Shown here: positions 1-64,000 of the stretch, piece after piece
Layout of the letters: each line of letters begins with the position of its first letter
How positions within the stretch are numbered: the stretch's first letter is position 1
NCBI GenBank assembly: GCA_031553935.1
Contig: JAVBKS010000034.1
Coordinates: forward strand, 5,034-69,033
DNA from: Syntrophomonadaceae bacterium
GTDB lineage: Bacteria; Bacillota; Syntrophomonadia; Syntrophomonadales; Syntrophomonadaceae
Reading direction: 5' to 3'
Length of the DNA stretch: 64,000 nucleotides
Notes under the pieces: model-generated
What the model saw: the letters and a program-made list of their open reading frames with translations, nothing else
Told to the model about the DNA's origin: nothing
The model's database searches: none
Translations under genes and position numbers: made by a program

Positions 1-236
1 CTGTTAGTTTCGCTGGGATGATAAATGCTTATAGTTTCCATAAATACACCACCTCAATTTTCATATCCGAATAAGCTTTGCGTGACTTGTCTATAATTAT
101 CAACATTTGATGCATTTTGGCCTGCCCTGAATACAATACTTAGGACTGAAGTTGCCAATAAATTCTTCTAAACTAATTATAGGACCTTTAGAGTCATTTT
201 TATAGTACTTTTGGTCACAATTAGAGTCACTTTTTT

Positions 237-295
237 CGCATCGCAAGGTCACTCATAATGACTATCGGGGTCACTGTGAGTGACCTTGCGATGCG
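237..295. repeat. 19-bp perfect inverted repeat (CGCATCGCAAGGTCACTCA ... TGAGTGACCTTGCGATGCG) with a 21-nt spacer
   Basis: Arms read directly at 237..255 and 277..295. Both arms and the loop contain GTCAC/GTGAC cores. Confidence 0.8.
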
Positions 296-303
296 ATTAA
301 GCA

Positions 304-336
304 ATCTGCGCCGCCCGTTTGGCGAGCGGCGCAGAT
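304..336 (-). terminator. GC-rich stem-loop just downstream of the 360..2042 CDS (putative terminator, no clear U-tract)
   Basis: ATCTGCGCCGC (304..314) pairs with GCGGCGCAGAT (326..336), giving an 11-bp stem and 11-nt loop. It lies about 24 nt beyond the stop codon at 360. Confidence 0.4.
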
Positions 337-359
337 GATTATGTCAAAAATTCGTTTAT

Positions 360-2042
360 TTAGGGTTCGTAAGTTATCCTGATTTCTTGGGTGGCTTCTA
401 TCCACTCAACTCCGCAGCCAAGTTTCTCTGCGATAAAACGCAGAGGCATTAAAATTCTGCCATTGACAATGAGAGGTTTTATATCGGGATTATTAGGATC
501 GATAATGGTTTCAACTCCATTAACCATTGCCGTATTCTTTCCCATCCAGAGTTCAATCGTTTTTGCTCCTAAAATAATGCTGGATTTTTGCTCAATTCCG
601 TTCCAGCTTACTTCAGCACCTAAAGCTTCCGCTATATATCTGATAGGCATATAGGTGACACCATTGATTAAAGTCGGAGGCGCATCCATTGTTAAAGTTT
701 CGCCATTAATTGCGCAAACCATCGAATTTAGTTTGAAGACTGCTACTACTTTAGATGCTGGATGGTTTAACGCATCTTGTTCTTCCTTAATCTGATCATT
801 TGCAGCAGCGTCTACAATTTTGGCAGTACATTTAGCATCAGAATAGTTAATGGCTTTTACTGTTATGGGATAGCTCCCGGTTTTATCGATAATACTCTTT
901 TCTATGCGAATGTCACCCTGGCTAACTGTAAAACCATTCCCTCCAGGCAATAATATGCGGCCATCATAAACGACTTCTGTTATTACTTGGGCGTAAGCCT
1001 GATCATTAGTTCGTAAAAACAAATAATCTCCTGCTTTGCCGCTCATGGGCATAATTGCTGGAGGAGTGGCGTCTTTGATATTGCTTTTGATATTAACCGT
1101 ACATTTTGCATCTGGGTATTGCTGTGATTTAAGCGTAAGCATAAAAGTTCCTTCTACGGCTGGAGGCTGATTAATAGTGATAATATTCCAATTACAAGTA
1201 ATTTCTTTATTCGCTTTCGAAAAGGTCATTACATTAGCTCCCGAAACAATAACAGAGTTTACCGTATAAGCATAATCAGGTGTTTCAGCTATAATTACTA
1301 TCCTATTGCCTAGTTTAACGTCGGGAGCAAATACTTGGGGCTGCTTTTGCGGCCCTTTTAACTCAAGGTCTACTCCATTTGTATTCAGCTTGTTTTCGCC
1401 ATCGCGCCCTTTCACCTCTAGCTCGCAAATCCCATCACTAAAATTTGCAGCTTCAGTCTTCACAGTATACTTTCCTACACTGGTAAAGTATTTAGCCGGA
1501 ATGATAATTGTTCCTTTGGTTTTATCCATGGTATAATCGCCGATGCTCTTGTTATTAACCGTTAGCCCATCAACTAAGAGAATATAGATCGGCGGTTTAT
1601 CCATGATCTCGACTTCAGCATTCTGTCCCAAGATGATGTCTGGGGCTTCGATATTGGGAGCTGCGCCATACCCTACATTTAAAGAACAACTGGTATCAAA
1701 ATATCCAGGCGCTTTGAGTACGACCTTAATCGGCCCGGAAATAGTATTATATATTATTATATCCGCGCCACTAACCCCGAAGCCGGAGAACTCCTCCTTT
1801 ATCTTCTTCTGACCGTTGACTTCGACTTCAGTAACCGCATTAGCATAAGTCGAATTGCCGGTTTTAACTATTACTTCCTCACCATAGGCAACATCTGCAG
1901 CCGAAATAGCCGGTGCAATTTTTACTACCGGCAGCTTGACACCTGTTTCAATTGGCTTAAGTTCAAGTGCCCATGCCCTGCCTGACAAAACGCAGCTAAA
2001 TAATAACATCATTATGACTAAAAACATACTCTTTACTCTCAT
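360..2042 (-). CDS. Secreted repeat protein with C-terminal copper-amine-oxidase-N-terminal-like (stalk) domain
   Basis: The track ORF is 360..2069. An AGGAGGG RBS lies 5 nt before the internal ATG at 2042, which yields the signal peptide MRVKSMFLVIMMLLFSCVLSGRAWA. There are four tandem repeats of about 95 aa, ending GYFDTSCSLNV, ANFSDGICELEV, QYPDAKCTVNI and NYSDAKCTAKI. The C-terminal tandem INGVTYMPIRYIAEALG / VNGRILMPLRFIAEKLG is typical of Cu_amine_oxidN1-like domains. Confidence 0.75.
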   Translation of the reverse strand: MRVKSMFLVIMMLLFSCVLSGRAWALELKPIETGVKLPVVKIAPAISAADVAYGEEVIVKTGNSTYANAVTEVEVNGQKKIKEEFSGFGVSGADIIIYNTISGPIKVVLKAPGYFDTSCSLNVGYGAAPNIEAPDIILGQNAEVEIMDKPPIYILLVDGLTVNNKSIGDYTMDKTKGTIIIPAKYFTSVGKYTVKTEAANFSDGICELEVKGRDGENKLNTNGVDLELKGPQKQPQVFAPDVKLGNRIVIIAETPDYAYTVNSVIVSGANVMTFSKANKEITCNWNIITINQPPAVEGTFMLTLKSQQYPDAKCTVNIKSNIKDATPPAIMPMSGKAGDYLFLRTNDQAYAQVITEVVYDGRILLPGGNGFTVSQGDIRIEKSIIDKTGSYPITVKAINYSDAKCTAKIVDAAANDQIKEEQDALNHPASKVVAVFKLNSMVCAINGETLTMDAPPTLINGVTYMPIRYIAEALGAEVSWNGIEQKSSIILGAKTIELWMGKNTAMVNGVETIIDPNNPDIKPLIVNGRILMPLRFIAEKLGCGVEWIEATQEIRITYEP

Positions 2043-2117
2043 GTATTCCCTCCTTCTAGTCAAAACCATCTGCCAGTATGAATGCTAACAAAATCCTTCA
2101 ATAAAATTATAAATTTT

Positions 2118-2195
2118 GGCAAGTCACTCTAAAAGTGACTATGGTCACCAAAAACAGTCACTACTTTTTTATTAGTAGTCATTTCTTGTGACTTG
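2118..2195. promoter_or_regulatory. Array of GTCAC/GTGAC half-sites upstream of the 360..2042 gene, including the perfect palindrome AGTCACT-CTAAA-AGTGACT
   Basis: Palindrome at 2122..2140, GGTCACC at 2143..2149, AGTCACT at 2157..2163, AGTCATT at 2177..2183, TGTGACT at 2188..2194. A matching array lies downstream of the gene at 191..285. Confidence 0.45.
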
Positions 2196-2402
2196 ATGTC
2201 TGGTTTTGGCTAATTATGCTATTTATTTGGAGGTAATCGTCCGAAAACTTGTTTTTTGCATATATTTCTTGGCCGTGAAATAATAACCAAAACTCTTTCC
2301 CGACTGCACCGGCTCTGTTACAATTAAACTATACGGATCTGAACTTCGTAGCAGTAAATTAAATCTCTCCATTTAGATCCAAAATTAAGGGAGATAAATG
2401 AA

Positions 2403-2960
2403 ATGAATTTTTTTCGTGAATTTATCAGAAATCCTCTTACCATCGGCGCGATAGCCCCCAGCAGCAAAATTCTGTGTCAGCAAATGTTGTCTGATATCGA
2501 TTTCGCAAGCTGTAATTGTATTGTCGAATACGGTCCCGGCACTGGAGTTATTACTCAAGAAATTATCAATAAAAAACCTAGAAAAACTAAGTTCTTGGCA
2601 GTGGAAAAAAATCCTCTTTTCTATAATGAATTAAGTGAGCGCTTCGCCAATTTCGAAAACGTACATATTATTAATGGCAGCGCTGAGCAAACTGCCCATT
2701 ACTTACGCGAATTACATATCAAGAGCGCAGACTATATTATCTCTGGACTTCCTTTCACAGTCTTGCCTGAAGAAGTTGCTAGCAATGTTTTGAGCGCAAC
2801 CAGTAGTATTATGCACCAGGGATCACAATTCGTATTATTTCAGTATTCGCCGCTATTTCGCAGCCGCTTACACATCGATTTCCACCTCAGGAACGAAAAA
2901 TTGATATTGAGAAATATTCCTCCAGCTTTCGTTTATAATCTGCAAAAGAAAAATGCCTGA
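2403..2960 (+). CDS. Class I SAM-dependent methyltransferase (phospholipid N-methyltransferase-like, COG3963 type)
   Basis: 185-aa ORF. The N-terminal FFREFIRNPLTIGAIAPSS segment and the VEYGPGTGVIT SAM-binding glycine loop support the call. Confidence 0.65.
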   Translation: MNFFREFIRNPLTIGAIAPSSKILCQQMLSDIDFASCNCIVEYGPGTGVITQEIINKKPRKTKFLAVEKNPLFYNELSERFANFENVHIINGSAEQTAHYLRELHIKSADYIISGLPFTVLPEEVASNVLSATSSIMHQGSQFVLFQYSPLFRSRLHIDFHLRNEKLILRNIPPAFVYNLQKKNA

Positions 2961-3109
2961 AATTTTCGTTAAGGTGGGGAGAAATGCATTTGGCATAAAT
3001 ATTTCAGGTGGGAAAGGATTGTTTTGATAAGTGGCGAGCCCTTTCAATTGTATATATGAAACTACTATGTGTAAGATAAGTGTCGAGGGGGAACAGTAAA
3101 AAAGATTGA

Positions 3110-3553
3110 TTAACGCTCAAGATGAAGTATGGGAAAAGGTCTGCCTTGCTCGTCATATTCTGACCGACTAATTACATGAAATCCCATGTGTTCGTAAAAG
3201 CCAAACCCTTGCTTGTTCTGCTCGTTAACATCAACAAACTTTGCACCCAAACTTTCAACAGCATAATTCAAAAGCTCTTTGCCAATGCCCTTCCCTCTGG
3301 CACTATCGTCAATGAAAAGCATTTCGATCTTGTAGTTTGCGACACCTATAAAGCCTTGCAAGATACCGTTTTCATCACTAAATCCATACAATTGCTCAAT
3401 TGCCTTTAGTGCTTCCTGTACTTCAGGCTTAATTTGGGCAATATCGTTATTAGAAAGAAATGTATGAGTTTTCTTTACAGCGGATTCCCAAATATCGAGC
3501 AAACGGGCTATTGTTTGTCTATTAAGATTCATCAACAAATTAATTCTATCCAT
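3110..3553 (-). CDS. GNAT family N-acetyltransferase
   Basis: 147-aa ORF with the acetyl-CoA motif ARGKGIGKELLNYAVE and the C-terminal FYEHMGF signature. Confidence 0.8.
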   Translation of the reverse strand: MDRINLLMNLNRQTIARLLDIWESAVKKTHTFLSNNDIAQIKPEVQEALKAIEQLYGFSDENGILQGFIGVANYKIEMLFIDDSARGKGIGKELLNYAVESLGAKFVDVNEQNKQGFGFYEHMGFHVISRSEYDEQGRPFPILHLER

Positions 3554-3629
3554 CTCTATGCTCCGTTCATTTTTGAATAATAATTAAACAGCGACTCCAA
3601 GCCGCATGTGGTTCAGAGTCGTTTCTACA

Positions 3630-4235
3630 TTACTGTTTCTTCATGCTTTTCGTCTTCTTTCCGGCTCGATCGAGAATGTCCTCCGCCACATATGGATAAA
3701 CAGAAAAGGCTTCCTTCAAAAAATCAGGTGTTCGCTCAAAAAGATGCTCATTAAGATATTCTGAAGTCATGTCATTCCCAAATAGCCACTCCCGGAACAT
3801 GCCCATGACGCCATAGGTATGGTATTTGACGGCAAATTCCTGATCCGCCGTCAGAGGATTACCTGTATGGTACATAACAGCATCTCGTGCAATCTGCACA
3901 TTGAAGGTTTGCAGATATCCTGCAATGGAGTTCTGAGAATGATCATCAAAGGCCTTCTGATAGAAAGTTCTTCGTTTTGCCATGCGTATTGTGGCTTGAT
4001 TCAAACCACCGATGGTATAACTTGGGTCTTTATCGCCAAATGTTCCCGAAAAATCCTGCAAAAACATCCATGCAACCAGCTCGTACTTGTCATGAAAATA
4101 ATAGTAAAATGTCGAAGTTGTAGCCCCACACAGCTCGCATAGCTTTGCGACACGAACCTTTTCAAGTGGCATAGAACGGAGCATTTTTTCCAGCCCATCA
4201 GCAAACATAATTTTTGTACGGTCTTTCATCTGCAT
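3630..4235 (-). CDS. TetR/AcrR family transcriptional regulator
   Basis: 201-aa ORF with the N-terminal HTH VRVAKLCELCGATTSTFYYYFHDKYEL. It is divergent from the nitroreductase gene. Confidence 0.8.
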   Translation of the reverse strand: MQMKDRTKIMFADGLEKMLRSMPLEKVRVAKLCELCGATTSTFYYYFHDKYELVAWMFLQDFSGTFGDKDPSYTIGGLNQATIRMAKRRTFYQKAFDDHSQNSIAGYLQTFNVQIARDAVMYHTGNPLTADQEFAVKYHTYGVMGMFREWLFGNDMTSEYLNEHLFERTPDFLKEAFSVYPYVAEDILDRAGKKTKSMKKQ

Positions 4236-4285
4236 AGCAACAATCTCCTTTTATTGGCAATTCTTATGATAATGCAAAATCACAA

Positions 4286-4310
4286 GAAAATCAAACGATA
4301 TCGCATTTTC
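4286..4310. promoter_or_regulatory. Imperfect palindrome GAAAATCAAACGATATCGCATTTTC in the TetR/nitroreductase divergent intergenic region (candidate TetR operator)
   Basis: A central perfect 8-bp palindrome CGATATCG is flanked by AAAAT/ATTTT. It sits between two divergent genes. Confidence 0.3.
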
Positions 4311-4372
4311 AATTAAAGATTTTTATTTTGCTCGCGGTATAATTTAGACAGAGAGCAAAAGGAGGCATTCAG

Positions 4373-4891
4373 ATGTATACGCATTTTTTAGAATTGGCTG
4401 AGGACCGTTACTCGGTTAGAAAATATTCGAATCAGCAGATTGAGCCGGAACAGATGAAGCGAATTCTCCGTGCCGGACAGGTTGCACCCACAGCAGCGAA
4501 CAAACAGCCCCAGAGGATATTCGTTCTTCAGAGCGAGGAAGCTCTGGAAAAAGTCAAAACTCTTACTCGCTTTGATTTCAATGCCCCCACCGTTCTTCTG
4601 ATCTGTTCGGACAGTAGTCAGTCGTGGAAGGCAAAAGATGGTCACGATTCTGGTCCCATCGACTGTGCTATTGTCACTACGCATATGATGCTGGAAGCCT
4701 TTGATGAAGGGATTGGCTCCTGCTGGGTGCGGGGTTTTGACCAGAACGATGTTAGCAAAGTCTTTGGATTGCCAGACCATTTGGAGCCTGTGGCAATGCT
4801 TCCGATTGGATATCCGGCAAAAGATTCGCATCCTTGGCCAGGAGCACATGACAAACGACTGCCGATTGAAGAAACAGTAACTTATTTATAA
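4373..4891 (+). CDS. Nitroreductase family protein
   Basis: 172-aa ORF. RYSVRKYSNQQIE ... ILRAGQVAPTAANKQPQRIFVL is typical of FMN nitroreductases. GGAGG RBS upstream. Confidence 0.8.
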   Translation: MYTHFLELAEDRYSVRKYSNQQIEPEQMKRILRAGQVAPTAANKQPQRIFVLQSEEALEKVKTLTRFDFNAPTVLLICSDSSQSWKAKDGHDSGPIDCAIVTTHMMLEAFDEGIGSCWVRGFDQNDVSKVFGLPDHLEPVAMLPIGYPAKDSHPWPGAHDKRLPIEETVTYL

Positions 4892-4908
4892 GATAGGAGT
4901 GTAAGATT

Positions 4909-5547
4909 ATGAAAACGATTATTATAAACGCAAGCCCTAGAAAAGACGGGAACACGGCACAACTTTTGAAGGAAGCGCAGAAAGGCTCAGAATCTGTTGG
5001 TGCAGCAGTGGAGTATATTGACCTTTATGATCTGACTTTTACAGGCTGCACGAGTTGTCTCGCCTGCAAACGCAAGGGTGCGGAACGAAACAAGTGCTAT
5101 TGGCAAGATGCCCTCTCTCCACTGATTGACAGGATTCTTGCCGCCCATGCTGTGATTATCGGCTCTCCAATCTTTATGGGACAGCCGACCGCATATTTCC
5201 GCGCGCTTTTCGAAAGGCTTGGATTCTGTGTACTCTCCTACGACGGAGGAGAACTCAGCTATTATGGTGGCAAGCTCAATGTAGGCTTTATCTACACCAT
5301 GAATACACCCACGGATTACTATGAGAAGAATTTGCGTCCAGTGCTGCAAGTAACGGAAAGCACCAGTGGTATGTTCTTCAAGGGGCAGGTGAAATCTTAT
5401 GCATCCTGTGACACATTGCAGGTCAAAGACTACAGCAAATACAGCATGGGCGCATTTGATGAGGAAGCGAAAAAAAAGCATCGTGAAGAACAGTTTCCTG
5501 CAGATCTTGAGGAATGCTACCAATTGGGGGCGGAATTAAGCAAATGA
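4909..5547 (+). CDS. Flavodoxin-fold NADPH-dependent FMN reductase / iron-sulfur flavoprotein-like
   Basis: 212-aa ORF. MKTIIINASPRKDGNT is the N-terminal flavodoxin-like loop, followed by the CTSCLACK cysteine cluster. Confidence 0.7.
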   Translation: MKTIIINASPRKDGNTAQLLKEAQKGSESVGAAVEYIDLYDLTFTGCTSCLACKRKGAERNKCYWQDALSPLIDRILAAHAVIIGSPIFMGQPTAYFRALFERLGFCVLSYDGGELSYYGGKLNVGFIYTMNTPTDYYEKNLRPVLQVTESTSGMFFKGQVKSYASCDTLQVKDYSKYSMGAFDEEAKKKHREEQFPADLEECYQLGAELSK

Positions 5548-5846
5548 ATAAGATTTTTAATTTTGAACGGCTCGCCACGCAAGAGCGGAAAACCGATTCT
5601 CCTATCAGAGCGTTTACCGAGGGTGCGAAATATGAAGCTTTGCCAGATTACACCCCCTAAAGATTTTTCTATTTGCTCAATGGAAAGCGAGCCTTGTTCT
5701 TGTCCGGCTTTTCCCCCTTCTGCCAGTTGCGATAGTAGTTTCAAAATACCATTATCTATAGCAGCTGCGCAAATCAAGTGTCAAGCGTTTGAAGTGTCAA
5801 AGGAAACGTAGCGTTTTCTAAGTTATCCATAAGCCCTACTCATACT

Positions 5847-5980
5847 CGTTTTCTATAATCGCCTTTACCATTTTTACATAAGTTATCTTAATCGGTTCAT
5901 TTTGCATAATGGTTATGGGTTTGGAACCTGGTTTCCCAAAAGTCCAATGACTGCTGCCAATGTAACTCAAGGTACCGATC
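5847..5980. repeat. Copy 1 of a ~133-bp dispersed direct repeat (intact short reading frame on the minus strand)
   Basis: It aligns by eye to 6877..7008 at roughly 85-90 percent identity. The minus strand reads (V)GTQKIGTLSYIGSSHWTFGKPGSKPITIMQNEPIKITYVKMVKAIIENEYE-stop. Confidence 0.8.
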
Positions 5981-6013
5981 TTTTGAGTACCCACTTACCA
6001 TCACCTAGTGCTG

Positions 6014-6679
6014 TCACAGACCCAGATCTATAGTTTCTTCTATCATTTTATCATCTGGCTTAATCCAATATATTACACGTAGTTTTCTCCCATTATCTAT
6101 AAACTCTGCTGTGCTTGGCATAGTATAAACAAAAAGTGAAAAATCTCTGTAAATCTCTTTATGGTAAATTGCTGGATCAAACATGTTTTGAACAATCAAG
6201 ACCCAGTTTTTCTCCTCTCCTTGCAAAGTAAAATATGCAACTAACTCTCCATTTACTTGTACTGGCTTTTCAAAAAACCTTGAAACTCTACCATTCGAAA
6301 CATCATAATAACGCCGTTGCCACACTGGACCACCGTGTCCATAATCTAGTTCCAAAATGTCATCCCGTACCTCAAAACCGAAACTACCGCGCCAATCATG
6401 ATATCCTTCATCAATTACATTTCCATCATTATCTTTAACATAATAGTGATACCCAGTTTGAGCGCTATCGGTAAATATTTCATAATTGTTGCCCTTCTCA
6501 ATAGAGATATCAAGGGTGTTCATGTAGTTCCATACATTACCTTTTTCGTCGACGTTGTATTTTGCTTCTAGATCTTTGTTTTGGTCTGGCTCCTTTAACA
6601 TTTGGTTACTCCTGACATAGTATGCAGATAAATAAACTGTCAAAATCATTAATAAAAATAAAAATAACTTATTTGCCAT
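6014..6679 (-). CDS. Hypothetical N-terminally membrane-anchored extracytoplasmic protein
   Basis: 221-aa ORF with an AGAGGTGA RBS and the N-terminal anchor MANKLFLFLLMILTVYLSAYY. I recognise no family. Confidence 0.6.
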   Translation of the reverse strand: MANKLFLFLLMILTVYLSAYYVRSNQMLKEPDQNKDLEAKYNVDEKGNVWNYMNTLDISIEKGNNYEIFTDSAQTGYHYYVKDNDGNVIDEGYHDWRGSFGFEVRDDILELDYGHGGPVWQRRYYDVSNGRVSRFFEKPVQVNGELVAYFTLQGEEKNWVLIVQNMFDPAIYHKEIYRDFSLFVYTMPSTAEFIDNGRKLRVIYWIKPDDKMIEETIDLGL

Positions 6680-6876
6680 TTTTCACCTCTTGCTTGCCAT
6701 AAACTCTTACCCATTCCATATTCATTATCAGAAGTGTCAAGGGGACATTTCTGTTGAAACCCTCATCCGATAAATCGATCGCATTACTGGAATCATTCAA
6801 TGAAATATTTTGAAAGTATAAGTGTCAATAGAAACGTCAGACTGACAGTACGTGTTCTACGTTATTCATGAGCAAT

Positions 6877-7008
6877 CGTTTTCTATAATCGCCTTAACCA
6901 TTTTTACATTAGTTATCTTAATCGGTACTTTTGCGGAATGGTTATGGGTTTGGAATCTGGTTCCCCAAAAGTCCAATGACTGCTGCCAATGTAACTCAGG
7001 TACCGATC
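6877..7008. repeat. Copy 2 of the ~133-bp dispersed repeat (frame disrupted, decaying copy)
   Basis: Same sequence as 5847..5980 with small indels. The minus-strand frame reads LSYIGSSHWTFGEPDSKPITIPQKYRLR-stop. Confidence 0.8.
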
Positions 7009-7014
7009 AATCAT

Positions 7015-7090
7015 TTGAAATTTTTGATCGGGATTATAATTGTGCCTCAAAATCCTTTTAAGTTTACGGGATATCTATATTCCCACCCCA
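7015..7090. repeat. Copy of a second ~78-bp repeat module overlapping the 3-prime end of the 7047..7964 CDS
   Basis: TTTTGATCGGGATTATAATTGTGC ... CCTTTTAAGTTTACGGGATATCTATATTCCCACCCC matches 9800..9878. Both encode (L/E)(G/E)WEYRYPVN(L/I)K on the minus strand. Confidence 0.7.
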
Positions 7091-7964
7091 GTCTTTTCAG
7101 TTCCATAGAAGTTTGGAAAATGCACAACTCTTTATATCTTTCTACAATATACTTGTAATTCTCCGTATCAGCATCAGTAAACTTGTCATCATAATATTTA
7201 GTCCCTTCATTCCCCATGCTCATTTCTAGTATCCAGCCATTGTCAGTTGGACCTTCAATTACAACGAAGACTTTATTGTCATGGTCTCGAAAATTTCTTA
7301 CATAAAGTTGGTATGACCCTGGAACGAAAGCATTTTCGAAATCACTGCTTTTTCTATTAGCCTCAAAACTCTTCTCGATCTCTTTCATAGCTGCTTCAGC
7401 AATTTTTTGCCCAATTTGTTTGCGATCCTCATCTACATTTGGATAAATCGGCTTATAAAATTGCCCAAACTGGATAGAATTTGACTGCAGGTAATGATAA
7501 TTATTGCTGTCGAACTGTTCTTTCAATCTTTCATAGCTATAACTAGGTGAATAGCCAAATAATCTATACTCTCCATTATGTTCCGAAACATTAAGCGCAT
7601 TATAGACAAAATACTTCAGGTATGACTTTTCCTTCAAAAGCAAGCTGTAGGTAGTATCTACTGAATTAGCTTTAGTTTGATGATAATATATATCATAGGA
7701 AAAACTCATATTTTCCAATTCTTCGTAAATTGAATAAGGTCCTCTAAACCAATTGAAATCATTTATATCCCTTAACACTGCCGCATTTAACTTTTCCAAT
7801 TCGTCACGATCAAGAACATAGTCTACTGCACTTCTCTCATTAGTCGAAATAGCTGAACTATTCTCAGTTGTGTTAACTTCTTGCCGTTCTTTACAACTAA
7901 ATAAATTAAGTATTAAAAAGGATAAAACGATGAAACTTTTGAGTTTCTTTCTCTTTAAAGACAT
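7047..7964 (-). CDS. Hypothetical lipoprotein
   Basis: The track ORF is 7047..7979. A GGGGAGA RBS precedes the ATG at 7964. The signal MSLKRKKLKSFIVLSFLILNLFSC contains a lipobox (LFSC). I recognise no family. Confidence 0.6.
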   Translation of the reverse strand: MSLKRKKLKSFIVLSFLILNLFSCKERQEVNTTENSSAISTNERSAVDYVLDRDELEKLNAAVLRDINDFNWFRGPYSIYEELENMSFSYDIYYHQTKANSVDTTYSLLLKEKSYLKYFVYNALNVSEHNGEYRLFGYSPSYSYERLKEQFDSNNYHYLQSNSIQFGQFYKPIYPNVDEDRKQIGQKIAEAAMKEIEKSFEANRKSSDFENAFVPGSYQLYVRNFRDHDNKVFVVIEGPTDNGWILEMSMGNEGTKYYDDKFTDADTENYKYIVERYKELCIFQTSMELKRLGWEYRYPVNLKGF

Positions 7965-8039
7965 ACTCGATCTCCCCATCTATTATGGCCATAGGTAAAA
8001 TGACATTACTGTTTCCAGGCTTCAAACCATTAACACCAG

Positions 8040-8645
8040 TTATTCTATCTTTTCTAAGCGGTACAGACCATTTTGCCTAAACCACTCTCCTCCCCAAATG
8101 TAAGCATCTTCCTTTGATGAGAAAATTCTATCTGGGATATATATTTGCAGATATATACCAAATTCAGCATGTTTGGTCTCATCAAGTGCATCGACGAAAC
8201 TTAAATAAATAAAATTTTCACCTAAGTCTAGTATCCTTGGAAATGGACAATCTTCGTTGTTCGATACTTCACTATATTTTAGATTTTTTATTTTGTTGTA
8301 TTTGTATTCCACATTGTCAAAGTACACAGTCAAATCATCTTTTATGACTAAGTATTTCCCCCTCATTTCCCTCTCAGGTTCATCAGTTCCAAATGGGTGT
8401 CTAGAACCAAATAAATACTCCTTCACTTCATACCTTCCAACCGCTCTCTTTATGCGTTCTAAGCTTTTTTCCTTATGTATTGCCAAATCTTCTTCTAACA
8501 AAACATCGATTTGTTCAAAATTATTGCTCGTCTTTTTGATTTCACCGCTCACTTCTACTTTTGAACAAGATATAGTCGAAAATAGCGAGATTGCCAATAC
8601 CAGGCTAATAATAGGGTTGATTGCTTTTAATCTAATATTTTTCAT
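8040..8645 (-). CDS. Hypothetical lipoprotein
   Basis: 201-aa ORF. The signal MKNIRLKAINPIISLVLAISLFSTISC contains a lipobox. Confidence 0.6.
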   Translation of the reverse strand: MKNIRLKAINPIISLVLAISLFSTISCSKVEVSGEIKKTSNNFEQIDVLLEEDLAIHKEKSLERIKRAVGRYEVKEYLFGSRHPFGTDEPEREMRGKYLVIKDDLTVYFDNVEYKYNKIKNLKYSEVSNNEDCPFPRILDLGENFIYLSFVDALDETKHAEFGIYLQIYIPDRIFSSKEDAYIWGGEWFRQNGLYRLEKIE

Positions 8646-8814
8646 GCTAATACTTGTATACCCTCTCCGATTGTATTTCTGCTTGAACTACTTTCCCAAG
8701 CTCATTCATCCAATTGTTGCTGTTATTAATGTGGTCAACTTTATGTCTCTCACCGAGCGTCAACAAGTTGTGTTGTTGTCGCCATCTTCGTTAATTGAGC
8801 GAACATTGTCAATA

Positions 8815-9585
8815 TTATGGCGCTTTCTTTAGTGTATAGAATGCACCATCCATAAGAAAATAAAATTTGTTATCCGAAGATAGGACAAGTGTTGCTGATT
8901 CATAATGAGCAGGTTGAAGGTCTTCACCCTTTCTTATAAAGAATTTTATATAAAGAACAGGGTATTCAACCCAAAAATCTTTAGTTATTGTCGTGGCATC
9001 TACAAATACTGGATAATTATCACTAGATCTATCAATACTCAACACAATATTCACTGGACTTGGATCCCATCCTTCTACAAAAATGCAATTTGCGCTAGTG
9101 TCTTTCCAATTATCAAGAAATTTTATTTCTTTTACTGAAAAACAATTTGCAGGCTTTTTACTCTTGGCATTCTCTACTTTTTTCTCATATTCCAAAATTA
9201 ACTCTTTATTAGACAATTCATCTTTATGATATTTACTATCATATAAGTCAGGATAATATATTGTGGAATCAACGAATCCTACGTACTCTCCAATATACCA
9301 AACGCCTTTAATTTGGTTCATGATTTGATCTATCTCTTCCAATTCCCACCTGTTATCATCTAAATGTCCCACACCATAAACTTCATTATTTATTCTATCT
9401 TCGTTAATAGATAAAGTTCTTTTCCCTAGCAGATTAATATCAATAGAATTATTTTGAATATTCGAGGAAGTATTAGTTTTCGAATTAATACTATGCGAAA
9501 TAAAATCATTGCCAATTCTGCTAAAAGCAAAAACCATCATAGAAAAAGCGATCGTTACCATTATAAATAGTATTTTTCTATTCAC
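8815..9585 (-). CDS. Hypothetical N-terminally membrane-anchored protein
   Basis: The track ORF starts with TTG at 9615. A GAAGGAGA RBS sits 7 nt before the GTG at 9585, giving (M)NRKILFIMVTIAFSMMVFAF as the anchor. Confidence 0.55.
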   Translation of the reverse strand: MNRKILFIMVTIAFSMMVFAFSRIGNDFISHSINSKTNTSSNIQNNSIDINLLGKRTLSINEDRINNEVYGVGHLDDNRWELEEIDQIMNQIKGVWYIGEYVGFVDSTIYYPDLYDSKYHKDELSNKELILEYEKKVENAKSKKPANCFSVKEIKFLDNWKDTSANCIFVEGWDPSPVNIVLSIDRSSDNYPVFVDATTITKDFWVEYPVLYIKFFIRKGEDLQPAHYESATLVLSSDNKFYFLMDGAFYTLKKAP

Positions 9586-9799
9586 TTCGCTATCTCCTTC
9601 ATCAAGTAGTCGCAAACCATATTTATAAATATCATATTCTCTCTTTTCTTCCTTTTAATCCAGGATTTTTGTCTACATAGGCTTGAGCAACAAGTACCAA
9701 AGTGACACATCTATTGGCAACATGTTGTAATTTTTCACTGGATAGGAAGTCGAGAAAAACGCCCAGCGACTGACATCTATTATCATGTTCTTTCTGGAG

Positions 9800-9878
9800 G
9801 TTTCAAATTTTTGGATATAGGATTATCATTGCACGATAAAACACTTTTATGTTTACGGGATACCTGTATTCCCATTCT
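9800..9878. repeat. Second copy of the ~78-bp repeat module, here non-coding
   Basis: CAAATTTTTGGATATAGGATTATCATTGCAC ... CACTTTTATGTTTACGGGATACCTGTATTCCCATTC aligns to 7015..7090. Confidence 0.7.
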
Positions 9879-9938
9879 AAGTTTCATACGCAGAAAAATA
9901 CCTCATGCAGAGAATCTTCACTTGCTAGAGTTCGTAAG

Positions 9939-10264
9939 TTACCATAGCTTGCCTTGAATGAATTCATATTCTGTTTTTAGCTCATATGCTCTTCGTTTAT
10001 ATCTTTCATATTCAAATTCTGCTGCATCAATCCCCCCCAAAGTCCCCCCTTCATATTCAGCAATAATGAGCTGCATATCTAAATTTGCATCTTCAAATGC
10101 AAATTCTTCCCATTTCATTTGGGACTTGATAAGGCCTATTTTTCCTTCTTCCATTTGATTAGCGGGCTAATTCTTTTCAAGGTATAATTCTGAGAGAGGT
10201 ATAAAAACCCGATCACGAACAAAAATATTATGCTTATTATCACTATGATGGTTTTCTTGTTCAT
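9939..10264 (-). pseudogene. Frameshifted gene for a small membrane-anchored protein (42-aa TM-anchor ORF plus 71-aa ORF in the next frame)
   Basis: The ATG at 10264 has an AGGAG RBS and encodes MNKKTIIVIISIIFLFVIGFLYLSQNYTLKRISPLIKWKKEK-stop (stop at 10136..10138). The 71-aa track ORF starts at 10154 in a different frame, and that frame is closed by a stop only 4 codons upstream of its ATG. Confidence 0.45.
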
Positions 10265-10404
10265 TCTATTCTTCTCCTACTCAAAAAAATCATCTATAGA
10301 ATATCTAGCTAAGTCTCGCATGTAAGTAGTTGGCTCGGTTCAATATTCATTTGGCACAACCAGACGTGTCAATGGGACGAAGATGGCGGAGGAATGACGC
10401 CCAT

Positions 10405-11016
10405 TTATGGTCGATAATCGATTATTGCATACAAGTAATCAGTCCCATCTATTTGGACAAATACAGCTACTAACCCGTAAATAAATAACGCAGTATTATC
10501 TTGAATGTTATCGACGTCTGCACAAACAAGAATAAATCCATTCTTTCTTTTAATTATCGTAGGTTTATTATCTATAGAAACCCCTTGTCCAAGGATTTGA
10601 GCAATTTCTTCCGCATAAGCTGAAACTGAATCAATATTCATTGATATATATCCATCCAATTCGGTTGCATATATTTCTTTTTCACAGATCTCAAGGTTGT
10701 TAAGTGTTAGTGTCAAATCGATCTCTGCCTCTCCAAATACAGGAAAACGCAAATTTTCTGGAATATTTTCCTTTTCTAACTCTATTGCATAATTCTTACC
10801 CCTGACTCCGAAGCTCGAGCTGAAATATCTCATAATGTTTAATTCATCTTTCACCAAAGCCCGAAATGACTTTGCATCTCTATCTTCAATCGATTTCAAA
10901 AGAATAATACTCTTCTTTTCAGACTCCGAATGGTTTCCAATTACATAGATGGTAAAGCACGATATAGTAAATAAACCTATAAACAGAATAATAATAGCAA
11001 TCCATCTTCTTTTCAC
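10405..11016 (-). CDS. Hypothetical N-terminally membrane-anchored protein
   Basis: 203-aa ORF with a GTG start, an AGAGGTG RBS, and the anchor RRWIAIIILFIGLFTISCFTIYVIG. Confidence 0.55.
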   Translation of the reverse strand: MKRRWIAIIILFIGLFTISCFTIYVIGNHSESEKKSIILLKSIEDRDAKSFRALVKDELNIMRYFSSSFGVRGKNYAIELEKENIPENLRFPVFGEAEIDLTLTLNNLEICEKEIYATELDGYISMNIDSVSAYAEEIAQILGQGVSIDNKPTIIKRKNGFILVCADVDNIQDNTALFIYGLVAVFVQIDGTDYLYAIIDYRP

Positions 11017-11169
11017 TTAACACCTCTATTTCCAACATTACGCTTCATTCTGAATCATTCAATCTCAAAGGATCTTGTCGCGGGGACGGTAGACCAATGT
11101 CAGAAAGCTTAACATCCAGAATTGTCAGGGGACGTTTCTATTAACAATTTGCGGCAATTGCAGCAAATT

Positions 11170-11213
11170 AATAAGACTTTATTTTGCCAATCGCAGCATC
11201 ATAAAGTCTTATT
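11170..11213 (-). terminator. 13-bp perfect stem-loop downstream of the 463-aa SLH gene
   Basis: AATAAGACTTTAT (11170..11182) pairs with ATAAAGTCTTATT (11201..11213) around an 18-nt loop. It lies about 60 nt after the stop at 11276. The U-tract is weak. Confidence 0.4.
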
Positions 11214-11275
11214 ATTTATTGGCATTATATTCTTTTATTAGAAGCACCTATGCCCTTAGCGTGTTGCTTCCGCTC

Positions 11276-12667
11276 TTAAAGCTTAAATAGTAACTTTAAT
11301 GTAACCGCAGCTTCGGCGCGATTGGCGTTTTGGGTGCCGTTAATAAAGAAGCCTTGTTCATTTGCTTTGACCAAGTGCCCTTGTTCCAGCAGTCCGCGAT
11401 GTTGAGCATATGCTATATATGGTCTAGCCCAAGTGCTTATGCGGGTTTCTTTGGCAAAAGCAGCGATCAAATTCTGCTCGGCATTTAGGGCTTGTTGCTC
11501 TTCTCCGCTAGCTCTGACCACCATGGCTACCATCTCTTCTACTGTAAGCGGAGTATGCGGCTTAAAGGTTCCATCTTGATAACCATATACAATTCCCTTG
11601 CTAACTGCCCAATTAACATGCTGTTCATACCATGATCCGGCTTCAATATCAGAAAAGGTGCTCGCAGAGTTACTTACTTGACTGTCCTTTGCCATTTCTC
11701 TGCCCAGCATTGTCACAAACATTGCCCGGGTTAGATTCTGCTGTGGGGCAAATTCTCCTTCAGCAATTCCACTGATAATCCCTTTTGCCCCTAGCGCCTT
11801 AATTGCATCCTGCGCCCATTCGAAACCGGCTAGATCATTAAACTGCACTGCTTTCTCCCCGGCATTCCAGAGTGCAACTTCACTATTGCTATGCCCTGCA
11901 CCTACTGCAATTGCTTTAACCTTAAGCCCTGCTTTTATGGGAAGGGGGACATTTAATTGGGGCTGGTAATAACTGGCGCTTACATTATAGATTTTGCTGT
12001 TAATCGTGGGCTCTGATTCATCTGTTGTGTAATAGATCTTTACTAGGTCATAATTCTTATGGCCGAGTTCCAGTACTTCTTGCTTCTGTTCATTTAAGCC
12101 GGTTGTAAAAGTCACCGCTTCCCAGGAGGTTATTTTTTCGGTGGTAACTTCTATGTCAGCTAAGTATTTAACCATCCAGGGGCTGGTCTGTTCGCCTTTG
12201 ACCCTCTGCCCAAGGATTAGCATTAATTCTTTATCTGCTAAATCATTAAAGCTTTTGGCACTTCCTTTAAGTTGAATAAGGGCCGGAACGCGAGCCTGAG
12301 AGCTGCCGTTAAAACTATAGCGCGGATCGTTCAACAGTTCTTGACATGTAAATGTTCGGCTATAGCCATCAGATGCCGTAACTTTTATCAAGGTCGCCTC
12401 CGGCTTGTATCCAGCAAGCTTGAGAACGTTTTCCAAGGGTATACCCTCTGCATATTCAGTTTTGTCAGAGGGAAAATTGTTAGTGTGGGTATAGACATGC
12501 CGTTCTTTGCCGGCTGTGGCTTCAAGTGTCGCTCTATCTAATGTCAATACTTTTTCCACGCCATTGCCGTGAATCTTGACACTTTCGCTAGCCTCTGCAG
12601 TATTTGCTTGAAAAAAAAGCAATAATGTAAAAACCCATGCTGTTAAGGTAATTTTCTTGATGATCAA
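11276..12667 (-). CDS. SLH-domain cell-surface protein with one sulfite-oxidase-fold (molybdopterin-binding-like) module and a chitobiase/Fn3-like domain
   Basis: 463 aa. TTG start with an AAAGGAG RBS, and the signal peptide MIIKKITLTAWVFTLLLFFQANTAEA. The module RHVYTHTNNFPSDKTEYAEGIPLENVLKLAGYKPEATLIKVTASDGYSRTF ... LMLILGQRVKGEQTSPWMVKYLADIEV is followed by YYTTDESEPTINSKIYN. Three C-terminal SLH repeats are present (FNDLAGFEWAQDAIKAL..., FSDIEAGSWYEQHVNWAV...). Confidence 0.8.
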   Translation of the reverse strand: MIIKKITLTAWVFTLLLFFQANTAEASESVKIHGNGVEKVLTLDRATLEATAGKERHVYTHTNNFPSDKTEYAEGIPLENVLKLAGYKPEATLIKVTASDGYSRTFTCQELLNDPRYSFNGSSQARVPALIQLKGSAKSFNDLADKELMLILGQRVKGEQTSPWMVKYLADIEVTTEKITSWEAVTFTTGLNEQKQEVLELGHKNYDLVKIYYTTDESEPTINSKIYNVSASYYQPQLNVPLPIKAGLKVKAIAVGAGHSNSEVALWNAGEKAVQFNDLAGFEWAQDAIKALGAKGIISGIAEGEFAPQQNLTRAMFVTMLGREMAKDSQVSNSASTFSDIEAGSWYEQHVNWAVSKGIVYGYQDGTFKPHTPLTVEEMVAMVVRASGEEQQALNAEQNLIAAFAKETRISTWARPYIAYAQHRGLLEQGHLVKANEQGFFINGTQNANRAEAAVTLKLLFKL

Positions 12668-12722
12668 AAAATTGCTCCTTTCTGATTTTCAACTTACCAG
12701 ATGATTGATGCTGCTCATCTAG

Positions 12723-12762
12723 CGTGTCGCAGGGTGTCAATTCTTCCGTCCCCTGCGACACG
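12723..12762 (-). promoter_or_regulatory. 12-bp perfect GC-rich stem-loop between the giant SLH gene and the 463-aa SLH gene (no U-tract)
   Basis: CGTGTCGCAGGG (12723..12734) pairs with CCCTGCGACACG (12751..12762) around a 16-nt loop. It lies in the 111-nt intercistronic gap. Confidence 0.6.
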
Positions 12763-12778
12763 TACCATCTAAACTTTC

Positions 12779-15700
12779 TTATCTTTGCATAAATATTTCC
12801 AGAATCTTTTTGATGATAGTTGAGGCTTCAGCCCGGCTGGCATGATCCTGGGGCTTGAAATTACCATCCATATCACCATTAAGGATTTCTAGGGCATGCA
12901 TCTCATTAACAGCGTTTAAGGCCCATGCACTGATCTGATCTTGATCTGCAAATGCTTCTGCCTCTTCATCTTGACTCAATCCCAGATTGAGTTCAGTGAT
13001 AAATTTGTAGGTTATTAAAGCCATTTGTTCACGGGTGATTTCTGTATCCGGCTTAAATAATCCGTCTTCAAATCCATTTACGATCTTTTGTTCGGCTGCC
13101 CAGAGGACATATTTTCCATACCATGCAGCAGGATCAATGTCTTCGAAACTGGTTTCCGGGTTGAATTCTAGTCTCAAGCCTTCGATAGTTGCAGCAAGCA
13201 TTTTTATAAATTCAGCTCGGGTAACATTGGCATTAGGATCGAATGCATTCTCAGCCTTGCCGCTGACAACAGCTCTGGCTGCCAGGAACTCCACATTCTT
13301 GCTAGCCCAATGATCTACAGAGTCACCAAAGGTCTGATCATTATAGCCGACTGCAAAAACGCTGAGATGATTAATAAAGCCTATTACCGCTTTGTCATCA
13401 GCATTATAGCCAGACATCGGTATAGCTACTCTATTTCCATTAGCATCAACATGATAGGCAAGTATTTTATCTTCTTTTTCTTCTTCACTCGGAGTATAAG
13501 GTATTGCAAATTTCAAAAAGCTCTGCAGTGAAGTTAGCTCCGTGCCATCAACGGCAAAACTAATATCAATCGCCGGATGCCCTGGATTCGATTCTTCTTG
13601 GCCGTTATCAATGTTAGCTACGGCAATTGTTGCAGTATTACCACTTTTCATTGCTGCTAATAAGCCCGCTAAGACCTCGGTAACAACAGTCAAATCGCCG
13701 TGATTAGTCCTAATGGATAGACCGGCTTGCCCTTGATCTACCAAGCGTTTGAGCACCTCATAGGGCAATTCTACAACTGACTTGTTTATTGTCTCGCCAG
13801 TACTACAGTTTACGATAATGTTCTTGCTGCCGGTGTCATCTGCCAGAACTTTCAGCGCTTTTTCCATGTCTTCAACCGTGATTGCCATGCTGGCTACACC
13901 ATTTTCTACCTTGACTTGGCTTTCCAGGGCTAAAGGAGTCTTTTCTTCTTCCTGTTTCGTATTGCTGCTGCCTGAGGATCCAGGTCCAGGAGTTCCTTCT
14001 CCGTTATTACCTGTGCTGGTACTGATTTCAATATCGCTTACATCACTTACCCAGTCGTCTCTATTGACATCATCGGTACTTTGCTGGGCAACAACTAGTT
14101 GTAAACCAGAGAGTGTATTACCACTTTGTTTCCAAGCTAAGAGCATTGGACCGCCATTAATGAAATTCATGGTTGGCTCACCACTGCTATCGATATTGTA
14201 TACTCGGTAATAGCCATCTGCACTTGAGATTTTGACGCTTTTTCCTCCTGATAATAAGCCGGAATTATTTAATACCGTTGATAGTTTAATTCCAGTAAAA
14301 CTCTCAGTTCCTTTAGAGCCATAATTATTAAGCCACGGATAAGATGCAGTTGTTGATCCCAGGTTTTTCAAATCATTGAGCGAATAATCTTTGTTTGACC
14401 CGTTTCTAGTTACAGTGAGAATGGCATCATTTTCGCCACCGCCTGTTCCGCCTCCGATGTTGAAAGTATTATATGCTAGTCCAGCATCAGAGCCGACATA
14501 TAAAGTGTTGCCGACGAAACCTAGATAATAGATATTATCCATGCCAACAATGTCAGGCCAAGCTTGGTTACCTGAACTATATACATTTTCTATTTCGTTT
14601 AGTTTTTTGCAATAGATAACTCCTGATCCGGAAGTCCCAAACCACAGACCATCGGCTTTATCTACTGCTACCATGCGGATTTCGTGATTACCAGCCAGAT
14701 TTTCCCCAAGTAATTCTTTGCCGGTGTAACTCACGACTGTGCGGTTCGAGCCGCTGCCGCTTACATGGTCTACTCTTCCGCCAACATTGGCTAAGGTTGG
14801 ATATGAACCTGAACGAACTATCCAAGCGCCGCCCTTACTGTCTACCGCAATTCCGCGTACCCAGGCATCAGCCAATAATGATGACTGCAATGTGCTGTCA
14901 TACTGACCTTCATAGGTTTTAGCAAAATCAATCACTCCGGCAGAATTCATATGAGCGTATCCGCCTTTGAAGAGATCATTTTCTGTACCGGTTCCATCAG
15001 GATAACAGCCTATCCATAAGCCTCCCGATTTCTCGAAAGTTATGGTATTGACAGATGCTGCCGGTAAACCATCGGCTTTGGTCCAGGTCCGCCAGGTATT
15101 AGCGGTGGGGTCGTACTTGGTAATTCCGCCAAAGGAACCGAACCAAACATCACCCTTACTGTCAATCTCGATGGCTTGGACATAATCACTGGGGATAGTC
15201 GCCGGATTATCTGCGGCCCGATACCAGGTTATACTGCCATTTTTCAGGTAGCCTATTCCTCTGTTATTCTGAGGTTCACTGTAGCTGGCATTCTGGCTGA
15301 ACCAAACCCCGCCGTCCTTGTCAACAGCCAGAGCGGAGACAAAATCATTTTCCAGCTTTGGTGTACCCTCAGTATTATAAAATGTAAAGCTGGTGTCCGA
15401 AGCAGATTTATAGGCCATGCCAGTGCCATAAGTGCCAATCCAAATTCCATTTTGACTGTCCACTTTAATGCTTCTGATTTTGGCATAGGGAAGATTAATA
15501 CTTGAAACGAAAGAATTAAACGTGTATTTAATCGGCATGGTTACCGATATTCCCTTAATACTAGTCAAACGGTTCTGCCAGTTCTCACCATCATTGAAGT
15601 TGCGATAAATTCTTACAGTTGCTTTAACCCCGTTTTTATCCGCATCTTCGATTTTAGCCAATTCCTCTAGGCTAGGTCCGGCATCATAAGCTAAAAAGTA

Positions 15701-18700
15701 TTTCTTAGCTATGGCATCCTTTAATAATATGTCGCGGTAACTCTCTTGCTTAGTTTCATAGCCGTCGGTAGTATTAATAGTGATTTTGGCATCGGGGTCA
15801 GTTACCCCGGCATCCGCTAATATATCCTGCAGATAAGCACCCTTGACATAATCAGTTTTCTTCTCTCCGGCTTGAGTATAAGAATAATTAGCAGTGGCTT
15901 TGCCTTTATCATTAGGCAGTTGCATGATTCCACCGGCACCGCCAATCCTATAATTCTTGACTCCTGCACTTAAACCGAAAATGCTGAAGTCATTAGTATC
16001 AACCGGTATCACAACTTCCGAATCTCCTACTACGATTTTCTCAAGCCATTTTACGCACCAGCCGGTATTATCATGGACAACTAGGCGCAATGGCCCGAAT
16101 GCATTGCCGTAGTTAGAATCGTAACCGGGGGATTGTTCGTTCTCGACCAAGGGCAGGCCCTGAGTGGCATTGAGACCCTGACCATAAGCAATTATGATGG
16201 GCTTCCCATTAACTCCATTCTTGAGTTGGGCGCCGTCAAATTGGGCTGAAAAACCACCCGAATACGCGGTAACAACCGCAGTATCCAAACCATCTTTAAA
16301 ACCTATCCCCTGCAGGTATTTATATAGATCTATACCTTGCATAAAGAATTCGCCGCCCATTTTGTAGGTGTCGGCAACTTTAATATTGTCTAATGCTTCT
16401 AATGCAGCTACTGTAACCTTCTGCGGGGTTGCAATTTTATTGCCGTTTATCTCCAGCTCGTGACTGGCATAGGGCGCGAAGTTTCCAGACTTGTGGGTCC
16501 AGTCATTAATGGCACCGGCTATAAGCTCGATCTCGGTTACTGATGTAATGCACTGGCTTGCAGTGCCATTATTAATTATCAGCCGCAGTGGACCGCCGCT
16601 ATTATTGTATCCGGCGTCAAAGCCCGGTGATTGCTGTTCCGGCACCAATGGCTTCCCATCAAGAATTCCGCCGCTGCCAGCAATACCATAAGCCAAGATG
16701 ATTTTTTTGTTGCTGTCTGTCAAGTCGGCAATACTTAATTCGATACTATCTTGGCCATTTTTAACTATGATAGCGTTCAGCAAGGCACTGCTGCCTATCG
16801 AGCTGTCGTTTAGCAAGCGGAATAGTTCCAAGCCTCTATAAGTAACCGCTTTGTCTCCAATGGTATACTCTCTCGTGGATAAATACTTTTGCTTCTTTTC
16901 TAAGTCGCTGATTTTAATATCACCAGGTTTAGCCAAAGCCCCTGAGAACTTAACTTCCATATCGCCATAACCAGAATAGGTTTCACCGGTATGGGCATAA
17001 GCATCAGCTTCCATATTAACTACTATCTTGGTTAGGTTCTCGACTATGGTTTTGTTGTCATTGATGGTATCTACAATTCCGCCATTCTTTTCTTGTTCAG
17101 TCTGGCCACGAACGAATAGCAAAGGCCCGCCGGTATTCTTAATAACTTTTCCGGTCACAGTATCGCTATCTACATATCCCGTACCTTTTCCGTTTACTAA
17201 GGGATAGCCATTTTTGGCAAAGGCAATCATCATGCCAAGTTTATCCGTGCCGTTAATACTGTTGAAACCCTCAGCTCCAAGTTGATTCAATTGATAAGAT
17301 GCCTTCAGGGTGTCACCGCCGTATAGATCAACACTTCCCAGACTTCCAGGTAAACCTATATATTCGGTCAGTAAATAATTCAGGTTAACTCCTTCGAATA
17401 GATCCTGTATTTGATCGCCATTACCTGCTTTCTTGTAGTAATAGTAACCCTTTTCCTGGCGTCCTTCCGTATCCCTAATCTTTTTGGTTATTCCTGTTCC
17501 ATAGAGGATGTTTTCTAATTGCGATAGGGTTAGCTCATGACTTTCTTGGGTGCCATTTATTTCTATAGTTAAGGCTGGGTTGTCTTTCATTGCAGCATAA
17601 TCGGGATTCTGGGCATGGGTTGAGTAACGAATTTCGTCGCCCACATATATTTCTTGGGCCCGCTGCAGCTGATTAGAACCGTTATTGTAGAAATAGGCAT
17701 AGTTATCTGGAGCATTACTGTCAATGCGATTCATATTATCGGCTTTGCCAAAAATAACCCTAACCGGTCCGCCGTCATTGCCCAGTCCGCTGCGAAAGCC
17801 CTCTAGAGTGCTGCTGCGCACATAAGGATAACCGTTTACACCATATGCCAGTAAAACCGGATAACCTTTTTTAACCGGATAGTTATTAGAGTCCTTGCTC
17901 CAATTGCCTTCACGGTTGTCGGGCTGATAAGCTGCAGTTGCCAGCTGTTCTTTTGTAGGTCTGGCGGTTCCGATATCTAAGGGTGACTTCTCATAAAACA
18001 TGAATAAATCTGGATTAGCTAGCTGTTGCAATGAGAATTTCGCTGTGGTCAGATAATTATCCCAAGCCGTAAATGATACCAGATTAGTATTATCATTTTT
18101 ATATTGTTCAGCATCCAGACCTAATTTCTGGGTAAGCAATTCCCAGAGCTTAATGCCTTCGTATTCATTTACATACCAATAAGTAGTGTTGGAAAGACCA
18201 TATTCATCTCGGTATCCCAAACCATCTGCTTTCGGTCTCTTATTATCGTCGTATTCGACCATGGCTTCGAGTTCAGCTATGGTATAGTTAACCTCTCTTC
18301 CCAGTAGGGCTCCGGTAAAAGTTAATAAGTATTCGGTATTGGTCTTATTGCTATAGGCCGGATCAAGTGCCTGAGAATGCTTGTAACCAGGTGTGCCCCC
18401 ACTGGGTTCAACATAAATATAGGCTACACTGAGGAATTTTTTCGACTTACTTATATTCTGAAACTCGTTTAAATCATAGACCAATTTCAAACAGCCGTCA
18501 TCATTGCCGAGTTCGGGCTTAGTTCCGAGTGCTCCATCATAAACGAATGGGGCTACACTAGTACCATCCAAGGTTCCGGTACCATAGGCTAAAATCAGCG
18601 GTTTCTTGGCAGTTATTACATCATTATATGGAATTCGGGCTACCTCCTGGCGCCAGCGGTTCTTGAAAACTAAAACTACATCTTCGTCTACTTTGGCAAC

Positions 18701-20464
18701 TGTTGCTTTTACATGGCCTTCGATTATGTCTTTGATTATTATTCCTTCATATAATAATGAAGTTTCATTATCACGAAAATCATTGTAGGCGCCGCGATGA
18801 ATATAAGCATCAGCACTGTTTTCTAATTCCCGCACTGACATCGGTGTAGTGGCCTTGACTCCAGGGCCTTCTACCGTCAAGGTTGCACCGGTAATAGCGT
18901 CGATATTATAGGGAGCACTGCCGCTTAAGCCGCCGTTATTAATGTGCTTATAGGGACTGCCGGCATAAGATTTTTCATCAATTGTGATATTATCAACCAT
19001 TTTAGCCGGGGTCATGTTATCGACATATAGGGTTAAGTAGCCTTTGATTGTTTTATCATTTTTAGCTGTTGAATAAATCGCTTCCCAATTGCCTTGATTC
19101 TTGGTTTCATAGGCCAGAATGGCATGCTTATCAACAAGATCTTTTTTAGTCATACCATCTGCAGCTACTTTAAAGCCATCTGCAGCAGCAAACTTAATTA
19201 CATCATTGTCTTTGTATTTTTCCAAAAGCTTAGCTAGGGATACTCCCCTCACTTCGGCCACGGTTTCATCAGAAGCACCCGTCTTTACAAAACGATGTTC
19301 CTGCTCAGTACGTTCCATCATCAATAATTGCGCCCGGGTGTAATTGTCGTCTTTGGTCTTGAGGGCTATTGTTGCAATTGGTTGCTGGTCCCCGATCAAT
19401 ACTCTGAACAAGGGAGTGGGGCCATTAAAGAGGGGATTATTGTAGTCGTTTAGCGCTAATTGTCCGGCCATGATGCGCAGTTTCGAGTCATCATAAGCGC
19501 TGACTTCAGTTGGTGTTTCGATTGTTCCTCTTGCTCCGCCTTCAGCCCAAGCTACAATAGTCGGAACCTCAATTGCGCCTGCGTCGCTATTATCTCCTAT
19601 CTGGGGATAATAGTAGCGGTCAGCTGTAAAAACCTGTGAAATATTTGCCTCATTTGTTACACCAACTGTAGTTTTTGCTGGATCAAATACTATTTTATAA
19701 CCATCACCAGCGAATACAGTCACTTTATTATTGGCTAAATCAGCATCAGTTTTTGCTAATAAAGCTGCAAGTCTTATGCCTTCACCTCGGAAAACACTCT
19801 TTGTATTAGCTGTATTTATGGCCGAGTATAAGTATTGGTTATTAGCAGCTGCATTCTCGTCTTGTTCAGCAATTGCCAAAAGTTCAGCCAATGAATAAGC
19901 TTTCTCTTGGTTAATATTATTTTCCGTATATTCACCATTTCCGATAATTGCATTTCCGCTTATTAATAATACCGGCTGTTTGGCAGCTCTCATCTGCTCA
20001 TAGTCCAAGGACTGGGAGCCAAGAAGCATATTAAGCAATGATTCATCTTCCAGTTTCATTTCCCAAACATTTGACTGATCTGAATCTTCTGCTTCTGTTT
20101 CTGCTTCTATGGTATCGGAATCAGAGGGCAATTGTTCTTGTCCAGTGGCAGCCTGATCTGCTTCATCCGGTCCTCGGATTTGATCAGCATCGCCTTCATC
20201 TGGTGCTTCTGCCAATGGCACCTCAATCACTTCATCTAGTTCTGAATCTGTTAAATCACCGGCCTCATTCGCATTTTGCCCCTCTAATTCAACAGCATCA
20301 TTATCAGGAGTTTCATTAGTGTCAATGATTTTTACTTCTGTATCTGTTGCCCAAGCCTGTCCTAGAGAAAGGCCTGAAGGTGCAAGTATTTGCATAATGA
20401 AAGCCAAAATGATTATATAACTGATCAAAGATCTGCTATTTTTTTGGTTTCTGGTTTTTAGCAT
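12779..20464 (-). CDS. Giant (~2561 aa) S-layer-homology-anchored protein: ~9 tandem sulfite-oxidase-fold (oxidoreductase molybdopterin-binding-like) modules, a Reg_prop-type beta-propeller, and 3 C-terminal SLH domains
   Basis: The track ORF starts with TTG at 20524. The ATG at 20464 has an AGGGGG RBS and gives the signal peptide MLKTRNQKNSRSLISYIIILAFIMQILAPSGLSLGQAWA. Repeated modules end in ILAYG...GGPLRLIINNG, IIAYGQG...FGPLRLVVHDNTGWCVKWLEKIVV and LLAYGVNG...GGPVRVIFGK, as in the YedY/MsrP and sulfite oxidase Moco domain. Propeller blades include IRSIKVDSQNGIWIGTYG, VSALAVDKDGGVWF and VQAIEIDSKGDVWFGSFGG. SLH repeats begin at FGDSVDHWASKNVEFL.... Confidence 0.85.
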   Translation of the reverse strand: MLKTRNQKNSRSLISYIIILAFIMQILAPSGLSLGQAWATDTEVKIIDTNETPDNDAVELEGQNANEAGDLTDSELDEVIEVPLAEAPDEGDADQIRGPDEADQAATGQEQLPSDSDTIEAETEAEDSDQSNVWEMKLEDESLLNMLLGSQSLDYEQMRAAKQPVLLISGNAIIGNGEYTENNINQEKAYSLAELLAIAEQDENAAANNQYLYSAINTANTKSVFRGEGIRLAALLAKTDADLANNKVTVFAGDGYKIVFDPAKTTVGVTNEANISQVFTADRYYYPQIGDNSDAGAIEVPTIVAWAEGGARGTIETPTEVSAYDDSKLRIMAGQLALNDYNNPLFNGPTPLFRVLIGDQQPIATIALKTKDDNYTRAQLLMMERTEQEHRFVKTGASDETVAEVRGVSLAKLLEKYKDNDVIKFAAADGFKVAADGMTKKDLVDKHAILAYETKNQGNWEAIYSTAKNDKTIKGYLTLYVDNMTPAKMVDNITIDEKSYAGSPYKHINNGGLSGSAPYNIDAITGATLTVEGPGVKATTPMSVRELENSADAYIHRGAYNDFRDNETSLLYEGIIIKDIIEGHVKATVAKVDEDVVLVFKNRWRQEVARIPYNDVITAKKPLILAYGTGTLDGTSVAPFVYDGALGTKPELGNDDGCLKLVYDLNEFQNISKSKKFLSVAYIYVEPSGGTPGYKHSQALDPAYSNKTNTEYLLTFTGALLGREVNYTIAELEAMVEYDDNKRPKADGLGYRDEYGLSNTTYWYVNEYEGIKLWELLTQKLGLDAEQYKNDNTNLVSFTAWDNYLTTAKFSLQQLANPDLFMFYEKSPLDIGTARPTKEQLATAAYQPDNREGNWSKDSNNYPVKKGYPVLLAYGVNGYPYVRSSTLEGFRSGLGNDGGPVRVIFGKADNMNRIDSNAPDNYAYFYNNGSNQLQRAQEIYVGDEIRYSTHAQNPDYAAMKDNPALTIEINGTQESHELTLSQLENILYGTGITKKIRDTEGRQEKGYYYYKKAGNGDQIQDLFEGVNLNYLLTEYIGLPGSLGSVDLYGGDTLKASYQLNQLGAEGFNSINGTDKLGMMIAFAKNGYPLVNGKGTGYVDSDTVTGKVIKNTGGPLLFVRGQTEQEKNGGIVDTINDNKTIVENLTKIVVNMEADAYAHTGETYSGYGDMEVKFSGALAKPGDIKISDLEKKQKYLSTREYTIGDKAVTYRGLELFRLLNDSSIGSSALLNAIIVKNGQDSIELSIADLTDSNKKIILAYGIAGSGGILDGKPLVPEQQSPGFDAGYNNSGGPLRLIINNGTASQCITSVTEIELIAGAINDWTHKSGNFAPYASHELEINGNKIATPQKVTVAALEALDNIKVADTYKMGGEFFMQGIDLYKYLQGIGFKDGLDTAVVTAYSGGFSAQFDGAQLKNGVNGKPIIIAYGQGLNATQGLPLVENEQSPGYDSNYGNAFGPLRLVVHDNTGWCVKWLEKIVVGDSEVVIPVDTNDFSIFGLSAGVKNYRIGGAGGIMQLPNDKGKATANYSYTQAGEKKTDYVKGAYLQDILADAGVTDPDAKITINTTDGYETKQESYRDILLKDAIAKKYFLAYDAGPSLEELAKIEDADKNGVKATVRIYRNFNDGENWQNRLTSIKGISVTMPIKYTFNSFVSSINLPYAKIRSIKVDSQNGIWIGTYGTGMAYKSASDTSFTFYNTEGTPKLENDFVSALAVDKDGGVWFSQNASYSEPQNNRGIGYLKNGSITWYRAADNPATIPSDYVQAIEIDSKGDVWFGSFGGITKYDPTANTWRTWTKADGLPAASVNTITFEKSGGLWIGCYPDGTGTENDLFKGGYAHMNSAGVIDFAKTYEGQYDSTLQSSLLADAWVRGIAVDSKGGAWIVRSGSYPTLANVGGRVDHVSGSGSNRTVVSYTGKELLGENLAGNHEIRMVAVDKADGLWFGTSGSGVIYCKKLNEIENVYSSGNQAWPDIVGMDNIYYLGFVGNTLYVGSDAGLAYNTFNIGGGTGGGENDAILTVTRNGSNKDYSLNDLKNLGSTTASYPWLNNYGSKGTESFTGIKLSTVLNNSGLLSGGKSVKISSADGYYRVYNIDSSGEPTMNFINGGPMLLAWKQSGNTLSGLQLVVAQQSTDDVNRDDWVSDVSDIEISTSTGNNGEGTPGPGSSGSSNTKQEEEKTPLALESQVKVENGVASMAITVEDMEKALKVLADDTGSKNIIVNCSTGETINKSVVELPYEVLKRLVDQGQAGLSIRTNHGDLTVVTEVLAGLLAAMKSGNTATIAVANIDNGQEESNPGHPAIDISFAVDGTELTSLQSFLKFAIPYTPSEEEKEDKILAYHVDANGNRVAIPMSGYNADDKAVIGFINHLSVFAVGYNDQTFGDSVDHWASKNVEFLAARAVVSGKAENAFDPNANVTRAEFIKMLAATIEGLRLEFNPETSFEDIDPAAWYGKYVLWAAEQKIVNGFEDGLFKPDTEITREQMALITYKFITELNLGLSQDEEAEAFADQDQISAWALNAVNEMHALEILNGDMDGNFKPQDHASRAEASTIIKKILEIFMQR

Positions 20465-20534
20465 ATATGTAGTACCCCCTATTATCTTTTCTTTCCTTTT
20501 CATCACATCAATAATTCGTGGCAATTAATATCCA

Positions 20535-21677
20535 TTAATCTACCATTATCAATGAATCGACCAAACCAGGTGTTGTCGTTATACCCAGGTCATTACCAAT
20601 AATCACTCCTTCCATCATAAAATCGGTTTTCGCCTTAGAGAATTCCCCTATAAACTGCATGCCCTTTTCCGGACCCATAACCATTAACGCTTTGGTCATC
20701 ATATCAGCCTCAGTGGAGCTTTTTGCTATCACGGTAGCCGCAACACATTTGGTTGTTGGCTTTCCTGTCTGGGGATCAAATATATGATGATATCTCTGGC
20801 CATCAATCTCGAAATACCTCTCGTAATCACCAGAGGTCACCAGTGAAGCATCAACAACCGGCAAAACTGCAATTACTGCATTTTCGTCCTTACGCGGATG
20901 TCTAATTCCTATCTGCCAAGGCTTCCCATCCGGCTTGGAACCCACTGCATATACATTTCCTCCCGCATTAATTATGGCATGTTTTATTCCCTGTTCTTTC
21001 AGTTTTTCTACAGCTTTGTCAGTAGCATAGCCCTTAGCAATTCCGCCCAAATCCATTATCGTACCCCTGTTAACCATGATTTCATCTCCGGCAAGCGTAA
21101 TACCCTTGTAATTGCCGGCTTGCAGAGCTATCGCCAGTTCATCAGCTGTTGGTATATGTTTTTTACCCTTAATGTCCCATAAGTCACTTACCCGTCCCAA
21201 ACCGATGTCAAAAGTGCCACGACTAAGATCACCAAATTCTAAGGCCCTACTAACCATGGCAATTAAATCCGGTGATACTTTCACCCAAGAACCGGGCGAA
21301 TTATTGATTCTGTATACGTCGCTGCCGCTGGGATCCTGCAAGTTTCGGGCTGCAAATCTATCGGCTAGAATATCAATGCGGTTGTATTCAGCTTCAACCG
21401 CTTGCCTTGATTTTTCTGCCTGTTCGGGCGATTCGGCATAAATTATCAAAGTGATTACAGTATCAAGCGCAAAGAAATTGGTTCTATACTCAGACAGATC
21501 GGCAGCACTTACGTTAGGATTAAGTGTATTGCGTTCACTAATTGAATGGCCGCCATTTTGGCAAGCATTTACGAAAGGAAGAAATAATATAAGAGCAATG
21601 ATGATCTTGGCAGATGATTTGGTTTTACGTAACTTTTCTGAACTTGATCCTAAAAAATACAAAACACATTTCCCCAT
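20535..21677 (-). CDS. apbE: FAD:protein FMN transferase (ApbE family), predicted lipoprotein
   Basis: 380 aa with ApbE hallmarks GGIAKGYATDKA, INAGGNVYAVG and TSGDYERYFEIDGQRYHHIFDPQTGKP. The lipoprotein signal is KIIIALILFLPFVNAC. The stop codon lies 10 nt from the giant ORF and about 70 nt from its likely ATG. Confidence 0.9.
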   Translation of the reverse strand: MGKCVLYFLGSSSEKLRKTKSSAKIIIALILFLPFVNACQNGGHSISERNTLNPNVSAADLSEYRTNFFALDTVITLIIYAESPEQAEKSRQAVEAEYNRIDILADRFAARNLQDPSGSDVYRINNSPGSWVKVSPDLIAMVSRALEFGDLSRGTFDIGLGRVSDLWDIKGKKHIPTADELAIALQAGNYKGITLAGDEIMVNRGTIMDLGGIAKGYATDKAVEKLKEQGIKHAIINAGGNVYAVGSKPDGKPWQIGIRHPRKDENAVIAVLPVVDASLVTSGDYERYFEIDGQRYHHIFDPQTGKPTTKCVAATVIAKSSTEADMMTKALMVMGPEKGMQFIGEFSKAKTDFMMEGVIIGNDLGITTTPGLVDSLIMVD

Positions 21678-21756
21678 TTCGAAATAGATAAAAAGATCTC
21701 CGGCAATTTAAATGCTCTTCGAGCTTTCCTCGTCAGCCGAGATCAAGCCTGATAAA

Positions 21757-21780
21757 TAAAAAAAGCCTGCGCAAGCAGAC
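21757..21780 (-). terminator. Intrinsic terminator inside the apbE leader (candidate riboswitch expression platform)
   Basis: The minus strand reads GUCUGC-UUGC-GCAGGC followed by UUUUUUUAUUU. An alternative pairing of upstream AAGCCU with AGGCUU is possible. It lies about 80 nt upstream of the apbE ATG. Confidence 0.6.
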
Positions 21781-21796
21781 TTCTTCTAGGCTTCAC

Positions 21797-21893
21797 TTGC
21801 TTTCCTTTCCAAACGGGAGGCTTATTCGTTTCCAAACAAACCCATCGGTTAGCAACCATGGCAGTGCTTTAGGTATACTAACTCGGATGCAGA
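21797..21893 (-). ncRNA. Candidate molybdenum-cofactor (Moco) riboswitch aptamer
   Basis: The minus strand reads CAUCCGAGUUAGUAUACCUAAAGCACUGCCAUGGUUGCUAACCGAUGGGUUUGUUUGGAAACGAAUAAGCCUCCCGUUUGGAAAGGAAAG. The 3-prime core GCCUCCCGU..UGGAAAGG matches the E. coli moaA Moco element as I recall it (GCCUCCCGUAUCUGGAAAGG). A hairpin immediately precedes CCUCCC (UUGUUU-GGAAAC-GAAUAA). A CCU..GCAC..CCAUGG/AUGGG segment parallels CCUCUGCACCUGGG/CCAGGG. Matched from memory, not by a covariance model. Confidence 0.65.
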
Positions 21894-22117
21894 TAAAATT
21901 ATTAAATTATTCAATATTTTCTTTTTCTAAGTGAAAGTAAATGTCAATATTAACATAATAATATCATAATTCCATCTATTTCGACAATAGTTGAGCAAAT
22001 TTTCTGATAATTTAAAACATTTCGTGATTTCTCGATTATTACGAGCTGAGTTATAAAAATGTTTTCTAAAGCTCGAAAAAAGGCTAAACTTAATAAAACG
22101 CATTAAAGGTGATTCAT

Positions 22118-23671
22118 ATGAAAAAAATTCTAAGTATCCTATTAGCAGCACTGTTTATACTTATTTATGATCCAATAGTCTTAGGCGACATTTATATCGA
22201 AAACGGGGTCCCCACTGAAAACCCGCGCAGATATGTTTATGACGATTTTCAATTAGTAAAAAATGCCTCTTCCGGCATTAACATCATTTATGATTATCCG
22301 AAAGGTTACTCCCTATTCTATCCGGCTAACCTTGAAATAGACACTTCACTCAGCGAGATAAAAACAGTATTGGCGAATAAGGATACTCAGATTGAAATCT
22401 ATAGAGATAACTTTGCTAAGACTACGTATAATTTCAATAGTTACCATAGTATCAGTAATTATTTTCTCAATAACGGTACTGATCATAAACTGCAAGAAAA
22501 CCGAACAGTAAAAATAAATGACCACACTGCTTATTTACTAAAATGGAACCGGGCGAAATTGAAACAAATCGAAAATGACAAGAACAATTATTTAAGTTTG
22601 GAAATCGCGGTTTCCCCAACTCTAGTTTATACAATTATTGTTAAGTCAAGCCATGAAGTTGACGCCATACTTCCTTATTTAACTACTTTCAACTTAATCG
22701 AAACTCAAGGCGCACCACATAACAATACAATTTTTAAGCCGGTTGAGAAAGATTGGAATGAGGAAACCAAGCTTTTCTTCGATGAGTATTTTTCTCCTGA
22801 GGCCAAAATAAATTGGGGCATTTACGAGCATACTGCACCGGCTAGCTTAGACTTCTTGAAACAATTGGAAAGCAAACTCGGCCATAGATTCAGCATTTTA
22901 ACCCATTATCATACTTTCCATACCCCATTTCCTATGCAGGAACTTAAGAATGCTTATGCTGAGAAGCGTATAGTAGAACTAACTCTGCAGACAATGTGGT
23001 TTAAGCGCGACAATAACAGCACCATTTATCAGATTCTAAATGGCGATTACGATGTGTATTTTAAGAATTATGCCCTGAAAGCAAAAGAATTTGGCCATCC
23101 CATTCTCTTCCGCTTCAATAATGAGATGAATGCAGAGTGGTGCTCCTATTCCAGTTATTTCACGTCTAAGGATCCGGAGCTCTTCAAAGCTATGTGGCGT
23201 CACATTTATAGTATTTTCCAAGAAAATGGCGCCGATAATGTATTGTGGATTTGGAATCCCACTGATGTGTCTTACCCGACTTTCAAATGGAACAGTGCCC
23301 TAAACTATTTTCCCGGTAATGAGTATGTAGATATCGTAGGACTAACCGGGTACAATACCGGAACTTATTATCAAGGCGAAAACTGGCGTACTTTCAGTCA
23401 GATCTATGATCCCCTTTATACCGAATACTGTTTAGCTTTCGATTACCCCTTTATGATTACTGAATTTGCTTCCAGCTCAGTTGGCGGCAATAAGGAGCTA
23501 TGGATTGCAGATATGTTTAAACAAATCGAACGCTTCAAAAAAATCAAAGTAGCCATTTGGTTCAATGGAGTCGATTTCGATGCTAATATGCAGCAGGCTC
23601 GCAAATACCGTTTAGATGATACCCAAGCGGTTGTCAATGCCTTCAAGGATGGATTTAAGCAGTATAATTAG
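22118..23671 (+). CDS. Secreted glycoside hydrolase family 26-like protein (beta-mannanase-type)
   Basis: The track ORF starts at 22109. An AAGGTGA RBS precedes the ATG at 22118, giving the signal MKKILSILLAALFILIY. The C-terminal half has GH26-like motifs FRFNNEMNAEWCSYS, LWIWNPTD, YVDIVGLTGYN and ITEFASS. Confidence 0.65.
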   Translation: MKKILSILLAALFILIYDPIVLGDIYIENGVPTENPRRYVYDDFQLVKNASSGINIIYDYPKGYSLFYPANLEIDTSLSEIKTVLANKDTQIEIYRDNFAKTTYNFNSYHSISNYFLNNGTDHKLQENRTVKINDHTAYLLKWNRAKLKQIENDKNNYLSLEIAVSPTLVYTIIVKSSHEVDAILPYLTTFNLIETQGAPHNNTIFKPVEKDWNEETKLFFDEYFSPEAKINWGIYEHTAPASLDFLKQLESKLGHRFSILTHYHTFHTPFPMQELKNAYAEKRIVELTLQTMWFKRDNNSTIYQILNGDYDVYFKNYALKAKEFGHPILFRFNNEMNAEWCSYSSYFTSKDPELFKAMWRHIYSIFQENGADNVLWIWNPTDVSYPTFKWNSALNYFPGNEYVDIVGLTGYNTGTYYQGENWRTFSQIYDPLYTEYCLAFDYPFMITEFASSSVGGNKELWIADMFKQIERFKKIKVAIWFNGVDFDANMQQARKYRLDDTQAVVNAFKDGFKQYN

Positions 23672-23763
23672 CATACGAATGAATTCGAACGCATCTAATG
23701 AGGATACATGCGCTAACTGAATAATCCATCTGTTGCTTTTGACGCTTCAATAATAGAGGAAAG

Positions 23764-24552
23764 CTATTTTGTCACCCCTCTATTAGAGGAGCTGCTCGGT
23801 GCTTTGATTAGTCCTTCAACCTTACTTCTGCTAAGGCCGGTTAAACGAACCAATTGCCTTACTGATATATTGCCTCCAAGTAGCTTTTTAAGATATCTAG
23901 TCTGCTCTCTTTCGCCAAGCGTTTGGAACTCTTGGAGGTCATTTAGCTTACATTCCTTTTTGATTATTCTTGCTGCAACATGATCGCCGATTCTTTTTTT
24001 CTCACTGAATTCCAAAAACAACTGCTTATTATCAGATCTATCATTTACCATTTCAATGATAGTATCCAGGGGAATAATTTCGAATAGTTGCTCATGATCA
24101 ATTATTGCAGATGTATTCTTTAGCAGACGAAAGCTGCTCCATTGAAAGTCCTCTGCTATTTTGCATAGCTTTGCTTGTACCGGTTTTAAATAAATATATC
24201 GCAGCACTTTTGTAAAATAAGTTACATCTTCTACCGGAATGCTCTTGTAGCGGTCTTGAAATAGATGCCCGCTGCGTTCATATTTTTGGTTGTACCAATA
24301 TACGAAACGCGCTCCTAGTCTTCGAAAGGCTTGAGCAAGAGTTTCTTCTCCCTCTTTAATAAGAAGATGCACCTCATTACCTAATAGTACATAAGCATAG
24401 AGCTCAAATTTGCTTAATTTCTTACTTTCTTCCAAACAATACAGGAATCTTTCTTTATCTTCTTCATCTTTGAATATCATCTGTTGGTTGGCAGCTCGAA
24501 GTATTACATGGTAGATTCCAGTCTCACTTTTATGGCGTGCTGCTCTTGGCAT
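23764..24552 (-). mobile_element. REP-associated tyrosine (Y1, IS200-like) transposase-like protein with C-terminal HTH
   Basis: 262 aa. Supporting segments are GIYHVILRAANQQMIFKDEEDKERFL, EVHLLIKE, HLFQDRYKSIPVED and RYIYLKPVQAKLC..DFQWSSF (RAYT/COG1943 pattern), followed by the HTH SVRQLVRLTGLSRSKV. Confidence 0.75.
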
Positions 24553-24664
24553 AGTTACACTCCCTAAATTTTTTCACTATTTTAGCATTGTGAGCCAGTT
24601 ATAGCAAGCTCCAAGAACCGTCCCCTTAGAGAGCTATTCCCTCTTCGAAGCAGGAGCCCACTCT

Positions 24665-24727
24665 GTCGCTTCGCGCCACCTCCCTCGGAGAACTCCCTCC
24701 GTCGCTTCGCGCCACCTCCCTCGGAGA
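24665..24727. repeat. Two perfect 27-bp direct repeats (GTCGCTTCGCGCCACCTCCCTCGGAGA), period 36 bp, each hairpin-prone (REP-like)
   Basis: Copies at 24665..24691 and 24701..24727. The second copy extends into the hairpin CCTCCCTC-GGA-GAGGGAGG. They lie directly upstream of the RAYT-like gene. Confidence 0.85.
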
Positions 24728-24734
24728 GGGAGGC

Positions 24735-24762
24735 AAAAAAAAGGTCCCCCTCGGAGGGGGAC
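24735..24762 (-). terminator. Rho-independent terminator of the 2293-aa surface protein gene
   Basis: The minus strand reads GUCCCCC-UCCGA-GGGGGAC followed by CUUUUUUUU, starting 12 nt after the stop at 24774. Confidence 0.8.
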
Positions 24763-24773
24763 TTTTTCGCTTT

Positions 24774-27700
24774 TTATCTGAGTCCTAGAGTTTTTTCAAT
24801 TATTATTACTGCTTCCGCCCGAGTGGTTGTATCTTTAGGTGCAAAAATGTTTCCGGGTTTACCGCTAATAATTTTATACTTAATTCCTTTGCGTACATCT
24901 TCTCTTGCCCAATCAGCAATATCCGCGCTGTCATTGAAACTCATTTCGATATATTCTTGCGTTACCATCTCCGGAATCCCCAATTGGTCACATAGACGAA
25001 TGATGATGCTGATTGCCTGTTCTCTGGTAATCATGGCATCGGGGCCAAAGGTATTTTCGTCCATACCAGCTACGATTTTCATGGAGGCTAGCACTTCAAT
25101 ATTGTTTCTGGCCCAATGGTTTTCAACATCCTTAAATGTGATTACAGGCATATCTTGTGGTAATTCCAAGCCAAATGCCAACTTCAGCATAGTGCAGAAC
25201 TCAGCTCTGGTAACCGGGCTATCCGGATAAAACCAGCCTTCGGTTTTACCTTTTACCCAGCCTGAATTATTGGCAGCAATAATACTGGCCCTGGCCCAGT
25301 GCTCATCGATATCACTGTATGGCGATAGGTCCGCAAGTGGTATGTCTTTTTCATCTTCCTGAACATTTTCATTCCACTGCGCATATACTCTGATACTGCT
25401 GTTCACTTCACTAGCGCTGGTAAACTCTTCTCCGCTGCCATCAGCTTTGGTATTCCACTCTTTGAAAGTAAACCCTTCCCGAACAGGAACCGTCGGGAAA
25501 ACGATGCTTTGCCCTAAGCTATAACTAATATTAGTATAGCTGCCACTGCCATCATTCATGTCAAAAGTAATTATATGATTGCGTGAATTCGAGCTGCTGC
25601 CACCACCGCCGCCACCGCCGCTGTAACTGAACTCGGCTTGAATGGTATGATTAGCCCTCACATTGCTGAAAGTATAACTCTCCAGCGCGCCTTTGTTCTC
25701 ACCGTCAACGATTACGCTCTTAATTGCGTAGTTAGCTGAAGGTGCTATGGCAAAGCTTTTGCTTTCGCCTGATAGTACTTCAACATTGCCACTGGGCGTT
25801 ATGCTTCCGCCGCTACCGCTGCTTGCCTGTATGGTAAAAGCAGGCACCGGATTATTTATGGTCGCGGTAGTGCCTACGACCGTGTTTTGATTAAGCATAT
25901 CAGTTATATGCAGGCTTAGTTCATATTCACCCGATGGAATCTGATGACTCATAGCAGTTGGATAACTCTTGCCCTCAAAAGTTTCTAGCACATATTTAAT
26001 CGGGTCATTGCTGCCCACCTTTTTATAGCCCAATGAAACTTGGCGAATCCCGGAATACTTTTGATCATAGTTCCAAGCTGCTTGGTCATCACTGACTGTA
26101 AAGCCTGATATTGCAGGTTTTCCTGATATGGTACGCTTAGGTGCTTCTTCATCCACATCAGTACGGATTGGTTCATTGTAGTCGAAAATGATTTGTGCAA
26201 CTGGAGCAAAGGTAGTTCCCGGGACCAAATCCGAACGTACTCTTACAGTAAAATTCAAGAATCCTTCTCCCTCGGGAGCGATTACATTGGGCGGCAAAAT
26301 AATATCTTGAAACACCCAGATCAAATCACCATCCGCATTGGGAACTGTTACCACCGCCGGTTTGCCGTTCTGGTCAACAAAAGAGGTGGATGCTATTGCT
26401 AAGCTCTCTAGATCCCATACTTCGCTCAGTTTAAATCCATTTTGCTGCTCGGGAAGCACGATGCGGATATCACGAGCAGGCATGACCGCCTCAGCTTTGT
26501 TTTCGAATACAATTGATATCCTAAGTTCTTTGCCCGGCAAAATCCATTTTTCTTCACCGGGAGCTTCCGGAGTAATCCTAAGCGCATTCGGGTCTTCTGC
26601 AGTTCCGGTACCGCCGCCGCTGTTTCTTGGCTTATTAGTACAAGTATCCACATTAACCGGATAAGGGATTTCGGGAATATCTCCTAGCCCAACTAGGGCT
26701 TCCCACCAATTACCTTGAATATTGTTTTCTTCCCGGTACATCCGAATGTCATTGCTTAGCAGAAGTGCTTCTGCCAGGGCCTGCTTTGCTTCCGGGCTGG
26801 AATTATAGTTGAATCCGGTCTGATCATCCAGGGGACGGCCTTCATAGATATTCATATATCCCCCTAGAATATCTCTGGTTTTTATTAATCCTCCGGCTCC
26901 GCCTCCAGCAGCACCCCAAACCATGTCCAAATAGTCGACTATGAAATTGACTTTCTGCTTTTGATCAGCATTTTGCAAACCTGCCATCTGCATTTGGCCG
27001 TCTAGGGCTTTAGTAACACTTTCAATCTGGTCATTTTTGATTTTAGTATAAGCAAGCTTTGAATACTCGTGGCTTTTTTCCAAAGTAGCAAAGGCAAATG
27101 CTGTAACCGGATGATATTCCGCCAATTTTCCGATTCCGTACTTTTTGACCGCGTTTTGGGGGTCGAAAAGATTATCGGATTTGCACTCCGGAGCATCAGC
27201 TTCCGTATCTAATGCCGCTTTAAAATCCATTACCTCATTGGCGATATCTTCCACTGTGTCAGAGGAAATGCTTAATGCTTTCACCTGCCCAGCCGATGAT
27301 AATGAAGCTTTTCTCAGGCCTTGATCGAGACTTACATATGGAGCTGAGGGCATACTGGCGATATAAGGCTGAATCAAGTTAGTGCCGTAATTAACGCCGA
27401 ATTGACCACTGAAAAGGTAATTATAGGTATGGGGAGCTGTGATCTTAAGCATATCCTTATAGAGCTTAAGCCTTTGATCATGACTGCTTTGCTCCCAGCT
27501 GGAATCAGAGCTAACTCCCGGGAAACTATAAATGGGCACATGTACCATTTCTTCCGCATCATTTTCCTCATAATTGTACAAATACAGCGGAGCTATATCC
27601 CGAGCATTATTCATAGTCTCGATGTATTTATCCCATAGGTGCCGGTATTGTTCGGAATTAAGTTCACCACTTAATCCCAGGCTTTGCCATTGCTCTTCCG

Positions 27701-30700
27701 TAAACATCGCACTTACGCTTTCACCGCTGAACACTACTCGGGGCTGATTACCCCAGACCCACTTGGCGCTGCTCTTCCAAGCAATGTCGGAGCTGGAACC
27801 GGCCTTTACTTTGACAACCGCTACAACCGCGTAAGCATCTTGCTCATTATCTGCTCCTTTATCTTGGATAACATAACTGGCTTCAACTGGACTTATTAGT
27901 TGGGGACGACGCTCTTTTAAGTCGGCTAGTCCGGTTTCAATATCGTATTCATATGATCCGGCTAAACGGCCGGGATGAGCAAAATATACCAAGGCATAGC
28001 CGTCCTGCACCCCATCGTTATAAATCCTCCAGATAGAAGTGTTGCTACGGGCATTTGCCATAGTAGGACTCAGTACTTTTTCGGAACGCATTAGCGGAAC
28101 TGGGGGTGCTAAAGCCACCTGCTGGCCGCAGGCCTGCCCATTTACCAAGACATCGTATAATCCGGCTTTATACAGAGCAGTTGTTGTTGCTAGAGCTGTC
28201 CCGTTCTCAAATTCCGTTTTGCAGGGAACCTGCAGATTACCTGCTTGCAAGCCAATATTTCCATTCTTATAAGGATAGAAACTGAAGCTGCCGTCGGCAT
28301 TATAAAAGCCACTCCAGGCCTTGCTAGGAACATCAGCTTGATTCACTGAAATCGGCAAGCTTTGATTAGCATAGACATAGCGGCTCATATATTGTTCAGC
28401 AACGGACTGGTTATCGCGGAAGGCAATATCTAGATAAGTTTCCCCGGGACGCTTAAACTGTACCGGTACATAGAACAAAACTGTCCCTTTTTGAAGATTT
28501 GTCCCGGATTGCCGGAAGGTAATATTAATCGCATTGCTGATCCCGCTGCCGGCGACATAAATATTGCTCTGGTGATTTCCCCGCAGCAAGCCCCCCGTAA
28601 AATCATCTCTGCTAAGTGCAAGGCGGGCTGCCATAGGTGCCGATGCATACATTAAGTTAAGTGCATTATAGGTACGAGGCTTGAAATCCAGGGCTTTGGT
28701 GTCCCAGGTTACCGTCATGCCTAAAGAGTTCGCGATAAGCTCATCAGAGTCTAAAATCACCGGTATATATGCTATTTCTCCCACTTGAGCTGAAATTTCT
28801 GCTCCCGCGCTGCCGTCATCTAAGATTGCTCTCGGGGTACCGGTTTTGAGTTTAAGTGGGGTAAGGCCCTCAATCTTAGTTTGAACAATATTAAAAATAC
28901 TGATTCCGGAGCTACAAACTAACCAAGGTCTGCTAACACCCATTATTCGCGCTCCCGGCGCTTTTTTGAAACGCACTCTTACATCGTAAATCTTGTCTTT
29001 ATTAAGCTGTCCCTCATTTAATTCAGCTGACAGTGTTGATCCGCTGCTGTCAAATGATGCTATTATTTGTCCAGCGTCCATGACCGTGATCTCCAAAGAA
29101 TCTCCAGCTGTTATGCTCAAAGGCTTTAAACTGGGAACCCCATTAAGGATATTGAGGTCTCCCTGCAGATATAGCCCTTGTTTTCCCTCTCCGCCAGATT
29201 TCATCTGCATGGTGTATTCCAGATAAGTATCTCCATCCCATAGTATGTTCATATTATGGAACGGGGCGAAATATTTATCATAAGAACTTAGATTATGTCC
29301 ATGTATATCGAAGCCTACATTATATCCAGGCTCTAAGATACTGCTTTGATAGCGGTACCCAGCTGCTGTTAACCGCTGCTGCAAAATCTCACCTAGTGCA
29401 AATGGGCAAACAAAAGTGCCGTCCGAGTTGCGCCCGGAATAAAAACTGCTATCAAAACTATACGGATCGGATGCGTAATAATTAATAGTGCTTAGCCTAA
29501 AATAGCAGGGATACAGACTCTGACCGCTAATAGTTTCAATTGCTCCTTCACCATTAGCCTCGGTGCTCAGATGACATGTTAAGCGGCCGTAATAGTATCT
29601 ATTCTCCCATTTGATCCCAGCCGGCAAATGAGTGCGCATTACTATTGGAAAGCTTCCAAGAGTGCTAATTCTCCCGTCGGAAGGCAGCCCTACCAGATCA
29701 AGCAGATAATTGGGTTTGAAAATAGGTATTTGGGCAAAGTCTTCCTGTTTATAGGAAAAATAGACTTTATCCACTCCATAGCGGCCGTTTAAACCACTGT
29801 TTAAAGTAATAACTGCCTTGTCGAAACCAGTATTGCCATTGGAAAAAATAAGTGTAGACATATCTAAAGGTCCGGTTGCCATATCGACGCTTTTATAGGT
29901 TTTGCTAGTATTGTTTTCTCCATTATATATGGAGACCTTTAAAGTATCGTCAGCATCTAAGCAGATTGCATGACCGTCATTCCCAGTCAAAAATAATGGT
30001 GCTGTTTCTTTGCCTTCCACTAATTTAGTTGCTGTTATCTCTACCTGAGCATAATCGAAACCACTGCCGGCAGTTAATGAATCCTCACCTAGACCCTGCC
30101 AGGCAATGCCAGGTTCTTCTTCCGTTTGACTGATACCAGGTAAAATGAAATCATAAGCCGGTATCAGGTCCTCTCCACTGCTGCTAAAAAGCAGTGTACC
30201 TTGCTCCGAATAGTTTTGTGCTTTGACCTTGATGCTTATGGCTTCACCAATAGTATCTCCACCGGGTTCGGTCAATTGTAAGCTGAAATGATCACTGCCG
30301 CCATTGAAGACAGCTTTTTCCACGCTTATATCAGCTTGAGCATATAATGGATAGGTACTTGATTGTCTGCCCTTATGATTAGCAGTGACCGGCAGCTCAT
30401 GGGTTCCATCAGGAAATTTAAGGTTATCGCTTGCTTTGATGATCAATGGAATACTGGGCAGAGGATCACCTTGATTCCCGCTCCAGCCTTTATACTCAGC
30501 AGTTATTACCAAGGTGAATTTTTCCACTTGTCCACTGGTTTGATCAAAGGTCAGGGTTTCACCTGAAGTGGTAATATATGCGTTTTCCACCTTTACGAAT
30601 CGGCCGGACATCATTTCAATATTTCCGGCTATTCCGTCCATAGTGGCATTGAAGTATAAAAAATCTCCATGTTCGGGATTAACTTGTCCCGGAAACACGA

Positions 30701-31655
30701 TCTCATAATCGGTATCAGCTAATAGATTTTTGTTCTCACTATAAATGTATTCGCATTTTATTTCCGGATAAGCGCATTCCAGGGTGACTTTTGTGTCTTT
30801 AGGAATATTGACGTCTTTTGTAACCTGGAAAGAAAAGATCCAATCAGTCACGGCTTCGGCTATCATACTCTTGGAACTGAACACTCCCCTGGAGAAAAAA
30901 GGTTCGCTGGTTTCAGTTACCATTAGATTATTCCCTGAAACCAAAATAGTAGTCTTTTCTGTCGTTTCGTCGTAAATCATAAGTATGGACCGGTAATTGC
31001 CAGTTATTAGTGGCGTACCGGAATAACCTTGCATCAAGGCAACGTTTTCCATTTTTAACTCAGCAGGAATTTTCCCTGCCGGAGGATAATCATATCCCAA
31101 AAAAATTAGATCATAATTCTGGTCTAAAAAATCATCTTCCCTAAGGAAGCCATAGTCATACGAATGAACGCTTACTTGATACCTAAGCGGTATCTGCCAG
31201 CTGATGTCGATTTTGCTCCCTGCAGGAGCACTTGCTATCTGCGCAGGACTGCCGGCTTGTGAGAAATTGACGCCAGTTATTTCCACCACATTGAATTCCG
31301 GTTCTGACTCCAAAATCTTCATCGGTGAGTTGGAGGTATCTTTTTCAGTTTCATTCAGTTCTTCCGAATTGGGAAAACCTTTGCTCCCTTCTTCGGGCAA
31401 CATGCTTTCCTCTTTAGATTCTTCAGAATCAAGATCAGTATTGCCCGCCGCTTCCTTTTCATGACTATCTGGGCTGATATAGTCATTTATTTCAGTATTC
31501 GGGCCGCGCTCCAAGTTCTCGCCCAAAACGCTTTCGCTGACATCTTGACCAGGTGCAGTTATATCATTTGCCCAGCTATACGATGGCATTATGAGCAAGA
31601 TTATCAATAATACCAAAAATAATTTACAATAAATTTTATCTGCAAATACTTTCAA
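24774..31655 (-). CDS. Giant (2293 aa) SLH-anchored adhesin-like surface protein
   Basis: TTG start with a GGAGGGA RBS, and the signal KLFLVLLIILLIMPSYSWA. A cohesin-like segment is present (ISAQVGEIAYIPVILDSDELIANSLGMTVTWDTKALDF). There is an InlB-B-repeat-like domain and a Listeria-Bacteroides repeat (ITFDMNDGSGSYTNISY...REGFTFKEWNTKADGSGEEF). A Gly run GGGGGGSSS is followed by three C-terminal SLH repeats. Confidence 0.8.
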   Translation of the reverse strand: MKVFADKIYCKLFLVLLIILLIMPSYSWANDITAPGQDVSESVLGENLERGPNTEINDYISPDSHEKEAAGNTDLDSEESKEESMLPEEGSKGFPNSEELNETEKDTSNSPMKILESEPEFNVVEITGVNFSQAGSPAQIASAPAGSKIDISWQIPLRYQVSVHSYDYGFLREDDFLDQNYDLIFLGYDYPPAGKIPAELKMENVALMQGYSGTPLITGNYRSILMIYDETTEKTTILVSGNNLMVTETSEPFFSRGVFSSKSMIAEAVTDWIFSFQVTKDVNIPKDTKVTLECAYPEIKCEYIYSENKNLLADTDYEIVFPGQVNPEHGDFLYFNATMDGIAGNIEMMSGRFVKVENAYITTSGETLTFDQTSGQVEKFTLVITAEYKGWSGNQGDPLPSIPLIIKASDNLKFPDGTHELPVTANHKGRQSSTYPLYAQADISVEKAVFNGGSDHFSLQLTEPGGDTIGEAISIKVKAQNYSEQGTLLFSSSGEDLIPAYDFILPGISQTEEEPGIAWQGLGEDSLTAGSGFDYAQVEITATKLVEGKETAPLFLTGNDGHAICLDADDTLKVSIYNGENNTSKTYKSVDMATGPLDMSTLIFSNGNTGFDKAVITLNSGLNGRYGVDKVYFSYKQEDFAQIPIFKPNYLLDLVGLPSDGRISTLGSFPIVMRTHLPAGIKWENRYYYGRLTCHLSTEANGEGAIETISGQSLYPCYFRLSTINYYASDPYSFDSSFYSGRNSDGTFVCPFALGEILQQRLTAAGYRYQSSILEPGYNVGFDIHGHNLSSYDKYFAPFHNMNILWDGDTYLEYTMQMKSGGEGKQGLYLQGDLNILNGVPSLKPLSITAGDSLEITVMDAGQIIASFDSSGSTLSAELNEGQLNKDKIYDVRVRFKKAPGARIMGVSRPWLVCSSGISIFNIVQTKIEGLTPLKLKTGTPRAILDDGSAGAEISAQVGEIAYIPVILDSDELIANSLGMTVTWDTKALDFKPRTYNALNLMYASAPMAARLALSRDDFTGGLLRGNHQSNIYVAGSGISNAINITFRQSGTNLQKGTVLFYVPVQFKRPGETYLDIAFRDNQSVAEQYMSRYVYANQSLPISVNQADVPSKAWSGFYNADGSFSFYPYKNGNIGLQAGNLQVPCKTEFENGTALATTTALYKAGLYDVLVNGQACGQQVALAPPVPLMRSEKVLSPTMANARSNTSIWRIYNDGVQDGYALVYFAHPGRLAGSYEYDIETGLADLKERRPQLISPVEASYVIQDKGADNEQDAYAVVAVVKVKAGSSSDIAWKSSAKWVWGNQPRVVFSGESVSAMFTEEQWQSLGLSGELNSEQYRHLWDKYIETMNNARDIAPLYLYNYEENDAEEMVHVPIYSFPGVSSDSSWEQSSHDQRLKLYKDMLKITAPHTYNYLFSGQFGVNYGTNLIQPYIASMPSAPYVSLDQGLRKASLSSAGQVKALSISSDTVEDIANEVMDFKAALDTEADAPECKSDNLFDPQNAVKKYGIGKLAEYHPVTAFAFATLEKSHEYSKLAYTKIKNDQIESVTKALDGQMQMAGLQNADQKQKVNFIVDYLDMVWGAAGGGAGGLIKTRDILGGYMNIYEGRPLDDQTGFNYNSSPEAKQALAEALLLSNDIRMYREENNIQGNWWEALVGLGDIPEIPYPVNVDTCTNKPRNSGGGTGTAEDPNALRITPEAPGEEKWILPGKELRISIVFENKAEAVMPARDIRIVLPEQQNGFKLSEVWDLESLAIASTSFVDQNGKPAVVTVPNADGDLIWVFQDIILPPNVIAPEGEGFLNFTVRVRSDLVPGTTFAPVAQIIFDYNEPIRTDVDEEAPKRTISGKPAISGFTVSDDQAAWNYDQKYSGIRQVSLGYKKVGSNDPIKYVLETFEGKSYPTAMSHQIPSGEYELSLHITDMLNQNTVVGTTATINNPVPAFTIQASSGSGGSITPSGNVEVLSGESKSFAIAPSANYAIKSVIVDGENKGALESYTFSNVRANHTIQAEFSYSGGGGGGGSSSNSRNHIITFDMNDGSGSYTNISYSLGQSIVFPTVPVREGFTFKEWNTKADGSGEEFTSASEVNSSIRVYAQWNENVQEDEKDIPLADLSPYSDIDEHWARASIIAANNSGWVKGKTEGWFYPDSPVTRAEFCTMLKLAFGLELPQDMPVITFKDVENHWARNNIEVLASMKIVAGMDENTFGPDAMITREQAISIIIRLCDQLGIPEMVTQEYIEMSFNDSADIADWAREDVRKGIKYKIISGKPGNIFAPKDTTTRAEAVIIIEKTLGLR

Positions 31656-32018
31656 ATCTTATCCCTCCATGTGATATCCATATATATCCAGGCTCGTTTT
31701 CAGTATTTGGTCATCACTGCCAATTGAATAATTCATAGTCACATATAATGCTTATCACCTTCACCCCTCCTTCCAATACTTACTAGTTTGAAATAAATCG
31801 CCTGGTAGTATTAACCTAATACATTTGCAGACTTTTGGGTAGGATAGGTTCTGTCATAAACCGTATAGGTTTTGATTCTGGCCTCGCATAAAGATAAATA
31901 ATATTGGCAAAAGAGCATAAGTTTTCTGTTAATAACTCATGCTCTCGCAAACGAATCAATATTCTTTTCCATAATAAACCAAGATTAATACTACTTATTA
32001 TATTGCTTGCTTAGTTCC

Positions 32019-33662
32019 CTACCCCATATCTTTTGAGTTATAGTTTTTAACCCAATCAGCTACCTCGACCCTTTTATTGACAGGTATTTTTTTTAGCAAA
32101 TTACTGACGTGGAATTTTATAGTTGACTCTGATAAGAAAAGACTGGCGGCAATTTCAGGATTAGTTTCATTATTACAAAGGGCAGCAAGCATTTCCGTTT
32201 CCCGCTTAGTCAGATGAAAATCTTTCACAATCGCATTTATAAGAGCTTCATTGGCATCTACTTGCGGTTTCGCAACCTTACCGCGAATGCTAATTAAATG
32301 ATTATTAACTTCACTTGCAGTCAGTCTCAACTTACGGCAAATGTCGCGCTGCGTAAAGTGTTCACATAACAATGCTGCAATTTCCTTTTCGATTGGCGAT
32401 AAACTAATTTTCTCTAAATTCTCTTTTTGATCCAAATGTCTTGTCAGTATTTCTCTTTCTTCATCTGTGAGAAACTCTAATTGTAAATTTGATTCTGTTA
32501 TCGCAGTAACATTTTTGAGGATAAACTCGGATCTTTGCTTTGCATATTCGGTACTCACAAAGAAAATTAGCAGCATTGCAAAAGGAGACGCTGCTAGCAT
32601 CATCGCAAAAATGGTCTTCTCGATGCTGTCGGTAGCATATTTGTGCAAAAAAGTCGTAGCAAACATTCCTCCATACAGTAACGCATATCCTAGCCCTGCC
32701 AAATAGAATTTTTTAATCTTTTTAGCATAATAAAGTGGAATAGTTATGGTAACAGCATCCATAGCAATAAAGCCTGCGAGCGTAATATAGGCAAAAGGAA
32801 GAGCAAGAACACTTTCGTAAATGCTATATGACATTATTTGGCCCGTAACGATAACCATGAACAAAAATATCGCAGTAATATGCCACTTGATTTTATCTAT
32901 CAAGTATCCCACAACTATATAAATCGCACTGCTGCTTATTAAGGTTACGAAAAACAGGCCCGATTGATCCAAAGATTCCTTAATGAAATAGAGATTGTAC
33001 AGAACCCCGGCAACGAAGCTATAAAGGCAAAGTATCACTATAACACCGCAAACAATTCTCTTCACCGGCATAGGTTCAAGCTTCATTTCCGTATCATTAA
33101 TTGCTTTATAAGTCGGATTTATAAGAATTGCAATAACAGCAACAATTGTTAGCATTCCCAGTAATCCAAGCTGGATAAATTGATGGTAGTCTTGTAAGGA
33201 AAGGGCTAAACTGCCAATAATATTCATCACCGCAAAGCAGATAGTAGTAAAACGACCCATTACCGAAAAGTCCACTTGCATTGCAATAAGATACATACAC
33301 ATGCTGATGGATACCGAATTTAGCATAAAACCAAAGAACATAAATAAAAGCTTAGACATACCTGACGAAAAAATGCTCAAAGCAGCACAGACAACTGGAA
33401 TTACGAGAATCAATATGTACAATCTAAGATTGAATTCATCTTTTGAATGCTTTAGTAAATAAATTGAAGCAACAACACCTAGAGTCATAGCTAAATAATA
33501 AGGAAGAAAGATAGGCATGCTAAATTCCGGCAATGCTGTATGGTGCAGCGACCAATAACTTACGCGTAAATAGAAAAATCTAAATGTCAGGAGTGCCGAA
33601 AAAACAAAAAACAGTTTTATTGTAAGTTTGTCATTTTTTTCTATAGCTCTATGTAAAAACAC
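32019..33662 (-). CDS. Polytopic membrane protein (about 10-11 TM segments) fused to two C-terminal LuxR/GerE-type HTH domains
   Basis: 547 aa with a GTG start and a GAGGAA RBS. About 380 aa are hydrophobic. They are followed by SPIEKEIAALLCEHFTQRDICRKLRLTASEVNNHLISIRGK and LTKRETEMLAALCNNETNPEIAASLFLSESTIKFHVSNLLKKI. Confidence 0.75.
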   Translation of the reverse strand: MFLHRAIEKNDKLTIKLFFVFSALLTFRFFYLRVSYWSLHHTALPEFSMPIFLPYYLAMTLGVVASIYLLKHSKDEFNLRLYILILVIPVVCAALSIFSSGMSKLLFMFFGFMLNSVSISMCMYLIAMQVDFSVMGRFTTICFAVMNIIGSLALSLQDYHQFIQLGLLGMLTIVAVIAILINPTYKAINDTEMKLEPMPVKRIVCGVIVILCLYSFVAGVLYNLYFIKESLDQSGLFFVTLISSSAIYIVVGYLIDKIKWHITAIFLFMVIVTGQIMSYSIYESVLALPFAYITLAGFIAMDAVTITIPLYYAKKIKKFYLAGLGYALLYGGMFATTFLHKYATDSIEKTIFAMMLAASPFAMLLIFFVSTEYAKQRSEFILKNVTAITESNLQLEFLTDEEREILTRHLDQKENLEKISLSPIEKEIAALLCEHFTQRDICRKLRLTASEVNNHLISIRGKVAKPQVDANEALINAIVKDFHLTKRETEMLAALCNNETNPEIAASLFLSESTIKFHVSNLLKKIPVNKRVEVADWVKNYNSKDMG

Positions 33663-33770
33663 TTTTTATTCCTCATAAACTAATTAAAAATATCATATAA
33701 TTTTTTAGCCTTTTTATACTTACACTATATATCAGCCACTGCATCAAAACAACCATGCCAAATTAAACAA

Positions 33771-33806
33771 ATGCAAGGAAGTAAAGTTAATCTTCGCTCC
33801 CTTGCA
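33771..33806 (-). terminator. Stem-loop downstream of the GC-rich gene (putative terminator)
   Basis: ATGCAAGG (33771..33778) pairs with CCTTGCAT (33799..33806). On the minus strand it is followed by UUGUUUAAUUU. Confidence 0.4.
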
Positions 33807-33948
33807 TCCAAACTTCTATTAAACCCTCATGCCTACCCCTTCGTATTAGGCTATTGTAGCCGTACCCTGTGGGTAGAATAGAATTGTCGACTTTTCGAAG
33901 TCAATGCCTTCGATAGTAACCTAAACCATCTATTCGTGCGGTGTTGCC

Positions 33949-36900
33949 TTAAATTTCTGGATTTTCGATCAGCGTTGGCCTGCCTAATGTGCCGATGGTT
34001 GCAGTGTTCCACACACTTGTCGTGTTCCAGCCTAAGGTATTAATGACGGCAAGCAAGCTGGACGGGTCCATACTCTGACCGTCCAACCCGTTTGGATCGC
34101 TAATCGGTGTAACCGGCACGCCTCCGGAGAGCAGTGTCATTGCACTGTTGGCGTAGTTTTGCTCGAGCGTCGCGCCGTTAACCAGTTGTCCGCAAACCCT
34201 GTGCACCACGCCGCCTGCGTTGGTGGCGACCGCTGAGGTCCCTAGAGCGATGCTGCTTTGCAAGCTGGCTGCGCCCGGCGACTTGGACTCCAAAGAGCCA
34301 ACAAGACCTGCGACGCCGGTGTCACCAGTGGCAGAGCCCGATGCATAGCAGCGGCTGACCGTCGCACCGAGCCCATGGCCCAACAGTGCACCATACTGGG
34401 AGCCGACGCCGCTGCTGTTCCCGGTCGCGTAGCTGTCCAGGATGATCGTAGGATTGGCGCACAATCCCACCATCGAGCCAACCTCAAATTGCCCATTGGA
34501 AACCACATTGCCCGTCGCAAAGCATTGCTCGATCAGCCCATAGGCGCAATTGCCGCTAAAACCTCCAGCACCGTTACCGCTTCCCGTTCCGCCGGTGCTA
34601 GTCACGTTGCCGTGTGCCTGGCACTGGAAAAACTGCAGCGAAGGGTTTTGCGGATTTGCCGGTGCGGGTGCGTCGGTGTTGCCGTTAAATCCGCCAACTC
34701 GAATGGCTGCTTGAGCATTGCCGCTGGCCCGGCAGCGGATATACCTGGCGCCTGAAGTACGACCAACGAATCCGCCGACTTCTTGAGTAACGGCAGTCAC
34801 GTTGGCGGTCGCGGAGCAATCGGTCACGAACATGATCGGTGTTGTGGGTATTGGCGTGATGTTGAGAACCCCTATATGTCCGGCGAAACCACCGCTTACT
34901 CCTGCGGTCGATGGTCCAATTGCCGCTATGGTAGATGCACTTGAGTGACAGTTTGAGATGTTTGTTGTGCCGCCGCCGGTCATGACCTGCATTGCACCGA
35001 TTACACCACCCATGGACGCAGTTCGCCCAGTGATATCCACTCCGCAATTGATATTGGCATAGCTGCTGCCGCTGGTGCGCACTTCGATGGTACCAAATGC
35101 GCCGCCAAGCCGGTTGTTTCCGTAAATTGCGCCGCTTTCCACCTCACCGCCCAACATGGTGAGCGGGGCGGTCAGCGTTGTAAAGCCAATGAGACCCCCT
35201 TGATGCGCAGCAGTCGCAAGCGGATTGGGTTCATTTATTTGTATTTGCCCAACTATAAGATTCGTGAGGTTAGATGGGGCAGTGCACGTAAACATGCCGA
35301 TAATACCGCCACAGTTTGCGGCAAAGAAAAGAAAGGTGCCTGTAGCCACGCTGATATTGGACATTTGACTCACCCCTGCACTGACCAGCCCGATCACCCC
35401 GCCCTGGTTTTGGTTGCCGGTGACCTCCGATTCTGTGACGACCACGTCGCTGACCGTGGCCGAAGCCCCCGCTTGGTTCAGCAGACCGATCAATCCGCCC
35501 GCGTTGACGGATAACGGGGTGATCTCTGCGATAACCAGCTGCGGCGCGATAATGCGCTCAACGATAATTTCGCCTTCCAGTACTCCTGCCATGCCGCCTA
35601 TATATCCAATATTGCTGCCGGTTCCGGAGCGCCCGCCGGATGCTCGCCCTGGATTCAGCATGATGTCTCTGATGGTTCCACCTTGCATATAACCAACCAG
35701 CGTACCGATTTTACCGGTCAATGCGGTGTCGGCAAAACCGGTGAACATTGCTTCCGAAAATGCGTTAACGAGGGTAAAGCGCTCCAGCGCAACTCCGCGA
35801 ACCTGGCCAAAAAGCCCGCGTACCAGCACAGGGTTTTGCGCTGTGGCGGCGGCGTTGATGGTCAGATTGCTGACAACGCAACCGCTTGCCGGGGTCTGGA
35901 CAACGCCGGTGAAAACATGCTCGCCGGATAGAGACGGTACAATCAGACCTGCATCCACATTGCCGATAGGCATCCAACCATTGCCACCCCAAGCAGTTGC
36001 GTAGTTGGCCAAATCGAACTCGCTGTCCAATCTATATGTCAGCGATAGGCTGTCGGGCATGCCATGCACGCCGCCTGTCTGATCGTAAAGCGCCTGCATG
36101 CCTTCGATATTATCAAGAATGCGAGCACTTTCCGTCACACCCGCCCGGTTGCCTGGATTCCCTTGGGACATATCAGGATAAAAGGCCATTTCTGCGGGGG
36201 TGCACATGCGCACAAAGAAGGGATCGCCGATGATGCCATTCCCCGAGGCGAACGGCATGCCCATGGCCGATTCAAACAGCGTCAAAACGCCTGTTGATCG
36301 TCCCTCGTTGGTTATGCCCACCACATAGACATCATAGTTGAAGCCATCCATAACTCCAGTCTCCAGCGGCAACGGCGTTATGTTCTCTTTGCCGGTCAGG
36401 GAGAAGGAAAATGTTTGCGCGGAGGCACTCAGTGAGCGCACGAATTGGCCACGCACGGCGTTACCGGTAATCAGTGAGCCGGGATCATTGTAGCCGACAA
36501 TCTCCTCCGCAGTGGGCACTGGCTGCCCGGGGGTCAGTAACAGATAATATATTGAAAGTGCCGTGACTGGTGAGGCTGACCCGTTCATCTCCACGTCTAC
36601 CGTCCTGAATACTGCACCGCGCACCATTGAGATTAGATTAACGTTCAGGAAGCTGGTATCCACCGTGAAGGTTGAGAACGTGCGCGAGGTGTCCATAGGG
36701 TTGCAGAACGTGCCCAACTGAGTAGCAATGACTGTGTATGTGCCGTCTGGCAGGTCATAAGGCGATTGCACAGCCCACTCGCCATTCTCAGACAGCGTCG
36801 CGGTTTCGCAAAATACAGTCGCTCCAAGACTGTTCTGAACACATACCATCACCTGGCTGTTTGGAACGCCGCGCCCAGCAATGGATGGCCTCGAGGATGC

Positions 36901-37602
36901 GATGACCTCATTCAACTCCGGCACATCGATAGGCGGAGGCGGGCAGGCGGGGTAGACTACATCGAAGCAGGTTTCATCCTGCGGCCTATCGAAATTCACA
37001 CTGCCCGGGCATCGCAGCACTGCCAGCACACAATGGCGCCCCTGCGTCCAAGGCGGATTGGGTTCGTAGCTCCAGTTGCCATTAGCGTCGATGGGCACCC
37101 GTCCGACGAAAATGCCGTCTCGATAAAGCTCCGCTTCGCAGCCAGGTTCTCCGGTTCCAACGATTGGATCTCCCGGATCGGCTCTTCCACCGTTCTCAGG
37201 GCTGGTGATTCGGATTTCCGTGCCTTTCGTAACGTAAAAACACGACATATCTTCCGGTGGATTCCCGGTATAGTTGCCCGGGCAATGCAACACTGCACGA
37301 ACGCAATGACGACCGCCAGTCCATGGTGTAGCGGGACGATACATCCAATGTCCATAGGCATCGATGCTCACAGCCCCGGCAAACCTTCCATCAATGTATA
37401 TATCAACGCGACAAAATGGTGTCCCTTTCCCCGTGACTGGATCAGTAGTGTTGACATTGTCGCCGTTGCAGGGGCACGTGATACAAATACTGCGGCAATA
37501 ATTACGACTGCATGGCTGGCAAAGTGTAGGCACAGGCAAACAGAAGCGGGGTCCCCCGTGAGATATTGGCGCAGAACGAAAACTATTAAAGCACTTTTTC
37601 AT
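33949..37602 (-). CDS. GC-rich, Cys-rich protein with tandem Ig-like domains and a long GLUG-motif beta-helix-like repeat region
   Basis: The track ORF is 33949..37608. An AGGAGG RBS is best spaced for the second ATG at 37602. The N-terminus has 9 Cys in about 45 aa (CLPVPTLCQPCSRNYCRSICITCPC) and no hydrophobic signal peptide. There are two ~85-aa repeats with 4 Cys each, and a Big-like domain (GRGVPNSQVMVCV...DGTYTVIATQ). More than 12 GG(L/V/I/F)(I/V/A/F)G motifs are present (GGLIGLL, GGVIGLV, GGIIGMF, GGFVGRT, GGFSGNCAYGLIEQCFATGNV). Confidence 0.75.
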   Translation of the reverse strand: MKKCFNSFRSAPISHGGPRFCLPVPTLCQPCSRNYCRSICITCPCNGDNVNTTDPVTGKGTPFCRVDIYIDGRFAGAVSIDAYGHWMYRPATPWTGGRHCVRAVLHCPGNYTGNPPEDMSCFYVTKGTEIRITSPENGGRADPGDPIVGTGEPGCEAELYRDGIFVGRVPIDANGNWSYEPNPPWTQGRHCVLAVLRCPGSVNFDRPQDETCFDVVYPACPPPPIDVPELNEVIASSRPSIAGRGVPNSQVMVCVQNSLGATVFCETATLSENGEWAVQSPYDLPDGTYTVIATQLGTFCNPMDTSRTFSTFTVDTSFLNVNLISMVRGAVFRTVDVEMNGSASPVTALSIYYLLLTPGQPVPTAEEIVGYNDPGSLITGNAVRGQFVRSLSASAQTFSFSLTGKENITPLPLETGVMDGFNYDVYVVGITNEGRSTGVLTLFESAMGMPFASGNGIIGDPFFVRMCTPAEMAFYPDMSQGNPGNRAGVTESARILDNIEGMQALYDQTGGVHGMPDSLSLTYRLDSEFDLANYATAWGGNGWMPIGNVDAGLIVPSLSGEHVFTGVVQTPASGCVVSNLTINAAATAQNPVLVRGLFGQVRGVALERFTLVNAFSEAMFTGFADTALTGKIGTLVGYMQGGTIRDIMLNPGRASGGRSGTGSNIGYIGGMAGVLEGEIIVERIIAPQLVIAEITPLSVNAGGLIGLLNQAGASATVSDVVVTESEVTGNQNQGGVIGLVSAGVSQMSNISVATGTFLFFAANCGGIIGMFTCTAPSNLTNLIVGQIQINEPNPLATAAHQGGLIGFTTLTAPLTMLGGEVESGAIYGNNRLGGAFGTIEVRTSGSSYANINCGVDITGRTASMGGVIGAMQVMTGGGTTNISNCHSSASTIAAIGPSTAGVSGGFAGHIGVLNITPIPTTPIMFVTDCSATANVTAVTQEVGGFVGRTSGARYIRCRASGNAQAAIRVGGFNGNTDAPAPANPQNPSLQFFQCQAHGNVTSTGGTGSGNGAGGFSGNCAYGLIEQCFATGNVVSNGQFEVGSMVGLCANPTIILDSYATGNSSGVGSQYGALLGHGLGATVSRCYASGSATGDTGVAGLVGSLESKSPGAASLQSSIALGTSAVATNAGGVVHRVCGQLVNGATLEQNYANSAMTLLSGGVPVTPISDPNGLDGQSMDPSSLLAVINTLGWNTTSVWNTATIGTLGRPTLIENPEI

Positions 37603-37898
37603 AACCATCCTCCTAAACGATTTTCTCGAAAGAGATAGAAAAGCTCCATTATAATAAGATATGTATTCTGTTAAACATATGCTAAGCCATGTGAAATTGC
37701 AGAAAATGGTATTCTCATTATAATTAATGAAAACATTTGCTAAAAACTAAAGATATAGCGGATATACCTGAGGTAAGTTTCTGTTGGGCAATAACTCGAA
37801 TAAAGAAGTGTAATTTTCGCTGGTCTTCGACGACAGCTCATGGCTCCTTTGCAGTTATTAGAAAACTAGCATGGTCAGAGCGCATTCACAATAGAAAG

Positions 37899-37924
37899 GA
37901 TCAGCATGATTGCTCATGCTGATC
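37899..37924 (-). terminator. 10-bp perfect stem-loop after flgJ-like gene
   Basis: GATCAGCATG-ATTGCT-CATGCTGATC lies about 38 nt after the stop at 37963. On the minus strand it is followed by CUUUCUAUU. Confidence 0.5.
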
Positions 37925-37962
37925 AACAAAAATTTTATTATGGGGGGTAATTAATTGGTTAT

Positions 37963-38301
37963 TTATATATGGGCAGATAATTGTTTGTAGAGGGTTTTAG
38001 CAATACCAATCGACCCGGTTTTGCTCATAAGATCCGCATATTTTTCGAAAAGCATTGATTCCCATACATCAGTGGCGAAGCCGCGGTTAATTAATTCACT
38101 TCGCGGTATGGCAGCTCGCATTGAATCCATTACTTTGTTAATGAACACGGCCTCTAATTGCTCGCAAGCAGTCTTAAGTTCTTTTTCTTTTTTACCGTTT
38201 TTAGCATCATTTAATAGTCTATTGAAATCCTGCTGAGAATTAGTCGCCGCTTGTGTTACTACACTTTGGTTCAGCGTGTCGGCAAACCCAGTTATTTTCA
38301 T
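37963..38301 (-). CDS. flgJ: Flagellar rod-binding protein (FlgJ N-terminal domain type)
   Basis: 112 aa. ACEQLEAVFINKVMDSMRAAIP...FEKYADLMSKTGSIGIAKTLYKQL matches the rod-binding domain pattern. Confidence 0.7.
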   Translation of the reverse strand: MKITGFADTLNQSVVTQAATNSQQDFNRLLNDAKNGKKEKELKTACEQLEAVFINKVMDSMRAAIPRSELINRGFATDVWESMLFEKYADLMSKTGSIGIAKTLYKQLSAHI

Positions 38302-38352
38302 GTTTCACCTCGTATGTCGGATGTGTCAAACCCCTATCCTCCGGGCATTGTA

Positions 38353-39138
38353 TTATCTTCTCAGATTAGTAGCGGTTTGCAGCATTTCATCTGAAGACTG
38401 AATTACTTTGGAATTTATTTCATAAGCGCGTTGCGCAGTTATTAAGCCAACCATCTCCTCAACTACTTGAACATTAGACATTTCCAGATATCCGCTCTCA
38501 AGTATCAGGGAATGATCACTCTCAGGATCCCAATCTACCGGTTCCCCAGAATTCTGAGTTGCCACATATAGATTTGCTCCTATTTTATCCAATCCGGCCG
38601 GGTTGATGAATTTTGCTAATTCCAGTTGTCCGGCTTCTTGGACCTCATCATTGCCAGGAATTTTGTAGTTTACGCGACCGTCTTTGGCAATGGAAACATC
38701 ATAAGCATCTTCGGGCAGTATATCAGCTCCTACCATCAAATATCCGTCAGCATTGACAAGCTGTCCGGCAGCATCAATCTTTAAGGCTCCGTTACGCGTA
38801 TATAAGGGGTCATCATATCCAGGAACTTGTATTTTGAAAAAACCCTGACCGGAAATGGCAACATCAATCATGTTGCCGGTATCTTGCATATTGCCTTGCG
38901 AAAAAAGAGTATTGGTTGCAGCTGCCTTTACTCCTAAGCCAATGCTTAAGCCCAAAGGTTCATTCACGGTGTCGGTTACGGCTGGGCGCCTAATCTGCTG
39001 ATAAATTAGATCTTGAAATTCCACCCGCTGTTTTTTGTATCCAGCGGTACTAACATTTGACATATTATGGGCAATAGTATCAATGTTCATCTGTTGTCCA
39101 TACATGCCAGAACTGGCAGTATATAGAGATCTAAGCAT
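38353..39138 (-). CDS. flgG: Flagellar basal-body rod protein FlgG
   Basis: 261 aa. The N-terminus is MLRSLYTASSGMYGQQMNIDTIAHNMSNVSTAGYK and the C-terminus is LEMSNVQVVEEMVGLITAQRAYEINSKVIQSSDEML. Confidence 0.9.
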   Translation of the reverse strand: MLRSLYTASSGMYGQQMNIDTIAHNMSNVSTAGYKKQRVEFQDLIYQQIRRPAVTDTVNEPLGLSIGLGVKAAATNTLFSQGNMQDTGNMIDVAISGQGFFKIQVPGYDDPLYTRNGALKIDAAGQLVNADGYLMVGADILPEDAYDVSIAKDGRVNYKIPGNDEVQEAGQLELAKFINPAGLDKIGANLYVATQNSGEPVDWDPESDHSLILESGYLEMSNVQVVEEMVGLITAQRAYEINSKVIQSSDEMLQTATNLRR

Positions 39139-39192
39139 AGATAATCCTCCTGAAAATGCACATGCGATTATTTAAATTTCAATTCATAGTTT

Positions 39193-39220
39193 ATTATCGT
39201 AAAACTTGCAGAAAGGTTTA
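39193..39220 (-). promoter_or_regulatory. SigD/sigma-28-like promoter upstream of flgG
   Basis: The minus strand reads TAAA-N17-CGATAAT, against the consensus TAAA-N15-GCCGATAT. It lies about 55 nt upstream of the flgG ATG. Confidence 0.35.
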
Positions 39221-39289
39221 ACCATTTGCAATAATATAGAAGTGATTGACAGGGGTAAACATCCTTAATCCTAGTATTTATACAGCAGA

Positions 39290-39475
39290 TCAGTTATTCT
39301 TATTAGCAGTATTTTGGATTATTTCTTGAAGGATTTCGTTTTGGGCAGTAATTTGCCTATTCATTTCATTTAATGTCAATTTAATGCTACGGAAAAATAA
39401 CACTACTCTAAAGATCAAATAGACTATAAGCCCCAATAAGATAAGGTTTAGAATACTCCATATTAAAACTCTCAT
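39290..39475 (-). CDS. Small hypothetical membrane protein
   Basis: 61-aa ORF with one TM segment (VLIWSILNLILLGLIVYLIFRVVLFF) and a GAGGAG RBS upstream. Confidence 0.4.
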   Translation of the reverse strand: MRVLIWSILNLILLGLIVYLIFRVVLFFRSIKLTLNEMNRQITAQNEILQEIIQNTANKNN

Positions 39476-39533
39476 TCTATTTCACTACTCCTCTTTATGC
39501 CTTCATCTTCCGGAAGAGGTCAGGCAGCTAGCG

Positions 39534-40988
39534 TTAAACGCTTCCCAATACTTGTACAAAGTCCAAATAGGGATCGGTAGTACCTTGCAGGGCGCAGTTT
39601 TCTTTTTTCAATATTTTGATATAGTCTATGATTTCTTGAGTAATTTTCTCCCCCATACAAACTACAGGAATTCCAGGTGGATATGCCATAATCATCTCGC
39701 CTGCTATTTCGCCGGCGGCTTCATCTAGTTTAATTGATTTTTTGGGGCTGTAAAAGGCGTCCCTTGGCGATACAATCATATCGGCAAATGCCGGAACAAA
39801 GGTATTGCTCTGAAACTCTCTTACTCTACTCTGGGAAGAAATCACTTGCAGAGCCTCAATTAGAGTCTGGAAATCCTGTTTCTGGTCTCCAATACTGCAA
39901 ATAGCTAAAATATTATTCAGATCAGATAATTCTATCTGGATTTTATATTCGGTTCTTAAAATACTTTCCATCTGGTAACCGGTGTAACCAAGCGGACTGA
40001 CATTTATTCCTAATTTAGTTTCATCCCAATCATAGCAGCCGGGGGTTCCGATTATTTCTTTGCCAAATGCATATAGTCCAGGAATCTTGTTAATTTCCTC
40101 GCGGGCCCAGCGAACCTGTTGTAAGGTTTTTTCCAAGAGTTCTGCCCCTTTGGTTGCCAGCTGCTTTCTCGCAACATCTAAGGAGCACATAAGTAAATAG
40201 GAAGCACTGGAGGTGTAACTAAGATTAAGCACCTGCTTCACTTTATCTGTGGAAATCATGTTGCCCCGCATCAGTAAAACTGAACTCTGAGTTAAAGAAC
40301 CCGCCGTCTTGTGAAGGCTCGCTGCACTCATATCGGCTCCAGCTTCCATTGCCGTGAGCGGAAAGGTATTATGAAATGACATGTGGGCTCCATGAGCCTC
40401 ATCAACTAAGACTGCCATATTATGCGCATGGGCAATCCTGACAATAGCCTTTAAATCAGAAGTATGTCCATAATAAGTAGGATTAAGCAGAAAAACTGCC
40501 TTAGCATGCGGATGTTGTTGTATAGCTTTGTAAATGCTTTCTAGGGTAACACCCATCGAGATACCTAACTCTTGATTGATTTCCGGGTAAACATAGACCG
40601 GTAAAGCTCCGCTCAAGATAATACCACCGATTGTTGACTTATGAGCATTGCGCGGAATAATGATCTCGTTTCCCGGCTCACAAACGCTCATTATCATGGC
40701 TTGAACTCCGGCCGTTGTGCCATTAACTAGAAAAAAACCCTCTTCAGCTCCAAATGCATAAGCCAAAAGTTTCTGGGCTTCTTGGATAACTCCCGCCGGA
40801 TTATTGATATAATCCAATTCGTTCATACCGTTGACATCTAATTGCAGTACCTTTTCTCCAACATAGTCGCGAAATTCCGATAAGCCTCGACCCTGTTTGT
40901 GTCCAGGTACATGAAATGGTATTACTTTTTCAGCTACATAGTTTTTTACAGCATCAAATAATGGAGTAAGGCTCTGATTAGTGATCAT
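39534..40988 (-). CDS. PLP-dependent Orn/Lys/Arg decarboxylase (SpeA-type arginine/lysine decarboxylase)
   Basis: 484 aa. It has the fold-type I major domain and the PLP-lysine motif SLHKTAGSLTQSS. Confidence 0.8.
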   Translation of the reverse strand: MITNQSLTPLFDAVKNYVAEKVIPFHVPGHKQGRGLSEFRDYVGEKVLQLDVNGMNELDYINNPAGVIQEAQKLLAYAFGAEEGFFLVNGTTAGVQAMIMSVCEPGNEIIIPRNAHKSTIGGIILSGALPVYVYPEINQELGISMGVTLESIYKAIQQHPHAKAVFLLNPTYYGHTSDLKAIVRIAHAHNMAVLVDEAHGAHMSFHNTFPLTAMEAGADMSAASLHKTAGSLTQSSVLLMRGNMISTDKVKQVLNLSYTSSASYLLMCSLDVARKQLATKGAELLEKTLQQVRWAREEINKIPGLYAFGKEIIGTPGCYDWDETKLGINVSPLGYTGYQMESILRTEYKIQIELSDLNNILAICSIGDQKQDFQTLIEALQVISSQSRVREFQSNTFVPAFADMIVSPRDAFYSPKKSIKLDEAAGEIAGEMIMAYPPGIPVVCMGEKITQEIIDYIKILKKENCALQGTTDPYLDFVQVLGSV

Positions 40989-41039
40989 GCGCGGCTAAGT
41001 GCTCCTTATAAAAATTAATTATTTACATCCACCCATACT

Positions 41040-41067
41040 ATTATATCTTAGCTCAGCTTATTGACAA
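41040..41067 (-). promoter_or_regulatory. SigA-type promoter for the decarboxylase gene
   Basis: The minus strand reads TTGTCA-N16-TATAAT, about 50 nt upstream of the ATG at 40988. Confidence 0.5.
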
Positions 41068-41074
41068 GCGAAAA

Positions 41075-41575
41075 TCATTGGGAACTGTCAAAAAAGCGCA
41101 GGATAAATGCTGTTATCTCTTCAGGATTTTGAAAAGAAAAAATGGGCTTATCACTTGTCAGGGGAAAATCAGATACTATGGCGATGACATTGTGAATATT
41201 TAGGGGTGTGCTGCCGACTTCAGCGCGCATAACTTCAATTTTAGGATAGTCTTCTTGTTTGAATCCTTCAGTGATTATTATATCTATTTCAGCTGGAATC
41301 ATCTCTATGATCTGAGCTAAACGGCTAGCGCTTTCAGTTCGTTGGTAAGTCAGCAAGACTCCAGGGTTAGTTGCATAAACTGCATCTGCCCCAGCTGAAA
41401 AAAGAATTTCGGAATCATACTCTGAATTTAAAGTCAGACTAGTCACCGCGTTTTTTATTACTGAAACCTTTAAATTCTTGGCTTTAAGGCTTTGCAGCAG
41501 CCCTTTAATTAAAGTGGTTTTGCCGGAATCATGTTTTCCAACAATTGAAATAATTTTTCTTGGCTTTGATGTCAC
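41075..41575 (-). CDS. mobB: Molybdopterin-guanine dinucleotide biosynthesis adapter protein MobB
   Basis: 166 aa. It has the P-loop ISIVGKHDSGKTTLI, then VSVIKNA and ITEGFKQEDYPKIEV. Confidence 0.75.
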   Translation of the reverse strand: MTSKPRKIISIVGKHDSGKTTLIKGLLQSLKAKNLKVSVIKNAVTSLTLNSEYDSEILFSAGADAVYATNPGVLLTYQRTESASRLAQIIEMIPAEIDIIITEGFKQEDYPKIEVMRAEVGSTPLNIHNVIAIVSDFPLTSDKPIFSFQNPEEITAFILRFFDSSQ

Positions 41576-41599
41576 TATTTTCCCAACTTTTGCATGTAT

Positions 41600-42895
41600 T
41601 TATTCCCCAGCAGTTAGTCTTTTTGCTGCTAGTTTCGCGTTTCTTAAAACTTCGTCTTCATCAAATGATTTAATAATTCGGGCTTCCATTAACACTTCGC
41701 CATTTACTATAACCGTCTCAACATCAGCTGCTTGAGCTGAGTATACAATATTGGCGACCACATCATGACAGGGCACCATATGTGGTTTACTGATATCCAT
41801 AATAATCATATCGGCTTGCTTGCCTGGAGCTAAACTGCCGATAAGTTCTTCTTGCCCTAAAGCTCGGGCGCCGTTAATAGTTGCCATTTCCAGCACCTGA
41901 TAAGCAGGCAAAGCTGTAGGATCCAGGTTTGCTACTTTCTGCAAAAATGCAGCCGTGCGCATTTCCTGCAGTAAATCCAAATTGTTATTGCTGGAAGCGC
42001 CATCTGTACCAAGACTGACAGTCAGCCCACACTCTAGCATCTCTTTGACACTAGCGATTCCGCTCCCTAGTTTCATGTTGCTTTCCGGGTTATGCGCTAT
42101 TTTTACATTATGTTTTCTCAGTATTTCGAAATCTCGCGCGTTTAGGTGCACGCAGTGCGCAGCTAAAACATGACAGCCAAATAATCCGGTCTCTTCAGCT
42201 AAAGCTATCGGCGACTTGCCGAATTGTTCACTGATCGAATCATACTCATGCTTGGTCTCGGCTAAGTGGATGTGAATGCCGACATTCATTTCCTTAGCCA
42301 AGTCAGCAACTCTGCTGAGGTAGTCAGGAGAACAAGTATAAGGAGCGTGAGGACCAAACCATACCGTAATTCGGCCTTCTGCCTGGTGGTTCCATTTCTT
42401 GATAAGCTCAACATTTTCCTGCAGCGACTGCTCGCCATTAGGACCATTCCCGATTAGGCCCCGGGATAATACTCCCCTTACTCCGCTATTTTGCACTGCC
42501 AAGGCCACTTCTTCCATGAAAAAGTACATATCAGCAAAGCTTGTGGTTCCAGACCTTATCATTTCCGCAATGGCAAGCATAGTACCCCAATAGACATCAG
42601 CAGCTGTTAGTTTATCTTCTAATGGCCATATTTTATTCTCGAGCCATTCCATAAGTGGCAGGTCATCAGCATATCCTCTAAACAAGGTCATGGCTAAATG
42701 GGTATGGGTATTAATTAATCCTGGTAACAAGACTTTGTTGCACCCTTCGATTACCTTATCAAAATGGATAGTTGGCGGTTTACCTTCGCTGATTTCCAGG
42801 ATTTTATTATTCTCTATAATAAGATAACCTAAATCAATTATCTCATCGGGAGCAGTCATTGGAACTATTGAAATATTCTCAATTAATATCCTCAT
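41600..42895 (-). CDS. mtaD: 5-methylthioadenosine/S-adenosylhomocysteine deaminase (amidohydrolase)
   Basis: 431 aa. Supporting motifs are LLPGLINTHTHLAMTLFRGYADDLPLMEWL, HLAET and GTDGASSNNNLD. Confidence 0.8.
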   Translation of the reverse strand: MRILIENISIVPMTAPDEIIDLGYLIIENNKILEISEGKPPTIHFDKVIEGCNKVLLPGLINTHTHLAMTLFRGYADDLPLMEWLENKIWPLEDKLTAADVYWGTMLAIAEMIRSGTTSFADMYFFMEEVALAVQNSGVRGVLSRGLIGNGPNGEQSLQENVELIKKWNHQAEGRITVWFGPHAPYTCSPDYLSRVADLAKEMNVGIHIHLAETKHEYDSISEQFGKSPIALAEETGLFGCHVLAAHCVHLNARDFEILRKHNVKIAHNPESNMKLGSGIASVKEMLECGLTVSLGTDGASSNNNLDLLQEMRTAAFLQKVANLDPTALPAYQVLEMATINGARALGQEELIGSLAPGKQADMIIMDISKPHMVPCHDVVANIVYSAQAADVETVIVNGEVLMEARIIKSFDEDEVLRNAKLAAKRLTAGE

Positions 42896-42909
42896 TGCTT
42901 GGAATCCTC

Positions 42910-43560
42910 TTATTTTCTCTGGCCATAACTCTTCGCCCGATCATGAAGACTTATAATATCCACTGGGCTTATGGAATGTGGTTGACCAATTTGTTTTGCC
43001 AGCAGCGCAACCATTGCGGTTTTTTCAACAACATGAACAACTGCAAGTGCTCTTCCTGCCGATTGGGCCACGCATACTAAACCATGATTAGCGAGTAAAA
43101 CTGCAGCCCCATCTGTTCCTAATTTGTCTAGCACTTGGTTTGCAAGGTTAGAGCTGCCACATTCTTGATAATCGGTTACTTGGATTTCATGTCCAACCAC
43201 TTGGGCGGTCTCCTCCAAGATCACCGGGATATTAGTGCGGGCAACCGCAAATGCTGAAGCATAGATCGAATGCGCATGCACGATTCCGCCAACATCTGGA
43301 CGATGCTTGTAAATCTCTAAATGCATTGGCGTTTCTATGGAAGGTTTATACTTTCCAACCTGCAGATTGCCTTCAAAATCAACAACTGCCAAATCCTCAG
43401 GCAATAGGTTTTCATAAAACATTCCACTGGGAGTTATGACAATTTTTTCTTCACCTTTGCAGCGAGCACTGATATTGCCCCATGTTCCCATTACTAAACC
43501 ATCTTTTGACATTCTTTTAGCTGCTTTTAAAACAGAATCTCGTTCTTGTATATATTGCAT
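42910..43560 (-). CDS. Class II aldolase/adducin-family protein (MTRu-1-P aldolase Ald2-like or MtnB-like)
   Basis: 216 aa with GNISAR and IVHAHSIYASAFA motifs. It sits between mtnA and mtaD. Confidence 0.7.
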   Translation of the reverse strand: MQYIQERDSVLKAAKRMSKDGLVMGTWGNISARCKGEEKIVITPSGMFYENLLPEDLAVVDFEGNLQVGKYKPSIETPMHLEIYKHRPDVGGIVHAHSIYASAFAVARTNIPVILEETAQVVGHEIQVTDYQECGSSNLANQVLDKLGTDGAAVLLANHGLVCVAQSAGRALAVVHVVEKTAMVALLAKQIGQPHSISPVDIISLHDRAKSYGQRK

Positions 43561-43578
43561 TTATTCACATCCCTTACC

Positions 43579-44598
43579 TTATTTCGCGAAAAAATCAAAA
43601 GGAGGTCCAAACACTCCAATTTCGGTAATTATCCCGGCGATAAGATTACTCGGTGTTATATCAAATGCCGGATTAAATACCTTAACCTCCGGTATACTAA
43701 TACATTTATCACTTAAATATTTTATTTCGTCTGCATTTCTTTCTTCGATCGGTATTTTGTCGCCATTATCAATACTTCTATCCAATGTCGAAGTTGGTGC
43801 TGCTATATAAAAAGGAATCTGGTGGTAACTAGCCAAAACTGCCAATGTGTACGTCCCGATTTTGTTAGCTGTATCGCCGTTTGCAGCTATTCGGTCGGCA
43901 CCAACTATCACTGCATCAACTTTTTTTTGAGCCATTATATATCCAGCCATACTATCAGTAATAAGGGTCACCGGAATACTATCCCGAATGAGTTCCCAAA
44001 CCGTTAGACGAGCACCTTGAAGCACCGGACGGGTCTCACACGCCCAAACCATTTTAATCTTTCCCTGGCTAAAAGCACTTCTTACCACCCCAAGAGCAGT
44101 CCCATAACCTCCAGTTGCTAAAGCTCCAGCATTGCAGATAGTCAATATCTGACTGGCATTAGCAAGTAGTTCGGCTCCATACTGACCAATAGTGCGATTT
44201 GTATTAATGTCCTCATTAAGTATCATTAATGCTTCTTGAATTAATAGGTCTCCAATTTCAGCAGCCGGTCTGGGCATACTGTCTATGAATACGGTTTCCA
44301 TTCGGCTAAGAGCCCAAAAGAGATTGACAGCAGTTGGTCGAGTTGAAGCTAACTGCTGCTTTTTTTGGGAAAAGAACTCCGGCAACTCAGCCATGTCGCC
44401 TGAATAATTAAGTGTTGCCAGAGCCAGCCCGAAAGCTGCTGCAATACCTATCAGCGGAGCTCCCCTAACCTTTAGAGTTCTTATTGCTTCTGCTACTTCT
44501 TCGGCTGAATCATAGTACTCGTATTCAACCTCATTAGGGAGTCTACTCTGGTTTAACACCTTAATCCGCCGGTCTACATATGATAACGCCGATATCAT
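43579..44598 (-). CDS. mtnA: S-methyl-5-thioribose-1-phosphate isomerase
   Basis: 339 aa, eIF-2B-related family. Supporting motifs are RGAPLIGIAAAFG, TRPVLQGARLT and VGADRIAANGDTANKIGTY. Confidence 0.85.
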   Translation of the reverse strand: MISALSYVDRRIKVLNQSRLPNEVEYEYYDSAEEVAEAIRTLKVRGAPLIGIAAAFGLALATLNYSGDMAELPEFFSQKKQQLASTRPTAVNLFWALSRMETVFIDSMPRPAAEIGDLLIQEALMILNEDINTNRTIGQYGAELLANASQILTICNAGALATGGYGTALGVVRSAFSQGKIKMVWACETRPVLQGARLTVWELIRDSIPVTLITDSMAGYIMAQKKVDAVIVGADRIAANGDTANKIGTYTLAVLASYHQIPFYIAAPTSTLDRSIDNGDKIPIEERNADEIKYLSDKCISIPEVKVFNPAFDITPSNLIAGIITEIGVFGPPFDFFAK

Positions 44599-45386
44599 TT
44601 CATTATTCCGGGATCACTCAGTATTTTCTGACAATCACAGTTCTTACTTTTCTCGATATGTTTTACCGTTTCCATTAATAGTAATCTCAGATCATCCATA
44701 CTGGTCCGCATTACTTCCAATACTTCTCCATGGGTCAAAATACCTGGAGATATGCCGGCCGCAAAATTGGTTACTATAGATATATTGGCATAGCACATTC
44801 CTAATTCTCGTGCTAAAGTAACCTCGGGAACACTAGTCATACCTATCAATTGCCCGCCAAAATTCTTAAACATCTGGATTTCAGCAGCGGTTTCAAATCG
44901 GGGACCCTCAGTGCAGACATATACTCCACCGTTAATAACATCAAAATCCTTTTCTTGTCCCGCCTTCATAATTGCTGACCGTAAGTCAGGACAATAGGGA
45001 ACGGTCATATCACAGTGGATAACTCCATGTTCGCCGCCATCATAGAATGTGAGCGCCCGTGATTTAGTAAAATCAATAAATTGATCTGCTAATACAATTT
45101 GTCCGGGCTTGAATTCGAAATATAGTGATCCAACGGCAGCGGTTGCCAATATATTTTCAACCCCCAACCTTTTTAAGGCTAGAATATTGGCACGATAGTT
45201 TACTAAATGCGGAGGTGTACTATGTTTTATTCCATGACGAGGAATAAAAACTATTTCATGTTCGTTATAATATCCGGTAATAATTGTTACTTGTCCATAG
45301 GGTGTATCTTGCACCTTGGTTTTGGCATGGTCCAAAATTTCCGGTTTATATATACCTGTACCACCTATGATTGCTGTTTTTATCAA
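44595..45386 (-). CDS. mtnP: S-methyl-5-thioadenosine (or methylthioinosine) phosphorylase
   Basis: 263 aa. Supporting motifs are IGGTGIY, FIPRHG and GMTSVPEVTLARELGMCYANISIVTNF. There is a 4-nt ATGA overlap with mtnA. Confidence 0.85.
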   Translation of the reverse strand: MIKTAIIGGTGIYKPEILDHAKTKVQDTPYGQVTIITGYYNEHEIVFIPRHGIKHSTPPHLVNYRANILALKRLGVENILATAAVGSLYFEFKPGQIVLADQFIDFTKSRALTFYDGGEHGVIHCDMTVPYCPDLRSAIMKAGQEKDFDVINGGVYVCTEGPRFETAAEIQMFKNFGGQLIGMTSVPEVTLARELGMCYANISIVTNFAAGISPGILTHGEVLEVMRTSMDDLRLLLMETVKHIEKSKNCDCQKILSDPGIMK

Positions 45387-45425
45387 ACTTATACCTCCTT
45401 ACCGCTCTTTTGGGGTTATGCGAGT

Positions 45426-45725
45426 TTATTCAGAATACACCGTAATTGAACCATCTTCTTGCTCAACCACTCGATTGCCCTCTTCAAGTATATAAACTTT
45501 TTTGTTCTTTTTATCTATGGCAATGTCGCGATTAATAATTGTTGAAACTTCTTCTTTGGTTGCCAGTGTGTTAATCTGCACTCCATTATCGTATAACTGC
45601 AGAGTCAGCTCCCCATTTTCTTTTTTAATCGTTTGATGTTGATGCTTAATATATGGTTTCATGAAAACATACTCATAGCCGCCCTCTACAAACATCATTT
45701 CATTTCCATTAAGAAATATTTTCAT
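45426..45725 (-). CDS. Hypothetical protein
   Basis: 99-aa ORF between pyrE and mtnP. I recognise no family. Confidence 0.4.
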   Translation of the reverse strand: MKIFLNGNEMMFVEGGYEYVFMKPYIKHQHQTIKKENGELTLQLYDNGVQINTLATKEEVSTIINRDIAIDKKNKKVYILEEGNRVVEQEDGSITVYSE

Positions 45726-45757
45726 AAGTGTAGTTTTCCTTGTTAATCTACTTGAAC

Positions 45758-46336
45758 TTACTTGCCGCGGCTTCCCGGCTTTATTGGCGCCCCTTGCCCC
45801 GCTTCACAAAATGGACAATGCTCCGGTTCCCAAGACTCTATATCCATTGTAAGTACGGAAACAAATTTAGTTCCAAAATCAGCTTTTCCTGCGCTTCTAT
45901 CTACTAATACGGCAACCCCAACTACAATTCCGCCGTAATCTTTGACTACATCAATCACTTCTTTTACTGAACCACCGGTGGTAACAACATCCTCAACTAC
46001 CAGAACGCGCTGCCCCGGCTTTATGGTAAATCCTCTGCGCAAACTCATTTTGGAGTCTTCACGCTCTGTAAACATTGAAGGAACCTTTAACTGGCGGGCA
46101 ACTTCATAAGCAACAATAATGCCTCCCATTGCAGGGCCAATAACCAGTTCAACATTATCAGAAGAAAAATGCTCCTTAATATGATGAGCTAGTTTTTCTG
46201 TCGCCTCAGGGTATTGCAATACTTGGGCACACTGCATATAACGGTTACTATGCCGCCCTGAGGTTAACAGGAAATGACCTTCTAACAAAGCTCCGGCATC
46301 ACTGAAAATTTTTACGGTTTCGTTTTTTTCTAACAC
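45758..46336 (-). CDS. pyrE: Orotate phosphoribosyltransferase
   Basis: 192 aa with the PRPP motif VLVVEDVVTTGGS. Confidence 0.9.
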   Translation of the reverse strand: MLEKNETVKIFSDAGALLEGHFLLTSGRHSNRYMQCAQVLQYPEATEKLAHHIKEHFSSDNVELVIGPAMGGIIVAYEVARQLKVPSMFTEREDSKMSLRRGFTIKPGQRVLVVEDVVTTGGSVKEVIDVVKDYGGIVVGVAVLVDRSAGKADFGTKFVSVLTMDIESWEPEHCPFCEAGQGAPIKPGSRGK

Positions 46337-46339
46337 TAG

Positions 46340-47059
46340 CTAAGCCTCCAATTCTTCAATGATTCTTTTGGTAGCCTCTAAAGGATCCTCAGCCTTGATA
46401 ATCGGCCTGCCGATGACCATGTAATCAGCTCCTAAATCTAGGGCTTGCCTTGGCGTAGTGATGCGCTTCTGATCACCGGTTTCTGACCAGGCTGGTCTAA
46501 TTCCTGGGGTAACAATTTTAAAGTCAGGTCCGCAGGCGTCCCTAATTATCTTTATTTCTTGCGGAGAACAGACTACTCCATCTATTCCAGCATGTTGTGC
46601 TTTTCTTGCCCAGGATAGTACCACATCCTTAAGTTCCATGCCTCTTATTAACATATCTTCTTCCAATTGTTTTTGGCTTATACTTGTCAATACGGTAACC
46701 GCCAGTACTTTGGGAGCATTAACCCCAAGTCTGCTGCTTTCATCTTTAACTGCTTGCGCTACCTCATTCATCATTTCTTCACCACCAGCAGCGTGAACAT
46801 TAAAAAACATACAATTTAATCTTGTCATTACTCTGCCGGCTGCAGCCACAGTATTAGGAATATCATGAAACTTAAGATCTACAAACACTCGCCCGTTTAA
46901 ATCATTGATCTGCTGCACTATTTGGGGACCAGCAATATTAAAGAGCTGCATTCCGACTTTAAATGAGCCAATACTGCCAGCCAGTTTTTCCACCATTTGC
47001 AGGGCCTCCTGCGGCGAATCCATATCTAAGGCCAAGATTATTCTGTCTTTAGCATTCAT
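46340..47059 (-). CDS. pyrF: Orotidine 5-phosphate decarboxylase
   Basis: The track ORF runs to 47098. A GGAGA RBS precedes the ATG at 47059 (MNAKDRIILALD). Supporting motifs are FVDLKFHDIPNT and MVIGRPI. Confidence 0.9.
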   Translation of the reverse strand: MNAKDRIILALDMDSPQEALQMVEKLAGSIGSFKVGMQLFNIAGPQIVQQINDLNGRVFVDLKFHDIPNTVAAAGRVMTRLNCMFFNVHAAGGEEMMNEVAQAVKDESSRLGVNAPKVLAVTVLTSISQKQLEEDMLIRGMELKDVVLSWARKAQHAGIDGVVCSPQEIKIIRDACGPDFKIVTPGIRPAWSETGDQKRITTPRQALDLGADYMVIGRPIIKAEDPLEATKRIIEELEA

Positions 47060-47102
47060 AGCATTCTCCATTTCATTGGAACAAAACTCGGTCAACAAAT
47101 AA

Positions 47103-48062
47103 TTATATTTTTAGTACCGCTGCTCCACATATATCACTTAGTTTACTAATTCCATTTTCGATCAAATATTCAGTTATTCCAGAATTTATTCTAACCGCAA
47201 GGTCTGGATGAACAAAGTTGCCGGTGCCTATTGATATTGCGGAAGCTCCGGCCATAATAAATTCCAGGGCATCATTGGTATTCATGATTCCCCCACCGCC
47301 TAAAATTGGAATATCGATCTCCCTATGTACCTGGTAGATCATTCTTAAGGCTACCGGTTTGATTGCCGGCCCAGACAGTCCGCCAAAAATATTGCCTAAG
47401 ACTGGTTTTCTGGCTTTGATATCGATTGCCATGCCCATTAAGGTATTGATCATGGAAACAGCGTCCGCCCCTCCGGCTTGTGCTGCTTGGGCAATCATTA
47501 CGATGTCACTGACATTAGGCGATAATTTAGGGATAACCGGAAGATCGGTTGCATTTTTCACCGTTTGAACAACCTGAAATACCATGTCGGGATCAGTTCC
47601 AAACTGCATGCCGCCCTTTTTAACATTGGGACAGGAAATATTCAGTTCAATGGCAGCAATACCAGTACTTTGTCTAATTTTTTCTGCGATTTCGCCGTAT
47701 TCTTCTAGTGTATTGCCGGCGATATTGGCTACCACAGTCACTTGCCTCTGTAACAAATAGGGCAAATGTACATTAAGAAAAGTGTCAATACCGGGGTTTT
47801 CCAAGCCAATCGAATTCAACATCCCCGAAGCGGTTTCATAAATTCTTGGAGCAGGATTTCCCGGCCTTGGCTCTAAGGTTGTACCCTTGACTATTACTGC
47901 TCCCAGTCTTGATATGTCAACATAGTTTTCATATTCTCTTCCATAGCCAAAAGTACCGGAAGCAACCGCGATCGGGTTTTGCATTCTAAACCTGCCGAGT
48001 CTAACACTTATATCCGGTTTCATGTTATCATTTACGCCTGCACGTCCGGGATTCATTTCCAT
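47103..48062 (-). CDS. pyrD: Dihydroorotate dehydrogenase B, catalytic subunit
   Basis: 319 aa with an AAGGAGG RBS. Supporting motifs are [22 protein letters not shown] and GGGGI. Confidence 0.9.
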
Positions 48063-48091
48063 GACGGCAACCTCCTTGAATCATCACCATT

Positions 48092-48895
48092 CTATTTCCG
48101 ATTGGAGAAATCAACTTGTTCAAAAGAAAAAACGGGACCATCTACACATATCTTGGCATGGTTAATATCGTCCGCTCTTAATTTTTTGGCACAACCCAAA
48201 CAAGCACCAACTCCGCATGCCATGTATTCTTCAAAAGACAATTGGCCCGGTATCTCTTTTTTTCTGGCAAAATCAAAAACTTTGGCCATCATCGCCTCCG
48301 GCCCACATGTATAAATGTAATCAATTGCATTTGAGTCTATTTCAGTTTCGAGCAAATCGGTAACCAAACCTTTATAACCCTGACTGCCATCTTGGGTTGC
48401 TGTAATGACCTGGGCATTAAACTCTAATAATTTATCAAGTGCAACCAATCTATCACTATGTAACTCTCCATAAAGGACAGTTATTTGGCATTTGATTTCA
48501 TTTAGTTTTCTAACTAAATAAACCAAGGGGGCAATTCCAATTCCACCGCCTACTAATAATACTCTCACCCCGGCAGGCGGAAGCTTAAAACCGTTTCCTA
48601 AAGGTCCCATTAAGTCTATTCTGGCCCCGGCTTGGATCCTGCTAAGCAAAGCAGTTCCTGTTCCCACAACCTTGTATAGCAGACTAAGCACCCCATCATT
48701 TTGAGCTATATCATGAATACTAATTGGGCGTCTCAATAAAGGTTCATTATCCAAACCGGTTTTTATATGCACAAATTGACCCGGATTGGCTATTTTCGCC
48801 AATTCAGGAAGTATAATATCCATGCGGTATAGATCATGTGTAAGCGCTTTATTCATGCTGACTAAGGAATCTGCAAATAAATGCACTCGTATCAA
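48092..48895 (-). CDS. pyrK: Dihydroorotate dehydrogenase B, electron-transfer subunit
   Basis: 267 aa. It has the FAD/NAD module RRPISI, GGGIGIAP and a C-terminal 2Fe-2S cluster motif CGVGACLGC...C. Confidence 0.85.
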   Translation of the reverse strand: MIRVHLFADSLVSMNKALTHDLYRMDIILPELAKIANPGQFVHIKTGLDNEPLLRRPISIHDIAQNDGVLSLLYKVVGTGTALLSRIQAGARIDLMGPLGNGFKLPPAGVRVLLVGGGIGIAPLVYLVRKLNEIKCQITVLYGELHSDRLVALDKLLEFNAQVITATQDGSQGYKGLVTDLLETEIDSNAIDYIYTCGPEAMMAKVFDFARKKEIPGQLSFEEYMACGVGACLGCAKKLRADDINHAKICVDGPVFSFEQVDFSNRK

Positions 48896-48912
48896 CCTCC
48901 CAAGTGCTATTA

Positions 48913-51900
48913 CTACGAAGTCTTTGCTATAACAAATTCCTGTAAAGACTTTACTTCGTAATGGGCTATATTGTCTCCTTCATCTACTACCTCAACAATA
49001 ACTCTTAAGGTATCTAAAGAAGTCAGACAAGAAACATTATGCTCAACTGCAGCCCTTCTAATTTGAAAGCCATCACTTTCCTGCTTGCGGCCATGGCTTA
49101 AAGTATTAATAATAAAATCAATTTTGCCGGATTGAATTAAGTCAACTATATTAGGAGAACCTTCAGTATACTTTTTGACTATTTCCACTTCCACATCAAG
49201 CGACTTTAACCTGGCAGCTGTTCCTTCAGTTGCTACTAATTTATAACCAAGGTTTGCAAGCTTAACCAATAAGGGTAATGCTTCTTCTTTGTCGCGGTCG
49301 GCAATAGTTGCAACGATTTTAGCACCCTTATTAGGGATTTCGACACCGGCTGCCATCAGTCCTTTAATTAAAGCTTTCTTTAATGAATAATCAATCCCGA
49401 TAACTTCTCCGGTCGATTTCATTTCCGGTCCCAGGTTAATATCTACTTGAATTAGCTTGTTAAAAGAAAAAACCGGTACTTTCACGGCAAAAAATTCTTG
49501 CTTCGGCTGTAATCCATCGCCATAACCCAAATTTTTCAGCTTTTCACCCAACATAATTCTAGTGCCTAAACTCACAATTGGGATCCCGGTTACTTTGCTC
49601 AAAAATGGCACGGTGCGACTTGAGCGCGGGTTAACCTCTAAGACATACAGATCCTTTTGGTACTCGACAAACTGGATGTTAATCATGCCTTTTACTTGTA
49701 ATTCCAGGGCTATTTTTTGGGTATATTCAATAACCTTATTCCTAATTTCATCGCTGAGACTAAAATCCGGATAAACCGCAATACTGTCGCCGGAATGTAT
49801 CCCGGCTCTCTCAATATGCTGCATTATGCCCGGAATCAAGACCCTTTCTCCGTCACAAATGGCATCAACTTCGATCTCTTTGCCCAGCAGATATTTGTCT
49901 ACCAGGACTGGATGGTCTTTATTTATCTTCACTGCGGTTCGCATGTAGGTTTGCAGCTCTTCTTGATTATATACAATCTCCATGGCTCTTCCTCCTAATA
50001 CGTAAGAAGGCCTAACTAAGACGGGATAGCCGATTTCATCAGCTCCGGCAAGTGCGGCTTCAATCGTATACACGCTTCTTCCAGGAGGTCTCAAAATCTG
50101 CAGCTTCTCCAGCATCTCATCAAATCTTTCCCGATCCTCAGCCCTATCAATATTGTCATTTGAGGTGCCGAAAATTTTTACCCCAGCTTTATCTAAAACA
50201 TTAGCCAAATTAATGGCAGTCTGACCGCCAAATTGAACGATTACACCCTGGGGCTGTTCCTCTTCAATAATATTCATGACATCTTCAAAAATCAGCGGCT
50301 CGAAGTACAAACGATCCGATGTGTCGAAATCAGTGCTGACCGTCTCGGGATTATTGTTTACTATAATAGCTTTATATCCGGCATCCCTAATAGCCCAAAT
50401 CGCATGGACCGTGCAGTAATCAAACTCGAGACCCTGGCCGATACGTATAGGTCCGGCGCCAATTACCAGGACTTTTTTATCATTATCATGAGTCGCTTCG
50501 TTTTCTTGCTCATAACAACTATAGTAATAAGGAGTGACGGCATCATATTCTGCCGCACAGGTGTCCACAAGTTTGTAAGTGGGTAAGATTCCTTCTTTTT
50601 TTCTAAGGCTGCGGATCTCTGCTTCATTTGTTCCTCGCAGAGCAGCAATTTCTATGTCTGAGAAGCCCATTTTTTTGGCTGCCTGCAATAATTCAGCATT
50701 CATGGGATTTTTACTGATTATTCTAGAAAAATCTATTATATTTTTGATTTTTTGCAAAAAGTATTTGTCAATTCTAGTTATCTGCCAAATGTCATCCAAT
50801 AGCATATTGCGATTAAAAGCTTCAGCAATAATAAATATTCTCTCGTCATCAGCTTCCTTAAGACGAGTAATTAATTCCTGATCAGAGCTAGTGAGTAATT
50901 CCGGCAAACGCAAGCCATTAATCCCAATTTCAAGAGAGCGGATTGATTTAAGAAAAGCGGCTTCGAAGCTGCGATCAATTGCCATAACTTCTCCGGTAGC
51001 TTTCATCTGGGTCCCCAGGCGGCGGTCTCCGAAAACGAATTTGTCGAATGGCCAGCGCGGAACTTTTAAAACCACATAATCGATCGCCGGCTCAAAACAA
51101 GCAGAAGTTGTGCCAATGATCTCATTAGGTATTTCATCTAAGGTATAACCGATGGCAATCTTAGTGGTAACCCGCGCAATCGGGTATCCAGTCGCTTTCG
51201 AAGCAAGCGCACTTGAGCGGCTAACTCGCGGATTTACTTCGATAACATAATATTTTTTGCTGAAAGGGTCCAAGGCAAATTGAATATTGCACCCTCCCTC
51301 TACCTTAAGTTCTCTTATTATTCTTATGGAAGCGGCATGCAGCATTTGATACTCTTCATCAGTCAGAGTTTGTGCCGGAGCGATTACAATGCTGTCTCCA
51401 GTGTGGATACCCACGGGGTCAAAGTTCTCCATGCTGCATATGGTGATACAATTATCATTGGCATCACGCATGACTTCAAATTCAATTTCTTTAAAACCAG
51501 CAACGCTTTGTTCTAACAGCACTTGCTTTATCGGGCTGCTCAATAAACCTTTAATGGTAGTATTAATCAGCTCTTGTTCATCGTGAGCTGTTCCACCGCC
51601 GGTTCCCCCCATGGTAAATGCCGGTCTAATTATTAATGGATAACCTATACTCTCTGCGAATCGTTTAGCTTCATCGAGACTATGCACAATAGTACTCTCT
51701 GGAATCGGTTCCCCCAGTTTTTGCATGGTTTCTTTGAATAATTCACGGCTTTCAGCTCTCCTAATTGCATCCAGAGTCATTCCCAACAATGGTATTCCGG
51801 TTTCTTCCAGCACTCCGGATTCATCAAGTGCTAATGCTAAATTAAGGCCAATTTGTCCGCCGATATTAGCGATTATTCCATCCGGTTTTTCTTTGATAAG

Positions 51901-52131
51901 TATTTTTTTAAGATTCTCAACTGTTAAAGGCTCGAAATAGACTTGATCGGCGATCTCGGCATCAGTCATTATGGTAGCAGGGTTACTATTAACCAAAACG
52001 ATTTCTAAACCCTCTTCCCTTAATGCTCGGCAAGCCTGAGTTCCTGCATAATCGAATTCAGCAGCTTGACCAATAATAATCGGCCCTGAGCCTATTACCA
52101 GAACTTTTTTTATATCATTTCGCAAAGGCAT
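48913..52131 (-). CDS. carB: Carbamoyl-phosphate synthase large subunit
   Basis: 1072 aa with duplicated ATP-grasp halves ([24 protein letters not shown] / [24 protein letters not shown]). Confidence 0.95.
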
Positions 52132-52158
52132 AAATTTCCCTCCATATTGTCATCGCCA

Positions 52159-53223
52159 TTAAAGATTCTGCACGAATTCATCAAGATAAAACCCGGTTTC
52201 ACTGTAGCCATGATATCCTTCCGGATCAAATTGAACAGATATGATCGGAAAATTCCTGTGCTTAATTCCTTCAATACTATTATCATGAAGACTTCTTAAG
52301 ATAAAATCGGCATCAATGCCCATTAATGAGCTTTCTTCTATGGCATACCCATGATTCTGCGTTGTTATATAAATTCTATTGTTAATCAGATTGCGGACGG
52401 GATGATTAGTACCTCTATGACCATGTGGAAGTTTAAATATTTGAGCTCCTAATGCCAATGCTATTACTTGGTGCCCAAGCCCAACTCCAAATATCGGTAC
52501 CTTTCCCAGCAAGCCTTTGACGGTTTCCTGGATGCTTAGCAGTGCCTGAGGGTCACCGGGGCCGTCGGAAATAAAGACTCCATCCGGCTCTAAATCAAGG
52601 ATTTCTTTGCTGCTGGTCAGGGCAGGAACTGCTACCACTTGACACTTCCTTTTGAGAAAAGAATCAATTGCCGACCTTTTGGTGCCTAAATCCAAAAAGA
52701 CTATTTTTTTGCCTTCCTCGCCAAACTTCATAATATTTCTTCTGGTTACATAAGAAACTAAATCACCAGTTTGGTCTTGGGCTGCTTGTTTCGCTAGTTT
52801 AACTAAATGTTCTATATTATCTATATTTGAGGTGATAATACCTCCTTTTATACCTTTAGTTCTGATAGCACGTGTTAATGCCCTAGTATCAACTTCAGTT
52901 AAAACCGCTATTTCACTGCGGTTTAAAAAGGTAATCATATCTTCTTCCATTTCATAATGGCTGGGAAAATCAGTTGCTTCCCTTAAAACTAATCCCTTAA
53001 CCATGGCTCTAGCTGAGGCAAAACTTTTCTTATTAAAACCTACATTACCTACCAGAGGATAAGTCATAACAACGATTTGTCCCCAAAAAGAAGGATCGGT
53101 AATGATATCCTGGTAGCTAATCATTGCTGTTGTAAATACGACCTCACCACTCGCTTGCAGGCAATCATTAAGTAACTTTCCAGCAAAAATTTGTCCGTTT
53201 TCTAAGACTAAATACCCTTTCAT
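52159..53223 (-). CDS. carA: Carbamoyl-phosphate synthase small (glutaminase) subunit
   Basis: 354 aa. It has the class I glutamine amidotransferase region PIFGVGLGHQ and HGHRGTNHPV. Confidence 0.9.
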   Translation of the reverse strand: MKGYLVLENGQIFAGKLLNDCLQASGEVVFTTAMISYQDIITDPSFWGQIVVMTYPLVGNVGFNKKSFASARAMVKGLVLREATDFPSHYEMEEDMITFLNRSEIAVLTEVDTRALTRAIRTKGIKGGIITSNIDNIEHLVKLAKQAAQDQTGDLVSYVTRRNIMKFGEEGKKIVFLDLGTKRSAIDSFLKRKCQVVAVPALTSSKEILDLEPDGVFISDGPGDPQALLSIQETVKGLLGKVPIFGVGLGHQVIALALGAQIFKLPHGHRGTNHPVRNLINNRIYITTQNHGYAIEESSLMGIDADFILRSLHDNSIEGIKHRNFPIISVQFDPEGYHGYSETGFYLDEFVQNL

Positions 53224-53267
53224 TTCCCCTGCCTTCCCACTGAGAAAAACTCAATATTAATTCTACT

Positions 53268-54551
53268 TTAGATTTTGAGCTCGCCATTGGCGGCAACAAT
53301 GGTTCCATCAACAATTGTCATCACCGGCCAGCCTTGCAGTTGTTGCCCATGAAATGGGCTATTCTTACCTTTAGAATAGAAATTTCCTGTATCAACTGTT
53401 TTGATAAGACGAGGATCAATTATCGTTATATCAGCTTTAGCTCCTTTGGCTAAGCTGCCGCCATCAATATTAAGTATTCGCGCCGGACCCACTGTAAACA
53501 TGGAGATTACGCGCTCCAAACTCAAAACATTTTTGTTGACCAGGTCAAGACACACTGCAACTGCAGTCTCTAGGCCTGAAATTCCGAAACTAGCCAGCTG
53601 GTATTCGCAGTCCTTACTTTCAAGATGATGGGGCGCATGATCAGTTGCAATACAATCAATAGTCCCGTCATTAACGCCAGCTATCAATGCATTTATGTGA
53701 TCCGTTGAACGCAAAGGCGGATTTACTTTGGTATTAGGATCATATGAACCCACTATTTCGTCGCTAAGAGCTAAATGATGCGGTGTTACTTCGCAGGTAA
53801 CAGCTAAGCCATCACCTTTGGCCTTTCTTACCAAGTCTAGCGATTCAGCAGTTGACAAGTGACAGATATGCAGCCTGCCGCCGGTTAGCTTAGCAAGACT
53901 AATCTCACGGCCTACCATTATAGATTCCGCGGCAGCTGGAATAGCCTGAAGTCCGTAAATAGTGGAAAAATATCCTTCATGCATCAAGCCTCCTCGGCTC
54001 AGATCCATTTCCTCACAATGAGATAGAATTGGTAAATCAAACATCTTAGCATAATCCATAGCATTGCGCATTATATTTGCGTGTTTCACCGGTTTGCCAT
54101 CGTCTGAGAGCGCTATACAGCCAGCCGATACTAAGCCGGCTATTTCGCTTAATTCTTCGCCATTAATTCCCTTAGTAATAGATCCGATTGGATAGACCTT
54201 CACCAAAGCGGATTTTTGTGCTCTCTCTTTTACAAAATTTGCAACTACATGGTTGTCAATTGCCGGTTCAGTGTTTGGCATACAGCAAATAGCAGTAAAA
54301 CCTCCAGCAGCAGCAGCCCAGCTACCGGTTGTAATGTCTTCTTTGTATTCAAAACCAGGTTCTCTTAAATGAACATGCATATCAATAAACCCAGGAGCCA
54401 CAATAAGCCCTTCGGCATCAACCACTTCGGCCTTTACTGCTTTACTTTCACCGATTGAACTAATGTAGCCGTCTTCTATCAAAACATCCTGGACTTTATC
54501 GATATTATTGCCAGGATCAATCACTCGACCGTTCTTAATCAACAATTTCAT
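53268..54551 (-). CDS. pyrC: Dihydroorotase
   Basis: 427 aa. Supporting motifs are GFIDMHVHLREPG and ATDHAPH. Confidence 0.9.
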   Translation of the reverse strand: MKLLIKNGRVIDPGNNIDKVQDVLIEDGYISSIGESKAVKAEVVDAEGLIVAPGFIDMHVHLREPGFEYKEDITTGSWAAAAGGFTAICCMPNTEPAIDNHVVANFVKERAQKSALVKVYPIGSITKGINGEELSEIAGLVSAGCIALSDDGKPVKHANIMRNAMDYAKMFDLPILSHCEEMDLSRGGLMHEGYFSTIYGLQAIPAAAESIMVGREISLAKLTGGRLHICHLSTAESLDLVRKAKGDGLAVTCEVTPHHLALSDEIVGSYDPNTKVNPPLRSTDHINALIAGVNDGTIDCIATDHAPHHLESKDCEYQLASFGISGLETAVAVCLDLVNKNVLSLERVISMFTVGPARILNIDGGSLAKGAKADITIIDPRLIKTVDTGNFYSKGKNSPFHGQQLQGWPVMTIVDGTIVAANGELKI

Positions 54552-55476
54552 CTTTTGTCCCTCCCATCATCAGGAACAGTATTGCCATCCGAACTGCAAC
54601 CCCATTGGTTACTTGCTGATTGATGACTGCGCTTAGGCTATCTGCTAATCTACTGTCAATTTCAATACCACGATTCATCGGACCAGGGTGGAGGATCATT
54701 ACATCTTTTTTAGCTGTTCGGGTGCGATAATCATTTACCAGGAATAGATTGGCGTATTCTTCCATGGAGGGAAACAAAGCGCTTTCTTGCCTTTCTTTTT
54801 GAACACGCAAAACATTAATCACATCCGCATCTTCGAAAGCATCTTCAAGGCTATAACAAACACGAACACCTAGTTTTTCAATCTCAGCCGGCATCAGCGT
54901 TGATGGCCCTACTACTCTAATATCACAGTCAAATTTTTGCAGAGCATAAATATTGGATCTCGCTACCCGGCTATGCTTTATGTCGCCAACAATAGCAACT
55001 TTCAAACCATCCAAACTCTTTTTCTTCTCTTTTATCGAAAAGAGATCTAATAGTGCTTGGGTAGGATGCTCATTTTGACCATCACCAGCATTAATAACTC
55101 TCATATTGGTATTGCGAGCAACATAATGGGGCGTTCCGCTCATTGCGTGTCTCATAACCATTAAGTCAAAACCCATCATTTCAATGGTTTTCATAGTATC
55201 TTTCAGGCTTTCCCCTTTTTGGACACTGCTGGTTGCAACAGTGAGATTAACTGTATCAGCACTCAAATACTTGCCGGCAATCTCGAATGAGGTTCTGGTC
55301 CTGGTGCTATTTTCGAAGAATACCGTAGCTAGAGCCTTGCCCCTTAAAGTCGGAACCTTTTTTACATCTCGACTGATGATGTCCTTCATCGGAACAGCCG
55401 TATCTAAAATCTGCAATATTTCTTCTTTGCTAAGTTCACGCAATCCCAATAGATCTTTGCGTTGCTCTAATCTCAA
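54535..55476 (-). CDS. pyrB: Aspartate carbamoyltransferase catalytic subunit
   Basis: The track ORF starts with TTG at 55500. A GGAAGGAGA RBS sits 7 nt before the TTG at 55476, giving (M)RLEQRKDLLGLRELSKEEI. Supporting motifs are STRTR and HPTQ. Confidence 0.9.
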   Translation of the reverse strand: MRLEQRKDLLGLRELSKEEILQILDTAVPMKDIISRDVKKVPTLRGKALATVFFENSTRTRTSFEIAGKYLSADTVNLTVATSSVQKGESLKDTMKTIEMMGFDLMVMRHAMSGTPHYVARNTNMRVINAGDGQNEHPTQALLDLFSIKEKKKSLDGLKVAIVGDIKHSRVARSNIYALQKFDCDIRVVGPSTLMPAEIEKLGVRVCYSLEDAFEDADVINVLRVQKERQESALFPSMEEYANLFLVNDYRTRTAKKDVMILHPGPMNRGIEIDSRLADSLSAVINQQVTNGVAVRMAILFLMMGGTKDEIVD

Positions 55477-55498
55477 ATTGCTATCTCCTTCCGACTGC

Positions 55499-55525
55499 AA
55501 AATAAAACCTCCCGGTATCGGGAGG
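55499..55525 (-). terminator. pyrR-pyrB intercistronic attenuator terminator
   Basis: The minus strand reads CCUCCCGAUACCGGGAGG followed by UUUUAUUUU. It lies between the pyrR stop (55573) and the pyrB start. Confidence 0.7.
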
Positions 55526-55572
55526 TCGCTTCTTTTTTGCTACTCCCTCTTTAGCTTTATCCTATTGGGAGT

Positions 55573-56208
<636 letters not shown>

Positions 56209-56278
56209 AACTTAAAGGTCTAAGGTGATTTTAATAAAACAATTATTTAAAGTCAATGTATACTTTAGGATATTAAGT

Positions 56279-56968
56279 TTATGGCCGTTTCGCTTTGAAC
56301 TCTTCAATTAATGCAATTGCATTACTGGTTCCGATTCTATCTACCCCTAAATCCAGTAGTTCCTGAGCAAAAGCTGCCGTCTTAATCCCTCCGCTGGCTT
56401 TGATTTTTAATCCTCGCGATTTGTATTTATTAATTATTACTATATCTTCGCGACTAACACCCCTTGAGGACATTCCGGTCGAAGTTTTTAGGTAATCGGC
56501 TCCGCTCTCACTTACTATGCTAATTACTTTTATGAGTTCCTCTTCATTTAACAATGCCGTCTCCACAATGATCTTCAGAGTGAATTCGTATTTAGACTTA
56601 AGCTCTAAAACTCGTTCGATTTCCTGGACTATATACTCCCAGCTGCCATCTTTTAACGCCCCTATATTTAAAACGAAATCCAGCTCATTAGCTCCATTTT
56701 GCAGCGCAATTTCTGCTTCAAAACACTTTACTGCTATCTCTTGGGCACCCAGGGGAAAACCAATCACGCTGCACAGCAAAACTTTATTTCCATTGAGGAA
56801 TTGGCGTGCAAGTTTGACTCGATAAGGCATTATACATACAGCACAAACACCGAGCTCAAGAGCTTTACTACATAAAAAATCAATATCCTTGAGCGTAGCA
56901 TCTGCTCTTAAATCCGTGCTATCAATACATGCACAAATCTCCGAAATACGCTTAGACTCTATATCCAA
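56279..56968 (-). CDS. deoC: Deoxyribose-phosphate aldolase
   Basis: 229 aa. It has the Schiff-base lysine context LKTSTG and IKASGGIKT. Confidence 0.85.
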   Translation of the reverse strand: MDIESKRISEICACIDSTDLRADATLKDIDFLCSKALELGVCAVCIMPYRVKLARQFLNGNKVLLCSVIGFPLGAQEIAVKCFEAEIALQNGANELDFVLNIGALKDGSWEYIVQEIERVLELKSKYEFTLKIIVETALLNEEELIKVISIVSESGADYLKTSTGMSSRGVSREDIVIINKYKSRGLKIKASGGIKTAAFAQELLDLGVDRIGTSNAIALIEEFKAKRP

Positions 56969-57833
56969 ATTTCTTCAAATCCTTTTCATTATTGCGCCAG
57001 TTCTTTTTTTCTTTTACCCATAAATCTAAATAAACTTGGCACCCCACCAAGGTTTCAATATCTTGGCGCGCGGTTTCACCAATTTGTTTGAGCATAGCTC
57101 CTTTATTGCCAATTATTATGCCCTTTTGTGAATTTCGCTCCGTATAAATAACCGCTCTTATATATGCCTTGTTACTGGCTTTAAACTTAAATTCCTCAAT
57201 CTCAACGGCAATAGAATGGGGCACCTCGTCTCTGGTTAACAACAAAACTTTTTCCCTAACCATCTCCGAAGCTAAGAATGAAATGGACAGATCACTTAAG
57301 TCTTCTTCCGGGTAATACATTGGTCCTTCGGGCATATACTGAAAAGACTTTTCCACTAGTAGATCTATGTTGGTTCCATTGGCGGCAGAAATAGGAATTA
57401 TTTCAGAAAAACGCAGGTGTCTTTGATAGGTATCCCCTATTTCTTTAATGTTTGCGCCGCTGAGAAGATCAATTTTATTAATAATAAGGAATATTGGAGT
57501 ATTGGTATTACTCATATTCTCGATAATATACATTTCGCCGCTGCCAAGCGATCTAGTCGCATCAACAACATAATATATCAAGTCTGCTTCACTTATGGTC
57601 TGTGCAAATACTCTTAACATATATTCACCTAATAAGTGCTTAGGTTTATGCACTCCCGGTGTATCAACAAAAATTATCTGCCCCATATCTGAAGTATATA
57701 TGCCTTGAATTCGGTTACGAGTAGTCTGAGGCTTTTCGGTAACAATCGCAATTTTTTCACCGATAATTTTATTCAATAAAGTAGACTTTCCTACATTAGG
57801 TCGCCCAACTATGCTAATAAAACCGGATTTCAA
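56952..57833 (-). CDS. era: GTPase Era
   Basis: 293 aa. It has G1 GRPNVGKST, DTPG and NKID, followed by a KH domain. Confidence 0.95.
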   Translation of the reverse strand: MKSGFISIVGRPNVGKSTLLNKIIGEKIAIVTEKPQTTRNRIQGIYTSDMGQIIFVDTPGVHKPKHLLGEYMLRVFAQTISEADLIYYVVDATRSLGSGEMYIIENMSNTNTPIFLIINKIDLLSGANIKEIGDTYQRHLRFSEIIPISAANGTNIDLLVEKSFQYMPEGPMYYPEEDLSDLSISFLASEMVREKVLLLTRDEVPHSIAVEIEEFKFKASNKAYIRAVIYTERNSQKGIIIGNKGAMLKQIGETARQDIETLVGCQVYLDLWVKEKKNWRNNEKDLKKFGYRV

Positions 57834-57844
57834 ATTTGGTCCCC

Positions 57845-58234
57845 CTAATTATTATTTAACTGAAACATAAACGGCAGTAACTCAGAAATATTTTTAACAA
57901 TTATCTCTCCATTTTCACCATGAAAATAGATAGTTAATTGTGAAGAAAACTCAGCCAATACTTGCAGGCAAGCTCCACAGGGAAAAATCGCCTTGTTTTC
58001 AGGCCCACATATCGCTAACTCGGTCAGCTTCCTCTCCCCGTCATTCACAGCTTTAAAAACCGCTACCCTTTCAGCGCAAATGGTTAAACCATAAGAAGCA
58101 TTTTCGATATTTGACCCAGTATAGACTTTGCCACTCGCCGTTCTAAGTGCTGCTCCTACTGCAAATTCCGAATATGGGGAATATGATGCATTTCTTGCAT
58201 CCGCGGCCATTTCCATTAGTCCTTCATTTTTCAT
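57845..58234 (-). CDS. cdd: Cytidine deaminase
   Basis: 129 aa with the zinc motifs CAERVA and PCGACLQ. Confidence 0.9.
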   Translation of the reverse strand: MKNEGLMEMAADARNASYSPYSEFAVGAALRTASGKVYTGSNIENASYGLTICAERVAVFKAVNDGERKLTELAICGPENKAIFPCGACLQVLAEFSSQLTIYFHGENGEIIVKNISELLPFMFQLNNN

Positions 58235-58596
58235 TATTTCTCCAAATAGGCTAAAATATATGGGCCGAAAACTAAAATAGCTACAATTATCGCTGACCCG
58301 GCTGCAGTAAGAACAGCACCGGCAGCAGCATTTTTAGCAATCGCAGCTAAAGGGTTTAATTTCAAGGTGTAAAGATCAATGGTTTTTTCAATCGCGGTAT
58401 TAACCATTTCTGTAACTATCACAATATTTATGGTTAGAAGTATTATTAGCCATTCAGTGCGAGTTAATCTACATATCACTCCCGCTGACACAACCACTAA
58501 CACTGCCAGAGCATGGATTCTCATATTGCGCTCACTTTGCAAGCAATACTTGATTCCGGCCCAAGCATACCCGAAACTCTGTAATAGCTTATTCAT
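58234..58596 (-). CDS. dgkA: Diacylglycerol/undecaprenol kinase
   Basis: 120 aa with three TM segments and the NTAIE motif (EMVNTAIEKTID). Confidence 0.85.
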   Translation of the reverse strand: MNKLLQSFGYAWAGIKYCLQSERNMRIHALAVLVVVSAGVICRLTRTEWLIILLTINIVIVTEMVNTAIEKTIDLYTLKLNPLAAIAKNAAAGAVLTAAGSAIIVAILVFGPYILAYLEK

Positions 58597-58601
58597 TAAA
58601 T

Positions 58602-59072
58602 CTACCTCTCTAACAGTAGATCCCTAAGAATTGTCTCCTCTATGGCCCGCATAGTTTTTTCATCTTCTTCAGCTTCATGGTCATATCCTAATAAATGCAA
58701 TATTCCATGAACAATTAGAAATCCGAGTTCGCGAGTGAAAGCATGTCCATATTCCTGCGCTTGCTCCATAGCTTTTTCCACTGAAATTACTATATCACCA
58801 AGCAAATCAACGCCATCTTCATCACCATATATTGGCTCATCTGCAGATTTTTCATTCATCGCAAATGATAATACATCAGTAGCGGAATCAAAACCGCGGT
58901 AGGTTCGGTTAAGCTCCTTGATATAATCATTATCGCACAATACTATGCTCAGTTCGGCTGCTTCTGCTATTTTCAGATGATCTGCCGTATAGGATGCAGT
59001 TTTGCTGATCAATTGAAACATTTCTTCGTCATAGTTCAGTTTATTCTGTTGGTTCAGAATCAAGGTCTCCAA
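58602..59072 (-). CDS. ybeY: rRNA maturation endoribonuclease YbeY
   Basis: 156 aa with the zinc motif HGILHLLGYDH. Confidence 0.9.
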   Translation of the reverse strand: METLILNQQNKLNYDEEMFQLISKTASYTADHLKIAEAAELSIVLCDNDYIKELNRTYRGFDSATDVLSFAMNEKSADEPIYGDEDGVDLLGDIVISVEKAMEQAQEYGHAFTRELGFLIVHGILHLLGYDHEAEEDEKTMRAIEETILRDLLLER

Positions 59073-61221
59073 GCATCTCTCTCCTTTTTTCGAATTCCTG
59101 GACTACCTCAGGATAAGCTATCCTCTTATGATAAATTCCCTCGAGGATTTTGCAAAACGATTCGGTAATGACATTTAGATCATTAAAGGTTAGATGACTG
59201 TCTTCCAATTGCCCATCCTTTAACTTGTCATTGATTAAACCAACCACCATATTTCTTATCCCAGATGAGGTTGGGTCTTTTAATGACCTTACTCCGGCTT
59301 CCACAGTATCTGCAAGCATAACCAATGCATTTTCTTTGCTCTGCGGCTTGGGGCCCTCATAACGAAAACCCTCTTCACTTAGTTTTTCTTCACCCGCTTC
59401 TATCTGGGCTTGGCTGTAAAAAAACTTGGTCAGGCTTGTACCATGGTGTTGCTGGATAAAATCGATAATGATCTGCGGCAACTTCGCTTCCCGTGCAATC
59501 TCAACTCCATCTCTTACATGTGAAGTCACGATTAAAGCTGATAAAGCCGGAACTATTCTCTCGTGCGGGTTGCCAAAATTCCTCTGATTCTCAATAAAAT
59601 AATCCGGCCTTTTCAATTTGCCGATATCGTGATAATAAGCTCCTACCCGAACTAGCAGAGAATCAGCTCCAATAGCATCTGCTGAAGCTTCTGCCAAGTT
59701 GCCTACCATTAAACTATGATGATAAGTTCCCGGAGCTTCAAGTAACAGCCGCCTTAGAACTTTATGATTTGGGTTTGACAACTCCAATAATCTAATCATG
59801 CTCGTAATATTAAATGCGGTTTCCAAAAAGGGCAAGGCGCCGATCATTAATACCGCTGATAAAATTCCGTTAATTAAGCCGACAATAACTCCAACCAAGA
59901 TTAAAGTCCAATCCATCTGACCATTAATCATTAGAACTATAAGAATTGCGGTTACATTGCCTAAGCCAATGTAAATACCGGATTTTGCAATATCTGAAGT
60001 CTGATTAATTCTTTGAACTCTATAAATGCCGATAATACCGCCCATAAAAGCTACGATCGCATAGTTAAGCTGATTACCTTCATTAAGCAATCCAATGTAG
60101 AAAGACATGAGCATAGTCGCAAAAAAAGCGAAACGATAATCTAGCAGAATCGCGACTAACAATGAACCTGCAGCTACAGGCGCTAAAAAACCAACCATTG
60201 AATTTATTTGTGGCTGGTCACTAATATTGATAAGCACAATAAATCTACTGGTGATTAGTATTATTAAGAAAATAATAGCTAATAATAACAACTGGCTGGC
60301 ATCTGGAAAGTTTTTCACATAATAGCGCTGGGAATACTTGAAGACCAACCACATAGTAAAGAGAATGAAAAGCAAAGTTCCAATAATAATGTACGAAAAA
60401 GAATTATTACTTAAGATTCCCAATTGTTCTAAAGTACTTATTTGTTCAGTTGTGACCCTTTCCCCGGCGCGTACAATAATCTCACCGGCTTTGATCGTTT
60501 TCGTTACCGGCTGAACAGATTCGTAAGCATCTTTTAAAGCTTTTTCCGTTGCTTGTTCATTAAAGAGGATATTAGGGCGAATGGCATTTACCATTACCTT
60601 TTGCATGGTGTCTTTTTCCGCTTGCACAAGGGTTAGGCTCTCGATCTGCAAGGCTAATTGCTGATTGACAGAAACCAAGCCTTCCTCGGCTATCGTTTTT
60701 TTCATGGTTTCCTGGATCAATGGCAATAGAATATTCTTAAGCATTTCCGCATCCCTGGCGGTTTTTTCGCTCCAGAAAGCAATTAAAGCTTCAGTATCGT
60801 TTTTGGGCACATAAGGCGGTACTTTTGGTAAGTTCAGCAGAAGTCCGTTAATTTGCTGATTTTTATCAATATCTTCAGATTCAATAATTTCGCCTAAACG
60901 CGTAAAAAAAGAACTAACGTAACTCACGGCATAAGTAGCTGCTTGCGGATCTTCTTGATAGACCTTCTGAACCTTACTGACAGCTAAATCCCTTAATTCC
61001 TGGGTGCGCTTTTCCTCGATTACAATGGTAGTCGAATTTGCTTGAATATTATACGGAGCAACTTCATCGACATTAACTATTACATTGGTTTGATCTCTTC
61101 CTGTAAGAATAATTAGCATGGAAAACAGGGAAAAAAGAACAGCACCAATTATCAATTTATTATTTGTCTTAAACAGAAATTCAAGTACTTTCTGTTTTAA
61201 ATCTGAAACATACTTGGGCAT
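59041..61221 (-). CDS. pgpH: 7TM-HD membrane phosphohydrolase (PgpH/YqfF-type cyclic-di-AMP phosphodiesterase)
   Basis: 726 aa. It has an extracellular domain, 7 TM segments and an HD domain (HHSLMVGNLAE...AYYHDIGK). Confidence 0.85.
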   Translation of the reverse strand: MPKYVSDLKQKVLEFLFKTNNKLIIGAVLFSLFSMLIILTGRDQTNVIVNVDEVAPYNIQANSTTIVIEEKRTQELRDLAVSKVQKVYQEDPQAATYAVSYVSSFFTRLGEIIESEDIDKNQQINGLLLNLPKVPPYVPKNDTEALIAFWSEKTARDAEMLKNILLPLIQETMKKTIAEEGLVSVNQQLALQIESLTLVQAEKDTMQKVMVNAIRPNILFNEQATEKALKDAYESVQPVTKTIKAGEIIVRAGERVTTEQISTLEQLGILSNNSFSYIIIGTLLFILFTMWLVFKYSQRYYVKNFPDASQLLLLAIIFLIILITSRFIVLINISDQPQINSMVGFLAPVAAGSLLVAILLDYRFAFFATMLMSFYIGLLNEGNQLNYAIVAFMGGIIGIYRVQRINQTSDIAKSGIYIGLGNVTAILIVLMINGQMDWTLILVGVIVGLINGILSAVLMIGALPFLETAFNITSMIRLLELSNPNHKVLRRLLLEAPGTYHHSLMVGNLAEASADAIGADSLLVRVGAYYHDIGKLKRPDYFIENQRNFGNPHERIVPALSALIVTSHVRDGVEIAREAKLPQIIIDFIQQHHGTSLTKFFYSQAQIEAGEEKLSEEGFRYEGPKPQSKENALVMLADTVEAGVRSLKDPTSSGIRNMVVGLINDKLKDGQLEDSHLTFNDLNVITESFCKILEGIYHKRIAYPEVVQEFEKRREMLGDLDSEPTE

Positions 61222-61245
61222 AAAAACTCCCGATAATACTAATTA

Positions 61246-62124
61246 TCAGCTCTTTTTGCGGTCATAGTTTTCGTAAGCATTGATTATCTTTTGGACTAGC
61301 GGATGCCTTACCACATCATCTTTTGTCAGGTATTCAAATGAAACTCCGGGAATACCGCCGAGAATTTTTTGGATTTCGATTAAACCTGAAAATTCTTCTT
61401 TCGGAAGATCTACTTGGGTAATATCGCCAGTAATAACTGCTTTGGAGCCAAATCCTAATCTAGTTAAAAACATTTTCATCTGCTGGGGAGTTGTATTCTG
61501 CGCTTCATCCAAAATAATAAATGCATCGTTTAGGGTTCGGCCGCGCATGTATGCTAAGGGCGCGATTTCAATGATGTTCTTATCCAGATAGCGCTGGGTT
61601 TGCTCAACTCCCAAAATATCGAATAATCCATCATACAAAGGACGCAAATATGGATTGATCTTTTCAATAAAATCACCAGGCAAAAAACCTAGTTTCTCGC
61701 CAGCTTCAACTGCAGGTCTTACTAATACGATTCTCTCTACACTGCGGTTTTTTAATGCCATGACGGCCATAACCACCGCCAAATAAGTCTTGCCTGTCCC
61801 AGCAGGCCCAATGCCAAATACGACATCATCTTTACTAATAGCTTGTATATATCGCTTCTGGCCTAATGTTCTTGCTTTTATTTGCTTTCCGCGAACTGAA
61901 TGCAATAATATATTAGATGGCAATGCCAGTTCATTATCCTTATCGCCATCTTGCAGCACTCTAAAAGCATAATTAATATCATTAATATTCAAATGGGCAT
62001 CTTCAGTGACTATTTTCAATAGCTTTTCTATCAGCTTCCCAACTAAATCTACATCAATTCTTTTTCCTCTGATTATTATCTCCCCGCCGCGGGCATGTAA
62101 TTCGACAGGAACAATTGATCGCAA
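61246..62124 (-). CDS. phoH: PhoH-family ATPase (N-terminus probably extends to about 62208)
   Basis: The Walker A motif is GPAGTGKTYLA and the DEAQN box is present. See the finding on the start codon. Confidence 0.9.
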   Translation of the reverse strand: MRSIVPVELHARGGEIIIRGKRIDVDLVGKLIEKLLKIVTEDAHLNINDINYAFRVLQDGDKDNELALPSNILLHSVRGKQIKARTLGQKRYIQAISKDDVVFGIGPAGTGKTYLAVVMAVMALKNRSVERIVLVRPAVEAGEKLGFLPGDFIEKINPYLRPLYDGLFDILGVEQTQRYLDKNIIEIAPLAYMRGRTLNDAFIILDEAQNTTPQQMKMFLTRLGFGSKAVITGDITQVDLPKEEFSGLIEIQKILGGIPGVSFEYLTKDDVVRHPLVQKIINAYENYDRKKS

Positions 62125-62277
62125 ATAGCGGAAGTTTTCATCTTCATTGCCAAAAAAAATTGCGGCAATATCATTATCAGAAATGCTAATTTTCAGTTCT
62201 TTTTCTATAAAATCTCAGCCCCTATATTCGAATATTTCGTATTATATCATATGCCATGTCTATAAAGCTAATTTTGC

Positions 62278-63471
62278 TTACTCTAACACGCGGACTTCGC
62301 TAATTTCCTCGATCAATTCAACTAAGACTTTGACCCTGACAAACGCTTCAGCTGGTGACGATACTACCTCCACTTTATAATTGCCTTCAGTATCATTAAT
62401 ACTGCGAGGCAGAGAATTCAAAGCCATTTCAACCGCTATTGCTTCAGCTTCGTTTGCACTTCTTTCAATACTATTAGTCTGAAATTCCTGGGAAACAATC
62501 TTTAAAAATCCTAATTGGCCCCAAGGCGTTGAGATAGTCTTAGCTATTCGGTTATCTACAGTATTTCCAAGACTTTCGCTTTGATTCCACATAGATATCT
62601 CTCCCCAAGGCGTTATTAATAAATACTGAAGTTTTTCCTTACCGGCAGCAATTGTCTGTACTTCATTAAGCGCGCATTCGCCGTAGCTTTCCTGCCAAAC
62701 TCGAGCGTAAACAATTCCCCGGGCTCTGACCCGGTAAGGTTCTAAAGATTGATTGGGATCATCAAGACCAAAAGGGTTAGGTTTGGGATAGATAATACCG
62801 CTTATTATAACATCACCTTTGGAAACCACATCATTGACAACTTTTTGTTTCTCGCCATTTAAAACCAGAATATCAGTAATGATCCCGTCGCTATTTGCCA
62901 CTATATCACAAGGTGCTGTTATCTCCGGTCCGGCAAATGTCTTTTCGACTACTTTGATGTTTAAACTAACCCCTTTTATATCAACTTTGGCATATGACAA
63001 GCGGTTAATTTCCCTTAATAAAGCCAATTCAACTTCAGTCTTGTCGAAATCATGCTTGCTGACTCCCTTTTCCACCCCATATTTTGCGGCGACCTCCCTG
63101 ATTTCTTCCGTCGAAACCATCTGATTTCCACTCACATCCATAAACCAAATAAAATCAGAGAGAAAATAAGTCATCAGCAAAAAAAATGAAACCCCAACCA
63201 GAAACCCTAGGCGTCTTTTTAACACTGTCTTGTAAAAAGGTACTCCCTGTTTCTTGATAACTTCAATCTGATAGTCTTGAGTCTCGCAAATGGTCTTTAA
63301 GGCTGAATAGCCGCTGTTTCTAACTTTCAGCACCGCTCCATTGCTCTCTTTGCGAACATCACTTATAAAAACTCCGCGCGCCATTGCCATATTAAGGACT
63401 TTTTCAACTTGGGATCCCGTTATTCTAACTGAGATTAAACCGGCTATGAGATCAAATAATCTTCTAAACAT
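62278..63471 (-). CDS. yqfD: Sporulation protein YqfD
   Basis: 397 aa with a single TM segment after about 85 aa. It holds the conserved position between yqfC and phoH. Confidence 0.8.
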   Translation of the reverse strand: MFRRLFDLIAGLISVRITGSQVEKVLNMAMARGVFISDVRKESNGAVLKVRNSGYSALKTICETQDYQIEVIKKQGVPFYKTVLKRRLGFLVGVSFFLLMTYFLSDFIWFMDVSGNQMVSTEEIREVAAKYGVEKGVSKHDFDKTEVELALLREINRLSYAKVDIKGVSLNIKVVEKTFAGPEITAPCDIVANSDGIITDILVLNGEKQKVVNDVVSKGDVIISGIIYPKPNPFGLDDPNQSLEPYRVRARGIVYARVWQESYGECALNEVQTIAAGKEKLQYLLITPWGEISMWNQSESLGNTVDNRIAKTISTPWGQLGFLKIVSQEFQTNSIERSANEAEAIAVEMALNSLPRSINDTEGNYKVEVVSSPAEAFVRVKVLVELIEEISEVRVLE

Positions 63472-63530
63472 AAATCCACTCCATTACTAAATTAGTCACT
63501 TCAACTATTAAATTAACTACAATTATTGAG

Positions 63531-63821
63531 TCAATCATTGTATGATATGTGATTTAGCAAACCGATTACTTTGATCTCTTCGCTGTTTAAAGATTTGATT
63601 TCCAATCCCTCTCCCACAATACTTAAAAAGCCTCGGCTAAAGTTAATTTTCATCGTATTGAGCCCATATTCTATTATGCCGCGGTGGTTTTCAATCATGA
63701 TTTCGCTGCGCCCTAATATCGTTATTCTAGGTAAATCCAGAACAATATCCGGGGGTATTTCCATAATTTCTCCGATTAATCTGCCAAACTTATCTCTTTT
63801 ACTCACCATGATATCCCCCAT
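63531..63821 (-). CDS. yqfC: Sporulation protein YqfC
   Basis: 96 aa with the YabP/YqfC-like motif DLPRITILGRSEIMIENHRGIIEY. Confidence 0.8.
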   Translation of the reverse strand: MGDIMVSKRDKFGRLIGEIMEIPPDIVLDLPRITILGRSEIMIENHRGIIEYGLNTMKINFSRGFLSIVGEGLEIKSLNSEEIKVIGLLNHISYND

Positions 63822-64000
63822 TCCCCTTGGATGAGATAATTATTAAAGTCTTTAAGCAAATATATGAAAATACTATTATAATCATTCTTTTTAATGAAAA
63901 CTGAGATAAGGAGGTGAAAAAAATGTGATGGTGAGAAGATGTTATAAGGGATCGGGGTATTGAAGATTTCTCATAGATGCCAATATCCCCATCCCATTAA

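Follow-up and report, generated by a model that had tools for sequence, protein, structure and literature searches.

The founding member of the Moco/Tuco riboswitch family (Rfam RF01055), the E. coli moaA element, combines helices P1, P2, P4 and P5 and a conserved core with a P3 helix, sequesters the ribosome-binding site within P1 and controls Moco biosynthesis as a genetic OFF switch. Members lacking P3 are also described. In S. wolfei, two P3-less RNAs lie upstream of 'putative sulphite oxidase' genes, an arrangement that was unexplained in 2008 (Regulski et al. 2008, PMC2408646). In Eubacterium limosum, the fetABC1 and focA leaders are P3-less Moco/Tuco riboswitches with terminator platforms, and operons with a P3-less aptamer and a terminator rose under tungsten limitation (PMC11725836).

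Two protein systems are also relevant here. PruR (7kom, 7kou, 7kp2) is a secreted, single-domain proteobacterial protein that binds pterins in the periplasm; it has about 140–150 aa and a degenerate SUOX fold, in which W70 occupies the position of the Mo-ligand Cys, and it signals to the c-di-GMP enzyme DcpA (PMC11194511). Extracytosolic proteins flavinylated by ApbE share the motif D-x-x-[ST]-G-A-[ST] and are found next to a lipoprotein-type ApbE (Méheust et al. 2021, PMC8238504).

We analysed a 64,000-nucleotide stretch of a Syntrophomonadaceae contig (hereafter the window), in which a riboswitch of this family precedes an operon encoding a giant surface protein (Table 1). The element shares its Rfam family, the missing P3 and the aptamer-then-terminator layout with the RNAs of S. 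wolfei and E. limosum. As in S. wolfei, whose genes are known here from the paper's description alone, a downstream gene has a sulfite-oxidase-like domain; as in E. limosum, the regulon extends beyond cofactor biosynthesis. Unlike both, the operon starts with apbE and its cargo is a multi-module S-layer protein. From moaA the element differs by the absence of P3, by its proposed action through termination and by its surface-protein target. Neither PMC11725836 nor PMC2408646 reports on ApbE or flavinylation, on a resemblance of the domains to PruR or on a linkage to importers, and a full-text literature search found no paper naming both 'Moco riboswitch' and ApbE.

Table 1 Features of the riboswitch leader and of the operon downstream of it, in window positions.
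Feature	Position	Strand	Basis
Promoter-like site: -35 TTCACT, 18-nt spacer, -10 AATAAT	21906..21935	-	consensus scan, 9/12 matches, weak
RF01055 aptamer, P3-less	21786..21899	-	Rfam cmscan and covariation in related leaders
P1	21890-21885 with 21805-21800	-	
P2	21882-21872 with 21857-21848	-	
CCU..GCACUGCCAUGG helix (P2), CCUAAA/CAUGG tetraloop-receptor-like bulge	21882-21848	-	receptor halves judged by eye
P4	21843-21833 with 21828-21818, GAAA loop 21832-21829	-	
GAAA-capped hairpin of the initial annotation (P4)	21843-21818	-	
P5	21817-21816 with 21810-21809	-	
Conserved aptamer segment GCCUCCCGUUUGGAAAGG	21821-21804	-	
Candidate anti-terminator strand GCAAGUGAAGCCU (P1 3' strand and spacer)	21788..21800	-	suboptimal folds
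AAGCCU/AGGCUU alternative pairing	21793-21788 / 21768-21763	-	
Intrinsic terminator (expression platform)	21758..21787	-	leader MFE holds aptamer and hairpin; custom scan -12.7 kcal/mol
A/G-rich 5' extension of terminator, can pair with U tract	21787-21781	-	
Terminator core stem GUCUGC/GCAGGC, loop UUGC	21780-21775 with 21770-21765	-	
U7 tract after terminator stem	21764-21758	-	
apbE (FAD:protein FMN transferase), 375 aa, TTG start	20535..21662	-	Pfam PF02424, E = 4e-80
Giant surface protein, 2561 aa	12779..20464	-	Pfam Oxidored_molyb, Reg_prop, SLH
Eight tandem ~150-aa SUOX-fold (PruR-like) modules	15686..19924	-	module HMM, AlphaFold, Foldseek
Modules 1-8 (ORF numbering from 20524)	aa 201-294, 390-477, 546-687, 731-927, 978-1139, 1183-1331, 1349-1499, 1560-1613		
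Predicted flavinylation motif D-A-I-T-G-A-T	18881..18901	-	weak FMN_bind match and conservation
Beta-propeller, Reg_prop type	14465..15520	-	Pfam PF07494; PDB sequence matches 4a2l, 3v9f
Ninth SUOX-fold module	14093..14401	-	best single Pfam Oxidored_molyb stretch; 'YPWLN' hairpin
Three S-layer-homology repeats, cell-wall anchor	12803..13339	-	Pfam SLH E = 1e-36; PDB match Sap SLH domains
Third gene, 463 aa	11276..12667	-	Pfam; module HMM E = 1.4e-5

The initial annotation had proposed a Moco-riboswitch-like leader by comparison with the E. coli moaA element. All the sequence elements it listed are present on the minus strand, and Rfam 15 cmscan returned RF01055 on the predicted strand and at the predicted coordinates with 65.2 bits against a gathering threshold of 36 (E = 2e-13), the sole above-gathering match in the whole window. 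The match runs through all 135 positions of the model (1-135), and P3 is deleted in the alignment. The conserved core is complete, with the CCGAG junction, the GAAA loop on P4, CCUCCC…GGAAAGG and a receptor-like bulge in P2; the core motif CCTCC-N(3,12)-GGAAAGG has a single occurrence in the window, where chance would give 0.05. The P2-P4 junction spans 4 nt, leaving no P3, and P3 is likewise absent in 47/47 related hits, whose junctions measure 2-6 nt. Thus, the deletion in the Rfam alignment and the short junction of the relatives place the element in the P3-less class, of which it is a genuine member.

The helices were also supported by covariation. In 45 distinct related leaders, aligned by fitting to the RF01055 model, 90.3% of the cells in P1, P2, P4 and P5 were paired, compared with 66.9% in shuffles, and 27 of the 33 pairs had changed on both sides. 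The covariation score in this fitted alignment was 0.639 against 0.216 when shuffled, a value reached by none of 500 shuffles, while slid registers gave 0.08-0.12. Rfam itself upheld 4/6 and 11/12 of the related hits tested. With a score 29 bits over gathering at the above E-value, and with the conserved position and covarying helices across dozens of loci, the chance that the resemblance is fortuitous or that the aptamer has decayed into a non-functional relic is practically negligible. The RNA itself is ordinary: it adds a further P3-less example to RF01055, and its terminator platform is a standard one. The weak promoter-like site upstream might let transcription begin near the aptamer's 5' end.

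A terminator hairpin with a U7 tract follows the aptamer, as had been noted from the sequence. Terminators were located with a purpose-written scan, since the standard terminator scan overlooked that of the window. In the MFE fold of the leader, aptamer and terminator coexist, and the terminator does not overlap P1. Once P1 is open, either UGCUUGC or AGGCUU in the terminator becomes a possible partner of GCAAGUGAAGCCU. The 3' strand of P1 is used in suboptimal folds (-8.1 and -7.4 kcal/mol) that exclude the terminator core and are nearly equal to it in energy (-7.6). The AAGCCU/AGGCUU alternative pairing put forward in the initial annotation exists. Anti-terminator pairing in the window's own leader is no better than in shuffles (z = 0.2). 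With this weak pairing and an MFE fold that holds both structures, the ON/OFF logic at this locus rests mainly on relatives and precedent. Among related leaders, the custom scan found a hairpin and U tract no more than about 30 nt from the aptamer in 37 of 43. The 3' segment of the aptamer is complementary to the 5' strand of the terminator in 17 of 34 (shuffle p <= 0.05; mean z over the 34 leaders -2.3, with values down to -9), and this complementarity in half of the leaders points to an OFF-switch design.

The riboswitch is thus most likely a transcription-termination OFF switch, which provisionally answers the question of direction left by the initial annotation. With ample cofactor in the cytoplasm, P1 of the aptamer would close, and the hairpin and U7 tract would terminate transcription before apbE. 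With cofactor scarce, the 3' strand of P1 and the spacer would pair into the terminator and RNA polymerase would read through. The opposite logic, in which the giant protein or a partner needs Moco or Tuco and the operon is on only when cofactor is available, would accord with the weak anti-terminator of the window and with a module fold that binds Moco in sulfite oxidase and YedY; Regulski et al. (2008) also considered a possible use of Tuco by the S. wolfei 'sulphite oxidase' products. We consider such an ON switch distinctly unlikely. The terminator shares no nucleotides with P1, so that ligand binding could not prevent termination, and the pairing of the aptamer 3' end with the terminator 5' strand in relatives is the OFF arrangement. 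Moreover, the E. limosum operons with this aptamer and terminator are de-repressed by tungsten limitation, the modules have no Mo-ligand Cys, and the giant protein is exported by Sec, which rules out cofactor insertion in the cytoplasm.

As for the ligand, the P3-less subtype is provisionally the one associated by the literature with the tungsten cofactor, and the ligand sensed here would be a metal-pyranopterin cofactor, presumably in its tungsten form. If this sub-group sensed something else, for example molybdopterin without metal or a different pterin, the ligand would suit the pterin-binding-like cargo: the modules resemble PruR, a binder of non-Moco pterins, and the assignment of Tuco to P3-less aptamers in the literature is indirect. 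The core nucleotides, however, are the RF01055 family consensus, and the targets of further P3-less members are tupABC, WOR1 (a tungsten-dependent aldehyde oxidoreductase) and genes of molybdopterin biosynthesis. Members of the family studied here adjoin MobB and the tungsten enzyme AFOR. On this balance another ligand is unlikely.

The operon runs from apbE through the giant-protein gene to a gene for a smaller S-layer protein. The start of apbE is fixed by a 100% identical 375-aa database protein (P0001). ApbE carries a lipoprotein-like signal (…LPFVNAC), and its best relatives are from Syntrophomonas and Pelotomaculum, at <= 49% identity. A ribosome-binding site, GGGGGT, precedes the ATG of the giant gene at 20464, and the product is 100% identical to database protein P0121. 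The third gene encodes one N-terminal SUOX-fold module, an Fn3_assoc/CHB_HEX_C domain and SLH repeats, and also lies 3' of the giant gene in loci L054 and L055. No terminator-like site marking the operon end was found after 11276, Pfam gave no match for the ORFs further downstream (6014-11016), no importer gene adjoins the operon in the window, and the operon holds no GGDEF/EAL partner of the pruR-dcpA type.

To define the target of the riboswitch, we compared related loci. Of 80 metagenome loci, 41 have a P3-less RF01055 aptamer upstream of a giant-protein relative and on its strand. The distance to the giant ORF is usually 60-190 nt, and most of these loci lack apbE. Against this association, the riboswitch is missing from about 29 related loci whose upstream sequence is long enough to show one. 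In the window, a flavin transferase does come first downstream, as had been annotated, and apbE likewise directly follows the terminator in L055, L060, L105, L109 and L111, the only loci besides the window in which it stands between aptamer and giant gene. This would fit a riboswitch that primarily regulates ApbE, as an unusual cross-talk of Moco status with protein flavinylation. Against such a target, about 33 related leaders directly precede the giant gene without apbE, and in L142 the aptamer is located 3' of apbE and 5' of the giant gene. The motif is missing upstream in 53 loci anchored on ApbE homologues (among them 50 from a genome-contig scan at <= 46% identity and two further homologue contexts), and the flavinylation motif is carried by the giant protein itself. 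Control aimed primarily at ApbE is therefore highly improbable.

The aptamer thus tracks the giant gene, mostly without apbE, and follows apbE in L142. The predicted regulated unit is the three-gene operon, and comparison shows its conserved target and core to be the giant protein, not apbE. The emphasis of the initial annotation on apbE rather than a molybdoenzyme was correct for the first gene. It is misleading for the operon, because the second gene, which the riboswitch accompanies elsewhere, is built of about nine modules of the Oxidored_molyb-like SUOX fold. These modules are not classical molybdoenzyme domains either, as they lack the Mo-ligand Cys and belong to Sec-exported proteins.

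The giant protein consists of a Sec-type signal peptide, an acidic linker, the SUOX-fold modules, a beta-propeller and three SLH repeats; a regular-expression search found a Tat-like motif in only 1 of 116 N-termini of the family. Self-BLAST showed no internal repeats, and the modules were seen only with the module HMM. The AlphaFold models of two modules have pLDDT 80 and 92. By Foldseek, the model of module 7 (pLDDT 92) matches PruR with target-normalised TM-scores of 0.74 (7kom) and 0.67 (7kou and 7kp2), and sulfite oxidase, SorA, nitrate reductase and YedY at E = 2e-5 to 1e-3. The other model, built first, also has 7kom as its top match. PruR is the best structural match of the modules, with target-normalised TM-scores of 0.63-0.74 at an identity of only about 15%. 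The module profile finds the 7kom sequence at E = 1.4e-4, and phmmer searches of PDB with the whole giant protein and with module 9 alone gave no significant SUOX or PruR match.

At the position of the Mo-ligand Cys, aligned to PruR W70, all 24 of 24 module sequences carry V, M, I, W, A, Y or G. The Tyr of the module 'DGY' aligns with PruR 'NDY', and a 'PW'-like hairpin was seen by eye in module 9. Sec export, wall anchoring and the missing Cys together argue that the giant protein is not a classical Moco enzyme loaded in the cytoplasm. It differs from PruR in having about nine concatenated predicted modules, in being a Firmicute S-layer protein and in its flavinylation site. MsrPQ/YedYZ and other SUOX molybdoenzymes have the same fold, and some giant-protein relatives are auto-annotated as 'YedYZ catalytic subunit'; the modules differ from them by the absence of a Mo-ligand Cys and a Tat signal, by a truncated hairpin and by their tandem arrangement. 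In related clusters an FMN_bind+SUOX-like protein is encoded together with a small DUF4405 membrane protein, a combination reminiscent of MsrP and MsrQ. The clusters of this kind in L055 and L142 resemble an electron-transfer (enzymatic) system more than one of pure binding.

The flavinylation motif DAITGAT conforms to the pattern of the known flavinylated proteins (PMC8238504), and its predicted FMN acceptor would be Thr528 (P0121 numbering). The FMN_bind (PF04205) match reaches 17.9 bits against a cutoff of 22, spanning only profile positions 38-67 of 77, and the AlphaFold model before the motif is of low confidence. The D, T and T residues of the motif are invariant in 30/30 relatives, and the motif is present in most of 120 relatives. 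As in the published systems, the protein is extracytoplasmic and a lipoprotein-type ApbE is encoded next to it. It is unlike them in that the motif sits on a short segment before a SUOX-fold module, with no full FMN_bind domain, and published flavinylation surveys including PMC8238504 do not mention this architecture or riboswitch control. ApbE would be an accessory that installs covalent FMN on the motif outside the cell, which would explain why apbE travels with the giant gene.

The neighbourhoods of the family offer a hint to its function. The operon in the window contains SUOX-fold modules and no classical enzyme, and related loci adjoin MobB, AFOR and importers. Across 85 loci, Peripla_BP_2 occurs in 16, FecCD in 12, CbiQ in 10 and MobB in 9; FecCD/Peripla_BP_2 and ECF importers are recurrent neighbours, and in L143 AFOR adjoins the giant-protein gene. 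The function of the cargo is the least certain step: we propose that the giant protein is part of an extracytoplasmic, flavin-linked system for handling pterin, cofactor or metal, which the cell would need when little cofactor of its own remains. Three points suggest this role, namely the derepression expected under cofactor scarcity, the resemblance of the modules to pterin-binding domains and the linkage to importers, MobB and a tungsten enzyme, and they make acquisition or salvage likelier than a cofactor-consuming enzyme. The lack of an importer next to the window's own operon and the enzyme-like look of the L055 and L142 clusters count against this reading. The whole explanation, that is, a P3-less RF01055 OFF switch, an operon targeted for its giant protein and an extracytoplasmic function of this cargo, is in our judgement probable.

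To our knowledge, no system by which bacteria take up Moco, Tuco or molybdopterin has been described, and the giant protein may be part of an acquisition system for cofactor or metal that has so far gone unrecognised. In a more specific form, low cofactor would de-repress a surface salvage apparatus in which the PruR-like modules bind pyranopterin cofactor outside the cell, or else its pterin precursors or a W/Mo complex. The flavin installed by ApbE would keep the captured ligand reduced, and the ligand would be passed on to FecCD/Peripla_BP_2 or ECF importers. This detailed scheme is speculative and, as a whole, rather unlikely; if true, it would parallel the riboswitch-controlled surface capture of vitamin B12 and the NEAT-domain haem relay.

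What is of interest at the locus is the cargo, not the RNA. The family comprises very large surface proteins of Clostridia from termite gut, animal gut and anaerobic digesters, and combines pterin-binding-like modules with a predicted flavinylation site. The riboswitch serves as a signpost that ties this uncharacterised, widespread family to the Mo/W-cofactor economy of the cell. It also offers an explanation for the S. wolfei 'sulphite oxidase' genes, which were an exception in the paper of 2008, and suggests that the E. limosum 'iron transporters' under Tuco riboswitches may be part of the same theme. The testable hypothesis that results is that pterin, cofactor or tungsten is acquired outside the cell under feedback from the riboswitch.

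A search of the whole 64 kb with Rfam 15 returned RF01055, the molybdenum/tungsten cofactor (Moco/Tuco) riboswitch, as the single match above gathering, at 21899-21786 (-), scoring 65.2 bits (gathering threshold 36; E = 2e-13). The initial annotation had proposed a Moco-riboswitch-like leader upstream of apbE and expected such a score; the leader elements it listed are likewise all present on the minus strand within 21899-21757. The alignment spans model positions 1-135 and lacks the P3 hairpin; the window holds one copy of the core pattern, where 0.05 would be expected, and the aptamer helices show strong covariation across related leaders. Within this known family the RNA is unremarkable.

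Features of the leader and of the downstream operon (window coordinates)
Feature	Position	Strand	Basis or remark
CCUCCC…GGAAAGG core	between 21899 and 21757	-	sequence
GAAA-capped hairpin	between 21899 and 21757	-	sequence
Long bulged helix with CCUAAA/CAUGG	between 21899 and 21757	-	sequence
GC-rich hairpin, then seven U	between 21899 and 21757	-	sequence
DAITGAT motif of the giant protein	18901-18881	-	ApbE flavinylation motif
Giant protein, 2561 aa	12779-20464	-	identical to database protein P0121; RBS GGGGGT precedes ATG
463-aa protein (gene 3)	11276-12667	-	ORF

Three co-directional ORFs follow the leader, encoding ApbE (PF02424, E = 4e-80), a giant protein and a 463-aa protein. The true ApbE start is the TTG at 21662, matching the 100%-identical database protein P0001. 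Pfam content of the giant protein comprises SLH repeats, a Reg_prop beta-propeller, several sub-threshold Oxidored_molyb (PF00174) pieces and a weak FMN_bind match over DAITGATLT. All 30 of the relatives aligned keep the D and both T residues of DAITGAT unchanged, and the presence of this flavinylation motif explains why apbE accompanies the giant gene. Directly 3' of the operon, four or five lipoprotein-like or signal-peptide ORFs of 201-310 aa (6014-11016, -) gave no Pfam match, and no terminator-like site was seen after 11276.

The giant-protein family has 156 database matches at E <= 1e-10, from Clostridiales, Syntrophomonas, Oscillospiraceae, Mogibacterium and Anaerovorax MAGs, and includes a shorter form of ~1040 aa. 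RF01055 was found at 71-75 bits immediately 5' of relatives in three places among related metagenome loci: in L054 and L059 directly before the giant gene, without apbE, and in L055/L056 before apbE, with the gene order of the window. A covariance model built from the four aptamers was searched against 80 metagenome loci recovered by alignment of the flavinylation region. It gave 47 hits, all on the coding strand and all but one (the second in locus L132) upstream of the match; Rfam's own model confirmed 11 of 12 re-tested aptamers. Of these 80 loci, 41 carry the aptamer, or roughly 60% when only loci with sufficient upstream sequence are counted. It precedes the giant ORF by 60-190 nt in about 33 loci, and apbE intervenes in only four of these, with L055 and the window as further cases; L142 has apbE, riboswitch and giant gene in that order. 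The ApbE homologues retrieved from genomes and metagenomes occur in other contexts, with no such leader upstream. Judged by aptamer position across the loci, the conserved predicted target is the giant protein, with apbE as a passenger. The initial annotation is confirmed as an observation and partly supported as an interpretation: the riboswitch stands, its emphasis on apbE does not.

Several further observations concern these loci. T-S-A-T or other variants replace T-G-A-T in P0123 (the L054 protein, also lacking an adjacent apbE), P0128, P0136, P0138 and some ~1040-aa forms, and part of the family may have lost or altered flavinylation. L106 carries tandem aptamers ~150 nt apart before one relative (1-57 and 207-308, +; the first cut by the contig end), an arrangement reminiscent of the S. 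wolfei Moco RNAs reported as tandem and triple copies. An RF02440 match (SpF59 sRNA / ldcC RNA; 47.3 bits against 37.2) lies at L119:5151-5209 (-), on the opposite strand ~500 nt upstream of the riboswitch.

The minimum-free-energy structure of the window leader consists of the aptamer and a separate terminator that shares zero nucleotides with P1, an OFF-switch layout rather than an ON-switch one. When the P1 5' strand was omitted, the P1 3' strand and spacer (GCAAGUGAAGCCU) could pair into the terminator. The alternative folds (-8.1 and -7.4 kcal/mol), among them the AAGCCU/AGGCUU pairing suggested earlier, have a stability similar to that of the terminator core (-7.6 kcal/mol). Complementarity in this leader alone is no better than in shuffled controls (z = 0.2). 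AAGCCU occurs twice in the leader, inside the P4 3' strand (21823-21818, -) and just after P1 (21793-21788, -); with AGGCUU, the terminator 3' strand, as the complement of each, either could act as anti-terminator partner. A hairpin and U tract lie within about 30 nt of the aptamer in 37 of 43 leaders, and four of the six scored as misses visibly have both. In 17 of 34 leaders there is significant complementarity between the terminator 5' strand and the conserved aptamer 3' segment, made up of GGAAAGGA and the P1 3' strand (mean z -2.3, values down to -9). Such pairing is the textbook anti-terminator of OFF riboswitches, and the predicted OFF design is clear across the family. We infer that high cofactor would terminate transcription and low cofactor would allow it. 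An experimental precedent comes from Eubacterium limosum, in which the two operons with a P3-less aptamer followed by a terminator (fetABC1, focA) were up-regulated under tungsten limitation (PMC11725836).

P3 is missing from all 47 aptamers of the related loci. Of 176 Moco RNAs, 58 lack P3, and these track tungsten-cofactor genes (Regulski et al. 2008, PMC2408646); in the work on E. limosum, P3 absence serves as the tungsten signature (PMC11725836). By that criterion, a correlation, the window element would belong to the Tuco-associated subtype. Aldehyde:ferredoxin oxidoreductase (AFOR) is a tungsten enzyme, and in L143 a family member directly follows AFOR and a ThiS/MoaD-like gene; this context and the MobB neighbours in nine loci fit the Tuco assignment. 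On this Mogibacterium-like contig (4317-8939 and 16401-22256), the giant gene has AFOR, a ferredoxin, ThiS/MoaD and NTPase_1 on one side, and FecCD, an ABC ATPase, Peripla_BP_2, Big_2, MotA/ExbB, DUF2149 and a 162-aa PruR-sized Oxidored_molyb protein on the other. The covariance model found no riboswitch in L143.

With a module HMM built from relatives, a single domain type of ~150 aa was resolved, repeated in tandem about nine times in the giant protein and present once more at the N-terminus of gene 3. Two giant-protein regions were modelled with AlphaFold and matched to PDB structures. The model of aa 506-760 (ORF numbering from 20524; pLDDT 80) most resembles 7kom, 7kp2 and 7kou, the PruR 'putative pterin-binding proteins', with YedY next. 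Module 7 (pLDDT 92) matches sulfite oxidases, SorA, nitrate reductase, YedY and PruR, the last being the only target covered end to end (target-normalised TM-score 0.74). The PruR family has a degenerate sulfite-oxidase (SUOX) fold with a truncated hairpin and Trp in place of the Mo-ligand Cys, and binds non-Moco pterins in the periplasm (PMC11194511). In a profile alignment to 7kom, 24 of 24 module sequences have V/M/I/W/A/Y/G at this position and none has Cys. Signal peptides of the family are Sec-type, with Tat-like N-termini in 1 of 116. Thus, despite its Moco-binding fold, the cargo is no classical molybdoenzyme, and cytoplasmic cofactor loading is ruled out.

A Sec signal and SLH anchors place the giant protein at the cell surface. 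An apbE gene lies close by in 12 of 85 loci. Neighbours that recur on the same strand are Peripla_BP_2 (16 loci) and FecCD (12), the ABC importer class for siderophores, haem and cobalamin, together with ECF-transporter components (CbiQ in 10 loci, and PF09819), an additional ~300-aa SUOX-like protein (11 loci) and MobB in the nine loci mentioned above. In L132, the second P3-less RF01055 aptamer (10121-10235, +; 49.5 bits by Rfam) immediately precedes a gene 3' of the main one that encodes a 346-aa Oxidored_molyb-like protein; a riboswitch of its own is thus possible for the small SUOX-like partner. L055 and L142 encode a small membrane protein (DUF4405) and an FMN_bind+SUOX-like protein, a pair that could feed electrons. 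Predicted expression when cofactor is scarce, extracellular pterin-binding-like modules and importers make acquisition likelier than cofactor consumption. We tentatively consider it possible that the system acquires or conditions a pterin, cofactor or tungsten/molybdenum for the cofactor pathway; the specific cofactor-salvage version is unlikely. An extracytoplasmic redox enzyme of unspecified substrate is a serious alternative. No importer lies beside the window's own operon.

ApbE homologues also recur with NusG_II (PF07009), Hpre_diP_synt_I (PF07456) and small FMN_bind proteins (L051, L052/L053, L140/L141, L142) in what looks like a separate conserved flavinylation cassette, adjoining the giant-protein cluster in L140 and L142. 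Just upstream in the window lies a second giant SLH-anchored protein (24774-31655, -; 2293 aa, Listeria-Bacteroides repeats, DUF7619), with an IS200/Y1-transposase-like gene (23764-24552, -) between it and a divergent GH26 gene (22109-23671, +); very large surface proteins form an island here. A further candidate for cofactor capture at the surface is a 569-aa protein at 360-2069 (-), in which a Cu_amine_oxidN1 domain accompanies two haem-binding HID domains of the Shr-like type.

Two P3-less RNAs of Syntrophomonas wolfei, before 'putative Moco-utilizing sulphite oxidase' genes, were an unexplained exception (Regulski et al., PMC2408646), and extracellular SO-like multidomain proteins of this species were noted by Burroughs et al. 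2007 (PMC1796856). The riboswitch/gene association is not entirely new. The literature searched contains no link to ApbE or flavinylation, no mention of the PruR-like domains with their missing Mo-ligand Cys or of the breadth of the family and its riboswitch association, and no description of the importer neighbourhood. The riboswitch flags an uncharacterised, widespread surface system and offers a concrete, testable link to Mo/W-cofactor homeostasis.

What the first reader, a model, noticed from the sequence alone, without database searches (positions are those of the whole stretch)
33840..37625. Single-gene GC-rich island encoding a Cys-rich, signal-peptide-less GLUG/Ig-like repeat protein
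- **Composition.** Hand counts of sample lines give roughly 60-65 percent G+C inside 33949-37602, against roughly 20-35 percent in the immediately flanking intergenic DNA and about 40 percent in neighbouring genes.
- **Codon usage.** Third codon positions switch to G/C.
- **Boundaries.** The compositional boundary coincides with one ORF. There is no integrase, tRNA or direct repeat that I can see.
- **Protein features.**
  - An N-terminus with 9 Cys in about 45 residues and no hydrophobic signal.
  - Two 4-Cys Ig-like repeats.
  - A Big-like domain.
  - More than 12 GLUG-type GGxxG repeats typical of beta-helical adhesins or proteases.
- **Interpretation.** This suggests recent acquisition from a high-GC donor. 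Export may be non-classical, or the protein may go to the spore surface. The latter is speculation, based on Cys-rich exosporium or coat proteins in other spore formers.
Basis: partly seen in the sequence, partly recalled or inferred. Interest (0 to 1): 0.65.

Follow-up and report, generated by a model that had tools for sequence, protein, structure and literature searches.

The report
Imported gene for spore-surface fibre
One GC-rich gene was imported from GC-rich Clostridia into an AT-rich, spore-forming anaerobe; it encodes a cysteine-rich fibre protein with no export signal that most likely decorates the spore surface, because relatives are fused to endospore-appendage subunit domains.

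Summary
**Observation: confirmed.**
- One minus-strand ORF (33949..37602, 1217 aa) has GC 0.56 and GC3 0.60. The other 39 ORFs have GC3 of about 0.37.
- Amino-acid demand explains only about half of the GC excess.

**Horizontal transfer: well supported.**
- All close relatives sit in GC-rich Eubacteriales/Oscillospiraceae MAGs, in unrelated contexts.
- The window copy nests inside that clade.
- The host is Syntrophomonadaceae-like, and its closest relative lacks the gene at the flgJ junction.
- The window lineage shows 123 G/C→A/T against 3 A/T→G/C third-position changes.
- dN/dS is about 0.15, so the gene is functional.

**Protein layout.** Disordered Cys-rich leader, three Ig-like domains, a fourth β-sandwich, an almost invariant module, a GLUG-type β-helix and a C-terminal cap. 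It has no signal peptide, sortase motif or protease motif.

**Spore-surface reading: indirect evidence.**
- None of the 41 best module-bearing relatives has a signal peptide.
- Seven relatives carry a σK-type promoter (AC-N16/17-CATAnnAT) next to the RBS.
- One relative has a collagen stalk.
- Two start with an A-ENA endospore-appendage domain, and one of those lies in an A-ENA cluster.
- The host has yqfC/yqfD.

**Weak point.** The window copy keeps only a partial promoter match.

The parts
33949..37602 (-). Complete coding sequence, 1217 aa plus stop. The mechanical ORF extends to an ATG at 37608.
   Evidence: RBS position; the NCBI call P0001 is 1217 aa. GC 0.56, GC3 0.60. dN/dS 0.15-0.16, and 181 of 185 family-invariant residues are kept.
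33929..37641 (-). Extent of the foreign segment, defined by nucleotide homology to relatives' loci. It is the ORF plus about 20 nt 3' and about 35 nt of 5' leader including the RBS.
   Evidence: blastn to L003 at 82% over 3288 nt. No homology beyond these limits.
37495..37602 (-). N-terminal leader, aa 1-36. It is Cys-rich (5 Cys, CxxC), non-hydrophobic and predicted disordered. Proposed disulfide docking peptide.
   Evidence: max hydropathy 1.09, no signal; pLDDT about 32 for residues 1-34.
36955..37494 (-). Two tandem Ig-like repeats of about 90 aa (aa 37-125 and 126-216). Repeat 1 has 7 Cys and repeat 2 has 4; four Cys positions in each are conserved across the family.
   Evidence: AF2 beta-sandwiches with pLDDT 85-95. 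Foldseek top hits are SiiE BIg domains and adhesin extender repeats.
36649..36954 (-). Big_13 Ig-like domain (aa 217-318).
   Evidence: Pfam PF19077, E = 3.8e-12. Present in 14 of 14 members.
36259..36648 (-). Fourth beta-sandwich (aa 319-448), DUF4982-like, with the motif YYLLL-PG-P-PTA.
   Evidence: AF2 strands. PF16355 hits 8 of 14 members. About 130-column Foldseek matches to GH2 accessory Ig-like domains.
35905..36258 (-). Family-signature module (aa 449-566). It is the beta-helix N-cap (G-x-G-x-x-DPF ... W-x-PIGN) interrupted by an almost invariant insert, GNPGNRAGVTE-ARILDNIEGMQ-LYDQ.
   Evidence: Invariant columns. It defines 45 proteins. No Pfam or PDB sequence match. The AF2 model is low-confidence here apart from a helix at aa 491-508.
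34183..35904 (-). GLUG-type right-handed beta-helix (aa 567-1140) with 13-14 GG-x-x-G coils.
   Evidence: coil list. (pLDDT mostly 85-96). (IgA1-protease N-domains 7uvk, 3n6z, 7uvl, 6xjb). (6xjb, E = 0.028). GLUG hits in 6 of 14 members.
33952..34182 (-). Conserved C-terminal cap (aa 1141-1217): DPNGLDGQ ... LGW-T--VW ... GRPTL--NPE.
   Evidence: Invariant columns. Two short helices in the model.
37609..37614 (-). Ribosome-binding site AGGAGG, 6 nt before the ATG at 37602. It lies inside the segment shared with L003.
37648..37681 (-). Candidate promoter region. CATATGTT (37674-37681) is homologous to the GCATA element of relatives. CATATCTTA lies at 37655-37663 and TATAAT at 37648-37653. The -35 position reads GC, not AC.
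   Evidence: Only a partial match to the sigma-K pattern; function not shown.
37899..37924 (-). Terminator-like hairpin that ends the upstream flgG / rod-binding-protein unit and insulates the gene from flagellar transcription.
   Evidence: 11-bp stem followed by a T-rich tail.
33771..33807 (-). Hairpin with two 16-nt arms followed by a T-rich tail. Probable terminator of the gene.
   Evidence: inverted repeat I5. Sequence.

Best explanation
**Origin.** The gene is a self-contained, single-gene horizontal import. It came from a GC-rich member of the Eubacteriales/Oscillospiraceae into an AT-rich, Syntrophomonadaceae-like endospore former. It is kept under purifying selection and is slowly drifting towards the host's AT-rich composition.

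**Proposed function.** The product is most likely a spore-surface fibre or adhesin.
- It is made without a signal peptide in the mother-cell cytoplasm late in sporulation.
- It attaches to a cysteine-rich spore layer or appendage by disulfide bonds through its disordered Cys-rich N-terminal leader.
- A stalk of disulfide-stapled Ig-like domains holds it away from the surface.
- It ends in a GLUG-type beta-helix 'head' that binds a still unknown ligand.

**Shown.**
- The compositional anomaly.
- The foreign phylogenetic position.
- Absence from the syntenic site of the closest host relative.
- The directional substitution bias.
- The domain architecture.
- The family-wide lack of a signal peptide.
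- The sigma-K-like motif upstream of relatives.
- The A-ENA and collagen fusions in relatives.

**Inferred.**
- Mother-cell expression.
- Disulfide docking.
- Spore-surface location of the window's copy.
- An adhesive role.
For: **Horizontal transfer.**
- GC3 is 0.597 against 0.374 in the host. With host codons the expected GC3 is 0.393. Fourfold-site GC has z = 3.7.
- The 16 relatives sit in hosts with flank GC 0.50-0.62, share no synteny, and have no recurrent neighbour gene.
- The NJ tree nests the window copy among them.
- The host's FlgG is Syntrophomonadaceae-like.
- The closest contig, L020, is syntenic through amidohydrolase, decarboxylase, FlgG and the rod-binding gene. It then continues with tgt, not this gene.
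- Third-position changes on the window branch are 123 S→W against 3 W→S. That is 22% of S sites, against 5-10% in sister lineages.
- A family member in an AT-rich host has GC3 of 0.22, so the family is not intrinsically GC-rich.
- dN/dS is 0.15-0.16 and 181 of 185 invariant residues are kept.

**Spore-surface role.**
- None of the 41 best module-bearing proteins has a signal peptide, and 20 of all 45 have at least 4 Cys in the first 60 residues.
- The strict motif AC-N16/17-CATAnnAT occurs 18 times in 599 kb of locus DNA. Seven of those lie within 70 nt upstream of family start codons.
- That motif matches the published sigma-K pattern (-35 AC, -10 CATATAAT). Published exosporium bclA genes are sigma-K controlled (PMC3789822).
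- P0171 has a Cys-rich leader followed by a collagen triple-helix region (33.1 bits against a 27.2 cut-off).
- The N-termini of P0173 and P0182 match PDB 9ihh, 'spore-silk A-ENA fibers', at E = 1.9e-11 and 9.1e-12.
- P0173 lies 22 nt downstream of an 89-aa A_ENA subunit gene and next to a third A_ENA protein.
- Published ENA subunits and tip fibrillae dock through N-terminal peptides, in S- and L-ENA by Cys disulfides. They are made late in the mother cell (PMC11362473; bioRxiv 2020.08.21.260141; PMC12357932; PMC12921279).
- The host carries yqfC-like and yqfD sporulation genes.
Against: - The window copy and its nearest relative L003 lack the strict sigma-K motif. They keep only a CATAnnnT element 72-79 nt upstream, with GC rather than AC at -35. 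The window copy also has a TATAAT that could serve sigma-A.
- The window protein has no A_ENA domain, no collagen region and no CC doublet. Its link to appendages therefore rests on homology of the C-terminal 900 residues only.
- No Ena, CsxA or ExsY-type partner gene was seen in the 64-kb window, and no partner gene is conserved next to relatives.
- Most relatives have a somewhat higher GC3 than the ORFs around them. Part of the excess could be a family trait, or the family could be mobile in general.
- The nearest host relative is only 79% identical in FlgG, so the 'empty site' is at genus or family distance.
- No expression or localisation data exist.
Confidence: 0.55

Rival explanations
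1. The protein is a vegetative cell-surface or secreted GLUG adhesin. It leaves the cell by a non-classical route, for example an unrecognised N-terminal signal, the neighbouring flagellar export apparatus, or cell lysis.
For: - GLUG beta-helices and Big_13 stalks are typical of secreted adhesins.
- The four most distant module-bearing proteins do have signal peptides.
- The gene sits next to flgG and the rod-binding gene, and has a TATAAT that could serve sigma-A.
Against: - None of the 41 best family members has a signal peptide, and none has an LPXTG or SLH anchor.
- The flagellar neighbourhood is unique to the window and is separated by a terminator.
- The relatives' sigma-K-like promoters and A-ENA or collagen fusions point to the spore.
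Confidence: 0.17
2. The gene is a phage-derived tail fibre or tailspike, or a remnant of a phage-like particle. Such proteins also lack signal peptides and combine Ig-like domains with beta-helices.
For: - Generic beta-helix matches to viral proteins, including tail fibres and a 'putative IgA1 protease' of a siphovirus.
- Faint Gp53-like and Ig_J hits in distant members.
- The gene moves between genomes as a single cassette.
Against: - No PHROG family matched.
- tblastn found no hit in 50,697 phage records.
- No phage gene lies next to it in the window or in 16 related loci.
- TM-scores to viral models are low, 0.14-0.29.
Confidence: 0.07
3. The gene was not transferred. Its GC richness is intrinsic (Gly/Ala/Pro-rich protein plus selection for G/C-ending codons), or the contig is an assembly or binning chimera.
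For: - 48% of the GC excess follows from amino-acid composition.
- In most relatives the gene's GC3 also exceeds that of neighbouring ORFs.
- The window is probably from a metagenome-assembled genome.
Against: - Codon-level GC is far outside the host range.
- A family member in an AT-rich host has GC3 of 0.22.
- The window copy is nested in a GC-rich clade and shows an amelioration signature specific to its branch.
- There are two clean junctions in intergenic DNA, with host-like sequence on both sides. A chimera would give one junction.
Confidence: 0.05
4. The protein is an intracellular structural or scaffold protein, such as a cytoplasmic beta-helical polymer, unrelated to the cell or spore surface.
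For: No export signal is present, and lysine content is very low at 0.6%.
Against: - Conserved paired cysteines in Ig-like domains and adhesin-type stalk folds imply an oxidising, extracytoplasmic final location.
- Relatives carry appendage and collagen fusions.
Confidence: 0.04

Closest known systems
Tip fibrillae of endospore appendages: L-BclA on L-ENA and F-BclA on F-ENA (Bacillus cereus group; PMC11362473, PMC12357932)
   Same: - No signal peptide.
- Made late in the mother cell.
- A short N-terminal docking peptide: a CC motif in L-BclA, a mimic of the subunit hook in F-BclA.
- A long stalk and a distal globular head that mediates contacts.
- One family member (P0171) even has a Cys-rich leader followed by a collagen stalk.
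   Different: - The stalk here is made of Ig-like domains, not collagen.
- The head is a beta-helix of roughly 570-650 residues (aa 567-1140 plus C-cap), not a C1q/BclA-C domain.
- There is no sequence homology to BclA proteins.
- No ena-type partner gene is adjacent.
- The window's leader has CxxC but no CC.
A-ENA endospore appendage ('spore-silk', PDB 9ihh; Pfam PF26595 A_ENA) and the GLUG proteins in A-ENA gene clusters
   Same: P0173 and P0182 share the window protein's fourth beta-sandwich, signature module, beta-helix and C-cap (33-36% identity). Each begins with a full A_ENA subunit domain. P0173 lies in a three-gene A_ENA cluster.
   Different: The window protein has no A_ENA domain. 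In its place are a Cys-rich leader and three Ig-like domains. No paper describing 9ihh was found in the searchable library, so what is already known about these fusions could not be checked.
N-terminal GLUG beta-helix domain of streptococcal and Gemella IgA1 proteases (ZmpA family; PDB 6xjb, 7uvl, 7uvk) and BACOVA_03286 (3n6z)
   Same: They share the fold and the GG-x-x-G coil repeat. These are the best structural and sequence matches in the PDB.
   Different: There is no M26 metalloprotease domain, no HExxH, no signal peptide and no LPXTG. The similarity is weak (E = 0.005-0.03). The window protein is therefore not a protease of that family.
Ig-like extender stalks of giant adhesins (SiiE BIg domains 2yn5; adhesin extender repeats 6xi3; Big_13/Ca_tandemer)
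   Same: Tandem beta-sandwich stalk domains (Foldseek E of about 1e-12). Big_13 is matched by Pfam.
   Different: Those adhesins are T1SS or Sec substrates with tens of repeats and Ca2+ sites. Here there are only three or four domains, each with four conserved cysteines.
Cys-rich exosporium and coat morphogenetic proteins (ExsY/CotY, CsxA, CdeC/CdeM). This comparison rests on my own knowledge plus PMC12357932 for CsxA.
   Same: They are cysteine-rich, have no signal peptide, are made in the mother cell and are cross-linked by disulfides.
   Different: No sequence similarity was found. Those proteins form the lattice itself, whereas this protein looks like a passenger that would attach to such a lattice.

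Membership tests
GLUG-motif beta-helix proteins (Pfam PF07581) | Match to the GLUG HMM above the Pfam threshold | tested here: not met
   No GLUG hit in the window protein even at E <= 1. 6 of 14 family members do hit, best E = 3e-9, as do P0172, P0173 and P0182.
GLUG-motif beta-helix proteins (Pfam PF07581) | Tandem GG-x-x-G coils forming a right-handed beta-helix | tested here: met
   13-14 coils with a period of 27-43 aa. Confident AF2 beta-helix. Best PDB folds are IgA1-protease GLUG domains.
IgA1 protease / ZmpA (M26 metallopeptidase) | M26 catalytic domain with HExxH | tested here: not met
   No HExxH. No peptidase family in Pfam or NCBIfam.
IgA1 protease / ZmpA (M26 metallopeptidase) | Signal peptide and LPXTG wall anchor | tested here: not met
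Big_13 bacterial Ig-like domain (PF19077) | HMM match above threshold | tested here: met
   47 bits against a cut-off of 27, residues 233-318. Present in 14 of 14 members.
A-ENA endospore appendage proteins (PF26595 / PDB 9ihh) | A_ENA helical subunit domain | tested here: not met
   No hit to 9ihh for the window protein or its 14-member family profile. tblastn of an A_ENA subunit against the window found nothing. A local A_ENA HMM hits only P0173 and P0182.
A-ENA endospore appendage proteins (PF26595 / PDB 9ihh) | Location in an A_ENA gene cluster | tested here: not met
   Window neighbours are a LuxR-type regulator and flagellar genes. This feature is met for relative P0173.
BclA-type collagen-like exosporium / tip-fibrillum proteins | Collagen GXY stalk | tested here: not met
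   No run of six or more GXX triplets (the only run of four or more is GDTGVAGLVGSL inside the beta-helix) and no Pfam Collagen hit in the window protein. Present in relative P0171.
BclA-type collagen-like exosporium / tip-fibrillum proteins | C-terminal BclA-C / C1q-like head | tested here: not met
   No such Pfam hit. The head is a beta-helix.
S/L-ENA (Ena-core, DUF3992) docking system | N-terminal connector with a Cys-Cys motif that disulfide-bonds to Ena subunits | tested here: inconclusive
   The window leader has 5 Cys with two CxxC but no CC. Several relatives (L004, L006, L008) have CC doublets. No partner was identified.
Sigma-K (late mother-cell) regulon | Promoter with -35 AC, 16-17 nt spacer and -10 CATAnnnT(A) close to the start | tested here: inconclusive
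   The window has CATATGTT and CATATCTTA elements but GC at -35. The strict motif is met in 7 relatives and the -10 core GCATAnnAT in 9. Transcription was not measured.
Classical genomic island | Integrase, tRNA target or flanking direct repeats | tested here: not met
   No tRNA. No significant flanking repeats. No integrase in adjacent ORFs. Foreign DNA is limited to the ORF plus 20-35 nt on each side.

The most novel reading that the evidence does not exclude
The gene belongs to an undescribed, rare family of modular spore-surface or endospore-appendage tip adhesins. About 40 module-bearing proteins were recovered from searches of billions of proteins (31 clusters at E <= 1e-30 among 1.84 billion representatives).

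The family shares a constant 'head': a fourth beta-sandwich, an invariant NRAGVTE-ARILDNIEGM module, a GLUG beta-helix and a C-cap. This head is coupled to the spore through interchangeable N-terminal docking modules:
- a Cys-rich leader with an Ig stalk;
- a Cys-rich leader with collagen;
- an A-ENA subunit domain;
- DUF11 repeats.

The family travels between distantly related spore-forming Clostridia as a single-gene cassette. If so, spore surface specificity itself can be exchanged horizontally.
Probability: 0.4. Interest if true: 0.7.

Novelty: new variant of a known kind. Interest (0 to 1): 0.55.

Why it matters
- **Open question.** Endospore appendages and their tip proteins were identified molecularly only in the last few years, almost entirely in the Bacillus cereus group. 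What they bind, and what anaerobic Clostridia use, is largely unknown.
- **A candidate to test.** This family offers a concrete candidate for a non-collagen, beta-helix 'head' on clostridial spores. Its signature motif is sharply conserved and can be mutated. Its interchangeable docking modules can be tested by co-assembly.
- **Transfer of surface properties.** The window shows such a gene crossing from GC-rich Eubacteriales into a Syntrophomonadaceae-like syntroph and being maintained by selection. Spore adhesion or aggregation properties may therefore be horizontally transferable in anaerobic communities.
- **If the spore link is wrong.** The result is still a clean, quantitatively documented single-gene transfer with measurable amelioration.

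Tried and rejected
- **Exact look-up** of the window protein and of P0001 in the contig index found nothing. The window's own record could not be named. The listing of cluster members gave no accession or organism.
- **Literature searches** for 'EPI_MAG', 'NAEGEK', 'A-ENA spore silk' and 'spore-silk' found nothing useful. The source environment of the MAGs and the A-ENA paper remain unknown to me.
- **The third deep homology search**, with aa 321-620, returned only one fragment because of the word index.
- **PHROGs, phage tblastn and plasmid tblastn** gave no relative of the module or helix. The plasmid hits were generic Ig-like domains.
- **A sequence search of the PDB** with the whole protein gave only noise.
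- **A conserved neighbour gene** across 17 loci was sought and not found.
- **Flanking direct or inverted repeats** were all short chance-level matches.
- **A sigma-E promoter** (ATA at -35) was considered and rejected for the relatives because the -35 is AAAC, i.e. sigma-K type.
- **A flagellar-export role** was considered because of the flgJ/flgG neighbours. It was rejected because the neighbourhood is unique to the window and a terminator intervenes.
- **L010** turned out to be the mirror image of L003 and was dropped.

Full report
**1.

- **ORF.** A single ORF lies on the minus strand at 33949..37608. AGGAGG sits directly against the first ATG and 6 nt before the second. The real start is therefore almost certainly 37602, giving 1217 aa. 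The public gene call P0001 agrees.
- **GC step.** GC rises from 0.30-0.35 in the flanking intergenic DNA to 0.50-0.62 inside the gene, then falls again.
- **Per-gene values.** GC is 0.559 and GC1/2/3 are 0.557/0.524/0.597. The 39 other ORFs of at least 150 aa have GC3 between 0.24 and 0.50, with a pooled value of 0.374.
Encoding the same protein with the host's codon usage would give GC 0.484 and GC3 0.393. Amino-acid composition (13.7% Gly, with abundant Ala, Thr, Val and Pro) therefore explains 48% of the excess, and codon choice explains the rest. GC at fourfold sites is 0.608 against a host mean of 0.389 (sd 0.059, max 0.506).
- **No classical island features.** The window has no tRNA. No meaningful repeats flank the gene. 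No integrase lies next to it. An IS200-like transposase sits 9 kb away.

**2. It is a horizontal import**

- **Relatives are few and foreign.**
  - A search of 5.8 billion proteins found about 15 full-length relatives, none named.
  - A scan of one genome per species found 16 distinct loci. All are in one series of metagenome-assembled genomes labelled Eubacteriales or Oscillospiraceae.
  - Those hosts are GC-rich, with flanks at 0.50-0.62. The gene's GC3 there is 0.56-0.86.
  - The gene contexts are unrelated to each other and to the window. No neighbour gene recurs.
- **The host belongs to a different lineage.**
  - Its FlgG is about 70% identical to Syntrophomonas, Thermosyntropha and Syntrophocurvum proteins.
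  - The closest contig (FlgG 79%, L020) shares the order amidohydrolase, Orn/Lys/Arg decarboxylase, FlgG, rod-binding protein. It then continues with tRNA-guanine transglycosylase.
  - Synteny ends exactly where the GC-rich gene begins. Two further Syntrophomonadaceae-like contigs also lack the gene.
- **Phylogeny.** In a distance tree the window protein nests inside the clade of GC-rich hosts, beside L003, L004 and L005.
- **Directional substitutions.** I counted sites where four relatives agree and the window differs.
  - The window branch has 123 G/C→A/T and 3 A/T→G/C changes at third positions (83 against 3 for synonymous changes).
  - That is 22% of ancestral G/C sites, against 5-10% in the sister lineages. 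This is the expected signature of amelioration in an AT-rich genome.
- **The family is not intrinsically GC-rich.** A member living in an AT-rich host (L025, flanks 0.34) has GC3 of 0.22.
- **Extent of foreign DNA.** Nucleotide homology to the relatives covers 33929-37641: the ORF, 20 nt of 3' sequence and about 35 nt of leader including the RBS.
- **The gene is functional.** dN/dS to the nearest relatives is 0.15-0.16, and 181 of 185 family-invariant residues are retained.
- **'Recent' is relative.** dS to the nearest sampled relative is 0.67, so the actual donor has not been sampled.
- **An assembly chimera is unlikely.** There are two clean junctions with host-type DNA on both sides, and the substitution bias is specific to this branch.

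**3. Anatomy of the protein**

Coordinates for each part are in the parts list.

| Region (aa) | Feature | Evidence |
|---|---|---|
| 1-36 | Non-hydrophobic leader with 5 Cys, modelled as disordered | |
| 37-216 | Two Ig-like sandwiches of about 90 aa, each with four family-conserved Cys | |
| 217-318 | Big_13 Ig-like domain | |
| 319-448 | Fourth beta-sandwich, DUF4982-like | |
| 449-566 | Family-signature module | |
| 567-1140 | Beta-helix of 13-14 GG-x-x-G coils, modelled with high confidence | |
| 1141-1217 | Conserved C-terminal cap | |

- **The stalk.** The three N-terminal Ig-like domains together resemble the extender stalks of giant adhesins such as SiiE.
- **The signature module.**
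  - It looks like the usual N-cap of GLUG beta-helices (G-x-G-x-x-DPF ... W-x-PIGN).
  - The cap is interrupted by an almost invariant insert, GNPGNRAGVTE-ARILDNIEGMQ-LYDQ.
  - AlphaFold models this region poorly, apart from one helix.
- **The beta-helix.** Its best PDB fold matches are the N-terminal GLUG domains of IgA1 proteases and BACOVA_03286.
- **What is absent.** There is no HExxH, no LPXTG, no SLH domain and no transmembrane segment. Lysine makes up only 0.6% of residues.
- **GLUG caveat.** The Pfam GLUG model does not reach significance on this protein. It does on 6 of 14 family members.

**4. What the wider family says about function**

- **A rare family without signal peptides.**
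  - An exhaustive HMMER pass over 1.84 billion representatives found 31 clusters at E <= 1e-30.
  - About 1,900 weaker hits match only the generic C-terminal coils.
None of the 41 best has a signal peptide.
  - The four weakest, which are lysine-rich, do have one.
  - Twenty of the 45 have at least four Cys in the first 60 residues.
- **The N-terminal part varies in a telling way.**
  - P0171 has a Cys-rich leader followed by a collagen triple-helix region.
  - P0172 has DUF11 repeats.
  - P0173 and P0182 begin with an 85-residue helical domain. It matches almost the whole subunit of PDB 9ihh, 'Ex vivo spore-silk A-ENA fibers', at E = 1.9e-11 and 9.1e-12.
- **One relative sits in an appendage gene cluster.** P0173 carries the precomputed Pfam family PF26595 (A_ENA). 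It lies 22 nt downstream of an 89-aa A_ENA subunit gene and next to a 348-aa Cys-rich protein with a C-terminal A_ENA domain.
- **This matches the published logic of endospore appendages.**
  - Subunits and tip fibrillae have no signal peptide.
  - They are made late in the mother cell.
  - They dock through N-terminal peptides, by Cys-Cys disulfides in S- and L-ENA.
  - The tip protein mimics the subunit's own docking element.
  - Clostridial F-Anchor proteins even contain DUF11 domains.

**5. A conserved promoter**

- **The motif.**
  - In 11 of the 13 relatives with usable upstream DNA, otherwise unalignable sequence contains a GCATAnnAT-like element 27-38 nt before the start codon. Nine match exactly, and L008 (GCATAAGTT) and L011 (GAATATCAT) each differ by one base.
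  - In most of them AAAC lies 16-17 nt further upstream.
- **Statistics.** The strict pattern AC-N16/17-CATAnnAT occurs 18 times in 599 kb of locus DNA on both strands. Seven of the 18 lie within 70 nt upstream of this family's start codons, where about 0.02 would be expected.
- **Match to sigma-K.**
  - The pattern corresponds to the sigma-K promoter described for C. difficile and B. subtilis (-35 AC, -10 CATATAAT).
  - Sigma-E differs by having ATA at -35.
  - The exosporium bclA genes are in the sigma-K regulon.
- **The weak link.** The window copy and its nearest relative L003 have a different, longer leader. The window keeps CATATGTT at -79 and CATATCTTA at -61, but with GC at the -35 position. 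It also has a TATAAT at -51.
- **Host capability.** The host is, or was, an endospore former. The window carries yqfD (E = 3e-87) preceded by a yqfC-like ORF.

**6. Most likely mechanism, and rivals**

- **Best explanation (confidence 0.55 for the whole statement, about 0.9 for the transfer alone).**
  - The gene is a transferred single-gene cassette encoding a spore-surface fibre.
  - The protein is made in the mother cell.
  - Its Cys-rich leader fixes it by disulfides to a cysteine-rich spore layer or appendage.
  - The disulfide-stapled Ig stalk spaces it from the surface.
  - The beta-helix head binds an unknown ligand.
  - The collagen stalk of P0171 suggests that the head works as a trimer. 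This is inference only.
- **Rivals.**
  - A vegetative adhesin exported non-classically (0.17).
  - A phage tail-fibre relic (0.07). No PHROG, phage-genome or prophage-context support was found.
  - Intrinsic GC richness or an assembly chimera (0.05).
  - An intracellular scaffold (0.04).

**7. Comparison with known systems, and novelty**

- **What it works like.** It resembles ENA tip fibrillae and BclA-type spore fibres.
- **What it is not.** It is not a member of those families. It has no collagen region, no C1q head, no Ena-core and no A_ENA domain.
- **What it shares with IgA1 proteases.** Only the beta-helix fold; the catalytic domain is missing.
- **What appears undescribed.** The signature module has no Pfam, NCBIfam or PDB sequence match.
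- **Rating.** I rate it a new variant of a known kind. The transfer itself is an ordinary, though unusually well documented, event.
- **Limitation.** I could not find the paper behind PDB 9ihh. Part of the A-ENA/GLUG connection may therefore already be known.

Noticed in passing
window 21786-21899 (-), with 20535-21677 and 12779-20524: A Moco (molybdenum cofactor) riboswitch (RF01055, 65 bits) lies directly upstream of an ApbE gene. ApbE is followed by a 2581-aa SLH-anchored surface protein with a molybdopterin-oxidoreductase domain and Reg_prop repeats. That is an unusual cargo for a Moco riboswitch.
   Followed up: no
window 6014-11016 (-): A block of five ORFs (201-310 aa) has GC 0.31-0.35, well below the host mean. 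None has a Pfam hit. Their N-termini look like signal or lipoprotein peptides, and they are not paralogous to each other. This is a second compositional oddity, in the opposite direction.
   Followed up: partly
window about 1-37960 versus 37963-64000: The window splits in two.
- To the right of the rod-binding gene lies a conserved housekeeping core: methionine salvage, pyrimidine synthesis, era, ybeY, phoH, yqfD.
- To the left lies a variable block: the target gene, a LuxR-type membrane regulator, two giant SLH proteins, GH26 and an IS200-like transposase (23764-24552).
- Synteny with the closest relative L020 stops exactly at the boundary.
   Followed up: partly
window 62278-63471 and 63531-63821 (-): The sporulation signature genes yqfD (PF06898, E = 3e-87) and a 96-aa yqfC-like ORF indicate that the host is or was an endospore former.
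   Followed up: yes
L003+L013, L007+L014, L005+L015, L009+L016: Four donor-type MAGs each carry two paralogues of the family, one from each of two clades that are about 50% identical. The two lineages are therefore old and co-resident. The window holds only a clade-A copy.
   Followed up: partly
L023 6491-11891 (GCA_017861365.1; same arrangement in L024): A three-gene A-ENA cluster:
- a 348-aa Cys-rich protein with a C-terminal A_ENA domain, on the opposite strand;
- an 89-aa A_ENA subunit;
- 22 nt later, the 1296-aa family member P0173 with an N-terminal A_ENA domain.

The layout looks like anchor, fibre and tip.
   Followed up: partly
window protein aa 449-566 (35905-36258): The most conserved stretch of the family is the part AlphaFold models worst (pLDDT 40-60), apart from one helix. 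That would fit an oligomer interface or a ligand-induced fold.
   Followed up: no
L010 versus L003: the search for related loci returned the same place on contig JAVBMB010000009.1 twice, in mirrored coordinates, with identical statistics. I treated them as one locus.
   Followed up: yes
whole protein; family: Lysine is extremely rare: 0.6% in the window protein and 0.1-0.7% in close relatives. It is 3-8% in the distant, signal-peptide-bearing relatives. This could reflect GC bias, resistance to trypsin-like proteases, or avoidance of cross-linking.
   Followed up: no
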